From an uncultured Gemmatimonadales bacterium (GTDB lineage Bacteria; Gemmatimonadota; Gemmatimonadetes; Gemmatimonadales; GWC2-71-9), in assembly GCA_963828735.1 (NCBI GenBank), contig CAWHFW010000006.1, positions 32,001-96,000 of the forward strand: 64,000 bases of DNA. The letters are read 5' to 3'. This document shows positions 1-64,000 of this stretch, piece after piece; the first letter of the stretch is position 1, and each line of letters opens with the position of its first letter. Below the pieces are notes generated by a model. It saw only the letters and a list, made by a program, of their open reading frames with translations, was not told the origin of the DNA and did not search any database. The translations under genes were made by a program, and so were the position numbers.

Positions 1-64
1 AAAGCGAGTGGGCACGAAATCGAAACTAGCGAAACGGTGATCGATTACAACCCATGCGCGCGCC

Positions 65-1901
65 TCACACCTCGGCCACGAGCACGGGCTCCTGATCGCG
101 AAATTGGAGATCGTACAGCCGCCGATACAGTCCCCCCGCCCGGAAGAGCTGGTCGTGCGTCCCGCGCTGGACGATCCGGCCGGCCTCGAGCACGACGATC
201 TCGTCGGCGTCTCGCACGGTGGCCAGCCGGTGAGCGATGACGAGCACGGTGCGGTCGGCCATCAGCCGGTCGATCGCCTGCTGCACCAGCCGCTCCGACT
301 CGGTGTCGAGCGCGCTCGTGGCCTCGTCGAGGATGAGGATCGGCGGGTCGCGAAGCAGGGCCCGGGCGATCGCGATCCGTTGCCGCTGGCCGCCCGAGAG
401 CCGGGTGCCGCGCTCGCCCAGCATCGTCTCGTACCCATACGGGAGCTGTGCGATGAAGAGGTCGGCGTTCGCCGCCCGGGCGGCGGCCTCCACCTGGGCC
501 CGCGTGGCCCGCGCGGAGCCGTAGGCGATGTTGGCCTGCACCGTATCGTTGAGCAGCACGGTGTCCTGGCTCACGACCCCCATGAGCGCTCGGAGCGACC
601 GGCGAGTGAGCCGGGTGAGCGGGACACCGTCCATCAGGATCGCGCCCGTCGGTCGGATCGTGGAAGCGAGGCAGCAGGTCCGCGAGGGTCGTCTTGCCCG
701 CCCCGCTCGGCCCGACCAGCGCGACCACCTTGCCCTTGGGGAGCGAGAACGACACCTCGCTCAAGCACCGGGTCGCCCTGCCCGTAGCGGAACGAGACGC
801 GGTCGAAGACGATGCCTCGCTCGAACTTCGCCTCGCCCTCGCCGGGCCGGTCCACCTCGGCGCTCGGCTCGTCCAGGATCTCGAACACCCGTTCGGCGCT
901 CGCCATGCGTCACCGCCATGACTGCGGGATAGGAGCTGATCGTCTTGAGAGGCGAGGTGAGCTTGAGGGCGGCCATCAGGAACACGATGATCGCCTCGGG
1001 CGCGAGCGACCCGCCCATGCCGATCAGCGAGGGCCTGGTGCCCGCCCAGATGATGAGGATGACCAGGAACCCCGAGAAGACCTCGGTGAGCGGGCTGGTG
1101 AGCGACGAGAACCGCTGGGTGCGGACGACCTGCTTGCGGTACCGGCTCGCCTGGGAGGCGAAGCGGGCGCCCTCCCGGGCTTCCTCCCCGTAGGCCCGGA
1201 TGAGCCGGACCGCCCCGATCCGCTCGGTGATCGTGGAGGTGACCTCGCCGCGCTCGCGGGCGCGGGCGCGCGAGTGCCGGCGCAGGCGCTTGAGGAGGGT
1301 CTGGAGCAGGTAGACCATCGCCGGCACGCACGCGAGCGTGAGCAGCGTCAGCCGGAGGGAGATCTGGCTCAGGACCACGAGCGTCGTCGCCACGATCACG
1401 AGGTTCTGGAACAGCGAAAGCAGCGAGGCGGTGATGACCGTCTTGGTCTGATCCACCTCCGTGATGATGCCCGAGATGAGCGCGCCCGCGCGCGTCCGCT
1501 GGAAGTAGCCCAGATCGAGGGTCAGCAGGTGATCGAAGATGCGGGTGCGAAGGTCCCGCACCAGGCTTTCCTGCACGCCAACCGAGATCTGGCTCGAGGC
1601 GTAGCTCAGCGCGTTCTTGATGAGCAGGCCCACCGCAAGCAGCACCACCAGGCGTCCGGCCGCATGCCCCGGCGAGAGCCCCACCACGAGCGGGTCGGTG
1701 AGGCGGGTGACGAAGTTCTCGAGCTGGGAGGAGCCGGCGTGGAGCTGGCCGCTCGTGCCGAAGAGGTGCTTGAGCAGGGGAATCAGGATGACCAGCGTGA
1801 ACCCGTCGAGCAGGGAGGCCAGGAACGTGGTGAGCAGCCCCAGCGCGAGGAGCCCGCGGTAGGGGCGCGACCATCCGGAGCAGCCGGAGCTCGGGGCGCA
1901 C
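65..1901 (-). pseudogene. MsbA-like ABC exporter (TM + ATPase), broken by about 4 apparent single-base frameshifts (likely sequencing errors)
   Basis: Consecutive pieces in different frames: GTG start [15 protein letters not shown] domain ORF 761..1687; [19 protein letters not shown]; Walker [18 protein letters not shown] and [12 protein letters not shown] in 65..634. Frame switches near 1863, 906, 760 and 645. Confidence 0.85.
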
Positions 1902-1903
1902 GG

Positions 1904-3469
1904 CTATCCGTGGCGCGGGGTCAGGAGCGCGATCGGCAGAATCACCTCCTCCGGCGACACGCCACCATGCAGGAACGCGCCGCGATAGCGCGCCTGATAC
2001 TCCCGCAGCTTCGTCGGGTACACGAAGAAGCGATCGCCCGTGGCCAGCAGCAGCCGGGTGCCGGGCCCGCGGGCGGGCAGCCCGAAGCTCGGCAGGTCGT
2101 CCACGACCAGGGCGGCGTCGGCATCCTGCGCCCGCAGGTCGTCGCCGAACTTGTAGCGCAGGTTCGAGGTGGTGTCGCGCTTGGCGTAGACCGTCGCCGG
2201 CGTGTGGCAGTGGATCGACCCGTGGTCCGTCGTGAGCAGGACCGGGACCCCGCGCCGCTCCGCCTCCCGCAACGCGTCCCAGAGCGGCGATCGCTCGAAC
2301 CAGGTGCGTGTCAGATTCCGCAAGGCCGACGTGTCGCGCGCCACCTCGTACAGGGTGGAGTTCTCGGTGCGGCCGTGGGTCAGCTGGTCGATGAAGTTGA
2401 AGACGAGCGCCGTCACGCCGTCCTGCGCCAGGTGCGCGGGCAGGCGCTTGAGCAGGCCGTCGCCGTCGGCGGCCGTGAAGACTTTCTCGTAATGCACCGG
2501 CACGTTCCGCCCGGTGAGCTCCTTGAGCTGCTCGCTCAGGAGCTCGGCCTCGTGGGCGTTGAGGCTCGACTCCTCGTTGTCGGTCCACCACTGCGGGTAG
2601 CGCGCCTTGATCTCCGCCGGAAAGAGGCCGCTGAAGATGGCGTTCCGCGCGAACGGCGTGGCCGTCGGCAGAATCGAGAAGTAGTGGGCCGTCTCGATGT
2701 CGAACCGCGCGCTGATGAGCGGGCGGATCATCGCCCACTGGTCCAGGCGGAGACAGTCCACCACCACCAGCAGCGCCTTCCGGTGGAGGTCGAGCACCGG
2801 CCGGAGGAACTCGGCGCCGATGTCGACCGAAAGCGGCGGGCGGTCGCTCTCGCCGTCGTGGAGCCAGCCAGCGTAGTTCCGCTGGAGGTAGCGCGCGAAG
2901 TCCTGCCGCAGGCTCTCCTGCAGGGTGCGGAGGGCGTCCTGCAGGCCCGGCTCGTCCGCCTGGCCCAGGCGCACCTCCCACTCGGCGAGCTCGGCCACGA
3001 GCTCCACCCATTCGCGCCAGGCCAGCGGCCCGGCCCGGCGGGCCTCGAGCTCGCGGAAGCGGGTGGCGAAGTCGCGCGAGAGGCGCTGCTGCCGGATGCG
3101 GTCGCCGTCGAGCAACCGGGTCACGACCGACAGGATCTGGCGCGGGTTCACCGGCTTGATGAGGTAGTCCGAGATGTCGGCCCCGATGGCGTCCTTGAGG
3201 GTCTCGGTCTCCTCGCTCTTGGTGACCATCACCACGGGCATGCCATGGTCGATGGCCCGGATGGCGCGGAACAGGTCGAGGCCCCGGCGGCCGGGCATCT
3301 GCTCGTCGAGCAGCACGACGCCGTACGGCTGCCGCTGGAGCAGCACGAGGGCGTCGTCACCGTGGGTCGTGGTCTCCACGGCAAAGCCCTGCTCTTCCAA
3401 AAAGAGAACATGGGACGTGAGGCTTTCCACCTCGTCGTCCACCCAGAGGATGCTCTTGGGACGCGGCAT
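1904..3469 (-). CDS. PorX-like response regulator: receiver + PglZ/alkaline-phosphatase domain
   Basis: N-terminal receiver ([20 protein letters not shown]); PglZ-type motifs [41 protein letters not shown]. Confidence 0.9.
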
Positions 3470-3547
3470 GGGCTAAATATACAGGGGGGCGCGGAGGAGG
3501 CTCATGGCGTCCTTTCCGTCTCCCTTTTCCCACCGTACATTCCCGCC

Positions 3548-4573
3548 GTGCCGTACAATATTTTCCTCTCCCCCGACATTCTCGTAGTGCGGTTCGGCTC
3601 GATCGGTGACATCCTGCTGACGACTCCGCTCCTGCGGGCCATCCGGACGAAGTGGCCCGGGGCGCGGGTTACGTTTCTCACGAAGCGGCAATACGTGCCG
3701 CTCGTGAGCGACAACCCGAACGTCACCGAGGCGTTCGGCATCGCGCCGCAGGACACCGCCCGCAGCGTCGCCGCGCAGATCCGTACGGTGGCGTATACGC
3801 ACCTGCTCGATCTGCAGGGCGGCCTCCGCACCGCGGCCCTCAGGGCTCTGACCCGTCGCCCATGGTTCGGCTATTCGCACCGGCGGCTGGCGCGCGAGCT
3901 GCTTATCCGCTTCAAGTACAACACCTACACGGAGCACGTGCCGGTCGCCGAGCGCTACTTCGAGGCCGCGAGCGACCTCAACGTGGAGCCGGACGGCGGC
4001 CCGCCCGAGTTCTTCATCAATCCCATCGCGGAAGAGAAGGCGGCGGCGTGGCTCCAGCGCGCCGGCGTCGGCACCAAGCGTCCGTTCGTGACGATCGCTC
4101 CCGGCGCGGCGCACGCCACCAAGCGATGGCCCGTCCAGCACTGGATCAAGCTGGTCCGCCAGATCGCGGGCACTGGAGCGGACATCGTCGCCCTCGGCGG
4201 CCCGGAGGACTCGGCGATGGGCGCGGAGATCGCGGCGCGGGGCGGCGCCCAGGTGGCGAGCGCCGCCGGCGACCTGAGCCTGCAGGAGACCGGCGCCATG
4301 CTGAAGCGCGCCGCGGCGCTCATCTCGGGCGATACCGGAGTCATGCACATGGCCACCGGCGTCGGCATTCCCGTGGTCGCCCTGTTCGGACCGACGGTCA
4401 GGCAGTTCGGCTTCTTTCCGTACAATGCCCACGCGAGCGTGGTCGAGCGGAACCTCGAGTGCCGCCCCTGCAGCAGCCACGGGAGCGACGCGTGCCCGCT
4501 CCAGCACCACCTGTGCATGCGGGAGATCCAGCCCGACATGGTCTTCGCGACCCTGACGCGGACGCTGGCGTGA
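3548..4573 (+). CDS. Glycosyltransferase family 9 (LPS heptosyltransferase II-like)
   Basis: ILVVRFGSIGDILLT, DLQ, APGAAHATKRWP, SGDTGVMHMA, LFGPT, C-terminal CRPC/CPLQHHLCM; true start is the GTG at 3548 inside ORF 812..4573. Confidence 0.9.
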   Translation: MPYNIFLSPDILVVRFGSIGDILLTTPLLRAIRTKWPGARVTFLTKRQYVPLVSDNPNVTEAFGIAPQDTARSVAAQIRTVAYTHLLDLQGGLRTAALRALTRRPWFGYSHRRLARELLIRFKYNTYTEHVPVAERYFEAASDLNVEPDGGPPEFFINPIAEEKAAAWLQRAGVGTKRPFVTIAPGAAHATKRWPVQHWIKLVRQIAGTGADIVALGGPEDSAMGAEIAARGGAQVASAAGDLSLQETGAMLKRAAALISGDTGVMHMATGVGIPVVALFGPTVRQFGFFPYNAHASVVERNLECRPCSSHGSDACPLQHHLCMREIQPDMVFATLTRTLA

Positions 4574-4956
4574 GCGGGTGGGATCCCGCCGCGACGGCGC
4601 TCCTCGGCGTTCTGCCGCAGACGGCGCGCGGGCCGCGGCGGGAGGGGATCTTCGCGCTCTGGCTCACCGTCCGGGTCGCGCAGGACCTGCTGCGTGACCC
4701 TCCCCCGCCCGATCGCGCCCATCGCCGGCGGCTCCAGGCGCTCGAGCACCGGCTCTCGAGCCTGACGTTGCCCCCGCCACTCCGGCGCGCACTGGTCGCC
4801 GCGATCAGCCAGCTCAAGGATGGCCGCCCCGAGACAGCGGCGCAGGTGCTGAGCCAGCTCGTGGCACCCGCGCGCGAGGCCGGAGGCGCGGAGGCCGGCG
4901 AGGCGCTCGCGCAGGCAGTCCGCGCCGCGCGCGCGGCGGTCCGCGCCGAGCGGTAG
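4570..4956 (+). CDS. Hypothetical helical protein
   Basis: GTGA overlap with the GT9 stop; MSGWDPAATALLGVLP...; ends 2 nt before the next gene. Confidence 0.7.
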   Translation: MSGWDPAATALLGVLPQTARGPRREGIFALWLTVRVAQDLLRDPPPPDRAHRRRLQALEHRLSSLTLPPPLRRALVAAISQLKDGRPETAAQVLSQLVAPAREAGGAEAGEALAQAVRAARAAVRAER

Positions 4957-4958
4957 CG

Positions 4959-5813
4959 ATGCGGCCGACGCCGGAGAACGCGCTCGAGGCCCTGGTCGAG
5001 CGAATCGACGCGGTAGCACCGGGTGGGACCGCCCCGGACACCGTGCCGAGCGGCTTCCCCTCCCTCGATCGCAGGCTGGGCGGCGGATTCCGCCGGCAGG
5101 ACTTGATCGTCCTCGCCGGCGACGTGGGGAGCGGGAAATCGGCGCTTGGCCTCGCGATCGCGATGCGAGCGGCGCGCTCGGGGTCGGCAACGCTGATCCT
5201 CTCGGGCGAGATGAGCCCGGAGCGGGTCCTCGAACGCGCGCTGGCCATGGAGGGAGGCGTCCCGATCGATGACCTGCGTCAGGGCCGGCTCGACGCCACG
5301 GCCCGCGCGGCAGTGGGCGCCGCGGCGGTGCGCCTGCGGGACGCTCCGCTGCTGCTGCGGCCGCTCGCGGGCGAGCGGTTCGAGGAGGTCACCGCCTCGC
5401 TCGACCAGGTGCCGGGCCGCGCCTTGCTCGTGGTGGATTCGCTCCAGCTCACCCCGTCACCGCGGCCGGCGGGGCGCCTGAACGAACGGGTGGCGCTGGC
5501 GGTGCGCGCGCTCAAGGCCCTCGCGATCGAGCGCAACCTGGCCGTGCTCGCGCTGGCGCAGTTGCCGGCACTCCGAAGCGACCGGGGAGATCCCCGGCCC
5601 ACGCTCGACGACCTCGGCGCGCTCGGCGTGATCAAGCAGTGCGCGGATGTGGTGTTGGCGATCTATCGGGAGGAGATGTACCGGTCGGCCCAGGGCGTGG
5701 AAGGGGCAACCGAGCTGATCGTGGCGAAGAACCGGAACGGGGCGACCGGCTTCGTCGATCTCTATTTCAGGCCCCGCATCCTCCGCTTCGAGGACATGCT
5801 GGACCCGGAGTGA
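4959..5813 (+). CDS. DnaB-like helicase C-terminal (RecA-fold) domain protein, no N-terminal domain
   Basis: PSGFPSLDRRLGGG, Walker A GDVGSGKS, SGEMS, VDSLQL, AQL, RPTLDDL, ELIVAKNRNG. Confidence 0.85.
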   Translation: MRPTPENALEALVERIDAVAPGGTAPDTVPSGFPSLDRRLGGGFRRQDLIVLAGDVGSGKSALGLAIAMRAARSGSATLILSGEMSPERVLERALAMEGGVPIDDLRQGRLDATARAAVGAAAVRLRDAPLLLRPLAGERFEEVTASLDQVPGRALLVVDSLQLTPSPRPAGRLNERVALAVRALKALAIERNLAVLALAQLPALRSDRGDPRPTLDDLGALGVIKQCADVVLAIYREEMYRSAQGVEGATELIVAKNRNGATGFVDLYFRPRILRFEDMLDPE

Positions 5814-5895
5814 TTTCGGCGCATCAAGGGCACGACACAGGGGGCATGCGCTCGCGCATGCCCCCTCTCGCAACTCCCGCCCGTGCCGCGCCCGA

Positions 5896-6309
5896 CTACG
5901 AGGTCGCCTTGGCCACCGCGCTGTCGGTCCGGCTCAGGATGGCACCCGAAAGCTGCACCAGGGTGCCGTGTCCGTCCTCGGCCTGCTCAATCCGGACCCA
6001 CAAGGGCGGCCCCTTCTGTTCGGCGAGGAGCACCGTCGCGCCGTCCTTGTCCTTCGCATCGTTCACCAGCTTCCAGCCGCCGGTCCTGAGGATCCGGCGA
6101 TAGTAGGCCGTCACGGCCTCCACGCCAGCCGGCGTCCGGACGGTCACCTGGATCACATCAGGCCCACCCGACCGGGTGACGAAGCTCGCGTCCGGCGGCA
6201 ACGGGAGATTCGGGAGCGCATCGCTCATCTTGGCGATCGTGGGGCGCTTGTCGCCGCAGGCGGCGAGCGCGGCGCAGAGCAGCAGCACGCGGATTTTCGA
6301 GGGGATCAT
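5896..6309 (-). CDS. Hypothetical lipoprotein
   Basis: Lipobox LAAC after a basic/hydrophobic N-terminus; motif AYYRRILRTGGWKL. Confidence 0.75.
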   Translation of the reverse strand: MIPSKIRVLLLCAALAACGDKRPTIAKMSDALPNLPLPPDASFVTRSGGPDVIQVTVRTPAGVEAVTAYYRRILRTGGWKLVNDAKDKDGATVLLAEQKGPPLWVRIEQAEDGHGTLVQLSGAILSRTDSAVAKATS

Positions 6310-6423
6310 AGGCGGGGGAGACTAGCGGCAGGTGCACTCCGGGTCAAGCCCGGCGGTTTGCCGCAAACGGCTGTCGCGCTTATGTTTCGGCCCATCAACC
6401 CCGCCCGCATCAAGGAGTTGGCC

Positions 6424-7173
6424 ATGGCCGGCCACAGCAAGTGGAAGCAGATCAAGCGGAAGAAGGCCGTCACCGATTCCCGCCGCGCCTCCGCCTGGAC
6501 CAAGATCATCCGTGAGATCACCGTCGCGGCCCGTGCAGGCGGAGGAGATCCGGCCGGCAACCCCCGCCTCCGCTTGGCCGTGGACGACGCGCGCGCGGTG
6601 AACATGCCCAAGGAAAACATCGAGCGCGCCATCAAGAAGGGCACCGGCGAGCTCGAGGGCGAGGCCTACCAGGAGCTGACGTACGAGGGGTACGGACCCG
6701 GGGGCGCGGCGATCTTCATCGAAGCTACGACGGACAATCCCAACCGCACCGTCGCCGAGATCCGGCACGCCTTCAGCCGCAACGGCGGGAACCTCGGCGC
6801 CACCAACTCGGTCGCCTGGATGTTCGACCGGAAGGGACAGATCTACCTCGAGGCCGCCAAGTACGACGAGGAGTCCACGCTGGAAGCGGCGCTCGAGGCA
6901 GGCGCCGAAGACTTCGCTCGCGAGGGGGACCAGTACCTCGTGACCACCGCACCGGCGACGTTCCACGCCGTCCAGGAGGCGCTCAAGGGGAAGCGGTTCG
7001 CGATCGAGTCCGCGGAGCTCACGATGGTGCCCAAGAACACCGTCAAGGTGGAAGGTCCCGACGCCGAGCGCATTCTCAAGTTGATGGAAGTGCTCGAAGA
7101 GCTGGACGACGTCTCCCGAGTCTCCTCGAACTTCGACATCGACGCCGCCCAGCTGGCGGAGGCCGAGGCCTGA
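6424..7173 (+). CDS. yebC: YebC/PmpR family protein
   Basis: MAGHSKWKQIKRKK, YEGYGPGG, TDNPNRT; RBS AAGGAG upstream; typical position before ruvC. Confidence 0.95.
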   Translation: MAGHSKWKQIKRKKAVTDSRRASAWTKIIREITVAARAGGGDPAGNPRLRLAVDDARAVNMPKENIERAIKKGTGELEGEAYQELTYEGYGPGGAAIFIEATTDNPNRTVAEIRHAFSRNGGNLGATNSVAWMFDRKGQIYLEAAKYDEESTLEAALEAGAEDFAREGDQYLVTTAPATFHAVQEALKGKRFAIESAELTMVPKNTVKVEGPDAERILKLMEVLEELDDVSRVSSNFDIDAAQLAEAEA

Positions 7174-7183
7174 GAGCTCGCCG

Positions 7184-7696
7184 GTGAAGGTGCTCGGCAT
7201 CGACCCGGGGACGGCCGTCCTCGGGTACGGCGTTGTGGAGAGCGGCACCGGAACCCATCCGCGATTGCTGGAATGCGGCACGCTCACGACGGCCGCCCGG
7301 GATTCCCTTCCTGCCCGCCTGCGGGTGATCCATGACGGCACCGCGGCACTGCTCGCCCGCCACGCGCCCGACGCCGTGGCGGTGGAAAGTGCGTTCTACG
7401 CGAAGAACGTGCGGACCACGGTCGTCCTGAGCCATGCGCGCGGCGTCATTCTTCTGGCGGCGGAGCAGGCCGGCGTCGCGATCGCGGAGTACTCGCCGGC
7501 GCAGGTGAAGAAGACCGTGGTGGGCCGGGGTGCCGCGCTCAAGTCGCAGGTGGCGTACATGGTGGCGCAGCTACTACGACTGCGCACCCCGCCCACGCCC
7601 GCGGACGCGGCGGACGGCGTGGCAGTGGCGTTGACCCACGTCCTCATCGCCGGCCGCCGGTCCGCATTCTTTCGCCAGATGACGGGGACCCGGTGA
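7184..7696 (+). CDS. ruvC: Holliday junction resolvase RuvC
   Basis: VLGIDPG, AVE, HARG, VKKTVVGRG, DAADGVAVAL. Confidence 0.95.
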   Translation: MKVLGIDPGTAVLGYGVVESGTGTHPRLLECGTLTTAARDSLPARLRVIHDGTAALLARHAPDAVAVESAFYAKNVRTTVVLSHARGVILLAAEQAGVAIAEYSPAQVKKTVVGRGAALKSQVAYMVAQLLRLRTPPTPADAADGVAVALTHVLIAGRRSAFFRQMTGTR

Positions 7697-8292
7697 TCGC
7701 GCGAGTGACCGGCGTGTTGGTCGAGCGGGCGGGCGACGGGCTCGTGATCGAGACCGATGGCGGCGTGGGATACGCTTTGACCGTCCCGACGGGCGTGGCG
7801 GAGCGGCTGCCGGCCACCGGGGCGCGGGTGAGCCTTTTCACCGAGCTCGTGGTGAAGGAAGACGGGTGGGCCCTGTTCGGGTTCGACCGCGCGATGGAGC
7901 GGATGGTGTTCCGGCGGCTGCTCGACGCAAGCGGGTTCGGGCCCAAGCTCGCCCTCGCCATGCTCTCGGCGCTGGGGCCGGAGCGGACGGTGCGGAGCAT
8001 CCTCGCGCGCGACCTCACCGCGCTCAGCTCCGTGAGCGGCGTGGGACGCAAGAAGGCCGAGCGCCTCGTGCTCGAGCTGCAGGACAAGTTCGGCGACGTC
8101 TCGCTCCAGAGCCCGGCGCCGCGCGCGGCCGGAACCGAGGGTGCCGTGCAGGCCCTGGTGGGACTAGGCTACGGCCCGGGCGCCGCGGACGAGGCCGTGC
8201 GGGCCGCGTTGGCGGACGGCGCGCCGTCGGAAACCTCGCAACTGATCCGCCTGGCGCTTCAGCGCCTCGCCACCGCCCGGGGAGGGCGCTGA
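7693..8292 (+). CDS. ruvA: Holliday junction branch migration protein RuvA
   Basis: [49 protein letters not shown]. Confidence 0.95.
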
Positions 8293-8297
8293 CCGTG

Positions 8298-8480
8298 ATG
8301 AGCGTGCCAGCCGTGACCGCCGAATGGAACTGTACCCGCTGCGGCACCACCAACCGGAAACTGGTGCCGGCCGACGCGACGAGCGCCCGGGACCGCTGCA
8401 ATCATTGCCGCGCGTGGCACATCGTGACCCCTGGCGAGCGGCCGGTCCGATGGAACGCGCAGCTCGACGACGGATCATGA
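8298..8480 (+). CDS. Small (60 aa) zinc-ribbon-like protein
   Basis: [24 protein letters not shown]...[10 protein letters not shown]; two CxxC motifs; ATGA overlap with ruvB. Confidence 0.75.
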
Positions 8481-9505
8481 ACAAGCTCCAGGTCACCACT
8501 CCCGACGCTCTGCCCGAAGAGACGGGCGCGGACGCGGCGCTCCGGCCGTCGCGGCTGGACGAATTCATCGGGCAGGCGCAGGTGAAGAGCTCGCTCCAGA
8601 TCGCGATCGACGCCGCGAAGGGCCGCCGCGAGACGCTGGACCATACGCTCTTCTTCGGGCCGCCGGGCCTCGGCAAGACCACGCTCGCCATGCTGATGGC
8701 GCGCGAGATGGGCGTCCAGCTCCGCACCACCTCGGGCCCGGTGCTCGAGAAGCCGGGCGACCTCGTGGGCATGCTCACCTCGCTCGGCCCGGGTGACATG
8801 CTGTTCATCGACGAGATCCACCGGATGAAGCCGGCCCTCGAGGAGTTTCTCTACCCAGCGATGGAAGACTTTCGCGTGGATGTGCGCATCGCCGAAGGAC
8901 CGCACGCGCAGACGATCCCGATGGCGCTCGAGCGCTTCACGCTGGTCGGCGCGACCACGCGCTTCGGCCTCCTGACGCCGCCCATGCGCGCCCGCTTTGG
9001 TCTGGTGGAGCGGCTCGGGTTCTATCCAGCGGACGAGCTGCAGCAAATCGTCGTTCGCTCGGCGTCCATCCTCCAGGTGCCCATCGACGACGCGGGCGCT
9101 TCGGAGATCGCGCGGCGAAGCCGGGGCACACCGCGGGTGGCCAACCGGCTCCTCCGCCGGGTCCGCGACTACGCCCAGGTGAAGGCCGACGGTCGCGTGA
9201 CGGTCGCGGTCGCGGGCGAGGCGCTGAGCCGGCTCAACGTGGACGAGTTCGGCCTGGACGACATGGACGCGCGGATTCTCACCACCATCATCGAGAAGTT
9301 CGGCGGCGGACCGGTCGGGCTCGGCACGGTGGCGGTGGCGGTCGGCGAGGATGCCGGCACGCTGCAGGACGTCTACGAACCGTTCCTCATTCAACAGGGC
9401 TTCCTCGAGCGCACGCCACGCGGCCGCTGCGCCACGGCGCTCGCGTACCGCCGTTTCGGCCTCACCCCGCCGCCCGCCGCGCAGGCCACGATCTTTGACG
9501 GCTGA
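8477..9505 (+). CDS. ruvB: Holliday junction helicase RuvB
   Basis: [50 protein letters not shown]. Confidence 0.97.
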
Positions 9506-10655
9506 GTCCCCCCGCACCGCCGACTTCGACTACCAGCTTCCGCCGGAGCTCATCGCCCAGGAGCCCCTTCCGGAGCGGAGCGCGAGCCGCCTGCTGATGG
9601 TCCTCCGCGCCGACCGGCGCGCCATGGGCCCCGATCGTCGCGCGGCCGAGCGCGCCGTGCGGCCAGCCGGCCGGCGCACGGTGGACAGCTTCCGGCAGCC
9701 CGCGATGGTCCCCGGCGATACCCGCTCCGTCCAGGGCGGCGTCCTGGTCGATTCCTGGTTCTCCCAGCTCAGCTCGCTCGTCCCAGCCGGCGACCTGCTG
9801 GTGCTCAACACCACGCGCGTTCGTCACGCCCGCCTCCTCGGCACCCGCGCGTCGGGCGCGCCGGCCGAGGTGCTGCTCATTCACCCGGCGGCGGACGAGA
9901 GCTGGGTCGCCCTCGGCAAGCCGGGCAGCGCGCTCCAACCCGGCAAGCGCGTCGCTTTCGACGACACCGTCGCCATCGAGACGCTCGAGGTGCTGCCCGA
10001 CGGCAATCGCCGGGTGCGCTTCGTCGGCGCCACGGCGGAGGAGGCGATCGCGCGGTTCGGCCGGCTGCCGCTGCCGCCCTACATCACTCGCGACCCCACC
10101 GAGGCCGACGACGAGCGGTACCAGACGGTCTACGCCCGACTCGAGGGGAGCGTCGCCGCGCCAACGGCGGGCCTCCACTTCACGACGGCGCTGCTCGACG
10201 GACTCTCGGCCAAGGGGGTCGTGGTCTCCGGACTGGACTTGCAGGTGGGACCGGGCACCTTCAAGCCGGTGGAGGTGGAGGACCCGCGCCTCCACCCGAT
10301 GCACCCGGAGCGATACGAGATCTCGCCGCGGCTGGCCGGGCTGATCGAGATCGTGCGCGAGCAGGGCGGTCGGGTGTGGGCGGTAGGCACCACGGTCGTT
10401 CGCGCGCTCGAGAGCGCCGCGCAATCGGACGGCACCGTCCGCGCCGGCGCGGGCGAGACGCGGCTCATGATCACGCCGGGCTACCCGTTCCGGGTCGTGG
10501 ACCGGCTGCTCACCAACTTCCACCTGCCGCGGTCGACCCTGCTCATGCTCGTGAGCGCGTTCGCCGGCCACGACCTCGCGATGGCGGCCTACGCCCACGC
10601 GGTGAGTCAGCGCTATCGCTTCTATTCCTACGGCGACGCCATGGTGATTCTCTGA
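9495..10655 (+). CDS. queA: SAM:tRNA ribosyltransferase-isomerase QueA
   Basis: [60 protein letters not shown]; start uncertain (TTG 9495). Confidence 0.95.
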
Positions 10656-10668
10656 TCGGGAGCCGGAC

Positions 10669-12428
<1,760 letters not shown>

Positions 12429-12437
12429 GGAGAGCTC

Positions 12438-12779
12438 ATGCTTCAGGTGCAAACCGGTGCGGGCGGCGGGATCAGCGTGCTGGTGCTGCAGATGGTGGCC
12501 ATCGGTCTCGTGTTCTACTTCCTCATCCTGCGGCCGTCGGGTCAGGCGCGGAAGAAGCACGCCGAGCTGTTGAGCAATCTCAAGAAGGGCGACGAGGTGA
12601 TGACGAGCGGCGGGATCATCGGGAAAGTGCGCGACATCCGGGAAGTCGAGTCCGACGGCGTGAAGGAAACGCGTGTGACGGTGGAAAGCGGCACCTCGAG
12701 CTTCATCGTGGAGCGCTCGCGCATCGTCCGGATCGGCGGCGCGGGCGCACCCTCGTCGCCCGGAGCTCCCGCGGCATGA
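12438..12779 (+). CDS. yajC: Preprotein translocase subunit YajC
   Basis: FYFLILRP..KKHAELLSNLKKGDEVMTSGGIIGKV; follows tgt. Confidence 0.95.
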   Translation: MLQVQTGAGGGISVLVLQMVAIGLVFYFLILRPSGQARKKHAELLSNLKKGDEVMTSGGIIGKVRDIREVESDGVKETRVTVESGTSSFIVERSRIVRIGGAGAPSSPGAPAA

Positions 12780-13312
12780 GCCTGCGCAGCATGCACCTGC
12801 TGGGCTCTCCCGTGCTCCGCCAGCGGAGCGCGGACGTCGGCGCGCCGGATGACGACGTTCGCCGGCTCGTCGAGGATCTCTTCGAGACGATGGACGCGGC
12901 GCGCGGCGTCGGCCTGGCGGCCAATCAGGTCGGTGTGGCCCGCCGCGTCGCCGTCGTGGATGCCGACGAGGATCGGTTCGAGATGATCGACCCGGTGATC
13001 ATCGAGAGCGAAGGGCGCGCCGCGGCCGAGGAGGGGTGCTTGTCCATTCCCGAGATCTACGGCGAGGTGAGCCGCCCCGAGCGCGTCGTGCTCGAGGCCA
13101 CGGACCGGCACGGCACGCGCTATCGCAAGGAGGCGACCGGGCTCAAGGCCCGCGCGATCCAGCACGAGCTCGACCACCTCGACGGCATCCTCTTCCTGGA
13201 CCACCTCAGCCTGGTCAAACGGCAGATCCTCCTGGCGCGCTATCGGCGGGACCACAAGGACGACAGCAGCTACATCAAGGAAGTGCAGCCGGAATCAGCC
13301 CGCTCGGAGTGA
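12776..13312 (+). CDS. def: Peptide deformylase
   Basis: GVGLAANQVG, EEGCLSIP, QHELDHLDG. Confidence 0.96.
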   Translation: MSLRSMHLLGSPVLRQRSADVGAPDDDVRRLVEDLFETMDAARGVGLAANQVGVARRVAVVDADEDRFEMIDPVIIESEGRAAAEEGCLSIPEIYGEVSRPERVVLEATDRHGTRYRKEATGLKARAIQHELDHLDGILFLDHLSLVKRQILLARYRRDHKDDSSYIKEVQPESARSE

Positions 13313-14235
13313 TGCGGATCGTCTTCCTCGGCACCCCGGAATTCGCGGTGCCCTCCTTCAGGGCCCTGCTCAAGGAGCGGTACCAGGTGGTCGGGGTGGT
13401 CACCCAGCCCGACCGTCCCCAGGGGCGCTCGCGAAGCAGGCTGATCGCCCCACCGGTCAAGACCGAGGCGCTGAACGCCGGCATCCCGGTGCTCCAGCCC
13501 GCGCGTCCGCTCGGCGACGTGTTCCTCGCCGGCCTCCGCCGCCTCGAGCCGGACCTCGCTGTCGTCGTCGCCTATGGGCATATCCTCCGGCCCGACGTTC
13601 TCTCCCTCCCCCGCCTCGGCATGATCAACGTCCACGCCTCGTTGCTCCCGCGGTGGCGCGGGGCCGCGCCGATCCAGCATGCGATCCTGGCCGGCGATAC
13701 GGAAACGGGCGTCAGCATCATGCAGATGGATCAGGGGCTCGACAGCGGGCCGGTGCTGCATCGGGTCGCCACGCCGATCGGTCCGAACGAGACCGCCGGC
13801 TCGCTCGCGGCGCGCCTCGCGGAGCTCGGCGCCGCGGCGCTGATCGACGCGCTGGCGCTCCTTACCGGTGAGTTCGCGCGGCCGGAGCCCCAGGATGACG
13901 GCCGCGTGACGCTCGCGCCCAAGATCGACCGCGAACGCGGACGCCTCGACTGGAGCCGCGAGGCGGCGGCGCTCGCCCGCCAGGTCCGCGCGTTCGACCC
14001 GGCCCCCGGTGCGTGGACCGTACACGAGCAGAGCCCGCTCAAGCTGTTCGGCGCGGTAGCCGTTGCGGAGCAGGGCGAGCCGGGCTGCGTGCTCACCGCC
14101 GGCGACCGGCTGGTGGTGGGCTGTGGCGACGGCGCGCTGTCCCTCGACGAGGTGCAGCCGTCCGGGCGCACGCGGCTCACGGTGAGCGAGTGGGTGCGCG
14201 GGCGCGGGATCGCGGTCGGAGCACGGCTCGGATGA
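13312..14235 (+). CDS. fmt: Methionyl-tRNA formyltransferase
   Basis: MRIVFLGTPEFAV, VTQPDRP, INVHASLLPRWRGAAPI, GLDSG. Confidence 0.96.
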   Translation: MRIVFLGTPEFAVPSFRALLKERYQVVGVVTQPDRPQGRSRSRLIAPPVKTEALNAGIPVLQPARPLGDVFLAGLRRLEPDLAVVVAYGHILRPDVLSLPRLGMINVHASLLPRWRGAAPIQHAILAGDTETGVSIMQMDQGLDSGPVLHRVATPIGPNETAGSLAARLAELGAAALIDALALLTGEFARPEPQDDGRVTLAPKIDRERGRLDWSREAAALARQVRAFDPAPGAWTVHEQSPLKLFGAVAVAEQGEPGCVLTAGDRLVVGCGDGALSLDEVQPSGRTRLTVSEWVRGRGIAVGARLG

Positions 14236-14855
14236 GACCGCTGCCCCGGCTCCACGCGATCACGGACGCGGGCGTGCTGGCGGCGGACGACTTCGGCGTG
14301 CGCGCCGCGGCCATCGCCGCAGCCGGACCCGCGGTCGCGCTCCATGCGCGTGATCACTCCGCGAGCGGCGCCGCCCTCGCCGGCGCGGCGGCGAGACTCG
14401 TCGCGCTGGCGCGACCGCCCGAGGCCGCCGTCTTCGTCAACGGCCGGCCGGACGTGGCGGCGGCGGTCCACGCGCAGGGCGTCCAGCTCGCGAGCGGCGA
14501 CCTCGCCCCGGCGGATGCCCGGCGGATCTACGCGGAGGGCTGGATCGGCCGCTCGGTGCACGGCGCCGACGAGGCCGAGCGGGCGGTGGAGGAAGGAGCC
14601 GACTTTCTCCTCGTAGGCAACGTGTACGAGACGGCTTCGCACCCCGGCCGCGCAGCGGGCGGCGTCACTCTCGTCCGCCAGGCCGCGGCCCTCGGCCGGC
14701 CGGTGATCGCCATCGGCGGCATCGACGCGGCCCGGGCGCGCGAAGTTCGCGAGGCGGGCGCCTACGGAGTCGCGGCGATCACGGCCCTCTGGCGGGCACC
14801 GGACCCGGCGGCGGCGGCGCTTGCGCTCCTGGCCCCGTGGACGGAGAGCGCATGA
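14232..14855 (+). CDS. thiE: Thiamine phosphate synthase / TenI-like protein
   Basis: VNGRPDVA..GVQL, IGRSVH, GADFLLVGNVYETASHPG, PVIAIGGI; next to thiS/thiG. Confidence 0.8.
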   Translation: MRPLPRLHAITDAGVLAADDFGVRAAAIAAAGPAVALHARDHSASGAALAGAAARLVALARPPEAAVFVNGRPDVAAAVHAQGVQLASGDLAPADARRIYAEGWIGRSVHGADEAERAVEEGADFLLVGNVYETASHPGRAAGGVTLVRQAAALGRPVIAIGGIDAARAREVREAGAYGVAAITALWRAPDPAAAALALLAPWTESA

Positions 14856-15061
14856 CCAGCATCGCCGTGACGATCAACGGAGAGACACGCCGGGTGCCCG
14901 GCCCGGCCACGCTGCTGGAACTGCTCGCGCATCTCGGGCTCGATCCCCGATCAGTCGTGGTCGAGCTCAACCGCGAAATCGTCCGGCGGCCGCGACTCGG
15001 CGAGACCGGCGTGGCCGAGGGCGACACCATCGAGCTGGTGCATTTCGTCGGCGGAGGGTGA
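14852..15061 (+). CDS. thiS: Sulfur carrier protein ThiS
   Basis: VVVELNREIV, C-terminal IELVHFVGGG. Confidence 0.95.
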   Translation: MTSIAVTINGETRRVPGPATLLELLAHLGLDPRSVVVELNREIVRRPRLGETGVAEGDTIELVHFVGGG

Positions 15062-15105
15062 GGCCGAACGGGTTATCTTTCCGTGCGTTATTCCTTGGAG
15101 TCATC

Positions 15106-15924
15106 ATGACCGGCACGCTGAGTACGGAAACCGTCCGCCCCGACACGCTCGACGACGCCCCCCTCGTGCTGGGCGGGCGCCGCTTTCGCTCCCGTCTCAT
15201 GGTTGGCACCGGCAAATACCGAAGCAACCCGGAGATGGTGCGCGCGATCGACGCGTCAGGCGCGGAGATCGTGACGGTGGCCGTCCGCCGGGTGGACCTC
15301 GACCGCAGCAAGGAGGAGAGCGTCCTCCATCACCTGAGCCCGGACCGATACTTCCTCCTCGCCAACACCGCAGGCTGCTACACCGCCGACGAGGCCATCC
15401 GCTATGCCCGCCTCGCCCGCGAGGCAGGGTTCAACGATTTCGTGAAGCTGGAAGTCATCGGCGACCGAGAGACCCTGCTGCCGGACGCCGAGGGGCTCCT
15501 CGCCGCCGCGCGGACGCTCGTGCGCGAAGGCTTTCAGGTGCTCGCCTACACGAACGACGACCTGATCACCGCGCTGCGCCTGGAAGAGGTCGGCTGTGCC
15601 GCGGTGATGCCGCTCGCCTCGCCAATCGGCAGCGGGCTCGGCCTGGTCAATCCTTTCAGCATCCGCACGATCAAGCGCCGGCTGTCGGTCCCGGTCATCG
15701 TGGACGCTGGCGTGGGCATCGCATCCGACGCATGCCTCACCATGGAGCAGGGCGTCGACGGCATCCTGATGAACACCGCCCTCGCCGAGGCGCAGGATCC
15801 GGTGGCCATGGCACGCGCGATGGGGCTCGCGGTCGAGGCGGGCCGTCTGGCTTACCTGGCCGGTCGCATGCCGCGGCGGGAGATCGCCGTGCCCTCGAGC
15901 CCCATCCGTGGAATGTTGGAATAG
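15106..15924 (+). CDS. thiG: Thiazole synthase
   Basis: SRLMVGTGKY, NTAGC, VKLEV, MPLASPIGSGLG, VDAGVG. Confidence 0.96.
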   Translation: MTGTLSTETVRPDTLDDAPLVLGGRRFRSRLMVGTGKYRSNPEMVRAIDASGAEIVTVAVRRVDLDRSKEESVLHHLSPDRYFLLANTAGCYTADEAIRYARLAREAGFNDFVKLEVIGDRETLLPDAEGLLAAARTLVREGFQVLAYTNDDLITALRLEEVGCAAVMPLASPIGSGLGLVNPFSIRTIKRRLSVPVIVDAGVGIASDACLTMEQGVDGILMNTALAEAQDPVAMARAMGLAVEAGRLAYLAGRMPRREIAVPSSPIRGMLE

Positions 15925-15932
15925 GAATTAGC

Positions 15933-17246
15933 GTGAAGCGGCCGGCGGTCACGGCCCCGGGGTTCGAGCCCAGGCGAGCCGCCTACGACGTGCTGGAGCA
16001 GGTGCGCGCTGGGCTGCCGTTCGAGGTCGCCCTGGATCGCGCGGTCAAACGCCTGACGGAGCCCGATCGTCGGCTGGCCCACGAGCTCGCGGCAGGCGTG
16101 CTGCGAAGCCAGACGGCTCTCGACGACTCCCTCGCTCCGCTCGTGCCGGGTGGATGGGCGAGCGTCGCCCCCGAGCTCAAGCATGTGCTTCGGCTTGGCG
16201 CGTTCCAGCTCACCGCCCTCGATCGGGTTCCGCCGCACGCGGCGGTGGATACCAGCGTGGCACTGGCCAAGGCGGCGGTCGGCGCGCGCGCCGGCGGATT
16301 CGTGAACGCGGTCCTTCGTCGGCTGGGCCGGAGCGAGCCGGCGGAAACTCGACCGGAGTCCTCGGCCGAAGGGCTGGCGCGCGCCGCCTCGCACCCGCCC
16401 TGGCTCGTAAAGAGATGGCTCGAGCGCTTCGGTCCCGAGGAGACGGTCGAGCTGCTCCGGTGGAACAACACGCGTCCACGACTGGTGCTGCAGCCCGCGC
16501 GCGAGCCCCAGGCGGCGCTGGAGGCCCGGTGGCGCGAAGCCGGGATCGATGTGACCGAGGCGCCGTTCGGTGCCGGACTCGTCACCGACCGCAGCCGGCC
16601 TCAGGACCTGCCGGGCTACGAGGTGGGCGCGTTCATCGTTCAGGATCCGGCCCACGCTCTGGTCGTGCGCTACGCCGATCTGCCGGCCGGCGCGATCCTG
16701 TACGATGCCTGCGCCGCGCCCGGTGGAAAGACGATCGCGTTTGGCCGCGGCCTCGGCCGGGTGATCGCGGGCGACCTGGGTCAGGGACGGGTTCGGCGGC
16801 TCGCGACGAATCTGCGGCGGGCAGGGAGCGGACGCGAGCACCCGATCGTGGCCGACGCGCGTGCGGCGCCGCTCCGTGGGGTGGACGCCGTGCTCATCGA
16901 TGCACCGTGCCTCGGCACGGGCACGCTCGCCCGCCACCCCGACGCCCGCTGGCGCATCACTCCCGATGCGCTGACGATGCTTCAGCGCCGCCAGGCGGAC
17001 CTGCTCGATGGCGCCGCGGACGCGGTCGCCTCCGGTGGGTGCCTGATCTATGCCACGTGCTCGATCGAGCCCGAGGAAAACGGAGAGCAGGTGAACGCGT
17101 TCCTGCGACGACATCCCGAGTTCCGGCGGGAACCCGGCCCTTCGTTTCCCGCCGTACTGACTTCCTCCGACGGGGACCTCATGATCCTGCCGCAGCGGCA
17201 CCAGATGGGCGGTGCGTACGCCGCCCGGCTCCGACGCGCCCGGTGA
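15933..17246 (+). CDS. rsmB: 16S rRNA m5C967 methyltransferase RsmB/Sun
   Basis: NusB-like N-terminus (RVPPHAAVD, FVNAVLR), SHPPWL, VQD, DACAAPGGKT, DAPCLGTG, YATCS. Confidence 0.93.
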   Translation: MKRPAVTAPGFEPRRAAYDVLEQVRAGLPFEVALDRAVKRLTEPDRRLAHELAAGVLRSQTALDDSLAPLVPGGWASVAPELKHVLRLGAFQLTALDRVPPHAAVDTSVALAKAAVGARAGGFVNAVLRRLGRSEPAETRPESSAEGLARAASHPPWLVKRWLERFGPEETVELLRWNNTRPRLVLQPAREPQAALEARWREAGIDVTEAPFGAGLVTDRSRPQDLPGYEVGAFIVQDPAHALVVRYADLPAGAILYDACAAPGGKTIAFGRGLGRVIAGDLGQGRVRRLATNLRRAGSGREHPIVADARAAPLRGVDAVLIDAPCLGTGTLARHPDARWRITPDALTMLQRRQADLLDGAADAVASGGCLIYATCSIEPEENGEQVNAFLRRHPEFRREPGPSFPAVLTSSDGDLMILPQRHQMGGAYAARLRRAR

Positions 17247-17256
17247 GAACCGATCC

Positions 17257-17832
17257 ATGAGAATGCGCCGGCATACCGAGCCGACCTTCGGCTCCTGGCG
17301 CACCGCGCCCTGGGGCCGGTTCGCGCGAGACATCGGCCTGGTCCTCCTGACGTTCGTGGTGGGATACGCCGCCTCGGTCTACTGGATCACCCCCCGCTCG
17401 GTGACCGGCGACGAGCACGCGGTGCCCCGCGTGCTGGACCGTCCCCTCGAGGAGGCCCGGGCGACGCTCACGAAGGCGGGGTTTCGCAGCCGTGTCGAGG
17501 GTGACCGGTCCAGCCCGTCGGCCCCGCGCGGGGGCGTCGCCTGGCAGGATCCGCCGCCGGGCACAGCCGCGCCGCCCAACACGGTGGTGCAGCTCTTCCC
17601 GAGCAGCGGACCCGCGCCGGCCACGGTACCGGATGTGATCGGGTTCGCGCTGCCGTCGGCCGAGCGGGTGGTCGAGGCCGCCGGCATCAAGGTCGGGCGC
17701 GTGGATACGGTGCGAGGTGGAGGTCCGGAGCCGGGGGTGGTGATCGCCATCCACCCCGCCCCGGGCAACGGCCGGCCGAGGGGCTCGACCGTGGACCTGA
17801 TCGTGAGCGGCCCGCCGGGGGGTGGGTCATGA
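17257..17832 (+). CDS. Membrane-anchored protein with two PASTA domains
   Basis: TM helix then VPRVLD..EARATL..QDPPPG and VPDVIG..VIAIHPAPG. Confidence 0.85.
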   Translation: MRMRRHTEPTFGSWRTAPWGRFARDIGLVLLTFVVGYAASVYWITPRSVTGDEHAVPRVLDRPLEEARATLTKAGFRSRVEGDRSSPSAPRGGVAWQDPPPGTAAPPNTVVQLFPSSGPAPATVPDVIGFALPSAERVVEAAGIKVGRVDTVRGGGPEPGVVIAIHPAPGNGRPRGSTVDLIVSGPPGGGS

Positions 17833-18494
17833 GCGTCCGCATCGCCCCGAGCGTGCTGAGCGCCGACCTCGGTCGCCTCCGCGAGCAGGTGGAGCAGGCG
17901 ATCGCGGGAGGAGCGGAATGGGTTCACGTGGACGTGATGGACGGCCACTTCGTGCCGAACCTGACGTTCGGCGCGCCGCTCATTCGCGCGCTCCGCCGCA
18001 TCACGGAGCGGCCGCTCGACGTCCACTTGATGGTGGAGCGCCCCGAGCACTACATCGCCGAATTCGCGGACGCGGGCGCCAGCGTGTTCACGTTCCATCC
18101 CGAGGCGACGGTGCACGTCCAGCGGCAACTGGCCGCCGTCCGCGAGCGCGGCATGCGGGCGGGCCTCGCGCTCAACCCCGCGACGCCGCTCGCGCTCATC
18201 GAGGAGGTCGTTCCCGACCTGGACCTCGTGCTGGTCATGTCGGTGAACCCCGGGTACGGCGGCCAGTCGTACCTGCCGGGCTCCACCGACAAGATCCGCC
18301 GCACGAGGGCGCTGCTCGACCGTCACCGGTCCCGCGCCACGCTGGAGGTGGACGGGGGCATCACCACCACCACCATCGCCGACGCCTGGGGAGCCGGGGC
18401 GGACACCTTCGTCGCCGGCACCGCGGTGTTCGGCGCTGCCGACCCCGCGGCGGCCGTGCGAGATCTCGCGCGCCGCTGCGCGGTCAGCGCCTGA
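17829..18494 (+). CDS. rpe: Ribulose-phosphate 3-epimerase
   Basis: IAPSVLSAD, HVDVMDGHFVPNLTFG, MSVNPGYGGQ, EVDGG. Confidence 0.97.
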   Translation: MSVRIAPSVLSADLGRLREQVEQAIAGGAEWVHVDVMDGHFVPNLTFGAPLIRALRRITERPLDVHLMVERPEHYIAEFADAGASVFTFHPEATVHVQRQLAAVRERGMRAGLALNPATPLALIEEVVPDLDLVLVMSVNPGYGGQSYLPGSTDKIRRTRALLDRHRSRATLEVDGGITTTTIADAWGAGADTFVAGTAVFGAADPAAAVRDLARRCAVSA

Positions 18495-18501
18495 GGACGT
18501 C

Positions 18502-19041
18502 ATGTCGAAGCAATGGATCTTCGTGGGGCTCATCGTCGCCGGCGTCGCCGCCGGCGCCACCATCATGACCAAGGTGGGAAGCGAGGTCGCTCGGGTCGAG
18601 GTCGGAGCGACGGCGCCGGAATTCCGGGCGGTGGACCTCGCGACCGGCGATTCGGTCTCCCTGCGCGAGCACTATCGCGGCAAGGTCACCCTGGTGAACA
18701 TCTGGGCCACCTGGTGCGTGCCCTGTCGGGTCGAGATGCCGGCGATGGAGCAGCTCTACACGGCGCTCGCGCCGCGAGGGTTTGCGATCGCCGCCGTGAG
18801 CATCGACGAGGGTGCGCCGGAGGACGTCCGCAAGTTCGGGCAGGACCTCGCCCTGAGCTTCGACCTGCTGCAGGACCGCTCCACGCGCGTCCAGCAGCTC
18901 TACCAGACGACCGGCGTGCCGGAGAGCTTCCTGCTCGACCGACGTGGGGTCATCGTGAAGCGCGTGATCGGGGCGCAGGACTGGAACTCGCCCGCCAACC
19001 GCGCGCTGGTCGAGCGCCTGCTCGCCGAGTCCGGCACGTGA
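18502..19041 (+). CDS. TlpA/ResA-type thiol-disulfide oxidoreductase
   Basis: N-terminal TM anchor; NIWATWCVPCRVEMP; GVPESFLLD. Confidence 0.92.
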   Translation: MSKQWIFVGLIVAGVAAGATIMTKVGSEVARVEVGATAPEFRAVDLATGDSVSLREHYRGKVTLVNIWATWCVPCRVEMPAMEQLYTALAPRGFAIAAVSIDEGAPEDVRKFGQDLALSFDLLQDRSTRVQQLYQTTGVPESFLLDRRGVIVKRVIGAQDWNSPANRALVERLLAESGT

Positions 19042-19042
19042 C

Positions 19043-19960
19043 GTGAGCCTCCGTCGGGCTCTCACCGCCGATCTGCCGCTCAAGCTCACCTCGCTGGGGC
19101 TGTCGCTCTTTCTCTGGTTTCTGGCGGCGAGCGAGGAGCCCGCGAGCACCCTCGTGCCGGTCGACATGACGGTGCGTCCCCCCGCTGGGCGCACGGTCGT
19201 ACGGACCGAAGGACCCGTACGGGCGCTCGTCTACGGCCCGCGACGTGAGCTGCTCAAGCTGTCCGCTTCCCCCATGCGACTCACGCGCGTCATCGCCGAT
19301 TCGACCGTGGCGGACCAGGTGCGGGTCGATGTCGGCCCCGGCGACCTCGAGCTTCCGCGGGGCGTGGACGTGCACGTGCAGGACGTGCAGCCCCGCTCGG
19401 TCGAGGTCCAGCTCGACTCCACGTTCCAGCGCGTCGTACCCGTGCGCGCCGTCGTCCGCCTGCCGCCCGAGACCGGGCACGTGCTCAGCGCCATCGCGGT
19501 CGTCCCGGGCACCGTGCGTCTCCTCGGCCCGCGCGAGGATCTGCGGCGCATCGACTCGGCGCGTACCATGCCGCTCGAAATGGCGCAGGCGGATGGCCCG
19601 GTCGAGGAGACGCTCGCGCTGGACACCTCGGGCTTCGGGCGCGTGCGGGCCGTACCCACGGAGGTGACGATCCGCGTGGATGTCGAGGCCGTGGGCGAAC
19701 GGACTCTGCGCGGGGTCCCGGTCCGCCTCCCGAGCGATCTCGCCGCCTCGATGCGGCCGGATCTGGCCACGGTCGAGGTGCGGGTGCGAGGCGCCGCCAG
19801 TCGGCTGAGCGGGCTCGCGAGGGACAGCGTGCCCGTCGTGGTGGACTGGAGCGGCTCGGCGCCCGCCCGCGTTCCGCTCCGCGTCCTCGCGCCACAGGGA
19901 CTCGAGGCCACGGCCGTACCGGACAGCGTCACGCTGGTGCGCCGGAGCGGCGATGGCTGA
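19043..19960 (+). CDS. YbbR/CdaR-like protein
   Basis: LKLTSLGLSLFLWF TM helix, then repeated beta-rich modules (V.GP..L; P.TV...GP; P.EV.I.V.VE). Confidence 0.8.
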   Translation: MSLRRALTADLPLKLTSLGLSLFLWFLAASEEPASTLVPVDMTVRPPAGRTVVRTEGPVRALVYGPRRELLKLSASPMRLTRVIADSTVADQVRVDVGPGDLELPRGVDVHVQDVQPRSVEVQLDSTFQRVVPVRAVVRLPPETGHVLSAIAVVPGTVRLLGPREDLRRIDSARTMPLEMAQADGPVEETLALDTSGFGRVRAVPTEVTIRVDVEAVGERTLRGVPVRLPSDLAASMRPDLATVEVRVRGAASRLSGLARDSVPVVVDWSGSAPARVPLRVLAPQGLEATAVPDSVTLVRRSGDG

Positions 19961-21017
19961 GCTCGTGCTGGGCATCGAGACGTCGTGCGACGAGACCAGC
20001 GCCGCCGTCCTGCGCCGGACCGGCGATCGCGCCGAGATCGCGGGCCTTTCGATCCTCTCGCAGGACGTGCACCGGATCTTTGGCGGCGTGGTGCCGGAGC
20101 TGGCAAGCCGCGCGCACGTGCAGGCGATCGGGTCCGTCGTGGATCGAGCACTGGCCGACGCGGGCATCGGGCTCGGCGAGCTCGATGGGATCACGGTGAC
20201 CGCCGGCCCCGGCCTTGTCGGCGCACTGCTGGTCGGGGTGATGTACGGCAAGACGCTCGCGTTCAGCCTCGACCGGCCCCTGCTGGGGGTGAACCACCTC
20301 GAGGGACACCTCTTCGCCCCGACACTCGAGGATCCCGAGCTCGCGCCCCCCTTCGTCGGGCTACTGGTGAGCGGCGGCCACACCATGCTGCTCGACGTGC
20401 CCGCGTGGGGCGAGTATCGGCTGCTGGGGCAAACGCTCGACGACGCCGCCGGAGAGGCGTTCGACAAGGTGGCCAAGCTCCTCGGCCTCGGCTATCCGGG
20501 CGGCGCCCCGATCGAGCGCCTCGCGCGCGAGGGACACGCCGGCCGGTTCCGGTTTCCCCGGCCGATGCTGCAGGACCTCGACCGCGACGGACCCACTCGC
20601 TACGCTTTCTCGTTCAGCGGCCTCAAGACCGCGGTCCTTCGCGCGGTGCGTGAGGCCGAGCTGTCGCCGCAGGACCGGGCCGACGTGGCCCTGGCGTTCC
20701 AGGATGCGGCCAACGACGTGCTGGTCGCGAAGACGGCGTACGCGGTGGAGGCCCTCGGCTACTCGGCGGCGATGATCGGCGGGGGCGTAGCGTGCAACCG
20801 GGCGCTGGTCACTCGCCTGCGTGACCGGCTGGCGGGACAGGCTCGCGTGAGCGTAGCTTCCCCCCGGCTCAACACCGACAACGCCGCGATGATCGCCGCC
20901 GCCGGGGCATGGCGCCTGGCCCGTGGTGAGCGCAGCGGCTGGGACCTCGAGCCGCGCGACGACCTGCCTCTGCCTGGGCTCGTGGCCCCGATACCCGTTT
21001 CCGGATCCGACGCGTGA
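19953..21017 (+). CDS. tsaD: tRNA t6A37 threonylcarbamoyltransferase TsaD
   Basis: LGIETSCDET, GGVVPELASRAH, VNHLEGH, SGGHT, DDAAGEAFDK, TDNAAMI. Confidence 0.97.
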   Translation: MAELVLGIETSCDETSAAVLRRTGDRAEIAGLSILSQDVHRIFGGVVPELASRAHVQAIGSVVDRALADAGIGLGELDGITVTAGPGLVGALLVGVMYGKTLAFSLDRPLLGVNHLEGHLFAPTLEDPELAPPFVGLLVSGGHTMLLDVPAWGEYRLLGQTLDDAAGEAFDKVAKLLGLGYPGGAPIERLAREGHAGRFRFPRPMLQDLDRDGPTRYAFSFSGLKTAVLRAVREAELSPQDRADVALAFQDAANDVLVAKTAYAVEALGYSAAMIGGGVACNRALVTRLRDRLAGQARVSVASPRLNTDNAAMIAAAGAWRLARGERSGWDLEPRDDLPLPGLVAPIPVSGSDA

Positions 21018-21922
21018 CGATCTATCCCTTCAAGATTCCGCTCCCGTTCTTTCCGCACGAGCTGACCGGCTACGGCCTGATGATGATGGTGGCCTTCCTC
21101 ATGGGAGGCTGGCTGGTGACGCTGGAGCTCCGACGCCGGCGGCTGGCCGAGGACTATTCGGCCGACATGATCGCCGCGGCGGTGATCGGCGGCGTCATCG
21201 GCGCGAAGCTCTGGTATGTCGCCCTCACGCGGGACACGGGGACCCTGTTCGAGCGCGGCGGGTTCGTCTGGTACGGCGGGTTCATCGGCGGCACGATCGC
21301 CGTGATCATCAACGGGTGGCGGCTGCGCGTGCCACTCCGCTGGACGATGCAGCTCGTCGCGCCGGCGCTGGCGGCAGCGTACGCCCTGGGCCGGGTCGGC
21401 TGCTTCCTCGTCAACGACGACTACGGGCGACCCAGCAACCTGCCCTGGGCCGTGAAGTTCCCGCAGGGCCTGCCTCCCTCGACCGCGGGGAACCTCCAGC
21501 ACCTCTTCGGGGTGCCGGTACCCGCAGGCATCGACCCCTCCACGGTGCTGGCCGTCCACCCGACGCAGCTGTACGAGACGGCCATGATGCTGGGCGCGTT
21601 CTTCGTCCTCTGGGCTTGGCGCCTGCGCGCCCGGCCCATCGGGTGGCTGTTCGGCGTGTACCTCGTGTTCGCCGGGTGCGAGCGGTTCCTGATCGAGATT
21701 CTTCGCGCCAAGGACGACCGGTTTCTGGGCCCGTTCACCCTGGCGCAGCTGACATCCGTCATACTGGTGGCGATCGGCGCCTGGGTCATGACCTTGTGGC
21801 ACCACGATCCCGAGCCGGCGCCAGGACCGTACCTGCGCCCCGACAACGACCCCTTGCTGTCAAAGAGCTCGACAGCTGAGGAAGTCGTTGCCACCAAAGG
21901 CGTTACGGGACGGAAGTCCTGA
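21014..21922 (+). CDS. lgt: Prolipoprotein diacylglyceryl transferase
   Basis: YGLMM, GGFVWYGGFIGG, GRVGCFL, HPTQLYE, RFLIEILR. Confidence 0.93.
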   Translation: MTIYPFKIPLPFFPHELTGYGLMMMVAFLMGGWLVTLELRRRRLAEDYSADMIAAAVIGGVIGAKLWYVALTRDTGTLFERGGFVWYGGFIGGTIAVIINGWRLRVPLRWTMQLVAPALAAAYALGRVGCFLVNDDYGRPSNLPWAVKFPQGLPPSTAGNLQHLFGVPVPAGIDPSTVLAVHPTQLYETAMMLGAFFVLWAWRLRARPIGWLFGVYLVFAGCERFLIEILRAKDDRFLGPFTLAQLTSVILVAIGAWVMTLWHHDPEPAPGPYLRPDNDPLLSKSSTAEEVVATKGVTGRKS

Positions 21923-22015
21923 CCGTCGCAAAGGTCGACAAATTCCTGGTGGTAGCGCAAGTAGCAGCATGACGACAAGTCGTTAAATCTCAGTCAATTA
22001 GCTTCGAGCAATGTT

Positions 22016-22030
22016 TGGCACTCGACTTGC
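22016..22030 (+). promoter_or_regulatory. Sigma-54 (-24/-12) promoter
   Basis: TGGCAC-TCGAC-TTGC is an exact match to TGGCAC-N5-TTGC, in an AT-richer intergenic region. Confidence 0.85.
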
Positions 22031-22041
22031 CACTGTATAAG

Positions 22042-22186
22042 ACCGAGAAGTCGAAGACTTCATCGGAAAAGTGGTAGGTCGAAGAAGGGTGGAGCAGGCA
22101 CTTCGGCCTGTCTCCGTAAACTCAGGGGGCGATCTACCACCTCTCTACCGAACGGCCCGTCCATGATGGACGGGCCGTTCGTTTTG
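22042..22186 (+). ncRNA. Candidate sigma54-dependent structured small RNA (~145 nt)
   Basis: Lies between the sigma54 promoter and a terminator, with no credible ORF. Hairpin 1 CCGAGAAGTC-GAA-GACTTCATCGG; long stem GTGGTAGGTCG/CGATCTACCAC enclosing GGAGCAGGC..GCCTGTCTCC; terminal hairpin. Confidence 0.7.
22149..22186 (+). terminator. Rho-independent terminator (possibly bidirectional)
   Basis: Perfect inverted repeat CGAACGGCCCGTCCAT-G-ATGGACGGGCCGTTCG followed by TTTTGT; convergent rraA ends at 22204. Confidence 0.85.
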
Positions 22187-22203
22187 TATCGTCAGCTCGT
22201 GCG

Positions 22204-22689
22204 CTACGGCACGAGCAGATCTCGGTCGGCCACTACGATCCCGTCGCGGTCCGCGTACAAGTGGCAGCCGCGCGTGAAGGTGATCCCCGCGAACGTCACC
22301 GGAAGCCCCTGCTCCCCCGCCCCGGTCCTGCTGCTCTTCCGGGGCACGACGTCGAGCGCCTTGATCCCGATCGCGATGGCCCCGATCTCCCCGGTGTCGC
22401 GAATGCACCCGTGGATCACGATGCCGGTCCAGCCGTTCCGCAGACCCAGCGCGGCCAGGTTGCCGCCGACCAGCGCCGTCCGGCGCGACCCGCCTCCATC
22501 CACCACCAGCACCCGGCCGCGTCCCGGCGACTCCAGCACCTGCCGCACGAGCGCGTTGTCCTCGAGGACCCGCACGGTCTCGACCGCACCCGAAAAAGCG
22601 ACCGAGCCGCCCCAATCACGCAGGAGCGGCTCGGCAACGCGGACCTCCGCGCCGAACTCGTCGCAGAGATCGGCCGTGACCACGGGCAT
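22204..22689 (-). CDS. rraA: RraA family protein (RNase E regulator / HMG aldolase-like)
   Basis: MPVVTADLCD, EDNALVR, VLVVDGGGS, ALVGGNLA, GCIRD, ADRDGIVV. Confidence 0.93.
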   Translation of the reverse strand: MPVVTADLCDEFGAEVRVAEPLLRDWGGSVAFSGAVETVRVLEDNALVRQVLESPGRGRVLVVDGGGSRRTALVGGNLAALGLRNGWTGIVIHGCIRDTGEIGAIAIGIKALDVVPRKSSRTGAGEQGLPVTFAGITFTRGCHLYADRDGIVVADRDLLVP

Positions 22690-24848
22690 CAGCGGGGCGG
22701 TCGCTCGACGGGGACCGTGCGGTCGGCGCACAGGTGCCGGCGCATGCGCTCCACTTCGGCACGCATCTCGGCGAGGTCGGCCTCCATCCGCTCGAGCGAG
22801 CGAAGCAGCTCGACGACGGCGGCTCCGGTAACGGCGTCGGCCGGCACGCGCGCCGGCGGCGCGTGAGGCTCGGGCGTGCCGGCGACCGGTGGCCGCGGCT
22901 CGGGCACCATGACGGTGGTCCTCCCGCGCACCCGCCGCGGCTCGAGGACGAACGTCCATAGCAGCGCCACGATGGCCAGCACGACCAGGACCGCCTGCGC
23001 GCCGAGCGATTCGGCCGTCGGGTAGATGCCGAGCGCGGGGATGCGTGGCGCCCAGGGGAGAATCGTGGTCCCGATCAGATCGCCTTCCTGCAGCTCGGCG
23101 ATGCCCTTGCCGGCGAAGACGAACGCCATGTAGTAGAGGAAGGCGCTCGTGACGGCGAAGAACGGCTTGAGCGGGAGGCGCACCCCGAATCGGTTGATGG
23201 CGATGTAGACGCCGACCAGGATGATCGCGCCGGCGACGATACCGGCCACCACGGGCATCGTGGCGCCCGCTCCCGCCACGAACAGCGCCTTGTAGAACAG
23301 CACCGTCTCGAACCCCTCGCGATAGACCGCGAGGAAGGCAGCGGAGGCGAGGGCCAGGGCGGAGCCGCTGTCGAGCGCGTCCTGCACCTTGCTCTTCACG
23401 AAGCGGTTCCACTTGACCACTTCCATCTTGGACAGCAGCCAGTAGCTGACGTAGAACAGCACGCCGGTCGCGACCACCATCGTGGCGCCCTCGAGCGCCT
23501 CGCGGTGCGCCGGGCTCAGGACGAAGATGGTCTCGAGCGCCACGGCCGTGAGCAGGCTGGCGCCCACCGCCGCCCCGACACCGATATTGATGTCCCGCTT
23601 GCGGTGGCTCGCGCCCATCTTCACGAGGAAGGTCATCAAGGCGCCGACGATCAGGATCGCCTCGAGCCCCTCGCGCAGCATGATGATGAACGACTGGAGG
23701 AACAGGTTGAGCGAGGAATCCCGATCGCCCAGCATGCGCTCGGCGTTTTCGAGTCCGGCGTCGAGCTGCCGCCGCAGCGCCGTCAGCTCCGCCGGCGTCG
23801 CGCCTCCGGCGGCGCGGGTCCGGAGGGAGGCGAAGGCGGTCTCGAGCTCGGTGGCGAGATTCGGACTCTTGGCCCGCACCCCGGGCTCGACCTGCTCGAA
23901 GGTCATGTATGCATCGAACGCGCGCGCGCTCGCCGCGGGGTCCCCCGCGCGGGCAAGGGTGAACGCCGAGTCGAGCTGTCGCCGCACCTGTGCGAAGACC
24001 TCGGCGGTGGCGCCACCCGTGTGATCGGCCTGGAAGGTGCGCACGGCGGCGAGCCGGCCGAGCGCCTCGGGATCGGCGGCGTTGCCGGCGCCGAGGGCCG
24101 CGAGCACCTGGTCGTCCGACATTTTGCCGCTCGTGGCGAAGGCGCGGAGCGACGGCGGCACCTCGCCGCGAGGCGCGGGCAGCCGGAGCACGCTCGCGTA
24201 GAGCGCGGTGGCCCACCGATCTTCGACCGGCAAGCGGCCCTCGAACGCCGGCATCGCCGTGCCGACGGTGCCGATGCTGATGCGGCGGTAGTAGTCGAGC
24301 GGAGAGACGTCCCGAAGGGCCGACCCGTCGGCCAGGTTCGCGGGCGGGGGCGAGAGGCCGGCGGCCTGGGGACCGTCACCGCGGCCCACGGCGCCATGGC
24401 AGCCGGCGCAGTTCGCCTGGTAGACCTCGGCGCCGCGGGAGAGTGCGGGAGTGAGCGACGGCAGCTCATCGAGCGTGACGCCGAGCCGCGTCGTCAGGCC
24501 TTCGCCAAGCGACCGGACCCGCGCGTCGAGCGAATCGGGCGGCGCGGTCTCGGCGACGAGCCGCAGCAACCTGTCGATGTCGCCGGTCGCCGCTTTGGCC
24601 GCGTCCCCCGGCAGCAACGCTGCCGAGCGTCGGGCCTCCTGGAGGAAAAGAGTCGCCTCCTCCACCTCGGCCTTGGCCACGACCCGACCGTCTACGACTC
24701 CGACCCGGTACTCCTGGGCCGCCAGCTGCGCGGTGGCCGCTACCCGACGGGCAACGGGCGCCCGATCCTGAGCCACGCTGGGCTCCTGCTGCTGCGGCAA
24801 CGCCGCCGCTGCCAACAGGATCGGGAGGATGCCATCAATGAGAATCAT
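22689..24848 (-). CDS. Cytochrome c / FTR1 family iron permease fusion (PbrT/EfeU-like)
   Basis: Heme motif CAGCHG..GRGDGP with TAMPAF; two REGxE motifs (LREGLEA, YREGFET); multiple TM helices. Confidence 0.92.
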   Translation of the reverse strand: MILIDGILPILLAAAALPQQQEPSVAQDRAPVARRVAATAQLAAQEYRVGVVDGRVVAKAEVEEATLFLQEARRSAALLPGDAAKAATGDIDRLLRLVAETAPPDSLDARVRSLGEGLTTRLGVTLDELPSLTPALSRGAEVYQANCAGCHGAVGRGDGPQAAGLSPPPANLADGSALRDVSPLDYYRRISIGTVGTAMPAFEGRLPVEDRWATALYASVLRLPAPRGEVPPSLRAFATSGKMSDDQVLAALGAGNAADPEALGRLAAVRTFQADHTGGATAEVFAQVRRQLDSAFTLARAGDPAASARAFDAYMTFEQVEPGVRAKSPNLATELETAFASLRTRAAGGATPAELTALRRQLDAGLENAERMLGDRDSSLNLFLQSFIIMLREGLEAILIVGALMTFLVKMGASHRKRDINIGVGAAVGASLLTAVALETIFVLSPAHREALEGATMVVATGVLFYVSYWLLSKMEVVKWNRFVKSKVQDALDSGSALALASAAFLAVYREGFETVLFYKALFVAGAGATMPVVAGIVAGAIILVGVYIAINRFGVRLPLKPFFAVTSAFLYYMAFVFAGKGIAELQEGDLIGTTILPWAPRIPALGIYPTAESLGAQAVLVVLAIVALLWTFVLEPRRVRGRTTVMVPEPRPPVAGTPEPHAPPARVPADAVTGAAVVELLRSLERMEADLAEMRAEVERMRRHLCADRTVPVERPPR

Positions 24849-24853
24849 TTTCA
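24839..24853. promoter_or_regulatory. Fur-box-like 7-1-7 operator
   Basis: TGAGAAT-C-ATTTTCA versus consensus TGATAAT-N-ATTATCA (2 mismatches); overlaps the FTR1 gene start codon. Confidence 0.75.
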
Positions 24854-25058
24854 GTCGGTCTGCGAAACATGAGCCTAAACTAGAGTCCGCAGGTCGGAAT
24901 TGCTAGAGAGGAGGCCAGCGCACGTGGATATCGCCAGGTGGGACGCCCGCGCGGTCGCGGCGACAGTGTCAACGCAGCGCCCGGCCATCTCCCGGCAGGA
25001 TGGCTGCGGACTTGTTGTTAGGCCTGCGGGCTGCTCCAGCCAAGTCTCTGATTATCGG

Positions 25059-25448
25059 TCACCGGGCCGTTCCAACCACCGCCACGGCCCCCGCCGAGGT
25101 CGCGGAATGGGTGAGCGAGACCTGCACCACCAGTCCACCGTGCTCGGCTGCGAGCTGTTCCGCCAGGCCGTGGAGTCGAATGGCCGGGCGGCCGTCGCCG
25201 TCCCGTAGCACCTCGATATCGCGCCAGCCTATGGCTCGGGCTCCCTGCAGCGATTGCAGCGCCTTGTACACCGCCTCCTTCGCGGCGATCCGCGCGGCTG
25301 CATGGCCGGTGGGGTCGGGACGGGTGGCAAGGTACGCGCGCTCGTCGTCGGTGAAGAACCGTTGCATGGCATAGTCGCCCTTGTTGGCGAACAGGCGGGC
25401 CACGCGTTCCAGGTCCACCAGGTCGATCCCAACGCCGATGACGTTCAC
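25059..25448 (-). CDS. acpS: Holo-ACP synthase
   Basis: IGVGIDLV, FFTDDE, AARIAAKEAVYKAL, VSLTH. Confidence 0.93.
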   Translation of the reverse strand: MNVIGVGIDLVDLERVARLFANKGDYAMQRFFTDDERAYLATRPDPTGHAAARIAAKEAVYKALQSLQGARAIGWRDIEVLRDGDGRPAIRLHGLAEQLAAEHGGLVVQVSLTHSATSAGAVAVVGTAR

Positions 25449-26200
25449 AGCCAGCTCCACACGATGGCGGCAAGGCCCCGTAGCGGGGGCGGCACCGGGA
25501 CGTAGCCGCCGAGCACGAGGCCCAGGTAGACGGCGACCCCGAGCAGGACTGCCGTCATGGTCCACACCGGCCAGCCGGGCCGCCGCCAGTCCCTCACCTG
25601 GGCGATCTCCGCCGCCCAGCGATCCTGCTCGGCGCGAGACGCTGCTTCGAGCGCCAGCCATGCCGCCTCGAGCCGCCGCGCGGCCGCGGCCACGGCGGCC
25701 TGCCAGCTCCGTGCGCCGGCGAGGTCCTTCCCCCGCGCTCCGGCCGTCACGTTCGCCGCCTGTTCCATCGCATCGAGTGCCGCCACGAACGGGCCTCCGC
25801 CGCTTCCGAGCCGGGCCGCGACCGCCCGGGTGTCCTCATCGGTGAGGAGGAGTCGTGCGAGCCGCCGCGGCGGATAGCGCGACTCCTCGGCGGCCACCTG
25901 CAGCCCCGTGTTCGCCTCGGCCGCGATCCGGGCGGCAGCCGCAGCCACCGCCCTCTCCCACAAGCCGAGCCACGCCACCCGCCCGAGCGAGGCAACCGCG
26001 CCATCACGGTCGCCGGCCGCGCCGAACGACCGGCCCGCGCCCGCGAGGTCGAACACCCCGGTGACGAGGTCGGTCCGGATGTCGTCGAAGGCGAGGCGCA
26101 ACGCGCCGCGCGCGACGCCGGTGGGCGCGACCAGCTGCCCAAGGGAAGGCCCGAGCTCGGGCACGACCCAGGCGGATTCGGGGTGAGACGCCATGGTCAC
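25445..26200 (-). CDS. Hypothetical protein with C-terminal TM helix
   Basis: Ala-rich helical protein, C-terminal hydrophobic segment; overlaps both neighbours by 4 nt. Confidence 0.7.
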   Translation of the reverse strand: MTMASHPESAWVVPELGPSLGQLVAPTGVARGALRLAFDDIRTDLVTGVFDLAGAGRSFGAAGDRDGAVASLGRVAWLGLWERAVAAAAARIAAEANTGLQVAAEESRYPPRRLARLLLTDEDTRAVAARLGSGGGPFVAALDAMEQAANVTAGARGKDLAGARSWQAAVAAAARRLEAAWLALEAASRAEQDRWAAEIAQVRDWRRPGWPVWTMTAVLLGVAVYLGLVLGGYVPVPPPLRGLAAIVWSWL

Positions 26201-26766
26201 GGGAAAGCGAGGAGGGCGGTGGTCCCGCTGCGCGCCTCGAAACGGCGCACGAATTCGGTCAGGGAATCCGCGCTGAATGCCTGGCGCGGAAGGCCGGACA
26301 CCTCGATGGCGCGCTCGATCGCGGCGGGCCGGCCCTCGATCTCGACCAGCGGATCCATCCGCGGATAGTACTCCAGGCGGACGGCCGCTCCATCCAGGTC
26401 GAAGATCTCGACGTCACGATCCATGGCGTGCACGACCTCGTACCCGAGGGCCGACAGCAACTCGTGAGGTGACGCGTCGGCAGCGCCGGTCACGGGAAGT
26501 TCCAGTTCGGCCCGCTGCTTGTAGCCCTGGAGCGAGCGACGCGCGGGCCCCTTCCATCCGAGCACCGCCGTGATCCGACCGTCGGGGCGATGGTAGCTCC
26601 GCACGCGCAGCACTTCGTCTCGGCCAGCGAGCTCGCCACCCGGCCGATCGTAGCGCCGGTCGCTCATCCGGCCGCGGAACCGTTCGACGGCCCCGGCGGC
26701 CAGCAAGCCGGCGCGCAGCGAATCGGGATCGGGAATGACGGCCTTGAGCTCCAGCTCGTCAGGCAT
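26197..26766 (-). CDS. CYTH domain protein (class IV adenylate cyclase / triphosphatase-like)
   Basis: N-terminal ELELK (ExExK), LRVR, WKGP, ELE, LVEIE. Confidence 0.85.
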   Translation of the reverse strand: MPDELELKAVIPDPDSLRAGLLAAGAVERFRGRMSDRRYDRPGGELAGRDEVLRVRSYHRPDGRITAVLGWKGPARRSLQGYKQRAELELPVTGAADASPHELLSALGYEVVHAMDRDVEIFDLDGAAVRLEYYPRMDPLVEIEGRPAAIERAIEVSGLPRQAFSADSLTEFVRRFEARSGTTALLAFP

Positions 26767-26787
26767 GCGGTGGCGGCGTCCTCTCGC

Positions 26788-27486
26788 TCACTCGAGGATC
26801 GCGCCCACGACCGCGTCGGTGTTCTGGAGGTCCTCGAAGACGACGTGAGGACCGCACGCCTCGAGATCGGCCACGGAGTAGGACCCGGTCGCCACCGCGA
26901 CCGCGCGCGCCTCGATGCCCGAGCCGCAGGCGACGTCCGCCGGCGTGTCGCCGATGATGACGACCTCGGCGCCGCGCGGGACGCGGCCGAAGATGGCCTC
27001 GGCGCGGCGCGCGGCGATGGGCGGCAGGTCGGACCGGTGGGCCGAGTCGGATCCGTACGCGCCCACGCGGAATCGCTCGGGCGCGATCCCGCCGGAGCGG
27101 AGCTTGAGCGCGGCGCCCTCCGCCAGGTTGCCGGTCAGGAGGCCGAGCACCACGCCGGGCTCGGCCTCGAGCCGTTTCAGCAGTGGATGCACGCCCGGCA
27201 TGATTGTCGTGCGGGCGACGGGGCGCTGGAGCTCACGCGCGAGATACGCGACGTAGCGGTCGCACAGCGCGCGAACCCGGGGCGACTCACGCGTCTCGAC
27301 CTGCCCCGCCGCCTCGAGCATCTCGGTGACGATCTGCGGATCCGTCTTGCCGTCGAACCGGATGGTCTCGAAGGCGGGGACCGGTCCGACTTCCTCGGTC
27401 AGCGCGGCGAGGATCGCCCGGCGGCCGGCGCCCGCGGTGAGCAGGATGGTGCCGTCGATGTCGAACAGGACCAGCTTCCGCGTCAC
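26788..27486 (-). CDS. HAD family hydrolase
   Basis: LFDIDGTIL, GKTD, LLTGN, IIGDTPADV. Confidence 0.92.
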   Translation of the reverse strand: MTRKLVLFDIDGTILLTAGAGRRAILAALTEEVGPVPAFETIRFDGKTDPQIVTEMLEAAGQVETRESPRVRALCDRYVAYLARELQRPVARTTIMPGVHPLLKRLEAEPGVVLGLLTGNLAEGAALKLRSGGIAPERFRVGAYGSDSAHRSDLPPIAARRAEAIFGRVPRGAEVVIIGDTPADVACGSGIEARAVAVATGSYSVADLEACGPHVVFEDLQNTDAVVGAILE

Positions 27487-28265
27487 CGCTCCTCCAGCCG
27501 CCTCACGGCGACGAGCCGCTCACGGAGCGACGCGGCCCGGCTCCCCGGCAGCCAGGGCTCCTGAACCATACCGCCCACGGACAGCGTCGAATGGACCAGG
27601 GTATCCGCCTCGCCCGCGAAGGCGACGTGCGTGACGCGCTCCCGGTCGTCGCGGAAGAACAGCAGGTCGCCGGGACGAATCGCGTCGGCCGACACCGGCG
27701 CTCCGCAGGTGACCTGTTGCGACGAATCGCGGGGCAGCGACACGCCGCGGGCGAGGAAGGTCGTCTGCACGACACCCGAGCAATCGACACCGCACGGCGT
27801 GACCCCGCCCCATTCGTATGGCGCCCCGGCGAAGTACTCGAGCGCCCAGCGCTCGGGCGCCTTGGCACGCGCCGCCGCGACCGCCTCCTCGCCGGGGGTG
27901 ACGACGCCCTCGACGAGTCGAGCGCGCCGGCCATCGGGCAGGCCGATCGTCTCGCCGTTCATGGCCACCCGGGCCCGAAGCGGGAGGCGCACGCGCACGT
28001 CGCCCGCGCGGACCACCGCCCCCTGGCTCCAGCCGCTGGCGTCCTGCTGCCACGCGTCCGCGTCCGCCTCGGGGACTTCCGCGCAGTACCCTACGTGGAC
28101 CCAGCCGACGTACTGGTCCACGTGCGTGCGCACCTTCCGCCACTCGCGGGCCGCCTCGAGAATGGTGGCGACTTCACCGAGGACGAGCTGGCTCGTCTGC
28201 TCGGAGCGGAGGGTCGGCTCCGCGTGGAGGGGAGCGATGGCGGCCCGCGCGATGAGATGAGTCAC
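27483..28265 (-). CDS. SH3 + NlpC/P60 (C40) cell-wall peptidase
   Basis: SEQTSQLVLGE..YVGWV (SH3b-like); PYEWGGVTPCGVDCSG, LPRDSSQQ, PGDLLFF, THV. Confidence 0.92.
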   Translation of the reverse strand: MTHLIARAAIAPLHAEPTLRSEQTSQLVLGEVATILEAAREWRKVRTHVDQYVGWVHVGYCAEVPEADADAWQQDASGWSQGAVVRAGDVRVRLPLRARVAMNGETIGLPDGRRARLVEGVVTPGEEAVAAARAKAPERWALEYFAGAPYEWGGVTPCGVDCSGVVQTTFLARGVSLPRDSSQQVTCGAPVSADAIRPGDLLFFRDDRERVTHVAFAGEADTLVHSTLSVGGMVQEPWLPGSRAASLRERLVAVRRLEER

Positions 28266-28435
28266 GAGCTGGCGGCGTCCTTGGCGGCGCACTCGCGGCA
28301 GAGGGTCACGCCCTGAAAGGTGCAGATGAGGCAGATGAACGTCCCGCAGCGCGTACAGGGATAGCCCTCGGACGCGCGCTCCTCGCGCCCGCAGGCCCGG
28401 CACCCCATGGCGTCGTGCTCCTTGATGTCGGCCAT
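28262..28435 (-). CDS. Small 57-aa protein with four CxxC motifs (double zinc-finger-like)
   Basis: Hand translation: MADIKEHDAMGCRACGREERASEGYPCTRCGTFICLICTFQGVTLCRECAAKDAASS*; GAGG RBS; GTGA overlap with the NlpC gene; not in the ORF track. Confidence 0.8.
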   Translation of the reverse strand: MADIKEHDAMGCRACGREERASEGYPCTRCGTFICLICTFQGVTLCRECAAKDAASS

Positions 28436-28442
28436 GGCGACC

Positions 28443-29789
28443 TCAGGAGGTGAGGTTGTAGCGCTTGATCTTGTTGATCAACGTGGCCCGCGAAATGCCC
28501 AGCTCGATGGCGGCGCGGGTGCGGTTGCCGGTGTGGTGCTTCAGCGTGCGCTCGATGTGCTGGCGCTCGAGGTCCTCGAGGCTGAGCGGCGTGTGACGAC
28601 GATCGCCGATGCCGGGACGCGCCCGGAACTCACCCGGCAGATGCTCGACGCTCACCGCGGCCGACCCACGGCCCAGGATGAGGGCGCGCTCCAGCACGTT
28701 ACGCATCTCGCGCACGTTGCCGGGCCAGCCGTAGGCCAGCAGGCGGTCGAGCACTTCGCTCGAGAGGGTCGGCGGGCCGTCCGGCAGCTCGGCCCGCAGG
28801 TCGTTCATGAGCCGGGTGATGAGGCCGAGTCGGTCCTCGCGCGAGCGATCGCGCACCGCAGGCAGCTGAAGCGGCATGACGCTCAGCCGGTAGTACAGGT
28901 CCTCCCGGAACCGGAGCTCCTCGACCTCGGTCTGCAGCTCCTTGTTCGTGGCGGCGACCAGCCGCACGTCCACGGTGATCTCGCGCGTGCCGCCGAGCCG
29001 GCGGAACGTCTTCGTCTCGAGCACTTTCAGCAGCTTGGGCTGGAGCTCGGGCGCGAGGTCCCCGATCTCGTCGAGAAAGATCGTGCCGTGGTCGGCGATC
29101 TCGAACAGGCCCTGCTTGCGATCCTTGGCGTCCGTGAAGGCGCCCTTCTCGTGCCCGAACAGCTCGGAGTCGAGGAAGGTCGCGTTGAGGCCGGCGCAGT
29201 TGACCTCCACGAACGGCGCGCGGGCGCGCGGGCTCAGGTCGTGGATCATCCGCGCCACCCACCCCTTGCCGGTGCCGCTCTCGCCGGTCAGGAGGACGGT
29301 GGTGCGCTCGCTCTGCGCCAGCAGCGCGACCTGGTGGGCGAAGTCCTGCATGCCCGACGACGACCCGAGTGAATCGAGCCCGTGGTCCGGTGCGCTCTGC
29401 ACCAGGAGCGCCTCGTTGACGCGGCGGAGCCGAGCCTTGTCGGCCACGCGCGCGGTGGCCGCGGCGAGGTGCTCCATGTCGACCGGCTTGGTCAGGAAAT
29501 TCTCGGCGCCGAGCTGCATGGCCCGGACCGCCGTGGCGACGTCGCTCTCGCCGGTCAACAGGATGACCGCCGCGTCCCGTTGGCGCAGGTGCTCGAGCAC
29601 CTCCATACCGTCCATGCCCGGCAACCGAAGGTCCAGGATGACCACTTCCGGCCGCAGTCGGTCGAACGTGGCCAGGCCCGCCTCCCCGCTCAGCTCCCGG
29701 GTAACCTCGTAGCTCAGGCGCTCGAAGTAGTTCCCGATGCTGCGCAGCACGTCGACATCGTCATCGATGAGGAGGACGGATCCGGCCAT
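28443..29789 (-). CDS. Sigma54-dependent (NtrC-family) response regulator
   Basis: Receiver (LIDDD, LDLRLPG), GESGTGK, SELFGHEKGAFTDA, FLDEIG, WPGNVRE, C-terminal Fis HTH (GNRTRAAIELGISRATL). Confidence 0.95.
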   Translation of the reverse strand: MAGSVLLIDDDVDVLRSIGNYFERLSYEVTRELSGEAGLATFDRLRPEVVILDLRLPGMDGMEVLEHLRQRDAAVILLTGESDVATAVRAMQLGAENFLTKPVDMEHLAAATARVADKARLRRVNEALLVQSAPDHGLDSLGSSSGMQDFAHQVALLAQSERTTVLLTGESGTGKGWVARMIHDLSPRARAPFVEVNCAGLNATFLDSELFGHEKGAFTDAKDRKQGLFEIADHGTIFLDEIGDLAPELQPKLLKVLETKTFRRLGGTREITVDVRLVAATNKELQTEVEELRFREDLYYRLSVMPLQLPAVRDRSREDRLGLITRLMNDLRAELPDGPPTLSSEVLDRLLAYGWPGNVREMRNVLERALILGRGSAAVSVEHLPGEFRARPGIGDRRHTPLSLEDLERQHIERTLKHHTGNRTRAAIELGISRATLINKIKRYNLTS

Positions 29790-29806
29790 GGATAGCCCTA
29801 GAGAGA

Positions 29807-29895
29807 AGTCGTGGGTCGTCAGTCAGGTCGCAAGCGTGCGCCACAGGCCGTATGACCAATGACCCACGACTCACGACCCCCGGACCCATGCCCAC
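29807..29895. repeat. Inverted repeat built from heptamer (YGACYMA) units
   Basis: AGTCGTGGGTCGTCAGTCA (29807-25) pairs with TGACCAATGACCCACGACT (29853-71); run TGACCAA TGACCCA CGACTCA CGACCCC. Confidence 0.6.
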
Positions 29896-29928
29896 CAAAA
29901 ACTAGTCACCTCGCGCCCATCCGCCACC

Positions 29929-30828
29929 TCACCCGCCGGGCACCATGATGTTGATGGCCCGGGGGACGACCGTGGCCGTGAACGGCGTCTCTCCGCCGGG
30001 CTCACCATCGAGCTGCACGGGGTGGATCGGGTCGCTCTCGACGCGGACCTCGCGCCCTCGCGCGTACCCGACGTAGGTGTCCAGCCCCTCGACATCCGGC
30101 GCCATGCGCAGAATGTCCCATACCGCGCGCAGGCTCTGCCCGAAGTTGTTGGCTCGGACGACCACGACGTCGAGCAGCCCGTCATCGGGGCGGATGCCGG
30201 ACCCGAGGCGGATGTAGGGAGGAATCACTTCCCCGCAGTTCGCGACCAGCACCATCGCGGCATTGGCATCGTAGGCTACGCCATCGATCGTGATGACGTG
30301 GTCGGTGCTGCGGATCTCGCCGATCAGGCGCAGGGTGGTGGCGACGTATGCGGCCATGCCCCAGCGCCGCTTGTGCTCGCTCAGCGTGCCGGCCATGACC
30401 CGGGCGTCGTACCCCGCGCCGCACGCCACCGCGAAATAGTGGAGACCGTCGGCCCGCTCCATGCGGCCGAGGTCGAAGGGCCTCGGCCGGGCGCTGACGA
30501 GCGCCTGCGCCGCGCGGGCCGGCGCCGAAGGGATGCGGAGGTTGCCCGCGAGCAGGTTCCCCGTCCCGCCTGGGATGACGCCAAGGCTCACTTCCGTCCC
30601 GACCAGGGCGGCCGCGGCCTGCATGGTGGTCCCATCGCCACCGAACACCGCGACGACATCCACCCCCTGCGCCACGCCCTCGGCCGCGAGCAGGCGCGCA
30701 TCGCCCGGCCCGGTCGTGGCGGCCAGGTCGGCCTTCCATCCTGCCGCGAGGATAGTCCGCATGACCGCATCCACCGAGCGGGGCCGCGTGCGCGCCGCCG
30801 CGGGGTTGGTAATGCAGAGGACCCGCAC
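29929..30828 (-). CDS. Diacylglycerol/lipid kinase family (YegS-like)
   Basis: ITNPAA, GGDGT, IPGGTGNLLA, GAGYDA, DDGLLD, QLDGE. Confidence 0.92.
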   Translation of the reverse strand: MRVLCITNPAAARTRPRSVDAVMRTILAAGWKADLAATTGPGDARLLAAEGVAQGVDVVAVFGGDGTTMQAAAALVGTEVSLGVIPGGTGNLLAGNLRIPSAPARAAQALVSARPRPFDLGRMERADGLHYFAVACGAGYDARVMAGTLSEHKRRWGMAAYVATTLRLIGEIRSTDHVITIDGVAYDANAAMVLVANCGEVIPPYIRLGSGIRPDDGLLDVVVVRANNFGQSLRAVWDILRMAPDVEGLDTYVGYARGREVRVESDPIHPVQLDGEPGGETPFTATVVPRAINIMVPGG

Positions 30829-33800
30829 TAGAACTCCCGCTCCCAGAGGATGTCGAGACCGATCTGATACGGGTTGGTGCCGATCCGGGTGGACGTGGCG
30901 AACGTGTTGCACGTCTGGATCGTCGGCTCCACGGAGCTCTGCATCTTCCACTCGCGGTTGAATCGGAACTCGAAACTCGCTCCGAGGTTCTTGTAGCTCA
31001 GCTGGGTGAAATCGGGACAGAAGCCGGCATTGAGTGTCACGAACGTCTTCCTGCCGATCTGCCACCCCGCGGCCAGCTGCGTCAGGGTCCCCCCGCCCGT
31101 ATTCGTCGTGGACACTCCGGGCCGGATCTCGATGAGGTCGATCGGGACGCCGATGTCCTGAATGAGCGCCCGCTCGAGCTCGCTCGAGAGCGCGCTCGAG
31201 AAGTAGGCGAGGCTGGTCTGCACCACCCCGCCCTGCCCGACGAGCGTGGCCTCGTTCGCAGGATAGCCGGTGATGAGGTACGACACGAGGTCCGTCTCGG
31301 AAATCGGCGGCCGGATCGTGCTCGACAGGGTCAGCTTCGGCTGATACAGCGTGCCGGTGATGTTGGCGACGACCGGCACCTCGTCGCCGCGCACGCTCCG
31401 CACGGTGTGGCTTGCCTCGATGTCGAGCCCGGCGTTGAGGTCGTTCGTGTAGGTCACGTTTCCGCGCGCCACCGTGAAGTCGCGGCTCACGGGTCCGAGC
31501 TTGAGCGTGTAGGTACCGCGCGGCGCGTTGAGGGTGCCGATCGGGCTGTAAATGGCGCCAATCTTGCTCAGCCGCACGCGCCCTTCCAGCTGCACGTTCG
31601 CCTCCGCGGAGCGCAGCCAGTCGTCCGAGCCCATCTCCACCCGCAGGTCGTCGATGCGAAGGGAGTCGAGGAAGCGGTTCTGGAACTTGGCGCCGAGGTT
31701 TTCGCGCCGGATCAGCGTCGTGTCCACCAGATCCGCGATCGACGGGTCCTCGAGGTCGAGGATGCGCTTGTTGACCAGGTCGGCGAAATAGAGGACCCCG
31801 CTGTTGGCCAGCAGGCTCCCGGTGAGGGTCGCGCCGAAGACCGGGCCGCGCAGCTCGAGATCGCCGGTGCCGACCAGCGTGAGGAAGCTGCGCACGTCGA
31901 TGGCGCGGAACTGCTCGGCGTGGACGCCCAGGTTGAGCACCGGCCGCGAGAGGTTCTCGAGCCGCACCGCGCCCTCCACCTTGAGCTTTCCGCCGCCGCT
32001 CGTGGCCACCAGGTCGTGAAAACGAACCGAGTCGCCGTCGAGTAACGCGCCCCCGCGCACGCTGCCGAATCGCACGCCGAGGCCGGGGAGGGTCATGCTG
32101 CCGTTCTTGAGCTCCAGCGCTCCCGCGAGGCGCGGTCTGCCCCAGGTCCCCTCGACCTGCACGTCGGCCTTGAGCGTGCCGCCGACATGCGTGACCGCCG
32201 GGGTAATCGCCTCGAGCAGACCGAGCGAGACGCTGTCGGCATGGGCTCGAACCGAGAGGGGACCTTCGATCTGCCGCTTCTCCGCGCCGCGCAACGCGAG
32301 ATCCAGCGGCAGGTGGGCTTCCACCTGGAGCAGGTTCTCGCCGGTGCGCCACAGGTCCAGGTTCGCGTCGAGCCGGCGATCGGCGTAGTTGAGGGCCCCT
32401 TGCACGAATGGCGACTGGAAGTCGCCGAACCGGCCATCGGCCATGCGCACCTGTCCGCGCAGCGTGGGCGCCGCCGCCGTGCCGCCGAGCTGGAGATCGA
32501 CCTCGAGCTCACCGCCGACACCGAGGGTATCGCGCCCCAGCAGGCCGTAGAGGTCGTGCAGATCCAGGGCGAGGAGGTGAACGGTGAGGTCGCCGGACGC
32601 CTTGTCCGGGATCCGGCCGGCGGCCTTGAGCACGCTCGAGCCGTCCACGGCGCGGAGGGTCGTGGGCGTAACCGCCGGGGCGGAATCGCTCAGCGTCACC
32701 ACGATCGGCTCCTCCAGCCGGTATCGCCGCACCGCGAGGGTGGCCAGCAGCGTGTCCACGCCGAGGAGCTGGGCGCCTTCGCGCGCGTACCATCGGCCCG
32801 CCCCGTCGAACCGGGAGGCGGCGCCCAGGGTCGTCCCGCCGCTCCACGCGAGCGAGTCGGTGAACCCGTCGACCGCGCCGCCGAGGGACGTCAGGATCCA
32901 TTGCCCCACCCGCAGCGTGTCGGCGGCGGCGCGCGCCGTGATTCTCGGGCGCCGGCCGCCCAGCCAGTTGAAGCTGCCGGTCATCCTCGGCGATCGGACC
33001 CGCAACCACTCGACGCCGTAGGCCTCCGCGGTGCCCACGGCCTGGAGCGAGTCGAGGCTGCCGGCGAGGTCCACGCGCCCCACCGCCCGCCCGCCGAGCG
33101 GCCGCGACTCGGCGGACGTGTCCCGTGCCTGGCCGGTGACCGCGAGCAGCAGAGAATCGAAGCCGATCAGGCTGTCGGCCGCGAGGTCGAAGCGCATGCG
33201 GCCGTCGTGCGGCGCCGCCCAGCCCAGCGTGCCGGATCCGGAGGCGCGCGCGCCCTGCCATTCGGCGTACGCGGTGTCCACGCGGATCACGCTGTCGTGA
33301 ACGGAGGCCCGGCCGTACAGGCTGTCGATGGTCCACTCGCGCACGCGACTCCGTCCGAGCGCGAGCTCGAGGTCCCCCTCGGGCGCCCGCAGCGTGTCGA
33401 TGCTTCCCGTGGCGTGGAGCCGTCCGGCCAGCGCCGTGGTGAGCTTCCCGCCCGACAGCCGGGCAAGGTCGAGGCGGGTGAAGGCGAGCTGCAGGTCCTC
33501 GGCGCCCCAGTGCGGCGGAAGCAGCGTGACGTATCCCCGCGCGGTCACGTCGCCGAGATCGCCCCGGAGATCCGCGTCGACCGAGAGCCGGCTGAGCTTG
33601 CCCTCGCCCCGGAAGGGCCCGCGCAGGTCGCCCGTGGCCTTGAGCGTTGGGAACGCGCGGCGAATGCCCTCGAACGAGAGCGGCTCGAAGGTGACGTCCG
33701 TCGAGAGCGACAGCGAGTCGAACCGGGTATCGAGATAGAGGGTCCCCGTCGCCGTGCTGGACGGGCGGTCGCCGTCGCGCTGGGTCGCGGTGCCGCGAAA

Positions 33801-35222
33801 GGTCACGTTGTGCAGCGGACCGTCCAGCGTGCCGGCGGCGGCGAGGCGGCCCTCGAGGATCACCGCGGGCGCCAGCCGGCGGACCGAATGGAGGTCCACG
33901 TCGGAGCGCCGCACCACGAAGTTGGTGAACGTGAGGCCGCTGTCGCGCGTCGACCCGGCGATCCCTTCACCCGCGATCCTGGACACCGGCTGCCCCGGCA
34001 CCTTCGCGTCGGCGAAGATCCAGTCGATCGTGATGTCCATCGCATCGAGAAAGCCCGCGCCCGCGATGGTCCCGCTCAGGGTGCCGAAGAATGGCAACGA
34101 ATCGACGTACGCCCGCGCCGCGTCGAGATTCAGATTCTTGAGGGTGACGCGCATGTCGCGGAATCCGAGGCCGCGCTTCCGGTCGGTGATGGCGACGAGG
34201 TCGCCGTCGATCCGCTGGTCGCCGTTCTGGAGATGCAGCTCGCGGATGTCGTAGGCGGTCCGCGCGCCGGTTTCCGACTTGGCGGCGAGCACGCCGCTCC
34301 CGGTCATCGCCGGGAAGTCGGGCGAGACCCAGTGCAGATCGTCCAGGTTCACCTGGGGCGAGGTGACCTGGAAATCGAACAGCGTGGTGTCGTGCGGCCA
34401 GGTGACGGCGCCGCCGCCCGAGAAGCGCGTGTCCGGCAGCGCGCCGCGCGACAGGCCGAAGATCAGGCTGTCGGCGTGCAGCCGCACCCGGCCCACCGCG
34501 TCGGTCAGGGTCACGGCCGGATCGCTCACCCGGGTCGCCAGCGAGTCGATGTCGGCGGTGAACGGCTTGCGGTCGGGCGTGGTGATTCGAAGCCGGGCGA
34601 AGCGCGCATTGAGGTCCGACAGCAGGATCACCCGCCGAAGGCCGTCGTAACCCTCCTCGATGACGCGCCCCGGCTTGGCGCGCTCCGCCGCCAGGGCCGA
34701 GTCGCGCTGGACGTCGGTCCGGAGCGACCGATCGGGATTCCACGGCAACGCGATGCGCAGCGTGCCCCCGGTCACCCGCACCTTGTAGAAATCGATCAGG
34801 GGAGACGCGCCGCCGCCCGGCCCCTTCTTGAGGCCGAGCACTTCCTCGAAGTTCATCCGGCCGTTGCGCAGCTTGATGAGCTGGAGCGTCGGGTGATCGA
34901 GCGTCACGCTGCTCAGCAGGATCTGCTTCGCGAGGAGGTTGGGCAGTCGGTAGGTCACCCGCACGCGCGGAAGATCGGCGAGCAGCGCGCCCGTGGTGTC
35001 GCGCACGACCAGGTCCTGGAGCGTCAGGTCGTAGAGGAACGAGCCCGAGATCGCCCCCACCTTCACCTGCCCGATCACCACGCGGTCGAGCGCGTTGGAG
35101 ACGGTCCGCGCGAGCAGTCTTCGTCCCGGCGGCGTGAGCGTCATCGACGACACCACGCCCAGCACCATCGCGAGGGTGCCGAGGAGGAAGACGAAGAAGA
35201 AGCGCGCGAGTCGCCGGCGCAT
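30828..35222 (-). CDS. tamB: TamB/AsmA-like translocation and assembly module protein
   Basis: 1464 aa, N-terminal TM anchor, beta-taco-like repeats, DUF490-like C-terminus ending WEREF; directly after an Omp85 gene. Confidence 0.85.
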   Translation of the reverse strand: MRRRLARFFFVFLLGTLAMVLGVVSSMTLTPPGRRLLARTVSNALDRVVIGQVKVGAISGSFLYDLTLQDLVVRDTTGALLADLPRVRVTYRLPNLLAKQILLSSVTLDHPTLQLIKLRNGRMNFEEVLGLKKGPGGGASPLIDFYKVRVTGGTLRIALPWNPDRSLRTDVQRDSALAAERAKPGRVIEEGYDGLRRVILLSDLNARFARLRITTPDRKPFTADIDSLATRVSDPAVTLTDAVGRVRLHADSLIFGLSRGALPDTRFSGGGAVTWPHDTTLFDFQVTSPQVNLDDLHWVSPDFPAMTGSGVLAAKSETGARTAYDIRELHLQNGDQRIDGDLVAITDRKRGLGFRDMRVTLKNLNLDAARAYVDSLPFFGTLSGTIAGAGFLDAMDITIDWIFADAKVPGQPVSRIAGEGIAGSTRDSGLTFTNFVVRRSDVDLHSVRRLAPAVILEGRLAAAGTLDGPLHNVTFRGTATQRDGDRPSSTATGTLYLDTRFDSLSLSTDVTFEPLSFEGIRRAFPTLKATGDLRGPFRGEGKLSRLSVDADLRGDLGDVTARGYVTLLPPHWGAEDLQLAFTRLDLARLSGGKLTTALAGRLHATGSIDTLRAPEGDLELALGRSRVREWTIDSLYGRASVHDSVIRVDTAYAEWQGARASGSGTLGWAAPHDGRMRFDLAADSLIGFDSLLLAVTGQARDTSAESRPLGGRAVGRVDLAGSLDSLQAVGTAEAYGVEWLRVRSPRMTGSFNWLGGRRPRITARAAADTLRVGQWILTSLGGAVDGFTDSLAWSGGTTLGAASRFDGAGRWYAREGAQLLGVDTLLATLAVRRYRLEEPIVVTLSDSAPAVTPTTLRAVDGSSVLKAAGRIPDKASGDLTVHLLALDLHDLYGLLGRDTLGVGGELEVDLQLGGTAAAPTLRGQVRMADGRFGDFQSPFVQGALNYADRRLDANLDLWRTGENLLQVEAHLPLDLALRGAEKRQIEGPLSVRAHADSVSLGLLEAITPAVTHVGGTLKADVQVEGTWGRPRLAGALELKNGSMTLPGLGVRFGSVRGGALLDGDSVRFHDLVATSGGGKLKVEGAVRLENLSRPVLNLGVHAEQFRAIDVRSFLTLVGTGDLELRGPVFGATLTGSLLANSGVLYFADLVNKRILDLEDPSIADLVDTTLIRRENLGAKFQNRFLDSLRIDDLRVEMGSDDWLRSAEANVQLEGRVRLSKIGAIYSPIGTLNAPRGTYTLKLGPVSRDFTVARGNVTYTNDLNAGLDIEASHTVRSVRGDEVPVVANITGTLYQPKLTLSSTIRPPISETDLVSYLITGYPANEATLVGQGGVVQTSLAYFSSALSSELERALIQDIGVPIDLIEIRPGVSTTNTGGGTLTQLAAGWQIGRKTFVTLNAGFCPDFTQLSYKNLGASFEFRFNREWKMQSSVEPTIQTCNTFATSTRIGTNPYQIGLDILWEREF

Positions 35223-37333
35223 CAGAACGGCTGGCCGACGGCGAAGTGGAGGGTGAACCTGCTGCTGCGGTCCTTGACGTACGAATCCTGGATGGGCGTG
35301 AGATTGCCCAGGGTGTCCACTTGAAAGAGCGTGCCCGACTGCAGGCGATAGGGGTTGTACGCCACGTCCAGTCGCGCGGGACCGAGCGGGGTGGTGAGCC
35401 GAATGCCGGCGCCGGGCGTCACGCGGATCGCGGCGGCGTTCCCGCTGCCGCGATCCCAGACGCCGCCCGCGTCGACGAACGCCGCCAGCCGGAGGCGGGA
35501 GCTGAACACGGGCGAAGGCACGCGGAGCTCCATGTTGCCGACCACGAGGGTGTTGCCGCCGGTGGCATTGACCGTGACGCGATTGGGGTCGATCTCCCGC
35601 CCGGCGGCCGCGGCGCTGTCCACCTCCCCTTGCGAGACCACGTAGACGACCGCGCCGAGCTCGTTCCGCTCGAAGCCGCGGACATCGTTCGGGCCGCCGG
35701 CGTAGAATCGCTGATCCGGCGGAATGAAGTTGCCGCTCTGGGTGGCGACGTCCACCGTCGGCGCGAAGATCGCCCCGCCGCGCACCCGCCAGCTGAAGAC
35801 CACGTCCCGCGCGATCGGCCGATACCAGGAATAGTCCGCGGACACCCGGAAGAACTGCTGGAACGAGCTCGAGCCGAGCAGCTGGGAGCTCCAGGTCACC
35901 TCGGCTGACGTGATCGAGCCGCGCGACGGATCGAGCGGGCTGTTGATCCGCGGGACGGTGGCCGTGGCGCCGAGCGTCGCCAGCACCGCGTTCTGGCTCA
36001 GCAACGAGACCAGGTCGGGAGTGCAGGCGTTGAAGGAGGCGCAGAAGCTCTCGGGCGTGGCCTCGGTGTGCCCGTAGGACAGCGTGTACCCCAGCGAGAT
36101 CGGGATGCGTTGCTTCGGCGTCTCGCGCCGCAGCGTGAGCGACGTGCCCGTCTCCTCGCGGAGATAGACCTTGAATTCCGAGCGACGCTCGGTGAACAAG
36201 GACACCGAGATGGTGTTGTTGGGCGAGAGAAACGCGGGCCGCCGGACGGACGCGCTCAGGGTAAAGTTCACCTTGGCCGAGCCGACCGAGTCCTCCCGGG
36301 AGTTGCCACAGATGCTGCGATCGAGCCCCCAGTCGAAGGGCGTTCCCACGCCGACCTTGGAGATCCGGCCGGTGAGGTCGAGGATGCGGCCACCGCTCCC
36401 CAGGAAATTGCGCGTGGTCCAGCCGGCGGAGCCCCGGAAGCAGTCATCCGTGGCGTAGCCTAGGCCGCCGCGCACGCGACGGCGCCTGGCTTCGCTCACC
36501 TGCACCGCGAGCGGCACCGAGTCGGCCGCCGGGTCGAACCCCGCGCTGTCGATGTTGACGGTGGCGTAGCGGAACAGGTCGGAGGAGTAGAGGTTGCGCT
36601 GGCTCTGGTACAGCTCGTCCTGCGAGTACGTGCGCCCCGGCCGCGAGATGAGCAGGTTGCGAACGACCAGCGGCTCGATCCGGTTGACACCGATCACGTT
36701 GACCGTGCCGATGGCCATGCCCTTCCCCGGCACGACGTCGTAGGTGAGGGTCGCCGTCTCGGCGTCCCTATTGGTCTCGAAGCTGGTGAACACCCGCGCC
36801 GCCGGCCGGCCGCGGTCCTTGAGCCGGCGGGTGATGGTGTCGGCCGTGGCCTGCATGATGAAGCGGTTGAACGGGTCGCCCGCCTGGATCGGGAGGTCCA
36901 CGAGCGTCTCCCGCCGGAGCTTCTCCGGGAGCGTGTCGAGGCCGGTGACGGTCAGGCTCGTCACCCGGATCGGCTCGCCCTCGCGGATCTTCAGCGTGAT
37001 GTAGACGTTGGTGGGCTCCCGCCTAACGACGGTGTCCATCTCGGCGTGCGGGTACCCGCTCCGGCGGTAGAGCACCTGCAGGCGAACCACGTCGCGCTTG
37101 AACTCCTGCTCGTCGAAATAGCGCTTCTCGCCAAGCCCGAGCCAGCGAAAGGGGATGACGCGCGCGAACCAGCTCGAGTTGGTCGTGGCGATGGCGCTCG
37201 CCAGGACTTCGCTGCTGAGCGCGCTGTTGCCGTCGAAGCGAAGCTGACGGACGACCCGAGGGGTCTCCTGCGCACCGAGGGGGACGGCGGCCGCGAGGAG
37301 CAATGCAAGTGCGACCGCGGCCACGCCCCTCAC
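35222..37333 (-). CDS. tamA: BamA/TamA (Omp85) outer membrane protein
   Basis: POTRA repeats (FDGNSALS, LYRRSGY), RFYAGGPNDVRGF, TPLGPARLDVAY, C-terminal FAVGQPF; start uncertain. Confidence 0.88.
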   Translation of the reverse strand: MRGVAAVALALLLAAAVPLGAQETPRVVRQLRFDGNSALSSEVLASAIATTNSSWFARVIPFRWLGLGEKRYFDEQEFKRDVVRLQVLYRRSGYPHAEMDTVVRREPTNVYITLKIREGEPIRVTSLTVTGLDTLPEKLRRETLVDLPIQAGDPFNRFIMQATADTITRRLKDRGRPAARVFTSFETNRDAETATLTYDVVPGKGMAIGTVNVIGVNRIEPLVVRNLLISRPGRTYSQDELYQSQRNLYSSDLFRYATVNIDSAGFDPAADSVPLAVQVSEARRRRVRGGLGYATDDCFRGSAGWTTRNFLGSGGRILDLTGRISKVGVGTPFDWGLDRSICGNSREDSVGSAKVNFTLSASVRRPAFLSPNNTISVSLFTERRSEFKVYLREETGTSLTLRRETPKQRIPISLGYTLSYGHTEATPESFCASFNACTPDLVSLLSQNAVLATLGATATVPRINSPLDPSRGSITSAEVTWSSQLLGSSSFQQFFRVSADYSWYRPIARDVVFSWRVRGGAIFAPTVDVATQSGNFIPPDQRFYAGGPNDVRGFERNELGAVVYVVSQGEVDSAAAAGREIDPNRVTVNATGGNTLVVGNMELRVPSPVFSSRLRLAAFVDAGGVWDRGSGNAAAIRVTPGAGIRLTTPLGPARLDVAYNPYRLQSGTLFQVDTLGNLTPIQDSYVKDRSSRFTLHFAVGQPF

Positions 37334-37495
37334 TGAGGCTCCTTGGCCGGGCGACGAGGGACGCGTGGAAGCGGCGCGATTGACGACATGCTCTAAGCCC
37401 GGTAGTTTGACCACCTTACGCCTTCATGTCAACGTGCGAAGGGGCTTGGTCCCCTTCGGACATGCCGATAGTCCTCCGGGGCTCCGCCCCTCGCG

Positions 37496-39079
37496 GTGCG
37501 GCTCCCCCGTCTGCATACGGGCCCTGTCATTCACCTCATCCGCCGACCGCTGCTCTCGGGCCTGCTCGTCCTGGCCACCGCCTGCGCGGTGGGGGACTCT
37601 GGCCACCCGAACGGGCTCGTCTATTACCTGAGCGCCGACCCCGCCTCGCTCGACCCCGCCGTGTCGAGCGACGTGCAGAGCGGCGAGATGGTGGCGCTGC
37701 TGTTCGACAACCTGGTCCAGTTCGACCCGGACGCGCGGCTCCAGCCGGGACTTGCCACGCGGTGGGAGTCCGACGCGTCGGGCATCCGGTACACCTTTCA
37801 CCTTCGCTCCGGCGCGACCTTCCACGACGGCCGCGCGATCGACGCCCGCTCCGTACGGGCCTCGCTCGTGCGCGCGCTCGCGCCCGGCTCGAGGGCCGCC
37901 CGCCAGTGGCCGCTCTTTCCCATCGAGGGCGCGCGCGACTACGCCGCCGGGAAGGCGAAAAACGTGAGGGGCATCGCCGTGCCGGACGACAGCACCATCG
38001 TGTTCACGCTGAGCGAGCCGCTCAACATCTTTCCCAAGTTCCTGGCGATGCCCGTGGCGGCCATCGTGCCCGCGCCGACGCCGGCCGGGTTCGATCAGGC
38101 GCCGGTGGGCAGCGGCCCCTGGCGGTTCGTCTCGTGGTCGCACGATGACGCGATGGTCTTCGCGCGGAATCCCACGTACTGGGCCGGGCCGCCCAAGGAG
38201 GACACGCTCACGGTGCGCATCATTCCGGAGGCGCTCACGGAGGCCGCCGAATACGAGACCGGCAACCTCGACGTGGTCGAGATTCCGTTCAGCGAGACCC
38301 GGCGCTGGGAGATGGCCCATCCGGACGAGCTCCAGCGCCGCCCGACGATCCGCGACTTCTACATCGCGATCAACACGACCCGGGGACCGCTCAAGGATGT
38401 GCGCGTGCGGCGCGCGCTCAACCTGGCCACCGACGTCGGCACGCTGCTCCGCACGGTCATGGCCGACCGCGGCGTGCGTGCGGCCGGCGCGATCCCGCCA
38501 GGCATCCTCGGCTTCGATTCGACGCGAGCGCCGTATCCGTGGGACACGGCGGGCGCGCGACGGCTCCTCGCCGAGGCGGGCTACGCCAAGGGGTTCAGGC
38601 TCCAGCTCTGGCGGAGCAAGCGCTCGGAGCTCGCGCGCATCGCGCAGTCGGTGCAGCAGGATCTGGCCCTCGTCGGCATTCAGGTGGAGATCGTGGAGCG
38701 CGACGCGCCGAGCGTGCGCGCGACGGTCCGCAACGGCGGCGCCGACCTCTACCTCGGCGACTGGTATGCCGACTATCCCGACCCCGAGAACTTCTCGTTC
38801 CCGCTGTTCCACTCGAGCAACAAGGGCACGGGGGGCAACTACGCCTTCCTGAGCGACACGGCGCTCGATGCGATGATCATCCGCTCCCGGACCACGTCCG
38901 ATACCCTGGAGAAGGCGCGGCTGGCGCGGGAGATCGACGCGCGCGTCTTCGACCTCGCGCCGTGGATCTTCCTCTGGTTTCCCATCGACGTCTGGGCCAT
39001 GCAGCGCGACGTGAAGGGCTGGCGCATCCCGGCCGTCTTCACCGGCCAGCGGTGGATGCAGGCGGAGCGGATCAAGTGA
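37496..39079 (+). CDS. Peptide ABC transporter substrate-binding lipoprotein (family 5)
   Basis: Lipobox ATAC, SLDPA, PGLATRW, YTFHLR..FHDG, PVGSGPW, VRVRRAL; start uncertain. Confidence 0.92.
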   Translation: MRLPRLHTGPVIHLIRRPLLSGLLVLATACAVGDSGHPNGLVYYLSADPASLDPAVSSDVQSGEMVALLFDNLVQFDPDARLQPGLATRWESDASGIRYTFHLRSGATFHDGRAIDARSVRASLVRALAPGSRAARQWPLFPIEGARDYAAGKAKNVRGIAVPDDSTIVFTLSEPLNIFPKFLAMPVAAIVPAPTPAGFDQAPVGSGPWRFVSWSHDDAMVFARNPTYWAGPPKEDTLTVRIIPEALTEAAEYETGNLDVVEIPFSETRRWEMAHPDELQRRPTIRDFYIAINTTRGPLKDVRVRRALNLATDVGTLLRTVMADRGVRAAGAIPPGILGFDSTRAPYPWDTAGARRLLAEAGYAKGFRLQLWRSKRSELARIAQSVQQDLALVGIQVEIVERDAPSVRATVRNGGADLYLGDWYADYPDPENFSFPLFHSSNKGTGGNYAFLSDTALDAMIIRSRTTSDTLEKARLAREIDARVFDLAPWIFLWFPIDVWAMQRDVKGWRIPAVFTGQRWMQAERIK

Positions 39080-39996
39080 CGCGCTTCCTGCTCTCCCGGC
39101 TCGCGCTGCTGGTCCCGACCCTGCTCGGCGTGCTGGCCGTGACGTTCCTTCTTCTCTACGTCGCACCGGGCGATCCGGTGCAGGCCATGGTGGGAGAGCG
39201 GGCCGACCCCGAGACGATCGCGCGGCTCCGGGCGGAGCTTCATCTCGACGACCCGCTGCCGCTCCAGTTCGTGCGCTACGTCGGCGGTGTCGCTCGCGGG
39301 GATCTCGGCACCAGCTACATCACCCGCCGGCCGATTCTCGGAGACCTGCTCCAGCGCTTCCCCGCGACCCTGCAGCTCGCCGGCGCGGCCATGCTGTTCG
39401 CCGCCGTAACGGGCATCGCCATCGGCGTCTACAGCGCGTGGCGTCCGGGGAGCTGGGCCGACCGCCTCAGTGCGCTGGGCGCGTACCTGGGCGTCTCGTT
39501 TCCGGTCTACTGGGTCGGACTGCTGCTGATCATGGTGTTCGCGGTGACGCTCCGCTGGCTGCCGCCGTCCGGGGCGCGCGGCCCCGTCTATCTCATCCTG
39601 CCCGCGCTCACGCTCGGGATGCGCTCGGTGGCCTTTCTCTCGCGCATGACCCGCGCGGCAATGCAGGAGGTCCTCCGGAGCGACTTCGTCCGCACGGCCC
39701 GGGCCAAGGGACTGGGCGAGGGACGCGTGGTCCTGCGCCACGCGTTCCGGAATGCGCTCCTGCCCGTCCTGACGGTGCTGGGGCTCGACTTCGGCAGCTA
39801 CCTCACGGGATCCATCCTGACCGAGACGATCTTCTCCTGGCCGGGCGTGGGGCGGTATGTCCTCACAGCCATCGACAAGCGTGACCTCCCCGCGGTACAG
39901 GGGAGCATTCTCTTCCTGAGTCTGGTGTTCGTGCTGGTGAACCTGCTGACGGACGTGCTCTATGCGCGGGTGGACCCCCGGGTGTCCTATGACTGA
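39076..39996 (+). CDS. Peptide ABC transporter permease (DppB/OppB-like)
   Basis: APGDP, GDLGTSY, FVRTARAKGL, HAFRNALLP, ETIFSWPGVG. Confidence 0.93.
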   Translation: MTRFLLSRLALLVPTLLGVLAVTFLLLYVAPGDPVQAMVGERADPETIARLRAELHLDDPLPLQFVRYVGGVARGDLGTSYITRRPILGDLLQRFPATLQLAGAAMLFAAVTGIAIGVYSAWRPGSWADRLSALGAYLGVSFPVYWVGLLLIMVFAVTLRWLPPSGARGPVYLILPALTLGMRSVAFLSRMTRAAMQEVLRSDFVRTARAKGLGEGRVVLRHAFRNALLPVLTVLGLDFGSYLTGSILTETIFSWPGVGRYVLTAIDKRDLPAVQGSILFLSLVFVLVNLLTDVLYARVDPRVSYD

Positions 39997-41576
39997 AGGG
40001 ACCGCGATGACGGTGCGCAGCGAGAGGAGGGCCGGTGTGGGAGTCACCCACGGCGGAGCGACGGCCCCAGGGCGGCGCCTCTCCGTCCTGAAGGCGGGCG
40101 TGGCCGTCGCTCTCCTGCAGCTCTTCCCCATCCTCACCGCGCTCTCCGCCCAGTCCCTCACTCACCGGCTCGACCGCCGCCTCGACGCGCCACCGATGGA
40201 CCGGAGCCTCTGGGGCGTGGCGGTCGTGGACGAGAAGGGGTCCGTGCGGTACGGACGGAACCAGCGTCAGCTGTTCATCCCCGCAAGCAACACCAAGATC
40301 GTGGTGGCGGCGGTGGCCTCGGCGTTGCTGCCGCCGGACTGGACCGTGAAGACGAGCCTCTACGCGGACGGGCCGGTGGCCAACGGTGTGGTGCAGGGCG
40401 ACCTGGTGCTCTACGGCCGGGGCGATCCCACCTTCGGCAAGCGCTGCTTCTCGACCGACACGATGCGTGAAGGCGCATGCGAGACCGACTCGTTCACGCG
40501 CCTTCGCCAGCTGGTCGAAGGACTGCGCGCGCGCGGCATCCACGAGGTCCACGGCGACCTCGTCGGCGACGGCAGCTACTTCGAGCCGACCACCGTACAC
40601 CCGGGCTGGGAGGCGTTCGATCTCAACTGGTGGTACGCCGCGCCCGTCTCGGCGCTGGGCTTCAACGACAACAGCGTCGACTTCGACTGGGGGCCCGGCA
40701 CGGCTCCCGGCGCGCCGGCGCTGATCACGATGTCGCCGGACGTGGGTGACTTGACCTTCGAGAACCGCACGGTGACGGTGGCCCGCGGGCGGCGAGTCGG
40801 ACATCGGCGACCGCTTCTACCGCGAGCCCGGCACGCTGCACGTCTGGGCGGAAGGCACGGTGGCGCTCGATCAGCCGACGCGGACCGAATCGTTCGCGAT
40901 GCCGGACCCCAACCTCTATACCGCTCGGGCGTTGCGGCAGGTTCTGGCCGAGGCGGGCATCGCCATCACCGGCACCACCCGCTCGACTACCGACTCGATG
41001 CAATATCGGCAAGCCCGGAGCGCACCAGCGCTCGCCGAGATCAGCTCGCGTCCATTCCGCGAATGGGTGTTCCCGATCCTCAACCGGAGTCAGAACTGGT
41101 TCGCCGAGATGGTGCTCAAGCAGCTCGGACGCCAGTTGGGCCGCGCGGGCTCGTGGGACGAGGGATTGGCGGTGGAGCGTCGCTTCCTGATCGATTCGGT
41201 CCGGGTGGACTCGACCGAGTTCAGGCTGCAGGACGGCTCGGGCCTCTCGAGCGGGAACCTGGTGAGTCCGCTCGCCTTTACGAAGATCCTGCGCTTCATA
41301 CGGTCGCACCCGCGCGCGCCCACCTTTCTCGCCGGGCTGCCGCAGTCGGGCGGCGTGGGCTCGCTTCGAAGCCGCTTCGTCGGGACGCCACTCGAGGGGC
41401 GGGTACGCGCGAAGGACGGAAGCATCGGCGGAGTGAACTCCCTTTCAGGGTTCATCGAGCGGGCCGACGGCCGCGTGTGGACATTCTCGGTGCAGGCGAA
41501 CCACCACACGCAGTCCGGGCGTACCGCGATCATGGCGATCGACAGCATCGTGGTGGAGATGGGTCGGGGGAAGTAG
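39989..41576 (+). pseudogene. dacB: D-Ala-D-Ala carboxypeptidase/endopeptidase PBP4 (S13), frameshift near 40785 (probably a sequencing error)
   Basis: PASNTK (SxxK) and GRGDP in ORF 39962; SQNWFAE (SxN), DGSGLS and AKDGS in ORF 40860..41576. Confidence 0.88.
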
Positions 41577-41746
41577 CGCGATTCCGGCGGCGGTCGTCTA
41601 CCGCACGGAAGGGATGGCGCGCTCGCCTCGTAGGGCCTTGCGCGTCGGTCGGCCGGGTCCTTACATGGGTCGAGTCAGGACAGCGTCAGCACCCGCCGAC
41701 TCGTGCGGCGCGCTCGACCCTCACGCCTCCGATGGAGGACCAACCC

Positions 41747-42235
41747 ATGCTCCTGCTTCTCGTGCGTCACGCACACGCCGGCGACCGCGATCCCGACCGT
41801 TGGCCCGACGACCGCGAACGCCCGCTGACCGACAAGGGCCGGAAGACCCAGCGCCGCGTGAGCCGGAGTCTGGGCCAGCTCGAGCTCGCGCCCACCGCCG
41901 TGCTCACGAGCCCGTGGACCCGCGCGGCGCAAACGGCCGAGATCATCGTCAGCGAGCTCGGCCTGCCTCAGCCGCCGGTGCCCGCCGAAGCGCTGGCCAC
42001 CACACCGGACCTCTCCCGCCTGGCCGACGACATCGGCGAACCCGGCAACAACGCGATCGTGGCGCTGGTCGGGCATTCGCCGTGGATCGAGGAGCTGGCG
42101 GCTCTCCTGTTGACCGGTGAGACGGCGGGCCTCCGGATCGACTATCCGAAGAGCGGCGTGATGGCGATCGACCTGGAGCGGCCGGCCGCGGCCGCGGGCG
42201 AGCTCCGGTTCTTTCTGAGGCCGAAGATGGCCTGA
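41747..42235 (+). CDS. sixA: SixA-like phosphohistidine phosphatase
   Basis: LLLVRHAHA, RPLTDKG, TSPWTRAAQTA, LVGHSP; GGAGG RBS. Confidence 0.88.
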   Translation: MLLLLVRHAHAGDRDPDRWPDDRERPLTDKGRKTQRRVSRSLGQLELAPTAVLTSPWTRAAQTAEIIVSELGLPQPPVPAEALATTPDLSRLADDIGEPGNNAIVALVGHSPWIEELAALLLTGETAGLRIDYPKSGVMAIDLERPAAAAGELRFFLRPKMA

Positions 42236-42278
42236 GGGAGGGCGGGCGGCCCGGGAGGATCGTGAGAACGAGGCCGCC

Positions 42279-43307
42279 TCAATCCTCCGTCTGCCCGAAG
42301 ATCGCCAGGTTCGACGAATGCCCCGGGTTCACCTTCGCCTTGGGGTTGATGTAGTGCACCGCGTTGTTCACCGCGATGCACGCCTCCGCGGCGCCGGTGG
42401 CGATGAGCTTGAGCTTGCCGGGATAGGCGGTGATGTCGCCGGCCGCGTAGATCCCCGGCACGTTCGTCTCCATGAGCTGGTTGACCTTGATGTCGGCCTT
42501 CTCGGTGTCGAGTCCCCACTCCTTGATGGCGCCGAGATCCGAGTGGAAGCCGAGGAGGGGGATGACGGCATCGAGCTCGAGCGTCTCCTCCTCCTTGGTC
42601 TTGCTGTTGACGATCGTCACCCGCTCGACCCGCCCGTTCCCCTCGATCCGCTTCACCTCCCAGAACGTCCGCAGGTCGCACCGGCCCTGGCGACACAGCT
42701 CGTGCACCTGATTGATCGTCGCGGCGTGCGCGCGGAAGCCGTCGCGCCGGTGGATCAGCATGATGGACTTGGCGACCCCCTGCAGGTTGACCGCCCAGTC
42801 GAAGGCCGAGTCCCCGCCTCCGACGAGGAGCACCCGCGCGCCCTCGAACTGCTTCGGGTCGAGGACCTTGAAGTAGAGCCCCTTCTCCTCGAAGGCGTCC
42901 TCGCCCGCGATGCCGAGGCGGCGGGCCTCGAAGGCCCCGATCCCGGCCGCGATCACGATGGTGCGCGACGGGTAGTCCCCGCCGTCGGTCTCGAGCACCA
43001 GATGACCGCCGTGATCGTCCTCGACCCGCCGCAGGCCGGTCACGATCTCGCCCAGGTGGGTGGTGGCGCCGAACTGAAGCCCCTGCGCGGCCATGTCCCG
43101 CACCAGGTCCTTGGCGAGAACCTTGGGAAACCCGGCGACGTCGAAGATGTATTTCTCCGGGTAGAGCGCCATCAGCTGGCCGCCCAGAGCGGGGAGCGCG
43201 TCGACGATCCGCGCCGACGCGCCCCGCATGCCCGCGTAGAACGCCGCGAACAGGCCGGTGGGCCCCCCGCCGATGATCGAGATGTCCTTCAGGTCCTGCT
43301 CTGCCAC
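42279..43307 (-). CDS. Ferredoxin-NADP+ reductase (YumC/TrxB-like, no CxxC)
   Basis: IIGGGPTG, GGQLMALYPEKYIFDVAGFP, GGGDSAFDWA, HRRDGFRAH, YPGKLKLI, PGHSS. Confidence 0.92.
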   Translation of the reverse strand: MAEQDLKDISIIGGGPTGLFAAFYAGMRGASARIVDALPALGGQLMALYPEKYIFDVAGFPKVLAKDLVRDMAAQGLQFGATTHLGEIVTGLRRVEDDHGGHLVLETDGGDYPSRTIVIAAGIGAFEARRLGIAGEDAFEEKGLYFKVLDPKQFEGARVLLVGGGDSAFDWAVNLQGVAKSIMLIHRRDGFRAHAATINQVHELCRQGRCDLRTFWEVKRIEGNGRVERVTIVNSKTKEEETLELDAVIPLLGFHSDLGAIKEWGLDTEKADIKVNQLMETNVPGIYAAGDITAYPGKLKLIATGAAEACIAVNNAVHYINPKAKVNPGHSSNLAIFGQTED

Positions 43308-43411
43308 GTGCGCTCCTGCGGTGGACGACGGGGGTTCCGGGACAAGCGGTGGAATGTATAAAAATAGTCGGCGGTGTCATGTGCCCGGGCCCCTCCGGTA
43401 GTGTCGGGTTT

Positions 43412-43440
43412 TTGACTGTAACAGCTTCCGGTCGTAGCTT
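43412..43440 (+). promoter_or_regulatory. Sigma70-like promoter
   Basis: TTGACT-N17-TAGCTT, 35 nt upstream of the Cys-rich micro-ORF. Confidence 0.6.
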
Positions 43441-43475
43441 GGAGGGTGGCGGGCATTCCCGCCAAGGAGGACCCT

Positions 43476-43559
43476 ATGGCAGAGGCAAGCTGCGGCTGCA
43501 CCAAAGGCTGTTGCGATACAGGGTGTTGCTGCGGGACCAGCGCCTGCAAGTGCGGGTGA
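43476..43559 (+). CDS. 27-aa Cys-rich metallothionein-like peptide
   Basis: AAGGAGG RBS, then MAEASCGCTKGCCDTGCCCGTSACKCG* (9 Cys); promoter upstream and terminator downstream; not in the ORF track. Confidence 0.8.
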   Translation: MAEASCGCTKGCCDTGCCCGTSACKCG

Positions 43560-43582
43560 GCGAGTCCGGTGACTGAGTGAAG

Positions 43583-43610
43583 GGCCGGGGAATGCTCCCC
43601 GGCCTTTTTT
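43583..43610 (+). terminator. Rho-independent terminator
   Basis: GGCCGGGGA-ATGC-TCCCCGGCC followed by TTTTTT. Confidence 0.9.
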
Positions 43611-43675
43611 CTGGGCTCGCCCGCCTTGCAGCCGCGGGAGAACACCGTGATGGCCGCTCTGGAGGTGGACGGACC

Positions 43676-44227
43676 ATGTCGATGAAGATCTACACCCGGA
43701 CCGGCGACGAGGGCGAGACCGGCCTGTTCGGGGGCGGGCGGGTGCCCAAGGACCACCCCCGCGTCTCCGCCTACGGGGACGTGGACGAGCTCAACTCGAG
43801 CATCGGGGTCGCCCGCGCGATCGCGCCGCTCGAGTTCTTCGATCCGCTGCTCGAGTCGGTGCAACGGGACCTGTTCGCGATCGGCGGTCACCTCGCCACG
43901 CCCGACCCCGGGAAGGTGGCAAAGGCGCTCGAGAAGGCAGAGCTGTCGGAGGCACGGGTCGCCGAGTTCGAGCGCGTCATGGACGCGGCCGACGAGGACC
44001 TGCCTGCCCTCCGCGCGTTCGTGCTGCCCGGGGGGACGCCCAAGGCGGCCGCGCTGCACCTCGCCCGCACCGTGTGCCGCCGCGCGGAGCGGAGCGTGGT
44101 CCACCTCGCGCACGAATCCGAGGTGCCGCAACTCTTCGTGGTCTACCTCAATCGCCTGTCGGATCTGCTCTTCACGCTGGCCCGCCTGGCCAACCATCGC
44201 GATGGCGCGGGCGACGTCACATGGTGA
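43676..44227 (+). CDS. Cob(I)alamin adenosyltransferase (PduO type)
   Basis: KIYTRTGDEGETGL, YGDVDELNS, FVLPGG, RTVCRRAER, YLNRLSDLLF. Confidence 0.95.
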   Translation: MSMKIYTRTGDEGETGLFGGGRVPKDHPRVSAYGDVDELNSSIGVARAIAPLEFFDPLLESVQRDLFAIGGHLATPDPGKVAKALEKAELSEARVAEFERVMDAADEDLPALRAFVLPGGTPKAAALHLARTVCRRAERSVVHLAHESEVPQLFVVYLNRLSDLLFTLARLANHRDGAGDVTW

Positions 44228-44234
44228 GCGCCGG

Positions 44235-45327
44235 GTGAACGCGCCGCCGGTCGTCGTCACTCACGCCCTGGGCAGCTATCCGGTGTACGTCGAGCCTGGC
44301 GTGGTCGCCCGGCTCGAGGGGATCCTCGCCGAGCACCTGGACGCGCCGCGGATCGCGATGATCGCGGACAGCGCGGTGTACGGGCTGCTCCAGGCCGGTC
44401 ATCTCGGACGCTCGCCGTGGACCGGGGATGCGCCTTCTGTTTCCCCCCGGGGAAACCTCGAAGACGCGCGACCATTGGGCGCGACTCACCGACACGCTGC
44501 TCGCGCAAGGCTATGGCCGCGACAGCGGGATCATCACGCTGGGCGGCGGAGTGGCCGGCGACCTCGGCGGGTTCGTCGCGGCCACCTACATGCGCGGCGT
44601 GCCGTGCGTGCAGGTGCCGACCTCGCTGCTGGCGATGCTCGACGCGTCCGTGGGCGGCAAGACCGGCGTCGACACGCCGCAGGGCAAGAATCTGATCGGC
44701 GCATTCCATCCGCCGGTCGCGGTGCTGGCGGACCCGCGCGTGCTGGCGACGCTTCCCGAGCGTGACTATCGCGGTGGCATGGCCGAGGCGGTGAAGCACG
44801 GCCTGATCGCCGACGAGGAGTATTTCGCCTGGATGGAGCGGGAGGCGGACGCGCTCCTCGCGCGGGACGAGGCCGCACTCACGCGGCTCGTACGAAGAAG
44901 CGTCGAGATCAAGGCCGCGGTGGTGAGCGGGGACGAGCGCGAGGCGGGCCGCCGGGCGATCCTCAATGCCGGACATACGGTCGCGCACGCACTCGAGCGC
45001 GCGACGGACTTCGGGATCCCGCACGGCGAAGCCGTGGCGCTCGGCCTGGTGGCGGAATGCGCCCTGGCCGAGGCGGTGGGCGCGGCGGTGGGAGGCGTCG
45101 GCGGGCGAGTCTCGGCGCTGCTCGTCCGGCTCGGCCTGCCGATTCGGCTGGCCGAGCCGGTGGACGCCGACCGGATCATCGAGGGAATGGCGAGCGACAA
45201 GAAGAACCGTTCGGCCCGCGTGAGGTTCGCGCTGGCGAGCCGCCTAGGCGGCATGGATGCACAGGGGAGGTGGACGCGGGAGGCGCCGGAGCCTGCCGTC
45301 CGGCGCGCGCTCGACGCCATCGTCTAG
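44235..45327 (+). pseudogene. aroB: 3-dehydroquinate synthase, frameshift near 44432 (probably a sequencing error)
   Basis: N-terminus SYPVYVEPG in ORF 44202; GETSK, LGGGVAGDLGGF, DASVGGKTG, LNAGHT, HGEAV in ORF 44428..45327. Confidence 0.92.
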
Positions 45328-45332
45328 GACCG

Positions 45333-46559
45333 TCAGGCCGGACCCACGACAGCCACCGGAGTCGGCCGGTCCGTGCCCTGCGTCCCGTCGCCGAGCTGCC
45401 CCGAGCCGTTGTCTCCCCAGCAGAATGCGTGATGGTCCGTCGTCACCCCGCAGCTGTGCTGGCCGACGACCGGGACGCTGACGACGCTGAATGTATGCCC
45501 GCCCGCGACCGCGGTCGGTGTCGCCGTGTTGGACCCGCCAGTGCCGAGCTCGCCGTCTGCGTTCTGGCCCCAGCAGAGCGCCGCACCCGATACAGCGAGC
45601 GCGCAAGTGTGGAAGTCGGCGGCCTTGACCGACTGGAAGCGCCGGTTGGTGGCGAGGGCTACCGGTGTGAGGCCGAACCTCTGCACGGTGCTTGTACCCC
45701 AGCAATACAGGCGGTCGTCGGTGTTGAGACCGCAGGTATACGCGAAATCCGGACTTCCTCCGCCTATAGGCGAGATGAACCCCGATCCGGGCACGACCAG
45801 CTGCCAGCTCAACCCGCCCGCCACCAGGGTAGGCGTGGCGTGGTCGGTCCGCGTCCCGTCGCCCAGCTGTCCCAGAGCGTTGTCTCCCCAGCAGTAGGCG
45901 TGGTTGTCCGTGGTGGCGCCGCACGTGTGGGTGTTGCCCGGCAGCACCCGGCGGAAGTTCAGGCCGCCTGAGACCTTCACCGGCTTCCTGCTGAAGGAGA
46001 TGGAAGAGGAGGTGCCCAGCACCCCGTGGTCGTTGCTGCCCCAGCAATACGCGGCGCCTCCAGCGGCGATCCCGCAGGCGTATTGCCCGCCCGGGATCAC
46101 TTGGCGCCAGTGGTGCCCGCCAAACACCAGCGTGGGAACGAGCCGCCGCGCCGCGGTGGTGTTGTCGCCCACCGCACCGTTTGTGTTATCGCCCCAGCAG
46201 TACGCCAGGCTGTCGGTCGTGAGGCCGCAGGTGGTGCCCCCGCCCGCACGTACCTCGATGAACTTGAGGCCGCCCGCGACCTTCACCGGCCGGAGCCGGT
46301 TGGTGCGGCTGCCGTCGCCGAGCTGACCTACGGCATCGTTTCCCCAGCAGTAACCGACGTTGGCGGTCGTGACGCCGCAGGTGTACCCGGACCCGGCGGC
46401 GACCTGGCGGAAGGACAGGGGCTGTCCGCTGACGGCCAGCTGGGGCGCGGCTCCAGCTTCGGTGGGCCCCTGCGCGTCCTCCCGACAGCCGACCACGAGT
46501 ACGAGGGTGATCCCGAGCAGCGCTCGGACGTGCGGGGCCGGCGGGGGGAGGTTGGCCAT
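45333..46559 (-). CDS. RCC1-repeat (BLIP-II-like) lipoprotein
   Basis: Lipobox VVGC; about 7 repeats of TCG.T....YCWG.N..GQLGDG. Confidence 0.88.
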   Translation of the reverse strand: MANLPPPAPHVRALLGITLVLVVGCREDAQGPTEAGAAPQLAVSGQPLSFRQVAAGSGYTCGVTTANVGYCWGNDAVGQLGDGSRTNRLRPVKVAGGLKFIEVRAGGGTTCGLTTDSLAYCWGDNTNGAVGDNTTAARRLVPTLVFGGHHWRQVIPGGQYACGIAAGGAAYCWGSNDHGVLGTSSSISFSRKPVKVSGGLNFRRVLPGNTHTCGATTDNHAYCWGDNALGQLGDGTRTDHATPTLVAGGLSWQLVVPGSGFISPIGGGSPDFAYTCGLNTDDRLYCWGTSTVQRFGLTPVALATNRRFQSVKAADFHTCALAVSGAALCWGQNADGELGTGGSNTATPTAVAGGHTFSVVSVPVVGQHSCGVTTDHHAFCWGDNGSGQLGDGTQGTDRPTPVAVVGPA

Positions 46560-46771
46560 GGCGTGACCTCGGGGTCTGGGGGACTTTGGTGGCTGCAAGG
46601 CTACGAAGAGGGCTTCAAGCGGATCTCAAGCGTCCCGCGCGACTGGGGGCGGACGAGGCCGATCGAGCTTGGAGTGGCGACTGCCGGACTGCTCGGGCAG
46701 CCGCGTGCGGCCCGGCTGGCGCCCGCGTGTCGCACCCTCATAGCATCGTCCTTCCGCCATGACTGCTTACT

Positions 46772-46784
46772 TAAGCCGTTGATA
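46772..46784 (-). promoter_or_regulatory. IHF-type binding site
   Basis: Minus strand TATCAACGGCTTA matches WATCAANNNNTTR; sits within the palindromic AT patch GCCGTTGATATTAAATATCTTACGGC. Confidence 0.55.
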
Positions 46785-46901
46785 TTAAATATCTTACGGC
46801 AAAGCTGTTCCACTTTCCACCATCGGCGACCGGTTGCTCGGTGGACAAAGGTGGGAACCATCTGTCCGGAAACGATTTGTGATGTGGATTCAACATTTTG
46901 C

Positions 46902-46930
46902 TTGACCGCCAAACCAGCCATTCCTATATT
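46902..46930 (+). promoter_or_regulatory. Sigma70-like promoter of the sigma factor gene
   Basis: TTGACC-N17-TATATT. Confidence 0.6.
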
Positions 46931-47007
46931 CGATCCCTCCTCCTCGGCCGACCCGGCCGCCACAGCGCCGACATTCGCAACTCGTCATTCTACCCCTGGG
47001 GTTGTTT

Positions 47008-47898
47008 ATGGCCCATGTCCGTGCGAAAGCTCGTATGCTGGTCCGTTCCGCTCCGTCTGGCGCTTTCGATCAATACCTCCTCGACATCCAGAAACTCCCC
47101 ATGATCTCGGATCCCGAGGAAGAAAAGCGCCTGGCCAGGCGGGCCCTGGCCGGCGACGAGACGGCGGCGGAACGCCTGGTCACGGCCAACCTCAGGTTCG
47201 TCATCTCCTACGTGAAGAAGTACCAGGGGCACGGGCTCGATCTCTCCGAGCTCGTCGCCATCGGCAATGAAGGGCTCCTCAAGGCGGTCAAGAAGTTCGA
47301 TCCCGATCACGGCGTGAAGTTCATCTCCTACGCCGTCTGGTGGGTGCGGCAAGCGGTGCTGAAGGCGCTCGCGGAGCAGACGCGCAGCGTCCGCATCCCG
47401 CTCAACCAGAACTCCGCCCTGGTGCGGATGGCGCGGGCCCAGAGCTTCCTTGCCCAGGAGCTTGGCCGGGAGCCCACCGACCAGGAAATCGCCACCGCCC
47501 TCAACGACACCGTCGACAACATCCGCAGCGCCCGACGCATGACCTCGACCGAGGTCTCGCTCGACGCGCCGGTGGAGCGGCAGGACCGGAGCGCCAGCAC
47601 GTTCGGCGAGCGCGTGGCGGGCACCGGCCAGGGCGAGATCGAGGAGATGACCGACTGCCGCCTGCAGCGCGAGTTCATCGACCGCATCTTCGAGCGTCAT
47701 CTGACGCCGCGGGAGCGGAAGATCCTCTCGCTGTACTACGGCCTCGAGGAAGGCTCCGAGGCGCTCACCCTCGAGAAGATCGGGGAGCTCCTGGGCGTCA
47801 CCCGCGAGCGCATCCGGCAGATCCGCGAACGCGCGTTCGAGAAATTGCGCGACTCGCCGGACGTCCGGGCCCTCCGCGGGTTCTGGGGCGCGGCGTAG
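47008..47898 (+). CDS. RpoD/SigA-family sigma factor lacking region 1.1 (FCB-type)
   Basis: FDQYLLDIQK (1.2), LVTANLRFVIS, KFISYAVWWVRQ (2.3/2.4), TLEKIGELLGVTRERIRQI (4.2). Confidence 0.93.
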   Translation: MAHVRAKARMLVRSAPSGAFDQYLLDIQKLPMISDPEEEKRLARRALAGDETAAERLVTANLRFVISYVKKYQGHGLDLSELVAIGNEGLLKAVKKFDPDHGVKFISYAVWWVRQAVLKALAEQTRSVRIPLNQNSALVRMARAQSFLAQELGREPTDQEIATALNDTVDNIRSARRMTSTEVSLDAPVERQDRSASTFGERVAGTGQGEIEEMTDCRLQREFIDRIFERHLTPRERKILSLYYGLEEGSEALTLEKIGELLGVTRERIRQIRERAFEKLRDSPDVRALRGFWGAA

Positions 47899-48059
47899 GG
47901 GCGCCCGAGGGCGATCGGGCGGTTCTGCGGGCGGCGACGGGCTTCCGTCGCCGCCCGCCGTGTTTCCGGCCGGATCAGGGCGCCGCCTCGGCGTGTCACC
48001 GGCGCCTCGTCGTTGCCGCCGAGCCCGCCGCGCAAGCGATTCCTGCTAGATTGCTGAGC

Positions 48060-48725
48060 ATGCTCTCCCGCCTGCCCGTTTTTCCTCTGACGGTCGTACT
48101 GTTCCCGGGCACGCCGCTTCCCCTGCACATCTTCGAGCCGCGCTATCGCCGCATGCTCGCCGACTGCCTCGCCGGCGACCGGCGCTTCGGGATCACGCCG
48201 ACGGGCGCCGAGCGCGAGGCGCCCGACCCTGGCATGGTCGGATGCACCGCTGAAGTCCGGGTGAATCAGGAGCTCCCCGACGGCCAGTCGAACATCGTCG
48301 TACTCGGCGGCGAGCGCTTCGTCGTGGGGGCCGTGGTGGATGATCCGGCGCCGTATCACGTCGCGACCGTTCGGACCTTCGGCGATGAGCCCGAGACGAC
48401 CCCGCCGCCGGACCGGACCGAGCTTCTGCGCCAGGCTTTCACGCGGTACGCGACCCTGGTGCGCGAGCTGAGCGATATCGAGCCGCAGGAGCCCGATCTC
48501 CCCGACGAGCCGCTGCCGCTCTCGTTTCACGTCTCCGCCGGCATCGACGTCGGGGCACCGGTCAAGCAGCGGCTCCTGGTCGAGCGCTCCACCGCGCGGC
48601 GCGTCGAGGCGCTGCTCTTGGTGCTCGCGGCCATCACGGATACGGTCGAGCGCGCGCTCGATGTCCACCAGCGGGCGCATTCCAACGGGCGCGGCCACCG
48701 GGCGCCGCCGCTACCCGCGTCGTGA
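48060..48725 (+). CDS. LON peptidase substrate-binding domain protein
   Basis: LPVFPLTVVLFPGTPLPLHIFEPRYRRML. Confidence 0.9.
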   Translation: MLSRLPVFPLTVVLFPGTPLPLHIFEPRYRRMLADCLAGDRRFGITPTGAEREAPDPGMVGCTAEVRVNQELPDGQSNIVVLGGERFVVGAVVDDPAPYHVATVRTFGDEPETTPPPDRTELLRQAFTRYATLVRELSDIEPQEPDLPDEPLPLSFHVSAGIDVGAPVKQRLLVERSTARRVEALLLVLAAITDTVERALDVHQRAHSNGRGHRAPPLPAS

Positions 48726-50143
48726 TGAGCCCGCATCTCGTGGACGCCCTCAGTCGGATCGTCGGGCCGCGCTGGGTTCGGCACCGGCGCGCCGAGCTCA
48801 AGACCTACGCCATGGATGGCCTCCCGACGCGCGAATCGTTCCCGGGCGTCGTGGTCATGCCGGCGAACGCGGACGAGGTGCGCGAGACGATACGCCTCCT
48901 CCACCTCGCCGACGTGCCGTTCGTGGCGCGCGGCGCCGGCACGGGCCTCTCCGGGGGGGCCGTGGCCGATCCCGACGCGGTGCTCATCGCCCTCACCCGG
49001 ATGAACCGCATCCTCCACGTGAACCGCGCCCGCCGCCGCGCCGTCGTGCAGCCGGGCGTCGTCAACGCGCGGCTTTCCGAGGCCGTGGCGCCGCTCGGCC
49101 TCTACTATGTGCCCGACCCGTCGAGCCAGACGGCCTGCACGGTCGGCGGCAACGTCGCCGAGAACGCCGGCGGACCGCACTGTCTCAAGTACGGGGTCAC
49201 GACCAACCACATCGTCGAGCTCCAGGTGGTCCTGCCCGACGGCTCGACGGTCGCCCTCGGATCCCCCCATGGCGAGCCCTGGGGACCGGACCTGGTCGGG
49301 CTGTTCGTCGGGAGCGAAGGCATGTTCGGCATCGTCACGGCGATCACGGTGCGGCTCGAGCCGATGCCGCCCAGCGTGCGGACCCTGCTCGCCGACTTCC
49401 CGACCGTGCGCGCGGCGAGCGAGGCCGTCTCCTCGGTCATCGCGACGGGGATCGTGCCGGCGGCCATGGAGATGATGGACCGCGCCTGCGTCGCCGCCGT
49501 CGAGGCCTCGATCTACGCGGCGGGCTATCCGACCGACGCCGCTGCCGTGCTCCTCGTGGAGCTCGACGGCCAGGCGGACGCGGTCGACGCCGAGGCGGAG
49601 ATCGTGCAGGGGATCCTGCGGGAGCGGGGCGCGCGCTCGGTGCGGAGCGCGTCCTCCGCCGCCGATCGGGCGAAGCTGTGGCAAGGGCGCAAGAAGGCGT
49701 TCGGCGCCATGGGGCGGATCGCGCCCGACCTCGCGGTCCAGGACGCCGTGGTCCCGCGCTCGGCCCTCCCCGACATCATGGACCGCATCGCCGACATCCG
49801 CGACCGCCACCGGCTCAGCATCAGCAACGTCTTCCACGCCGGCGACGGCAACCTGCATCCGAACATCTCCTTCGACCGTCGGGACCCCGACGTGACGCAC
49901 CGGGTCCACGTGGCCTGTCAGGAGATCATGGCCGCGTGCGTCGAGGCCGGCGGCAGCATCACCGGCGAGCATGGAGTCGGCTCCGACAAGCTCGACTACA
50001 TGCCCTGGATCTTCGATCCGGAAACGCTCGGCGCGATGCGCGCTGTGCGGCGCGTTTTCGATCCCGCCGAGCGAGCGAATCCGGGTAAGGTTGTTCCCCT
50101 GCACGCCTGCCGCGAATGGCGCGCCGCGCCGGGGGCCAGATGA
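48722..50143 (+). CDS. glcD: Glycolate oxidase FAD subunit GlcD-like
   Basis: ARGAGTGLSGG, PDPSSQ, ENAGGPHCLKYGVT, GSEGMFG, HAGDGNLHP, GEHGVG. Confidence 0.9.
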   Translation: MMSPHLVDALSRIVGPRWVRHRRAELKTYAMDGLPTRESFPGVVVMPANADEVRETIRLLHLADVPFVARGAGTGLSGGAVADPDAVLIALTRMNRILHVNRARRRAVVQPGVVNARLSEAVAPLGLYYVPDPSSQTACTVGGNVAENAGGPHCLKYGVTTNHIVELQVVLPDGSTVALGSPHGEPWGPDLVGLFVGSEGMFGIVTAITVRLEPMPPSVRTLLADFPTVRAASEAVSSVIATGIVPAAMEMMDRACVAAVEASIYAAGYPTDAAAVLLVELDGQADAVDAEAEIVQGILRERGARSVRSASSAADRAKLWQGRKKAFGAMGRIAPDLAVQDAVVPRSALPDIMDRIADIRDRHRLSISNVFHAGDGNLHPNISFDRRDPDVTHRVHVACQEIMAACVEAGGSITGEHGVGSDKLDYMPWIFDPETLGAMRAVRRVFDPAERANPGKVVPLHACREWRAAPGAR

Positions 50144-51354
50144 GCGACGTCGTCCACGGCCGGCTCCGCGCGCTCCTCGGCTCGAGCGGCGTCGAGCGCG
50201 ATCAGGGCGGCATGCCACGCGCCATCCCCGACACCGCCGACGCACTCTCGCTCGTCTGCCGGCTCGCCCACGATGAGGGGTGGAAAATCCGCGTGGAGGG
50301 TCAGGGCACCTGGCTTCCGACTGACGCCCCGGCCGACCTCGCCGTGAGCACGCGCGCGCTCGATCAAGTGGTCTCGGTGAGTCCGGCCGACCTCGTGGCC
50401 ACCGTCCAGTCCGGCACGCCGCTCGAGGCGCTGCGCCGCCGCCTCGCGGACGAAGGCATGTGGCTCGCGCTCGATCCGCCGGGCCGGCCCGAGCGGAGCC
50501 TCGGCTCGGTCATCGCCACGGCCACCGCCGGCCCGCTGCGCCATGGCTTCGGTCCGGTGCGCGATCACGTGCTCGGCTGCACGGTCGCCACGGGCGACGG
50601 TCGCCTGGTCAAGGCCGGTGGGCGGGTGGTGAAGAACGTCGCCGGATACGACCTCACCAAGCTCCAGGTCGGCGGGTTCGGTGGGTTCGGCATCGTCGCC
50701 GAGGCACACCTCCGGCTCCGAGCTCTGCCCCGGGCGGACGTCACCCTCGTCGCGCGCGGCACCCGGGACACGCTCACCTCCGCCGCGCGGGACGTCATGG
50801 CCGCGGAGCTGGTGCCGGCCGCGCTCGAGCTGCTCTCGCCCGCGCTCGCGGCCGAGGCGGACTGGGTGCTTGCGGCGCGGTTTGTCGGCACCGACGCGGC
50901 CGTCCAGGGCGATGTCCGCCGGCTCGCGCCCATCGCCGAGCTGGCATGGCAGCCGCTGCCGACCGACCGCACGGCCGCGTTCTGGGGGCTCGTGGCGCGC
51001 GGCAGCCAGGGCGGCCCGATCACTCTCCGTCTCGGCGTCCTGGGCGACGGCGTCGACGACACCCTCGACCTCCTCGCGCACGATCTGGATGAAAAACTGC
51101 TCTCCGCTGGCGCGGGCTCGGGCATGATCCGCTGGACGGGCGATGCGCCGCTGGAGCGGCTTCGCGCGGTGCGCCGCACCGCCGCGGCCCGTGAGATCCC
51201 GATGACGCTCGAGCGGGCCCCGTGGGCCATGCGCAAGGCGCTGGGGCATTTCGGGGCGTATCGCGAGGGCGTCGGCCAACTGGTGGGCCGACTGCGGGAC
51301 ACGTTCGATCCAGGCCAGTGCCTGCAGGTCGCGCTCGAGGCGGCAGGGGAGTGA
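50140..51354 (+). CDS. glcE: Glycolate oxidase FAD subunit GlcE-like
   Basis: PADLVATVQSG, GGRVVKNVAGYDLTKL, FDP; lies between glcD and glcF. Confidence 0.88.
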   Translation: MSDVVHGRLRALLGSSGVERDQGGMPRAIPDTADALSLVCRLAHDEGWKIRVEGQGTWLPTDAPADLAVSTRALDQVVSVSPADLVATVQSGTPLEALRRRLADEGMWLALDPPGRPERSLGSVIATATAGPLRHGFGPVRDHVLGCTVATGDGRLVKAGGRVVKNVAGYDLTKLQVGGFGGFGIVAEAHLRLRALPRADVTLVARGTRDTLTSAARDVMAAELVPAALELLSPALAAEADWVLAARFVGTDAAVQGDVRRLAPIAELAWQPLPTDRTAAFWGLVARGSQGGPITLRLGVLGDGVDDTLDLLAHDLDEKLLSAGAGSGMIRWTGDAPLERLRAVRRTAAAREIPMTLERAPWAMRKALGHFGAYREGVGQLVGRLRDTFDPGQCLQVALEAAGE

Positions 51355-51421
51355 GACCGGGCGGGCGGCGTTCGGATGTCTCCGACAGATCCATCGCGGG
51401 GGCCCGGATGAGGGACGACAG

Positions 51422-52738
51422 ATGACCGCCGCCCCAGACTACTCCAGCCTCGATCCCTGCGTCCACTGCGGCTTCTGCCTCCCCGCCTGCCCCACCTACC
51501 TCGCCACAGGCGATGAGTCCGACAGCCCTCGCGGGCGCATCGTCCTCATGCGGGCGCTGGAACGGGGCGAGATCGCCGCGGGCGACGAGGGCTTGATCGA
51601 GCACCTCGACGCCTGCCTGGGCTGCCTCGGGTGCGAGCCCGTCTGCCCCTCGGGCGTGGGGTACGGACAGGGGATTCAGGCCGCCCGTGAGCAGCTCTTT
51701 GCGAGCCGCGGGCTCACGCGCCTCGCCGCCGTGGTGCTGGGCATCTTCCGGCAGGAGCGGCTGTGGCGCCCGCTATTCACGCTGAGTCGCGCCCTCCGGC
51801 GTACCGGGCTCCCCAGGCGGCTCGCAGGCGCCGGGAGGATCGGATTCGGCATGGGCATGCTCGCCGCGACCGAAGGGAGCGACCGCCCCAAGGCTCGCCC
51901 CCGGCGGGCATCGACGGCTTCACCGTCCGCGACCACAGTCGCGCTGTTCCGCGGCTGCGTCATGGATACGCTGTTCCGTCACGTCCATGATGCGACCCGC
52001 CGGACACTCGAGGCGAACGGGTATCGGGTCGTGGTGCCTGAGGGACAGGCCTGTTGCGGCGCCCTCCACGAGCATGCCGGGCACCGCGCGGCCGCCGAGG
52101 AGCTGGCGCGACTCAACGTGGCGGCCCTGGCGGACGCGGCGGACTACGTCGTGGTGAACAGCGCCGGCTGCGGCGCGCTGCTCAAGGGCTACGGGCACCT
52201 GCTCGATTCGGACGCGGCGCGCTCGCTCGCGGCCAAGGTTCGCGACGTGTCCGAGCTCCTCGCCGAGCGCGGGCCGAGACGTGGCGGCGATCTCCCGCTG
52301 GACGTGGCGTACGATGCGCCGTGTCACCTGCAGCATGCGCAACGGGTGCACGCCGCGCCGCTCGCCGTGCTCCATGCGATTCCCGCCCTTCGTCTCAGGC
52401 TGCTGCCCACCTCGGACAAGTGTTGCGGCAGCGCGGGTATTTACTCGATGCTGCGGCCCGACATGGCCCGCGCCGTCCTCGACCTCAAGATCGAGAGCTT
52501 CGCCTCGGCGTCGCCGATGCCCGAGGTCGTCGCCACGGGGAATCCAGGATGTCTCATGCAGATCGGTGCGGGGGTGCGGGCCGCAGGACTGCCCATCAGG
52601 GTCGCGCACCCGGTGGAGCTCCTGGACGAGAGCTACCGCGTCGGAGGGATCTACCAGCCGCCCATCAATGCGGGGAGTGCGCCGAGCGCGCGAGCAGACG
52701 CGCCCGCAGCTCCGGCAGGCGCAGCCACCGGCCCTTGA
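51422..52738 (+). CDS. glcF: Glycolate oxidase Fe-S subunit GlcF-like
   Basis: CVHCGFCLPACPTY, CLGCLGCEPVCPSGV, CCG motifs, NPGC. Confidence 0.9.
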   Translation: MTAAPDYSSLDPCVHCGFCLPACPTYLATGDESDSPRGRIVLMRALERGEIAAGDEGLIEHLDACLGCLGCEPVCPSGVGYGQGIQAAREQLFASRGLTRLAAVVLGIFRQERLWRPLFTLSRALRRTGLPRRLAGAGRIGFGMGMLAATEGSDRPKARPRRASTASPSATTVALFRGCVMDTLFRHVHDATRRTLEANGYRVVVPEGQACCGALHEHAGHRAAAEELARLNVAALADAADYVVVNSAGCGALLKGYGHLLDSDAARSLAAKVRDVSELLAERGPRRGGDLPLDVAYDAPCHLQHAQRVHAAPLAVLHAIPALRLRLLPTSDKCCGSAGIYSMLRPDMARAVLDLKIESFASASPMPEVVATGNPGCLMQIGAGVRAAGLPIRVAHPVELLDESYRVGGIYQPPINAGSAPSARADAPAAPAGAATGP

Positions 52739-54614
52739 GCTTGGCGGCGGCGCCGGCCACCGGCACCGACGGCTGACCGCCCCAATCCGGCGACGACTCG
52801 AACGAGTTGGGCCGATTGCTCACGTCGATCGGATTGCTCCCGTCGCTGTTCATCACGTAGATCTCGTTGTCGGAATCGTCGGTCCGCACGAACACCATCC
52901 GGCGGCCGTCGGGCGACCAGTCCGGTCCGAAATCGAAGCCCGGATGGTCCGTCAGGTTCATCCGCCCGCTCCCGTCGGGGTTCATCACCGCCACCTCACT
53001 CTCGAGGGGCTCATCCTCGGGGCCCGTGTTGAACGCGATCCGGCTTCCGTCCGGCGCCCATACCGGGCCGTCCTCCTGCGCGGTGCCCGGCGTCAGGTCG
53101 AGCAAGTTCGAGCCGTCCGCATTGATCACCCTGATCTGGTTCGGATTCACGGACGTGAACGCGATCCGGCTTCCGTCGGGAGACCAGGCGGGCTGGATGG
53201 CGGTCAGCGAGTCCGCGGTCAGGCGGCGATCGCCGCTCCCGTCCGCGCCGACGATGCGGATGTGCACGTTGTCCACGTCGTGCACGTAGGCGATCTGGGT
53301 CCCGTCCGGCGACCAGCTCGGGCTCTCTCCATCGGTGGCCAGCCGCCTCTTGCCGCTTCCGTCCGCCTGCATGACCCACAGATCGGAGAACAGCTGACCC
53401 CTCTGGATCCGCCCCCGGGAGAACGCGATGCGGCTCCCGTCCGGCGACCAGCGGTAGTCCACCACCTGCGCGTCATCCGACAGCTGCGTGCGGTCGCTGC
53501 CATCGCCGTTCATCACGTAGAGCGCTTCCGACGCGAATGAGGGAGCCACCCGGACGAACAGTATCCGTCGCCCGTCGGGCGACCAGATCGGGTCGCGCTC
53601 GAACACGCCGTCCGGCGTGAGATCGGTGAGCCCCGTTCCATCGGGGCTCACCACGAACACGGCCAGGAGACCGATGGCGTTGCCGCTGAAGGCGATCACC
53701 TGCGAATCGCCGACGCAGTTGACCGTGAACTCCGCGGTGACCTCGCCGCCGAGCGGGACCTGGATGTCCAGCGGGTTCGGGGACTGGACCGTGCAATTCG
53801 CCGCCACCCCGCCCAGCGTGACCCGGTGCGGCCCGAACGGCACCTGGTCGAGATCCGCCATGCCGTTCGCGACCCGCGTCGCCGGGGACGCGCCGTCCAG
53901 CGAGACCGTGTACCCCTCCGGACCCGTGGGCGTGCCCAACGTGGTGACGCGCACATGGATCGAGCCCGTCGGCGAGACGCAGGTGATCACGAAGCTCACC
54001 GTGCTGTCCGCGCCTGCGGTGACGACCACGGGGCGAGGATTGTCGCCGCCGACCGAGCAGTTGGGCGCGACGCCACTCAGTGTGATCTGGTGCGGCCCGG
54101 GCGGGACGCCCGGCAGCGTGCGGCTGTCGTTGACCCCGACAGCACCCATGCCGGTGTCATCGAGCTCTACCTGGTAGCCGTCGGAATCGGGGCTGTCACC
54201 CGAAGTCGCGGTCGTTACCACCACCTGCCCTTGCGTCGGGCCGCAGATCACGGCGAACGCGACGATCGCCGTGGTGCCCTCGGCGATCGTCGCGGAGGTC
54301 GTCGGGCCGCCGGTCGTGGTACAGTTGCCGGCCAGGCCGGCCAGCGTGATCGTGTGCTGGCCCGGGGCGAGTGGATCGATGATGAGGGTGTCGGTGATGC
54401 CGATGGACTCGCCGGGCGCCATGTCCACGACGACGCTGTAGCCGTCGGGATCCAGCTCGGTGCCGGTGGTGGTGGTGCGGACCTCGAGCGCGGGCATCAC
54501 GAGGCCGGCGCCGTCGCCGGCGCCGCAGGCGGCGGTCGCGAGGGCGAGGACAAACGGCGCGTGACCCCACGTGGACCGGGGGCGCGAGGCGGACACCGCT
54601 GTACTCCAAGACAT
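52665..54614 (-). CDS. Lipoprotein with three Ig-like repeats and a TolB/PD40 beta-propeller
   Basis: Lipobox TAAC; three repeats T.G...D.DGY.V..D..G.H.ITL.G.A.NC; about 6 WSPDG repeats. Confidence 0.85.
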   Translation of the reverse strand: MSWSTAVSASRPRSTWGHAPFVLALATAACGAGDGAGLVMPALEVRTTTTGTELDPDGYSVVVDMAPGESIGITDTLIIDPLAPGQHTITLAGLAGNCTTTGGPTTSATIAEGTTAIVAFAVICGPTQGQVVVTTATSGDSPDSDGYQVELDDTGMGAVGVNDSRTLPGVPPGPHQITLSGVAPNCSVGGDNPRPVVVTAGADSTVSFVITCVSPTGSIHVRVTTLGTPTGPEGYTVSLDGASPATRVANGMADLDQVPFGPHRVTLGGVAANCTVQSPNPLDIQVPLGGEVTAEFTVNCVGDSQVIAFSGNAIGLLAVFVVSPDGTGLTDLTPDGVFERDPIWSPDGRRILFVRVAPSFASEALYVMNGDGSDRTQLSDDAQVVDYRWSPDGSRIAFSRGRIQRGQLFSDLWVMQADGSGKRRLATDGESPSWSPDGTQIAYVHDVDNVHIRIVGADGSGDRRLTADSLTAIQPAWSPDGSRIAFTSVNPNQIRVINADGSNLLDLTPGTAQEDGPVWAPDGSRIAFNTGPEDEPLESEVAVMNPDGSGRMNLTDHPGFDFGPDWSPDGRRMVFVRTDDSDNEIYVMNSDGSNPIDVSNRPNSFESSPDWGGQPSVPVAGAAAKLKGRWLRLPELRARLLARSAHSPH

Positions 54615-54797
54615 TACAGCCTCCGGCCCCGGCGCTTCGCGGGCCGACGGCTACCGCGCGGGCGCGGGGCCGGACGACCGTTGGGAGACTTGCATTGACG
54701 ACCCTCCGCGGACCAACCGGGGAGGACCGGTGGGAGCACGGCGGACTGCTGTCGTGTGCCCCCTAGAAAGGTGGCTTGCCGCTGGGAGAAACGCCAC

Positions 54798-55766
54798 TCA
54801 CTTCCGAGGCCGAATCAGCCACGAAAAATCGGGCATCTCGACGATGAGCCCGTGGTCGCGTGTGTTGCGCGAGATACCCGCAACCAGCTGGTCGTTGTAC
54901 CGATCCAGCCAGAAGTCGAACGGGTCCTCCGGCTTGGCGTCCTCGATCAAGAGATCGGTGTCGTCCATCGTCAGCTTGCCGAACCGGAGCACACCGCCGC
55001 GGAAGAACATGTAGTTCCGCGCCTTCGGCAGGGGCGGGGTGAGCGGCTCCACCGCGTGGCTGCCCTCCGGCCGGAAGACCTGCACGATCTCGCTGTCGTT
55101 GACCTCCACCCGGCCCACCCGGCCCTCGACGGCGGGCGGCGGGAGGAGCCCGGTCGGCGAGAGCAGGAAGTCGTCACCCACGATCCGGACCCCGCGTGCC
55201 TGGCGGGTGTCCACGAGCTTCTGCAGGTTGAGCCCGAAGAGCTTCATCAGGCCACCAACGTGGATCCCGACCGCCTTGACCGTGGTGGGATGGAGTCGCA
55301 GGTCTCCCTCGGGCGTGAGGGAGAGGTCGCCGACGAGGTCGAACGAGATGCCGCGCATGGTCCCGTGCTGGCGAATCTGGCCGTGATCGATCGTCACGAC
55401 CAGCTTCCGGAGCGGCGAGCCCGGATAGGCGAAGGTGTAGCGGTTGAGGAGCTCGCCGAGCGCGGCGGGGGTGATCGCGATCCGCGCGCTGTCGAGCTTC
55501 AGCACGAAGGATCGCTTGTCGTCGAGATACGCCGGATGCTCGGCCGCGGCACGGAGGAGGCGGCCCCGCGCGAAGCGGATGTCGAGCACGATCGTGCTGT
55601 CCACGTGGAAGGCGACATTCCGCATCTGCACCTGCACGGCGTGGTCGCTGGCCTGCGCGTGGATCGCTGCCACAGGGGCGAGCGCCCGCAAGGCCATCAG
55701 TACTCCAGCGTACGTCCAGCGCACCGCCGCTCCTTCGACGTGATGCCGCAATCTAACGCCGGACAT
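54798..55766 (-). CDS. Secreted conserved hypothetical protein
   Basis: Signal-like N-terminus then a well-formed beta-rich sequence (VQMRNVAFHV, YMFFRGGVLRFGKLTM); start uncertain. Confidence 0.7.
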   Translation of the reverse strand: MSGVRLRHHVEGAAVRWTYAGVLMALRALAPVAAIHAQASDHAVQVQMRNVAFHVDSTIVLDIRFARGRLLRAAAEHPAYLDDKRSFVLKLDSARIAITPAALGELLNRYTFAYPGSPLRKLVVTIDHGQIRQHGTMRGISFDLVGDLSLTPEGDLRLHPTTVKAVGIHVGGLMKLFGLNLQKLVDTRQARGVRIVGDDFLLSPTGLLPPPAVEGRVGRVEVNDSEIVQVFRPEGSHAVEPLTPPLPKARNYMFFRGGVLRFGKLTMDDTDLLIEDAKPEDPFDFWLDRYNDQLVAGISRNTRDHGLIVEMPDFSWLIRPRK

Positions 55767-55803
55767 CTTACCCTCCCTCGCCTTCCCCGTTATTCCTTCC
55801 GAT

Positions 55804-56466
55804 ATGACGGCCGCCATCCTGTTCGACTTCAACGGCGTCATCGTCGACGACGAGCCGCAGCATTGTGACGCTCTGATCGCGACGCTGGCGGACTACGGTT
55901 TCACCCTCGAGCGGGACGCGTACTATCGCGACTACCTCGGCTTCGACGATCGCGAGTGCTTCCGCTTCACCTTCGGCCACATGGGACGGCCCGCGGACGA
56001 GCCCGCCCTGGCGGAGGCGATCGAGCGCAAGAACGCCCACTACGAGCGCGCCATCCGCGCGGGCATGCGGCTCGTGCCCGGCGCCGCGGATTTCATCGAG
56101 ACCGCGGCGCTCGACGGCTTTCAGCTGGCCATCGTGAGCGGCGCGCTCCGCCGCGAGATCGACCTCGTGCTCGGCCTCGCGGGCCTCCGCCCGCACTTCG
56201 CCGAGATCGTCGCGGCGGAGGACGTCAGCGCCTGCAAGCCGGACCCCCAGGGATACAACCGGGCGCGCGCCGCGCTCGCGCTCGCCTCCAACCGCTGCGT
56301 CGTGGTCGAGGATTCGCTCCCCGGACTCGCCGCCGCCCGCGCCGCTGGCCTCCGCTGTGCCATGCTCTCCACTTCGCACGGTGAGACGGACTGCGACGGC
56401 GCCGATCTCATCTGGCAGGATTTCACCGGCCATGCTCCGGCAGAATTGCCCTGGGCCCATGCCTGA
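55804..56466 (+). CDS. HAD family phosphatase (beta-PGM/CbbY-like)
   Basis: LFDFNGVIVD, IVSG, KPDP, VEDS. Confidence 0.9.
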   Translation: MTAAILFDFNGVIVDDEPQHCDALIATLADYGFTLERDAYYRDYLGFDDRECFRFTFGHMGRPADEPALAEAIERKNAHYERAIRAGMRLVPGAADFIETAALDGFQLAIVSGALRREIDLVLGLAGLRPHFAEIVAAEDVSACKPDPQGYNRARAALALASNRCVVVEDSLPGLAAARAAGLRCAMLSTSHGETDCDGADLIWQDFTGHAPAELPWAHA

Positions 56467-57445
56467 CCTCGACCTGCGGCTGGACCGCGCCCGCCTCGAC
56501 CGCGTACGCCACGGGGCGACCCTGGTGACCGATCGCCCGGCCGTCGTCCGCATCACGGGGCCGGGCGCCTTGGCGTGCCTGCAGGGCCTGCTGACGAACG
56601 ACCTCGATCGCCCGGGCGACCGGACCCTGGTCTATGGCGCCCTGCTCACGCCCAAGGGGATGATCGTGGTGGATGCGTGGGTGCTGCGCCAAGGCGACAG
56701 CTTCACCCTGATCATGCCGCGCTCGGGCCACGCGGCGGCGATCGAGCTCTTCACCCGACAGCTTCCGCCGCGCCTCGCGCGCACGACGGATCTGACGGGA
56801 GAGGCCGCGGTGGCCTGGCTGCTCGGCGCACACGGCTTCCAGGTGCTCGCGAAGTCGGGCGTCGGCATGCCCGAATCGGCGGGACGGGTAGCGTCGGTCG
56901 GCGGCGAGCTGAGCCCGGTGTCGGTGGCGCTGGCGCCGGAGTCGGCACCGTTCGTCGCCCTCGCGGTGGGCCTCTCGCCGGCGCTCGAGCCCGTCGTCGC
57001 GCGGCTCACGGCGGCCGGCGCGCTCACTGGTGGCGACTGCGACCTGCACGCCGCCCGACTCCTCTCGGGCTGGCCGGCCCTCGGCGTCGAGATCGACGAG
57101 CGGACCCTTCCACAGGAAGTGCGGTATGACGAGATCGGCGGCGTCTCGTATACGAAGGGGTGCTATACCGGGCAGGAAACGGTCGCGCGCCTCCACTTCC
57201 GGGGACACACCAACCGGGAGCTTCGGGGCCTGCACTGGACCGACACCGAGCCGCTGGACGGCCGGGCCATCGTCTACGGGGAGAAGGAGGTAGGCAGCGT
57301 CCGCTCGACGCTCACGCTCGAGGACCGCGTCCTCGGGCTCGGCGTGGTGCGGCGGGAGGTCGAGCCGGGCGAGACGGTGACCGCCGGCGGCCGGCGCGCC
57401 ACCGTCGTGACGCTGCCCTTCGGCGCGGACGAGGTGGACGGGTGA
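56459..57445 (+). CDS. ygfZ: YgfZ/GcvT folate-binding protein
   Basis: LQGLLTND, LTPKG, SYTKGCYTGQETVAR. Confidence 0.9.
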   Translation: MPDLDLRLDRARLDRVRHGATLVTDRPAVVRITGPGALACLQGLLTNDLDRPGDRTLVYGALLTPKGMIVVDAWVLRQGDSFTLIMPRSGHAAAIELFTRQLPPRLARTTDLTGEAAVAWLLGAHGFQVLAKSGVGMPESAGRVASVGGELSPVSVALAPESAPFVALAVGLSPALEPVVARLTAAGALTGGDCDLHAARLLSGWPALGVEIDERTLPQEVRYDEIGGVSYTKGCYTGQETVARLHFRGHTNRELRGLHWTDTEPLDGRAIVYGEKEVGSVRSTLTLEDRVLGLGVVRREVEPGETVTAGGRRATVVTLPFGADEVDG

Positions 57446-57457
57446 CCAAACGACAGC

Positions 57458-57482
57458 GGGCCCCGGGACATGCCCGGGGCCC
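57458..57482. terminator. GC hairpin between convergent genes
   Basis: GGGCCCCGGG-ACATG-CCCGGGGCCC; no clear U-tract. Confidence 0.5.
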
Positions 57483-57505
57483 GGCGCGACAGTGGGACCA
57501 GACGC

Positions 57506-57703
57506 TTACTTCTTCGCGGTATCCCGGGCCATCGTGGAGTCGGACGACATCGGCATGCTCGTGCTGTCGTGCGACATCCCGGCCATGCCGGTGTCGCTCG
57601 TGGCGGGAGCCATTGCGGCGGTATCGGCGGCAGGCGCGGCTTCCTTCTTCGGCCCGCAGCCAACCAGCACCAGCATGGCAGCCATCATCATGGTCTTCTT
57701 CAT
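57506..57703 (-). CDS. Small (65 aa) low-complexity lipoprotein
   Basis: GGAG RBS; MKKTMMMAAMLVLVGC lipobox; mature part Ala/Met/Asp/Ser/Thr-rich. Confidence 0.8.
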   Translation of the reverse strand: MKKTMMMAAMLVLVGCGPKKEAAPAADTAAMAPATSDTGMAGMSHDSTSMPMSSDSTMARDTAKK

Positions 57704-57727
57704 TGTTGCTCCAGATATGCTAGGGTT

Positions 57728-57744
57728 TGGCACTGCGCCTGCCA
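57728..57744. promoter_or_regulatory. Possible sigma54 promoter (GG-N10-GC readable on both strands)
   Basis: + strand TGGCAC-TGCGC-CTGC; - strand TGGCAG-GCGCA-GTGC, about 27 nt upstream of the small lipoprotein start. Confidence 0.45.
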
Positions 57745-57934
57745 CGAGCATCACTGTCGCCCACGGTACGGCGTCGAACGTAAGCCGGGGCCACATTTTG
57801 TCAAGCCATCGACGCCCGCTCATTCGCCGGATGGAACATGCAACCTCCTGCAGCAACACGGCTTGCAGGTTGATCTCTCGAGCCGGCCGAGACGTGCCGG
57901 ACTCACGGCCCAGACTTACGAGTGCTCATCTCTC

Positions 57935-59407
57935 ATGAACCATACGACCCTGCCACGCACTTTCGGCGAGCTCAAGAACAGCCCCTGGGCCGACGCGCCC
58001 TTCCGGGGCCGGACCGTCCGCGACGAGATCCGGACCAATCTGCTGGCCCGCCTGGCGGCCGGCGACCCGCTCTTTCCCGGCATCGTCGGCTACGAGGACA
58101 CCATCCTGCCGCAGATCGTGAACGCCCTGCTGGCGCGCCATCATTTCATTCTGCTCGGTCTTCGCGGCCAGGCCAAGAGCCGGATCCTTCGGGAGCTGAG
58201 CGGGCTGCTCGACGAGCGGATCCCGATCGTGGCCGGGAGCGAGGTCAGCGACGACCCGTTCGCGCCGATCTCCAAGTTCGCGCGCGAGCGCCTTGAGGAG
58301 TGCGGCGACGCGACGGCGATCGCGTGGCTCCGCCGGGACCAGCGCTACATCGAGAAGCTCGCGACGCCGGACGTCACCATCGCCGACATCATCGGTGACG
58401 TGGACCCGATCAAGGCGGCGCGCGGCGGCCATCTGTTGAGCGACGAGCTCACCATGCACTTCGGCCTCCTGCCCCGCGCCAACCGCGGCATCTTCACGAT
58501 CAACGAGCTGCCGGATCTGAGCGGGAAGGTGCAGGTCGGCCTGTTCAACATCATGCAGGAGGGCGACGTCCAGATCAAAGGCTATCCCGTACGCCTGCCG
58601 CTCGACGTGCTGCTCGCCTTCACGGCCAACCCCGAGGACTACACGGCCCGCGGGAAGATCATCACGCCGCTCAAGGACCGGATCGGGTCGGAAGTGATCA
58701 CCCATTACCCGCGCACGGTGCAGCTCGGCATGGAGATCACCGCCCAGGAGGCATGGGTCGAGCGAGGCGGGAAGACGCTCGATATCCCGGATTTCGTGCT
58801 CGAGGTGATCGAGCGGGTGGCGTTCGAGGCGCGCGAGGACAAGCGGGTGGACAAGCGCTCGGGGGTGAGCCAGCGGCTGCCGATCAGCGTGCTCGAGAAC
58901 GCGGTCTCCAACGCCGAGCGGCGGGCCACGCTGCTCGGCGAAGAGCGGATCGTGCCGAGGGTGAGCGACATCTACGCGGCCGTCCCCTCGATCACCGGCA
59001 AGCTCGAGCTGGAATACGAGGGCGAGCTGCAGGGCGGCGATACGATCGCGCGCGAGCTCATCCGGCGGGCGGCCGGCAAGGTGGTGGAGGACCGGATGGG
59101 CGGCGCCGACCTGGGAAAGATCGTCGCCTGGTTCGACCAGGGCGGCGCCCTCAAGGTGCCGGGCGACGAAAGGGCGGAGCTCTGCTTCAAGGGATTCAGC
59201 GTGGTGCCCGGGCTCATCGACACTATCGCCGAGTTCGGGCTCTCGCCCCGCGCGGACCATCCGCGTGCCGTGGCGGCCTGCGAGCTGGTCCTGGAAGGTC
59301 TGGCCGCCCAGAAGCGCATCAGCCGCAGCGAAGAGCTGGGATACACCCGCATGAAGCCCGAGCGACGGGAGCCGGGGTACGGGAAAGGCGGGATTTCGTT
59401 CGGGTAG
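57935..59407 (+). CDS. AAA+ ATPase (magnesium-chelatase/MoxR-related family)
   Basis: Walker A GLRGQAKS, EKLATPD, RANRGIFTINELPDL, TANPEDYTARGKIITPLKDR. Confidence 0.88.
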   Translation: MNHTTLPRTFGELKNSPWADAPFRGRTVRDEIRTNLLARLAAGDPLFPGIVGYEDTILPQIVNALLARHHFILLGLRGQAKSRILRELSGLLDERIPIVAGSEVSDDPFAPISKFARERLEECGDATAIAWLRRDQRYIEKLATPDVTIADIIGDVDPIKAARGGHLLSDELTMHFGLLPRANRGIFTINELPDLSGKVQVGLFNIMQEGDVQIKGYPVRLPLDVLLAFTANPEDYTARGKIITPLKDRIGSEVITHYPRTVQLGMEITAQEAWVERGGKTLDIPDFVLEVIERVAFEAREDKRVDKRSGVSQRLPISVLENAVSNAERRATLLGEERIVPRVSDIYAAVPSITGKLELEYEGELQGGDTIARELIRRAAGKVVEDRMGGADLGKIVAWFDQGGALKVPGDERAELCFKGFSVVPGLIDTIAEFGLSPRADHPRAVAACELVLEGLAAQKRISRSEELGYTRMKPERREPGYGKGGISFG

Positions 59408-59440
59408 GCCGGGCAGGCGGGGTGGTCGGGCAATCGCCCG

Positions 59441-60067
59441 TCACCACCCCATCGCGCGTGCCCGCGCCACGATGACGTCCGTCGCCCCGTCGAATCCGAG
59501 CACGCCGGTGTTGAGCACGATGTGAAAGTTCACCGGGTCGGCCCAGTCGCGGCGGTAGTACTCGCGGTTGTACCGGGCGCGCATCTTGTCGGTCTGGTCG
59601 AGCACGGTGGCGGCCTTTTCGGCGTTGCAACCCAGCCGGGCGGCGGCCACCTGGATACGGAAGACACGGGGCGCGACGAGCTTCACGTGGAGCGCGTCCA
59701 CTTCCCGCGAGAGGACCGCCGGCGCCGAGCGACCCACCAGTACGACCCGCCCCTGCGCCGCGATCTCGGCCACCACGGTCTCCGTGATCTTCACCAGGTC
59801 GGCCTCGGGCATCTCCACCACGGCGCCGGCCGTCTCGGCCGGTGAGAAAACCTCGGGTGAGGCGGCGGCCAGGGTGCGGGCCAGCCGTTCAACGAAGGTC
59901 GAGACGCGCTCCTCCCGCTCCGCCACGCGCTCGGGCGGCAGGCCCGCCCGGGCGGCTACCTGCTCCACGAGCTCGTTGTCCACCACGCGCCAGCCGAGCG
60001 CCGCCGCCACCCGCTTCGCGACCTCCGAGCCCCCGGCGCCGAACTGGCGCGAGATGGTGATGAGCAT
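59441..60067 (-). CDS. Cytidylate kinase-like family protein
   Basis: ITISRQFGAGG, VLVGR, D..RARY..YY...W.DP..FH. Confidence 0.88.
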   Translation of the reverse strand: MLITISRQFGAGGSEVAKRVAAALGWRVVDNELVEQVAARAGLPPERVAEREERVSTFVERLARTLAAASPEVFSPAETAGAVVEMPEADLVKITETVVAEIAAQGRVVLVGRSAPAVLSREVDALHVKLVAPRVFRIQVAAARLGCNAEKAATVLDQTDKMRARYNREYYRRDWADPVNFHIVLNTGVLGFDGATDVIVARARAMGW

Positions 60068-60102
60068 CGGGCTAAGATGGGGGGCGATCGGGAAGTGGGA
60101 AA

Positions 60103-60160
60103 GGTCGGGGAGCGGGTGGTCGGGGAGCGGGTGGTCGGGCGAGCGGGCGAGCGGGCGAGC
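60103..60160. repeat. G-rich tandem repeats (15-mer x2 then 8-mer x3)
   Basis: GGTCGGGGAGCGGGT x2, then GGGCGAGC x3. Confidence 0.75.
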
Positions 60161-60179
60161 GACGATGCGTCAGGCCCAG

Positions 60180-61478
60180 TCAGGCCCGTTCCCGCCCCTC
60201 GCCCGCGTCGCCCGCAAGGTCGCCCACCGCCCGCCGGATTGCCCGCTCCTGGGTCGGCTCGATGGTCCCCCCTACCCCACGGGTCTCCCACATCCGCCAC
60301 GCCACGACGGAGGCCACGACGAGGCACACGAGTCCTCCGCTGGCGATCGCGGTGCGCACCCCGAAGTGTTCGGCGATCCAGCCCGCCTGAAGCGATCCCA
60401 GCGGCGCCAGCCCGAGGACAACGAACGAGTACAACCCCATCACCCGGCCGCGCAGGCGATCGGGCGCCTGGAGCTGAAGGGTCGTATTGGCGGCGATACC
60501 GTTGAGCGCCATCAGGCAGCCCGCGACGGTGAACAGCACGACTGCCCACCAGAAGTTCGGCGCGAGCGCCGCACCGGCGAGCACGAGGCCGAACAGCATC
60601 GAGGAGCCGAGGACCAACCTCCCCCGCCGAGTCCGCCCACCGAGGCCGGCCATGAAGAACGCGGCAGCCGCCGCGCCCACGCCGATCGCGGAGACCATGG
60701 CGCCGTACCCGCCGGCGTCGAGCCCGAGCGCGTCCCGCGCGAAGACCGGCATCATGGTCATGAAGGAAAAGCCGAACACCGCGAACGTCGCGATGATCGT
60801 GACCACCGCGCGGGGCCACCGGGTGCCGAACACGTACCGGAACCCCTCGCGCATCGCCTCGAACGCGGGCTCGTGGGCGGCCAGCGGTCGCGGCTCGATG
60901 CGCATGAGGAGCAGGCTCGTGATCACGGCGAGGTAGCTCGCCGCGTTGGCGAAGAAGCAGGCCGCGAGCCCCACGGTGGCGATGAGCACCCCCGCGATGG
61001 CCGGCCCCACGACTCGGGCGACGTTGAAAGCGCTCGAGCCGAGCGCGATGGCGTTCATCAGATCCTCGCGGTCGACGATCTCCGCGATCAACGCCTGGCG
61101 CGTCGGGACCTCGAACGCCGAGAGGAAGCCGAAGAAGACGGCGAGCCCCATCACCCAGTGTACCGTCACTCGATCGAGCGCGATCAGGATGCCCAGGGTC
61201 AGGGCTTCCAGCAGCATGAGCGACTGGAAGATCAGTACCAGGCGGTGCTTGTTCACCCGGTCGGCGACCACGCCGCCATAGAGCGAGAACAGCAGGATCG
61301 GCAGCGTGCCGAGCGTCGTGACGAGGCCAACCTGGAACGGGGAGTTCGTCAGGTGCAGCACCAGCCAGCCCAACGCGACCGTCTGGATCCACGTGCCGCA
61401 GAGCGACACGAACTGCCCGACGATGAACAGCCGGAAGTTCCGGTGGCGAAATGCGGCGAAGAGCGCTGGAGCGGGCAC
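60180..61478 (-). CDS. MFS transporter (MFS_3/DUF894-like)
   Basis: FRHRNFRLF..GQFVS, GGVVADRVNK, AFEVPTRQA, FNVARVVGPAIAG, PDRLRGRVMG. Confidence 0.9.
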   Translation of the reverse strand: MPAPALFAAFRHRNFRLFIVGQFVSLCGTWIQTVALGWLVLHLTNSPFQVGLVTTLGTLPILLFSLYGGVVADRVNKHRLVLIFQSLMLLEALTLGILIALDRVTVHWVMGLAVFFGFLSAFEVPTRQALIAEIVDREDLMNAIALGSSAFNVARVVGPAIAGVLIATVGLAACFFANAASYLAVITSLLLMRIEPRPLAAHEPAFEAMREGFRYVFGTRWPRAVVTIIATFAVFGFSFMTMMPVFARDALGLDAGGYGAMVSAIGVGAAAAAFFMAGLGGRTRRGRLVLGSSMLFGLVLAGAALAPNFWWAVVLFTVAGCLMALNGIAANTTLQLQAPDRLRGRVMGLYSFVVLGLAPLGSLQAGWIAEHFGVRTAIASGGLVCLVVASVVAWRMWETRGVGGTIEPTQERAIRRAVGDLAGDAGEGRERA

Positions 61479-61571
61479 GGGGGGAAGGTAATCTGGCCTC
61501 GTCGGCCGGTCGCCCGCCCTCATCCCTTTCCCGGCTCCCCTGGGCGCGTTATCCATTCGACAGGAGACCTC

Positions 61572-62861
61572 ATGCGCTTCACCACCTACAGCAAGTACCA
61601 CCCCGAGCTGGCCGACGCGGTCAACCTCCAGGGATTGCTCGACCAGCTGACGGACTTTCTCCTCCAGAGCGGGTTCGCCGGCGGCTCGCCCTCGTTCTGG
61701 CACGACGAGATGCCGGACGGCGAGCGCTCCATGGACGCCCTGCGGCAGGCCATCCTGCAGGCGCTGATCGACTCGGGGCAGCTCACGCCCGACATGCTCA
61801 AGACGCTTCGTGGCGAGTCGACCGGCGACGCGGCGCACGACAAGGCGCTCGAGGGCCAGCTCGGCGAGCTGCTGGACAAGATCGTCCAGCGCCTGATCGA
61901 CGAGGGCTACCTGAACGTCACCCAGGCGCCGCAGGTGCCCCAGGGCTACCAGTCCATGTTCGGCCCCGGCGGCCAGGCCCGCTCGGCGGCGCAGCAGGTG
62001 CAATTCAACCTGACCGAGAAGGGCATCGATTTCCTCGGCTACAAGACGCTCAAGAATTTGCTCGGGAGCGTCGGCAAGTCGAGCTTCGGCGCGCACGACA
62101 CGCCCTATCTGGCGACGGGCGTCGAGGCCGAGGGCGTGAGCAAGCCATACGAGTTCGGCGACGTGCTCAACCTGGACGTCCCGGCCACGCTCACCAACGC
62201 GATCGCGCGCGAAGGGCTGGGCGTCCCGCTCAACATCGAGTACGCCGACCTGATGGTGAGCCAGAGCGAGTACCGCTCGAGCTCGGCGACGGTCCTCATG
62301 CTCGACTGCTCGCACTCGATGATCCTCTATGGCGAGGACCGCTTCACGCCGGCCAAGAAGGTCGCGCTCGCGCTCACGCACCTCATCCGCACTCAGTTTC
62401 CCGGAGACAGCCTTCGAGTCGTGCTGTTCCACGACTCCGCGGAAGAGATCCCGCTGAGCGCCCTGGCGACCGCGCAGGTCGGACCGTACCACACGAACAC
62501 GGCCGAAGGGCTCAAGCTGGCGCGCCGGCTGCTGCTCGCGCAGAAGAAGGACATGCGGCAGATCATCATGATCACCGACGGCAAGCCGTCGGCCCTCACG
62601 ATGGCGGATGGGCGGATCTACGTGAACTCGATGGGGCTCGATCCGCAGATCCTGCAGGCGACGTACCGCGAGGTGGCCAACTGCCGCCGCAGCGGCATCA
62701 TGATCAACACGTTCATGCTGGCGCGCGACCGGAGCCTGGTCGAGTTCGTGAAGCACGTGGCGTCGATCTGCAAGGGCAAGGCGTACTTCACGAACACGAT
62801 GACGCTGGGGCAGTTCATCCTGATGGACTTCATGAAGCGAAAGACGCGACGGGTCAGCTGA
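61572..62861 (+). CDS. VWA-domain protein
   Basis: AGGAG RBS; MIDAS motif LDCSHS, TNT, ITDGKP. Confidence 0.9.
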
Positions 62862-62894
62862 TCGGACGTCTGAGTCGCATAACAGGTCACAAAT

Positions 62895-62935
62895 GAGAGG
62901 CCGCTCCATCGGTGATATGGAGCGGCCTCTCTCTT
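62895..62935 (+). terminator. Rho-independent terminator
   Basis: GAGAGGCCGCTCCAT-CGGTGAT-ATGGAGCGGCCTCTC followed by TCTT. Confidence 0.8.
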
Positions 62936-63117
62936 GCTACATCGAGGCGTTAGCTTGCTACGACTTATAGCTCTCGGTCAGTTCATCGACCTAAAGGACT
63001 GGACTGTCCGGTGCCAATCATCTCAAAGGAGGGCATCGAGGGACTAGGCGGCGAGACCTGCAGCGAGCAGGTCTGCACGACGGGATAGGGCGGTCACTTG
63101 CCCGCCCCCGTGCCAGC

Positions 63118-63969
63118 CTACCACGAACAGCCCATCCCCGTCGGACCCATCGGCATCCCCATAGCTTGCGCCTGCAGACCCATGAGCCGGTGCATGCGGT
63201 CAGCGTGGGCCTGCATCCTCGACCTCAGGCTGTCGTCCTGGAGTTTGGGCATCTCGGCCATGTCTCGCGTCACAGAGTCGCGGAGTGCCTTCCACTCGGG
63301 ACTCGGGGCGACGCCACGGGCGTGCATGTTGGCCGTCATCGCGCTCATCATCTGGGACGACATCTGGCTGTGCATTGCCCACATCCGTTGGCGTTGCTGA
63401 GCGGACCACGATCCGGCAGAGTCCACCGCCCAGCATCCGCCTGGCATGGTTGCCCATCCGCCACCGGGCATCATGCCCATGCCCAGCACCATCATGCGGC
63501 GCATGCGCTCGATGTGCGCTTGCGAAAGGGCCGCGAGGTCCTTTCCTGAGAGGCCCGGCATCGTCGAGAGGTCATTCTGGATCGAGTCATGCAACGAGGT
63601 CCAGGGCGAACCTGGTGCCATCCAGGCGCCGTTAGTGATCCTCCCTGGACCCATCATCCCGTGGCCCATCATGCCGGTTGGTCCCATCATCTGCAGCATG
63701 CGCCCAGCCATCTGCTGATGGACCGCCATCATCTGCTGCATCTGTGCCGGTGACCACCGCGCCATCGAGTCCAGGTGCATCCACATCATGGGCATGAAGC
63801 TGATGGCTTGGCTATCGACCGGCGGTCTCTGTGTGAGCGTGGCGCTGTCTTGACCCGCTGCAGTGGTTGGGGCTTGAGAAATTTCCTGAGGGGGGCTGCT
63901 GCCTCGCCGACACCCAGCGAACGGGGGCAGAAGCGCGAGGCACAGTATCATCGTCGCATGCGCTTTCAT
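63118..63969 (-). CDS. Met-rich lipoprotein with internal duplication (putative metal-binding)
   Basis: GGAG RBS; lipobox FAGC; 43 Met in 283 aa by hand count; two homologous helical halves. Confidence 0.8.
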   Translation of the reverse strand: MKAHATMILCLALLPPFAGCRRGSSPPQEISQAPTTAAGQDSATLTQRPPVDSQAISFMPMMWMHLDSMARWSPAQMQQMMAVHQQMAGRMLQMMGPTGMMGHGMMGPGRITNGAWMAPGSPWTSLHDSIQNDLSTMPGLSGKDLAALSQAHIERMRRMMVLGMGMMPGGGWATMPGGCWAVDSAGSWSAQQRQRMWAMHSQMSSQMMSAMTANMHARGVAPSPEWKALRDSVTRDMAEMPKLQDDSLRSRMQAHADRMHRLMGLQAQAMGMPMGPTGMGCSW

Positions 63970-64000
63970 CGTGATCTCCAGGCCGTTGGCACCGCGATGT

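Follow-up and report, generated by a model that had tools for sequence, protein, structure and literature searches.

A predicted family of sigma-54-dependent small RNAs with enhancer sites in soil Gemmatimonadaceae

The window analysed here, a stretch of 64,000 nucleotides from an uncultured Gemmatimonadales bacterium, belongs to a genome of 4.78 Mb that is 97.5% complete. Between lgt (21014-21922) and an FTR1/cytochrome c permease gene convergent with it lies a 145-nt region (22042-22186, plus strand) with a -24/-12 promoter (22016-22030) directed at it and a terminator at its end; a gene for a sigma-54-type regulator stands about 6 kb away. A preliminary description had listed the elements of this region from the letters alone, and our inspection of the sequence recovered all of them at their positions. 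The features are as follows:

21858..21874, no strand assigned: distal enhancer dyad TGTC-N9-GACA (TGTCAAAGAGCTCGACA), 158 nt 5' of the T in TGGCA and within the last lgt codons
21924..21940, no strand assigned: proximal enhancer dyad CGTC-N9-GACA (CGTCGCAAAGGTCGACA), 92 nt 5' of the T in TGGCA
21977..21999, no strand assigned: positioned inverted repeat AAGTCGTT-N7-AGTCAATT (family consensus AAGTCRTT-N7-AAYGACTT), overlapping an IHF-like consensus
22016..22030, plus strand: sigma-54 promoter, -24 TGGCAC and -12 TTGC, recognized by sequence and conserved in homologs
22042..22186, plus strand: predicted small RNA of ~145 nt, from covariance-model matches, fold and homologs, its 5' end placed by promoter geometry
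22043..22066, plus strand: 5' hairpin of variable sequence and conserved pairing, with 91.7% of cells paired and two-sided changes in 6 of 6 modelled pairs
22071..22140, plus strand: central domain, comprising an 11-bp stem, a purine internal loop, a 4-bp helix and an apical hairpin
22071-22081 with 22130-22140, plus strand: 11-bp stem of the central domain, with compensatory changes in 6 of 11 pairs across the family
22082-22086 (AAGAA) and 22124-22129 (AGGGGG), plus strand: purine internal loop of the central domain, both strands invariant
22087-22090 with 22120-22123, plus strand: 4-bp helix of the central domain
22091-22115, plus strand: apical hairpin of the central domain, with compensatory changes in 5 of 9 pairs across the family
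22141..22148, plus strand: pyrimidine-rich linker CUCUCUAC with CCAC before it, semi-conserved, resembling an anti-Shine-Dalgarno sequence and unpaired in the minimum-free-energy (MFE) fold
22149..22185, plus strand: intrinsic terminator hairpin of 15 bp with a 3-nt loop, then UUUU; compensatory changes in 13 of 14 modelled pairs
28443..29789, minus strand: candidate activator, a response-regulator-type enhancer-binding protein (EBP) with REC, sigma-54 AAA+ and Fis-type HTH domains and the contact loop GAFTDA

The promoter reads TGGCAC-TCGAC-TTGC. The strict motif occurs four times in the 4.78-Mb genome as against six times for a reversed control; thus, the motif by itself is not above chance, and its significance comes from conservation. 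The preliminary description had proposed to check whether homologs keep the -24/-12 element, and 55 of 57 homologs indeed retain YGGCAY-N5-BTGC with a constant spacing to the first hairpin, amid flanks that have diverged beyond alignment. The two exceptions come from one genus and have a correctly spaced TTGACA-N17-TAnnnT in its place; all five primary copies of that genus have this sigma-70-type promoter, which therefore provides an independent mark of the same predicted 5' end. The site at 22016-22030 has its GG (-24) and GC (-12) at a conserved spacing and, upstream, sites at enhancer distance, in a genome encoding a single rpoN (one PF04552 match) and 14 enhancer-binding proteins (full PF00158 proteins). 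One might instead regard the hairpins as the structured 3' UTR and terminator of a tsaD-lgt operon, with the -24/-12 letters matching by chance and no separate RNA being made. The four-to-six motif count, the location of the element behind lgt on the same strand in 55 of 57 loci and the inclusion of the promoter region in one contig from an RNA library speak for such a reading. However, it is hard to reconcile with the constant spacing between the retained motif and the first hairpin amid unalignable flanks, the sigma-70-type promoter at the same place in one genus, the enhancer dyads at fixed distances, and the direct facing of lgt and FTR1 without any such element in four of the five RNA-less family genomes examined. 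Hence, we consider it very improbable.

Upstream of the promoter, the two 17-bp motifs reported in the preliminary description are present and recur at fixed distances in the family. The dyads are 66 bp apart here, and the YGTC-N9-GACR dyads of the family are separated by 66-67 bp. Among homologous loci, the distal dyad (YGTM-N9-KACR) is found at -146 to -168 in 29 of 54, the proximal one at -79 to -97 in 37 of 54 and both in 24 of 54; a dyad at a fixed distance is present in 42 of 54 loci versus 0 of 52 control windows. Of the 105 sigma-54-like sites in the genome at hand, none but the small-RNA promoter has two dyads, and single-dyad sites are at the chance level (4 of 105 against 4.2 expected). 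The pattern of promoter plus two dyads, which is too strict for revealing other targets, was recovered in three of 151 family genomes, each time at the small-RNA locus. Between the dyads and the promoter there is a peak of conservation at -40 to -17 from TGGCA. The inverted repeat with at most four mismatches in 16 positions is found in 20 of 54 loci versus one of 52 control windows, and may be a site for DNA bending or for a second regulator. The AT-rich patch previously likened to an IHF site thus does coincide with a positioned conserved element, but its fit to the IHF consensus in this window is only loose.

The MFE fold of 22042-22186 has an energy of -78.7 kcal/mol, compared with -48.0 +/- 4.5 in shuffled sequences (z -6.9; none of 200 shuffles as good), and comprises the helices that the preliminary description had predicted: the hairpin at 22043-22066, the stem 22071-22081/22130-22140 and the inner hairpin at 22091-22115, with the loops AAGAA and AGGGGG. 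The minus strand likewise folds (z -8.8), making the folding energy uninformative on strand. The plus strand is fixed by G-U pairs at two positions, kept in 46 and 50 of the 57 sequences, which would read A-C on the opposite strand. The terminator was described earlier as a perfect 16-bp hairpin followed by TTTT: the hairpin proper at 22149-22181 (plus strand) is directly followed by TTTTG and is a terminator as claimed, but it has 15 pairs and a 3-nt loop. Several of the homologous terminators have poor T tracts. A count of paired changes, taking up the covariation check called for in the preliminary description, bore out conserved base pairing: among the 57 homologs, 98.0% of 2496 cells are paired (88.5 +/- 0.3 in shuffles) and 30 of 44 pairs are changed on both sides (15.6 +/- 1.9 in shuffles), in an alignment that was fitted to the covariance model and hence leans towards structure. 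None of 500 shuffles reached the observed values, and slid controls gave 31-48% paired cells and 6-13 pairs with two-sided changes. Within the genus the 70-nt central domain is nearly invariant, helices included, and across the family the internal-loop strands CGAAGAAGRG and CUCAGGGGGCG do not vary at all.

Two small ORFs are present in the window at this locus, a 31-aa GTG frame (22071-22166) and a 34-aa frame on the minus strand, and their existence is what could be adduced for a small protein as the product. Against this, neither has a Pfam match, and the 31-aa frame is broken by 1-nt indels among the 57 homologs with variable stop positions (47 homologs have no stop within the RNA, five have one at codon 31, two at 32, two at 15 and one at 26); moreover, the substitutions fall into compensating helix pairs rather than third codon positions. 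We accordingly reject the small-protein reading as exceedingly unlikely, in keeping with the original remark that the region has no credible ORF.

Taken together, the region has its own promoter and terminator, a conserved structure and no conserved ORF. The promoter in 55 of 57 homologs, the dyads in 42 of 54 loci versus 0 of 52 controls, the 30 of 44 compensatory pairs, the lost frame and the lack of an Rfam 15 match lead us to read it as a stand-alone non-coding structured RNA. On this comparative evidence the interval is very probably a sigma-54-dependent stand-alone small-RNA gene, a judgement that concerns its identity and not its mode of action. The preliminary proposal of a stand-alone regulatory RNA is thereby upheld, the transcript being a predicted one.

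The BLASTN search across relatives that the preliminary description had suggested found the RNA in 32 of 36 genomes of the same genus and in 0 of 24 genomes of two sister families (E < 1e-20). A covariance model (R1) extended this to 41 of 151 genomes of the family, spread over 24 of the 78 genera sampled, with 36 matches at E < 1e-9. A second model (R2) gave matches in 23 of 61 genomes of family f1 as against 0 of 62 in f2 and 0 of 27 in f3, i.e., in 0 of 89 genomes of the two sister families. A search of genome_contigs with the core pattern returned at least 119 loci, and among the matches listed for it (80 titles) all are Gemmatimonadota, Gemmatimonadales or Gemmatimonadaceae MAGs. At the Rfam 15 gathering thresholds the whole 64-kb window has no match, and at E <= 10 the interval 21700-22400 yields only three chance-level matches (E 7.8-9.6) far below the cut-offs, in agreement with the earlier failure to recognize a known family. 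Hence, in so far as sequence comparison can tell, we are with good reason confident that this is a folded RNA family of soil Gemmatimonadaceae, ~145 nt long, with its own sigma-54 promoter and enhancer sites and uncatalogued in Rfam 15. Gemmatimonadota are a phylum abundant in soil and seldom brought into culture, and their regulatory RNAs are essentially undescribed: our literature search turned up nothing pertinent, and no Rfam model covers the RNA at 22042-22186. The locus offers a clearly circumscribed RNA family whose control region can be read (promoter, two enhancer sites and a putative bending element), and the covariance models from this analysis could help in annotating MAGs for this RNA.

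Parts of the stretch are contained in 24 sequencing runs. Logan contigs of four RNA libraries, which come from four studies, include core copies of relatives at a depth of 2-5, covering the conserved part only and giving no transcript ends. Some of these contigs extend 150-175 nt past the terminator and one spans the promoter; since they run beyond both ends, they delimit no boundaries and are compatible with DNA carry-over, and thus support neither expression nor boundaries.

With respect to the activator, the preliminary description had pointed to the regulator at 28443-29789. Its contact loop reads GAFTDA, where the canonical sequence is GAFTGA. Of the RNA-positive genomes for which both loci were available, 20 of the 23 with GAFTDA or GAYTDA in the neighbouring regulator have the enhancer, as against 0 of the seven in which the loop is destroyed or altered. 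Reciprocal best hits of this protein are intact in the enhancer-bearing genomes G202 and G130, loop-dead in G186, G267 and G077 and missing in G227, a pattern unique among the 14 regulators of the genome. Loss of the loop is concentrated mainly in one large clade, with a minimum of six changes on the tree, and the link between loop and enhancer thus amounts to essentially one evolutionary event. The earlier nomination stands to the extent that this regulator is the best of 14 candidates and that the enhancer tracks its loop, but the state of the regulator does not predict the presence of the RNA. On these sequence patterns we would put it forward as the likeliest activator, with a probability approaching but not reaching an even chance. 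A competing explanation is that the dyads are bound by another EBP and that the proximity of 28443-29789 reflects conserved gene order only. The regulator lies 5-8 kb from lgt regardless of the presence of the RNA (G077 and G098 being examples of RNA-less genomes with the same arrangement), and is intact in 31 of 64 RNA-less genomes; from this it follows that it either has other targets or is not the activator. Further, the sigma-54-type promoters of genera g26, g46 and g67 must use some other activator because their neighbouring regulator lacks the contact loop. All 13 EBPs scanned against NCBIfam were below every equivalog cut-off, so that none can be named and orthology to GlrR, NtrC, etc. 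is not assignable. Conversely, five other regulators with reciprocal best hits in both enhancer-bearing genomes also occur in sigma-70-type or RNA-less genomes, and the enhancer follows the loop state of 28443-29789 itself. We hold this competing explanation to be a substantial possibility, if short of a probable one. A search for a kinase gene adjoining the regulator found none, the ORFs at 29790-30830 being without a Pfam match.

Sigma-54-dependent small RNAs have precedents in other lineages. Qrr1-5 with LuxO in Vibrio and CrcZ/CrcY with CbrB in Pseudomonas are the main output of one response-regulator-type EBP each, and certain lineages carry them in more than one copy or in tandem; CrcZ acts by binding a protein, whereas Qrr needs Hfq. 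The present RNA differs from these in the lack of an Rfam match, in its enhancer sequences, in the lack of a detected Hfq and in the absence of the repeated A-rich motifs of CrcZ. The Pxr RNA downstream of nla19 in Myxococcus xanthus is a sigma-54-type small RNA with three stem-loops tied to an NtrC-like response regulator. The RNA described here shares with it the sigma-54-type gene, the three stem-loops, the (here putative) link to an NtrC-like regulator and an origin outside the proteobacterial model lineages; unlike the latter, Pxr directly adjoins its regulator gene, and there is no sequence or model match between the two. GlmY and GlmZ consist of stem-loops, a single-stranded stretch and a terminator, as does the RNA in question, and the promoter architecture of GlmY/GlmZ with GlrR is its closest analogue.

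As described in PMC3045617, GlmY/GlmZ with GlrR (QseF) in Enterobacteriaceae combine a sigma-54 promoter, TGTCN10GACA dyads more than 100 bp upstream to which this REC-AAA+-HTH regulator binds, and IHF sites in between, with a sigma-70 promoter replacing the sigma-54 one in some genera. By that account (PMC3045617), the general layout is alike in the two systems: a stand-alone gene, a sigma-54 promoter, repeated TGTC...GACA dyads for a REC-AAA+-HTH regulator (here a candidate one), IHF-like letters in between and sigma-70 replacement in some genera. They differ in dyad spacing and number (N9 and two sites here, N10 and three sites there) and in the regulator, which here is 6 kb off and without an adjoining kinase whereas the GlrR gene lies directly downstream, as well as in the host phylum. 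Membership in the GlmY/GlmZ family was rejected on three counts: (i) the GlmY_tke1 and GlmZ_SraJ models have no match even at E <= 10; (ii) RapZ (PF03668) was not found in the 97.5% complete genome; (iii) five RNA segments scored against -110..+90 of glmS give z +1.8 to -1.9 relative to 3171 other 5' regions.

As to the mechanism, we advance the following scheme. A phosphorylated EBP of the response-regulator type would bind the two dyads; the DNA would be bent at the intervening element, allowing the activator to open the sigma-54 holoenzyme complex; transcription would begin near 22042, and the RNA would act in trans. The nearly constant 70-nt domain, helices included, and its doubling in one genus, where it is present twice in a single predicted transcript, suggest that the central domain most likely works in the manner of GlmY- or CrcZ-like decoys, by offering a protein or some other partner a platform to bind, a reading to which we commit only tentatively. 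Next in likelihood, and possible rather than probable, is a base-pairing small RNA in which the linker CCACCUCUCUAC would pair with the ribosome-binding sites of several mRNAs to stop their translation and the central domain contributes only scaffolding or stability. The linker resembles the anti-Shine-Dalgarno end of 16S rRNA, is unpaired in the MFE fold and C/U-rich throughout the 57 homologs, and lies just 5' of the terminator like the pairing site of GlmZ; in the tandem forms each domain keeps its own C/U-rich linker. However, sequence variation in the linker (CUCU, CUCAC, CUCCC) contrasts with the invariant strands of the internal loop, the best linker matches reach only z -4.3 among 3171 crude 5' regions, as any strong Shine-Dalgarno would give, and no Hfq gene (PF17209) was found in the 97.5% complete genome. 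A single-genome scan of five RNA segments against the 3171 crude 5' regions gave no convincing target, the top matches (z -5 to -7) falling within variable parts of the RNA or inside genes. For glmS and for 13 neighbouring genes, among them lgt, the FTR1 gene and the regulator, complementarity ranged from z +1.9 to -2.5 and offered no target either.

Returning to the binding-platform reading, one may speculate that the Gemmatimonadaceae evolved a GlmY-like circuit independently of the Enterobacteria. In it, an orphan GAFTDA response-regulator-type activator encoded among envelope genes (lgt, TamB, NlpC/P60) would have the small RNA as its principal output and the purine-loop domain as a modular protein-binding platform, the control region having been rewired at least twice in one family (a different palindromic enhancer; a sigma-70 promoter). 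As a whole we rate this scenario as rather unlikely. The locus does provide a compact system for studying the rewiring of sigma-54 enhancer circuits, the possible functionality of the GAFTDA variant and the sigma-54 regulon in Gemmatimonadota. Natural promoter and enhancer swaps are visible inside this single family: a putative alternative palindromic enhancer, TGCCGGAAC-N9-GTTCCGGCA, occurs in genus g26, and the enhancer and sigma-70 swaps are seen in the clade whose regulator lost the sigma-54 contact loop.

The predicted ~145-nt RNA at 22042-22186, behind a -24/-12 sigma-54 promoter, is very probably a real, conserved and stand-alone small-RNA gene under sigma-54 control, a view that comes from sequence comparison and concerns a predicted transcript. 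The promoter TGGCAC-N5-TTGC and the two upstream 17-bp motifs lie in the sequence just as the preliminary description had them; of its 16-bp terminator hairpin plus TTTT, the hairpin and the T-run stood, with the correction that there are 15 pairs closed by a 3-nt loop.

Features of the small-RNA locus (window coordinates)
21014-21922, + strand: lgt, within a + strand run 5' of the small RNA (rpe, AhpC/TSA, YbbR, TsaD, Lgt)
21858-21874: 17-bp dyad, TGTCAAAGAGCTCGACA
21924-21940: 17-bp dyad, CGTCGCAAAGGTCGACA
21977-21999: inverted repeat, AAGTCGTT-N7-AGTCAATT
22016-22030, + strand: sigma-54 promoter
22042-22186, + strand: predicted small RNA
22149-22181, + strand: G+C-rich terminator hairpin, then TTTTG; seen on the + strand only in a terminator scan
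22204-22686, - strand: RraA-like gene (aldolase / RNase E regulator family), separating the small RNA from FTR1
22204-35222, all - strand: RraA-like, FTR1-cytochrome c fusion, two unknowns, HAD, NlpC/P60, candidate activator (28443-29789), TamB

As no + strand gene lies 3' of the terminator, the promoter has no protein gene to drive. The earlier view that the transcript has no credible reading frame also holds: a 31-aa GTG frame at 22071 is not kept among homologs, in which its stop falls at codon 15, 26, 31, 32 or nowhere and indels often shift the frame, and a Pfam search of both small ORFs in the region gave no match. The setting is itself conserved, with lgt 5' of the small RNA in 55 of 57 loci and a convergent FTR1 gene 3' in 53, the misses being partly contig ends. 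The RraA-like gene occurs at this locus in the window's genus only; in other genera the small RNA faces FTR1 directly.

The predicted fold of the 145 nt reproduces the helices first described, at -78.7 kcal/mol as against -48.0 +/- 4.5 for dinucleotide shuffles, none of 200 folding as low. The reverse strand folds equally well, and a count over the whole genome (4.78 Mb) gives only 4 strict promoter motifs versus 6 for a reversed control; hence, the case must rest on relatives. In a 57-homolog alignment (A3), standard pairs occupy 98.0% of 2496 cells (88.5 +/- 0.3 when shuffled) and both-side changes occur at 30 of 44 pairs (15.6 +/- 1.9 when shuffled), neither value being reached in any of 500 shuffles, though A3 was fitted to a covariance model and its pair counts lean towards structure. 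Sliding the partners by 1-3 columns leaves 31-48% paired and 6-13 both-side pairs. The both-side changes are spread over the 5' hairpin (6/6 pairs), the long stem (6/11), the apical hairpin (5/9) and the terminator (13/14), with none in the short inner helix (0/4), which is invariant except for G-U to A-U changes. An independent MAFFT and RNAalifold treatment of the genus set recovers the same helices minus the 5' hairpin, with 9 of 38 pairs compensatory. At two positions of A3, G-U pairs are retained in 46 and 50 of the 57 sequences; the opposite strand would have A-C there, which places the small RNA on the + strand.

Within the genus of the window, BLASTN with 21960-22200 finds the locus at E < 1e-20 in 32 of 36 genomes (the unpublished G003 being among those without a match), and in none of 24 genomes of two sister families. 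A covariance model built from 28 sequences of this genus (R1) matches in 41 of 151 sampled family genomes, spanning 24 of 78 genera (36 matches with E < 1e-9, five weak), and a further model (R2) matches in 23 of 61 genomes of family f1, including the unpublished G239, as against 0/62 and 0/27 in the sister families f2 and f3. The two invariant loop strands, searched as an exact pattern, recur at 119 or more loci of genome_contigs; the 80 titles among the matches listed are all Gemmatimonadota, Gemmatimonadales or Gemmatimonadaceae MAGs. BLASTN and the covariance model agree on a single copy in the window's genome. Five near-complete family genomes without the small RNA keep tsaD-lgt (5/5), with lgt directly facing FTR1 in four, and show no -24/-12 motif within 900 nt 3' of lgt (0/5); thus, it is truly absent from them rather than missed. 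In G098 (locus L099), a genome without it, runs of GAGAGGT/AAGAGGT tandem repeats and their complement flank a hairpin in the lgt-FTR1 spacer.

The homologs retain the -24/-12 element as YGGCAY-N5-BTGC in 55 of 57 cases, at a near-fixed distance and between unalignable flanks. The two exceptions both belong to genus g77, whose primary copies (L050, L058, L086, L087, L088) lack the motif in 5/5 genomes and instead have a correctly spaced TTGACA-N17-TAnnnT in all five. This swap of promoter type at the same spot argues strongly that the small RNA would be an independent transcription unit starting just 5' of the first hairpin. One g77 genome, G248, has three copies, the extra two (L092, L097) with TTGCGA or TTGCAT and TAGCTT or TAGTTT. 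Parts of the stretch also appear in 24 public sequencing runs, and contigs from four RNA libraries of four studies, at depth 2-5, match 56-117 nt within the conserved part (95-99% alike, with three contigs below 90%). Two of these (X9, X11) run 150-175 nt past the terminator and one (X15) runs 81 nt upstream through the promoter; as they carry neither transcript ends nor strand, they are no demonstration of expression.

The two 17-bp motifs, proposed earlier as lying at enhancer distance, prove to be real enhancer-type sites recurring at fixed positions. Among 54 loci with a promoter and enough upstream sequence, YGTM-N9-KACR is found proximally (-79 to -97) in 37 and distally (-146 to -168) in 29, with both dyads in 24 and at least one in 42, versus 0/52 in control windows of equal width 300 nt further upstream; the two dyads are 66-67 bp apart. 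In the window's genome, only the small-RNA promoter among 105 sigma-54-like sites has both, and single dyads near such sites are as frequent as expected by chance (4 versus 4.2). Outside the window, a lone dyad, CGTCGAGATGGCCGACG, lies 146 nt upstream of TGGCATGGCCTTTGC at C5:673983 (minus strand), which precedes GAGGAG and an ATG. This could be another sigma-54 promoter equipped with such a site, a single dyad being at chance level. Between dyads and promoter lies an inverted repeat, AAGTCRTT-N7-AAYGACTT, with its position fixed at -39 relative to the -24 element in the window, and found with at most 4/16 mismatches in 20 of 54 loci versus 1/52 controls. It is kept across genera, dyad-less ones included, overlaps a perfect WATCAANNNNTTR in some homologs, and may be a site for IHF, another factor or a separate dimeric regulator. 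In genus g26 (L093/L062 of G146, L094/L090 of G280), TGCCGGAAC-N9-GTTCCGGCA about 100 nt upstream replaces the YGTC-N9-GACR dyads while the sigma-54-type promoter is retained, which points to a putative enhancer swap to another activator; g46 has related CCGGAA/TTCCGG repeats.

Besides a single rpoN gene, the window's genome has genes for 14 enhancer-binding proteins. An NCBIfam scan of 13 of these could name none. Orthologs of the NtrC-type protein of 28443-29789 (REC-AAA+-HTH), put forward earlier as a possible activator, occur in 114 of the 151 family genomes, and none of the 41 with the small RNA lacks one (three of the 114 genomes, being unpublished, were left out of further analysis). 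The gene sits 5-8 kb away from the lgt locus with or without the small RNA; hence, nearness by itself is no evidence. In the protein, the sigma-54 contact loop is GAFTDA, a variant that is common in the lineage, as two further regulators of this genome (C2:836249-837613 and C5:1221036-1222604) have GAFTDA in place of GAFTGA. When 100 orthologs and six others were aligned, the loop was intact in 27 of 37 genomes with the small RNA, destroyed in nine (g26, g46, g67, g77) and GAFADA in one. Where both loci were sampled, a dyad is present in 20 of 23 intact-loop genomes versus 0/7 with a destroyed or altered loop. Among the 14 regulators, the candidate alone shows the full pattern: its reciprocal best hits are intact in the enhancer-bearing G202 and G130 and loop-dead in G186, G267 and G077, and G227 has none. 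What stands of the proposal is that loop state tracks the dyads; against it, the ortholog tree (at least six changes) places loop loss mainly in one large clade, so that the association is essentially one event, and no kinase gene was found beside the candidate in the window. Further, 31 of the 64 genomes without the small RNA have the protein intact, and there it must have other work. We thus give its role as the activator slightly less than an even chance. Elsewhere in this genome, one enhancer-binding protein gene has two adjoining sigma-54 interaction-domain pieces (C5:1086081-1086582), which could reflect a frameshift or a split gene.

The family is new to the databases and its kind, the sigma-54-driven small RNA, is already known; a literature search, which turned up a paper on sigma-54 regulons at large (PMC3162934), found no published description of any Gemmatimonadota small RNA. 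Qrr/LuxO, CrcZ/CbrB and Pxr/Nla19 are further members of this kind. The nearest described system, alike in control logic, is GlmY/GlmZ-GlrR, which according to PMC3045617 combines a sigma-54 promoter with IHF sites and, over 100 bp upstream, three TGTCN10GACA sites; in some genera, sigma-70 promoters take the place of the sigma-54 one. Membership in GlmY/GlmZ was rejected: there is no model match, no glmS pairing and no RapZ gene in the window's genome, the regulator is non-adjacent, and the dyad spacer is N9 as against the N10 of the GlrR sites.

As to the mode of action, neither a genome-wide scan nor one of neighbour genes yielded a credible target, and an Hfq gene was not found in the window's genome. 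The linker 3' of the long stem is C/U-rich throughout and resembles an anti-Shine-Dalgarno sequence, which would suit a pairing site; its sequence is variable, and we regard this role as plausible, if less likely than not. The 70-nt central domain, helices included, is near-invariant in the genus while the 5' hairpin and terminator drift freely, and the unpaired strands CGAAGAAGRG and CUCAGGGGGCG are invariant across homologs. In g26, a first core without a terminator is followed by a short hairpin and a second core with one, behind a single sigma-54-type promoter; hence, the two domains share one transcript. This near-invariance and the tandem copies suit a modular platform, binding a protein or some other partner, somewhat better than simple seed-pairing, and we tentatively consider the central domain a possible platform of this kind.
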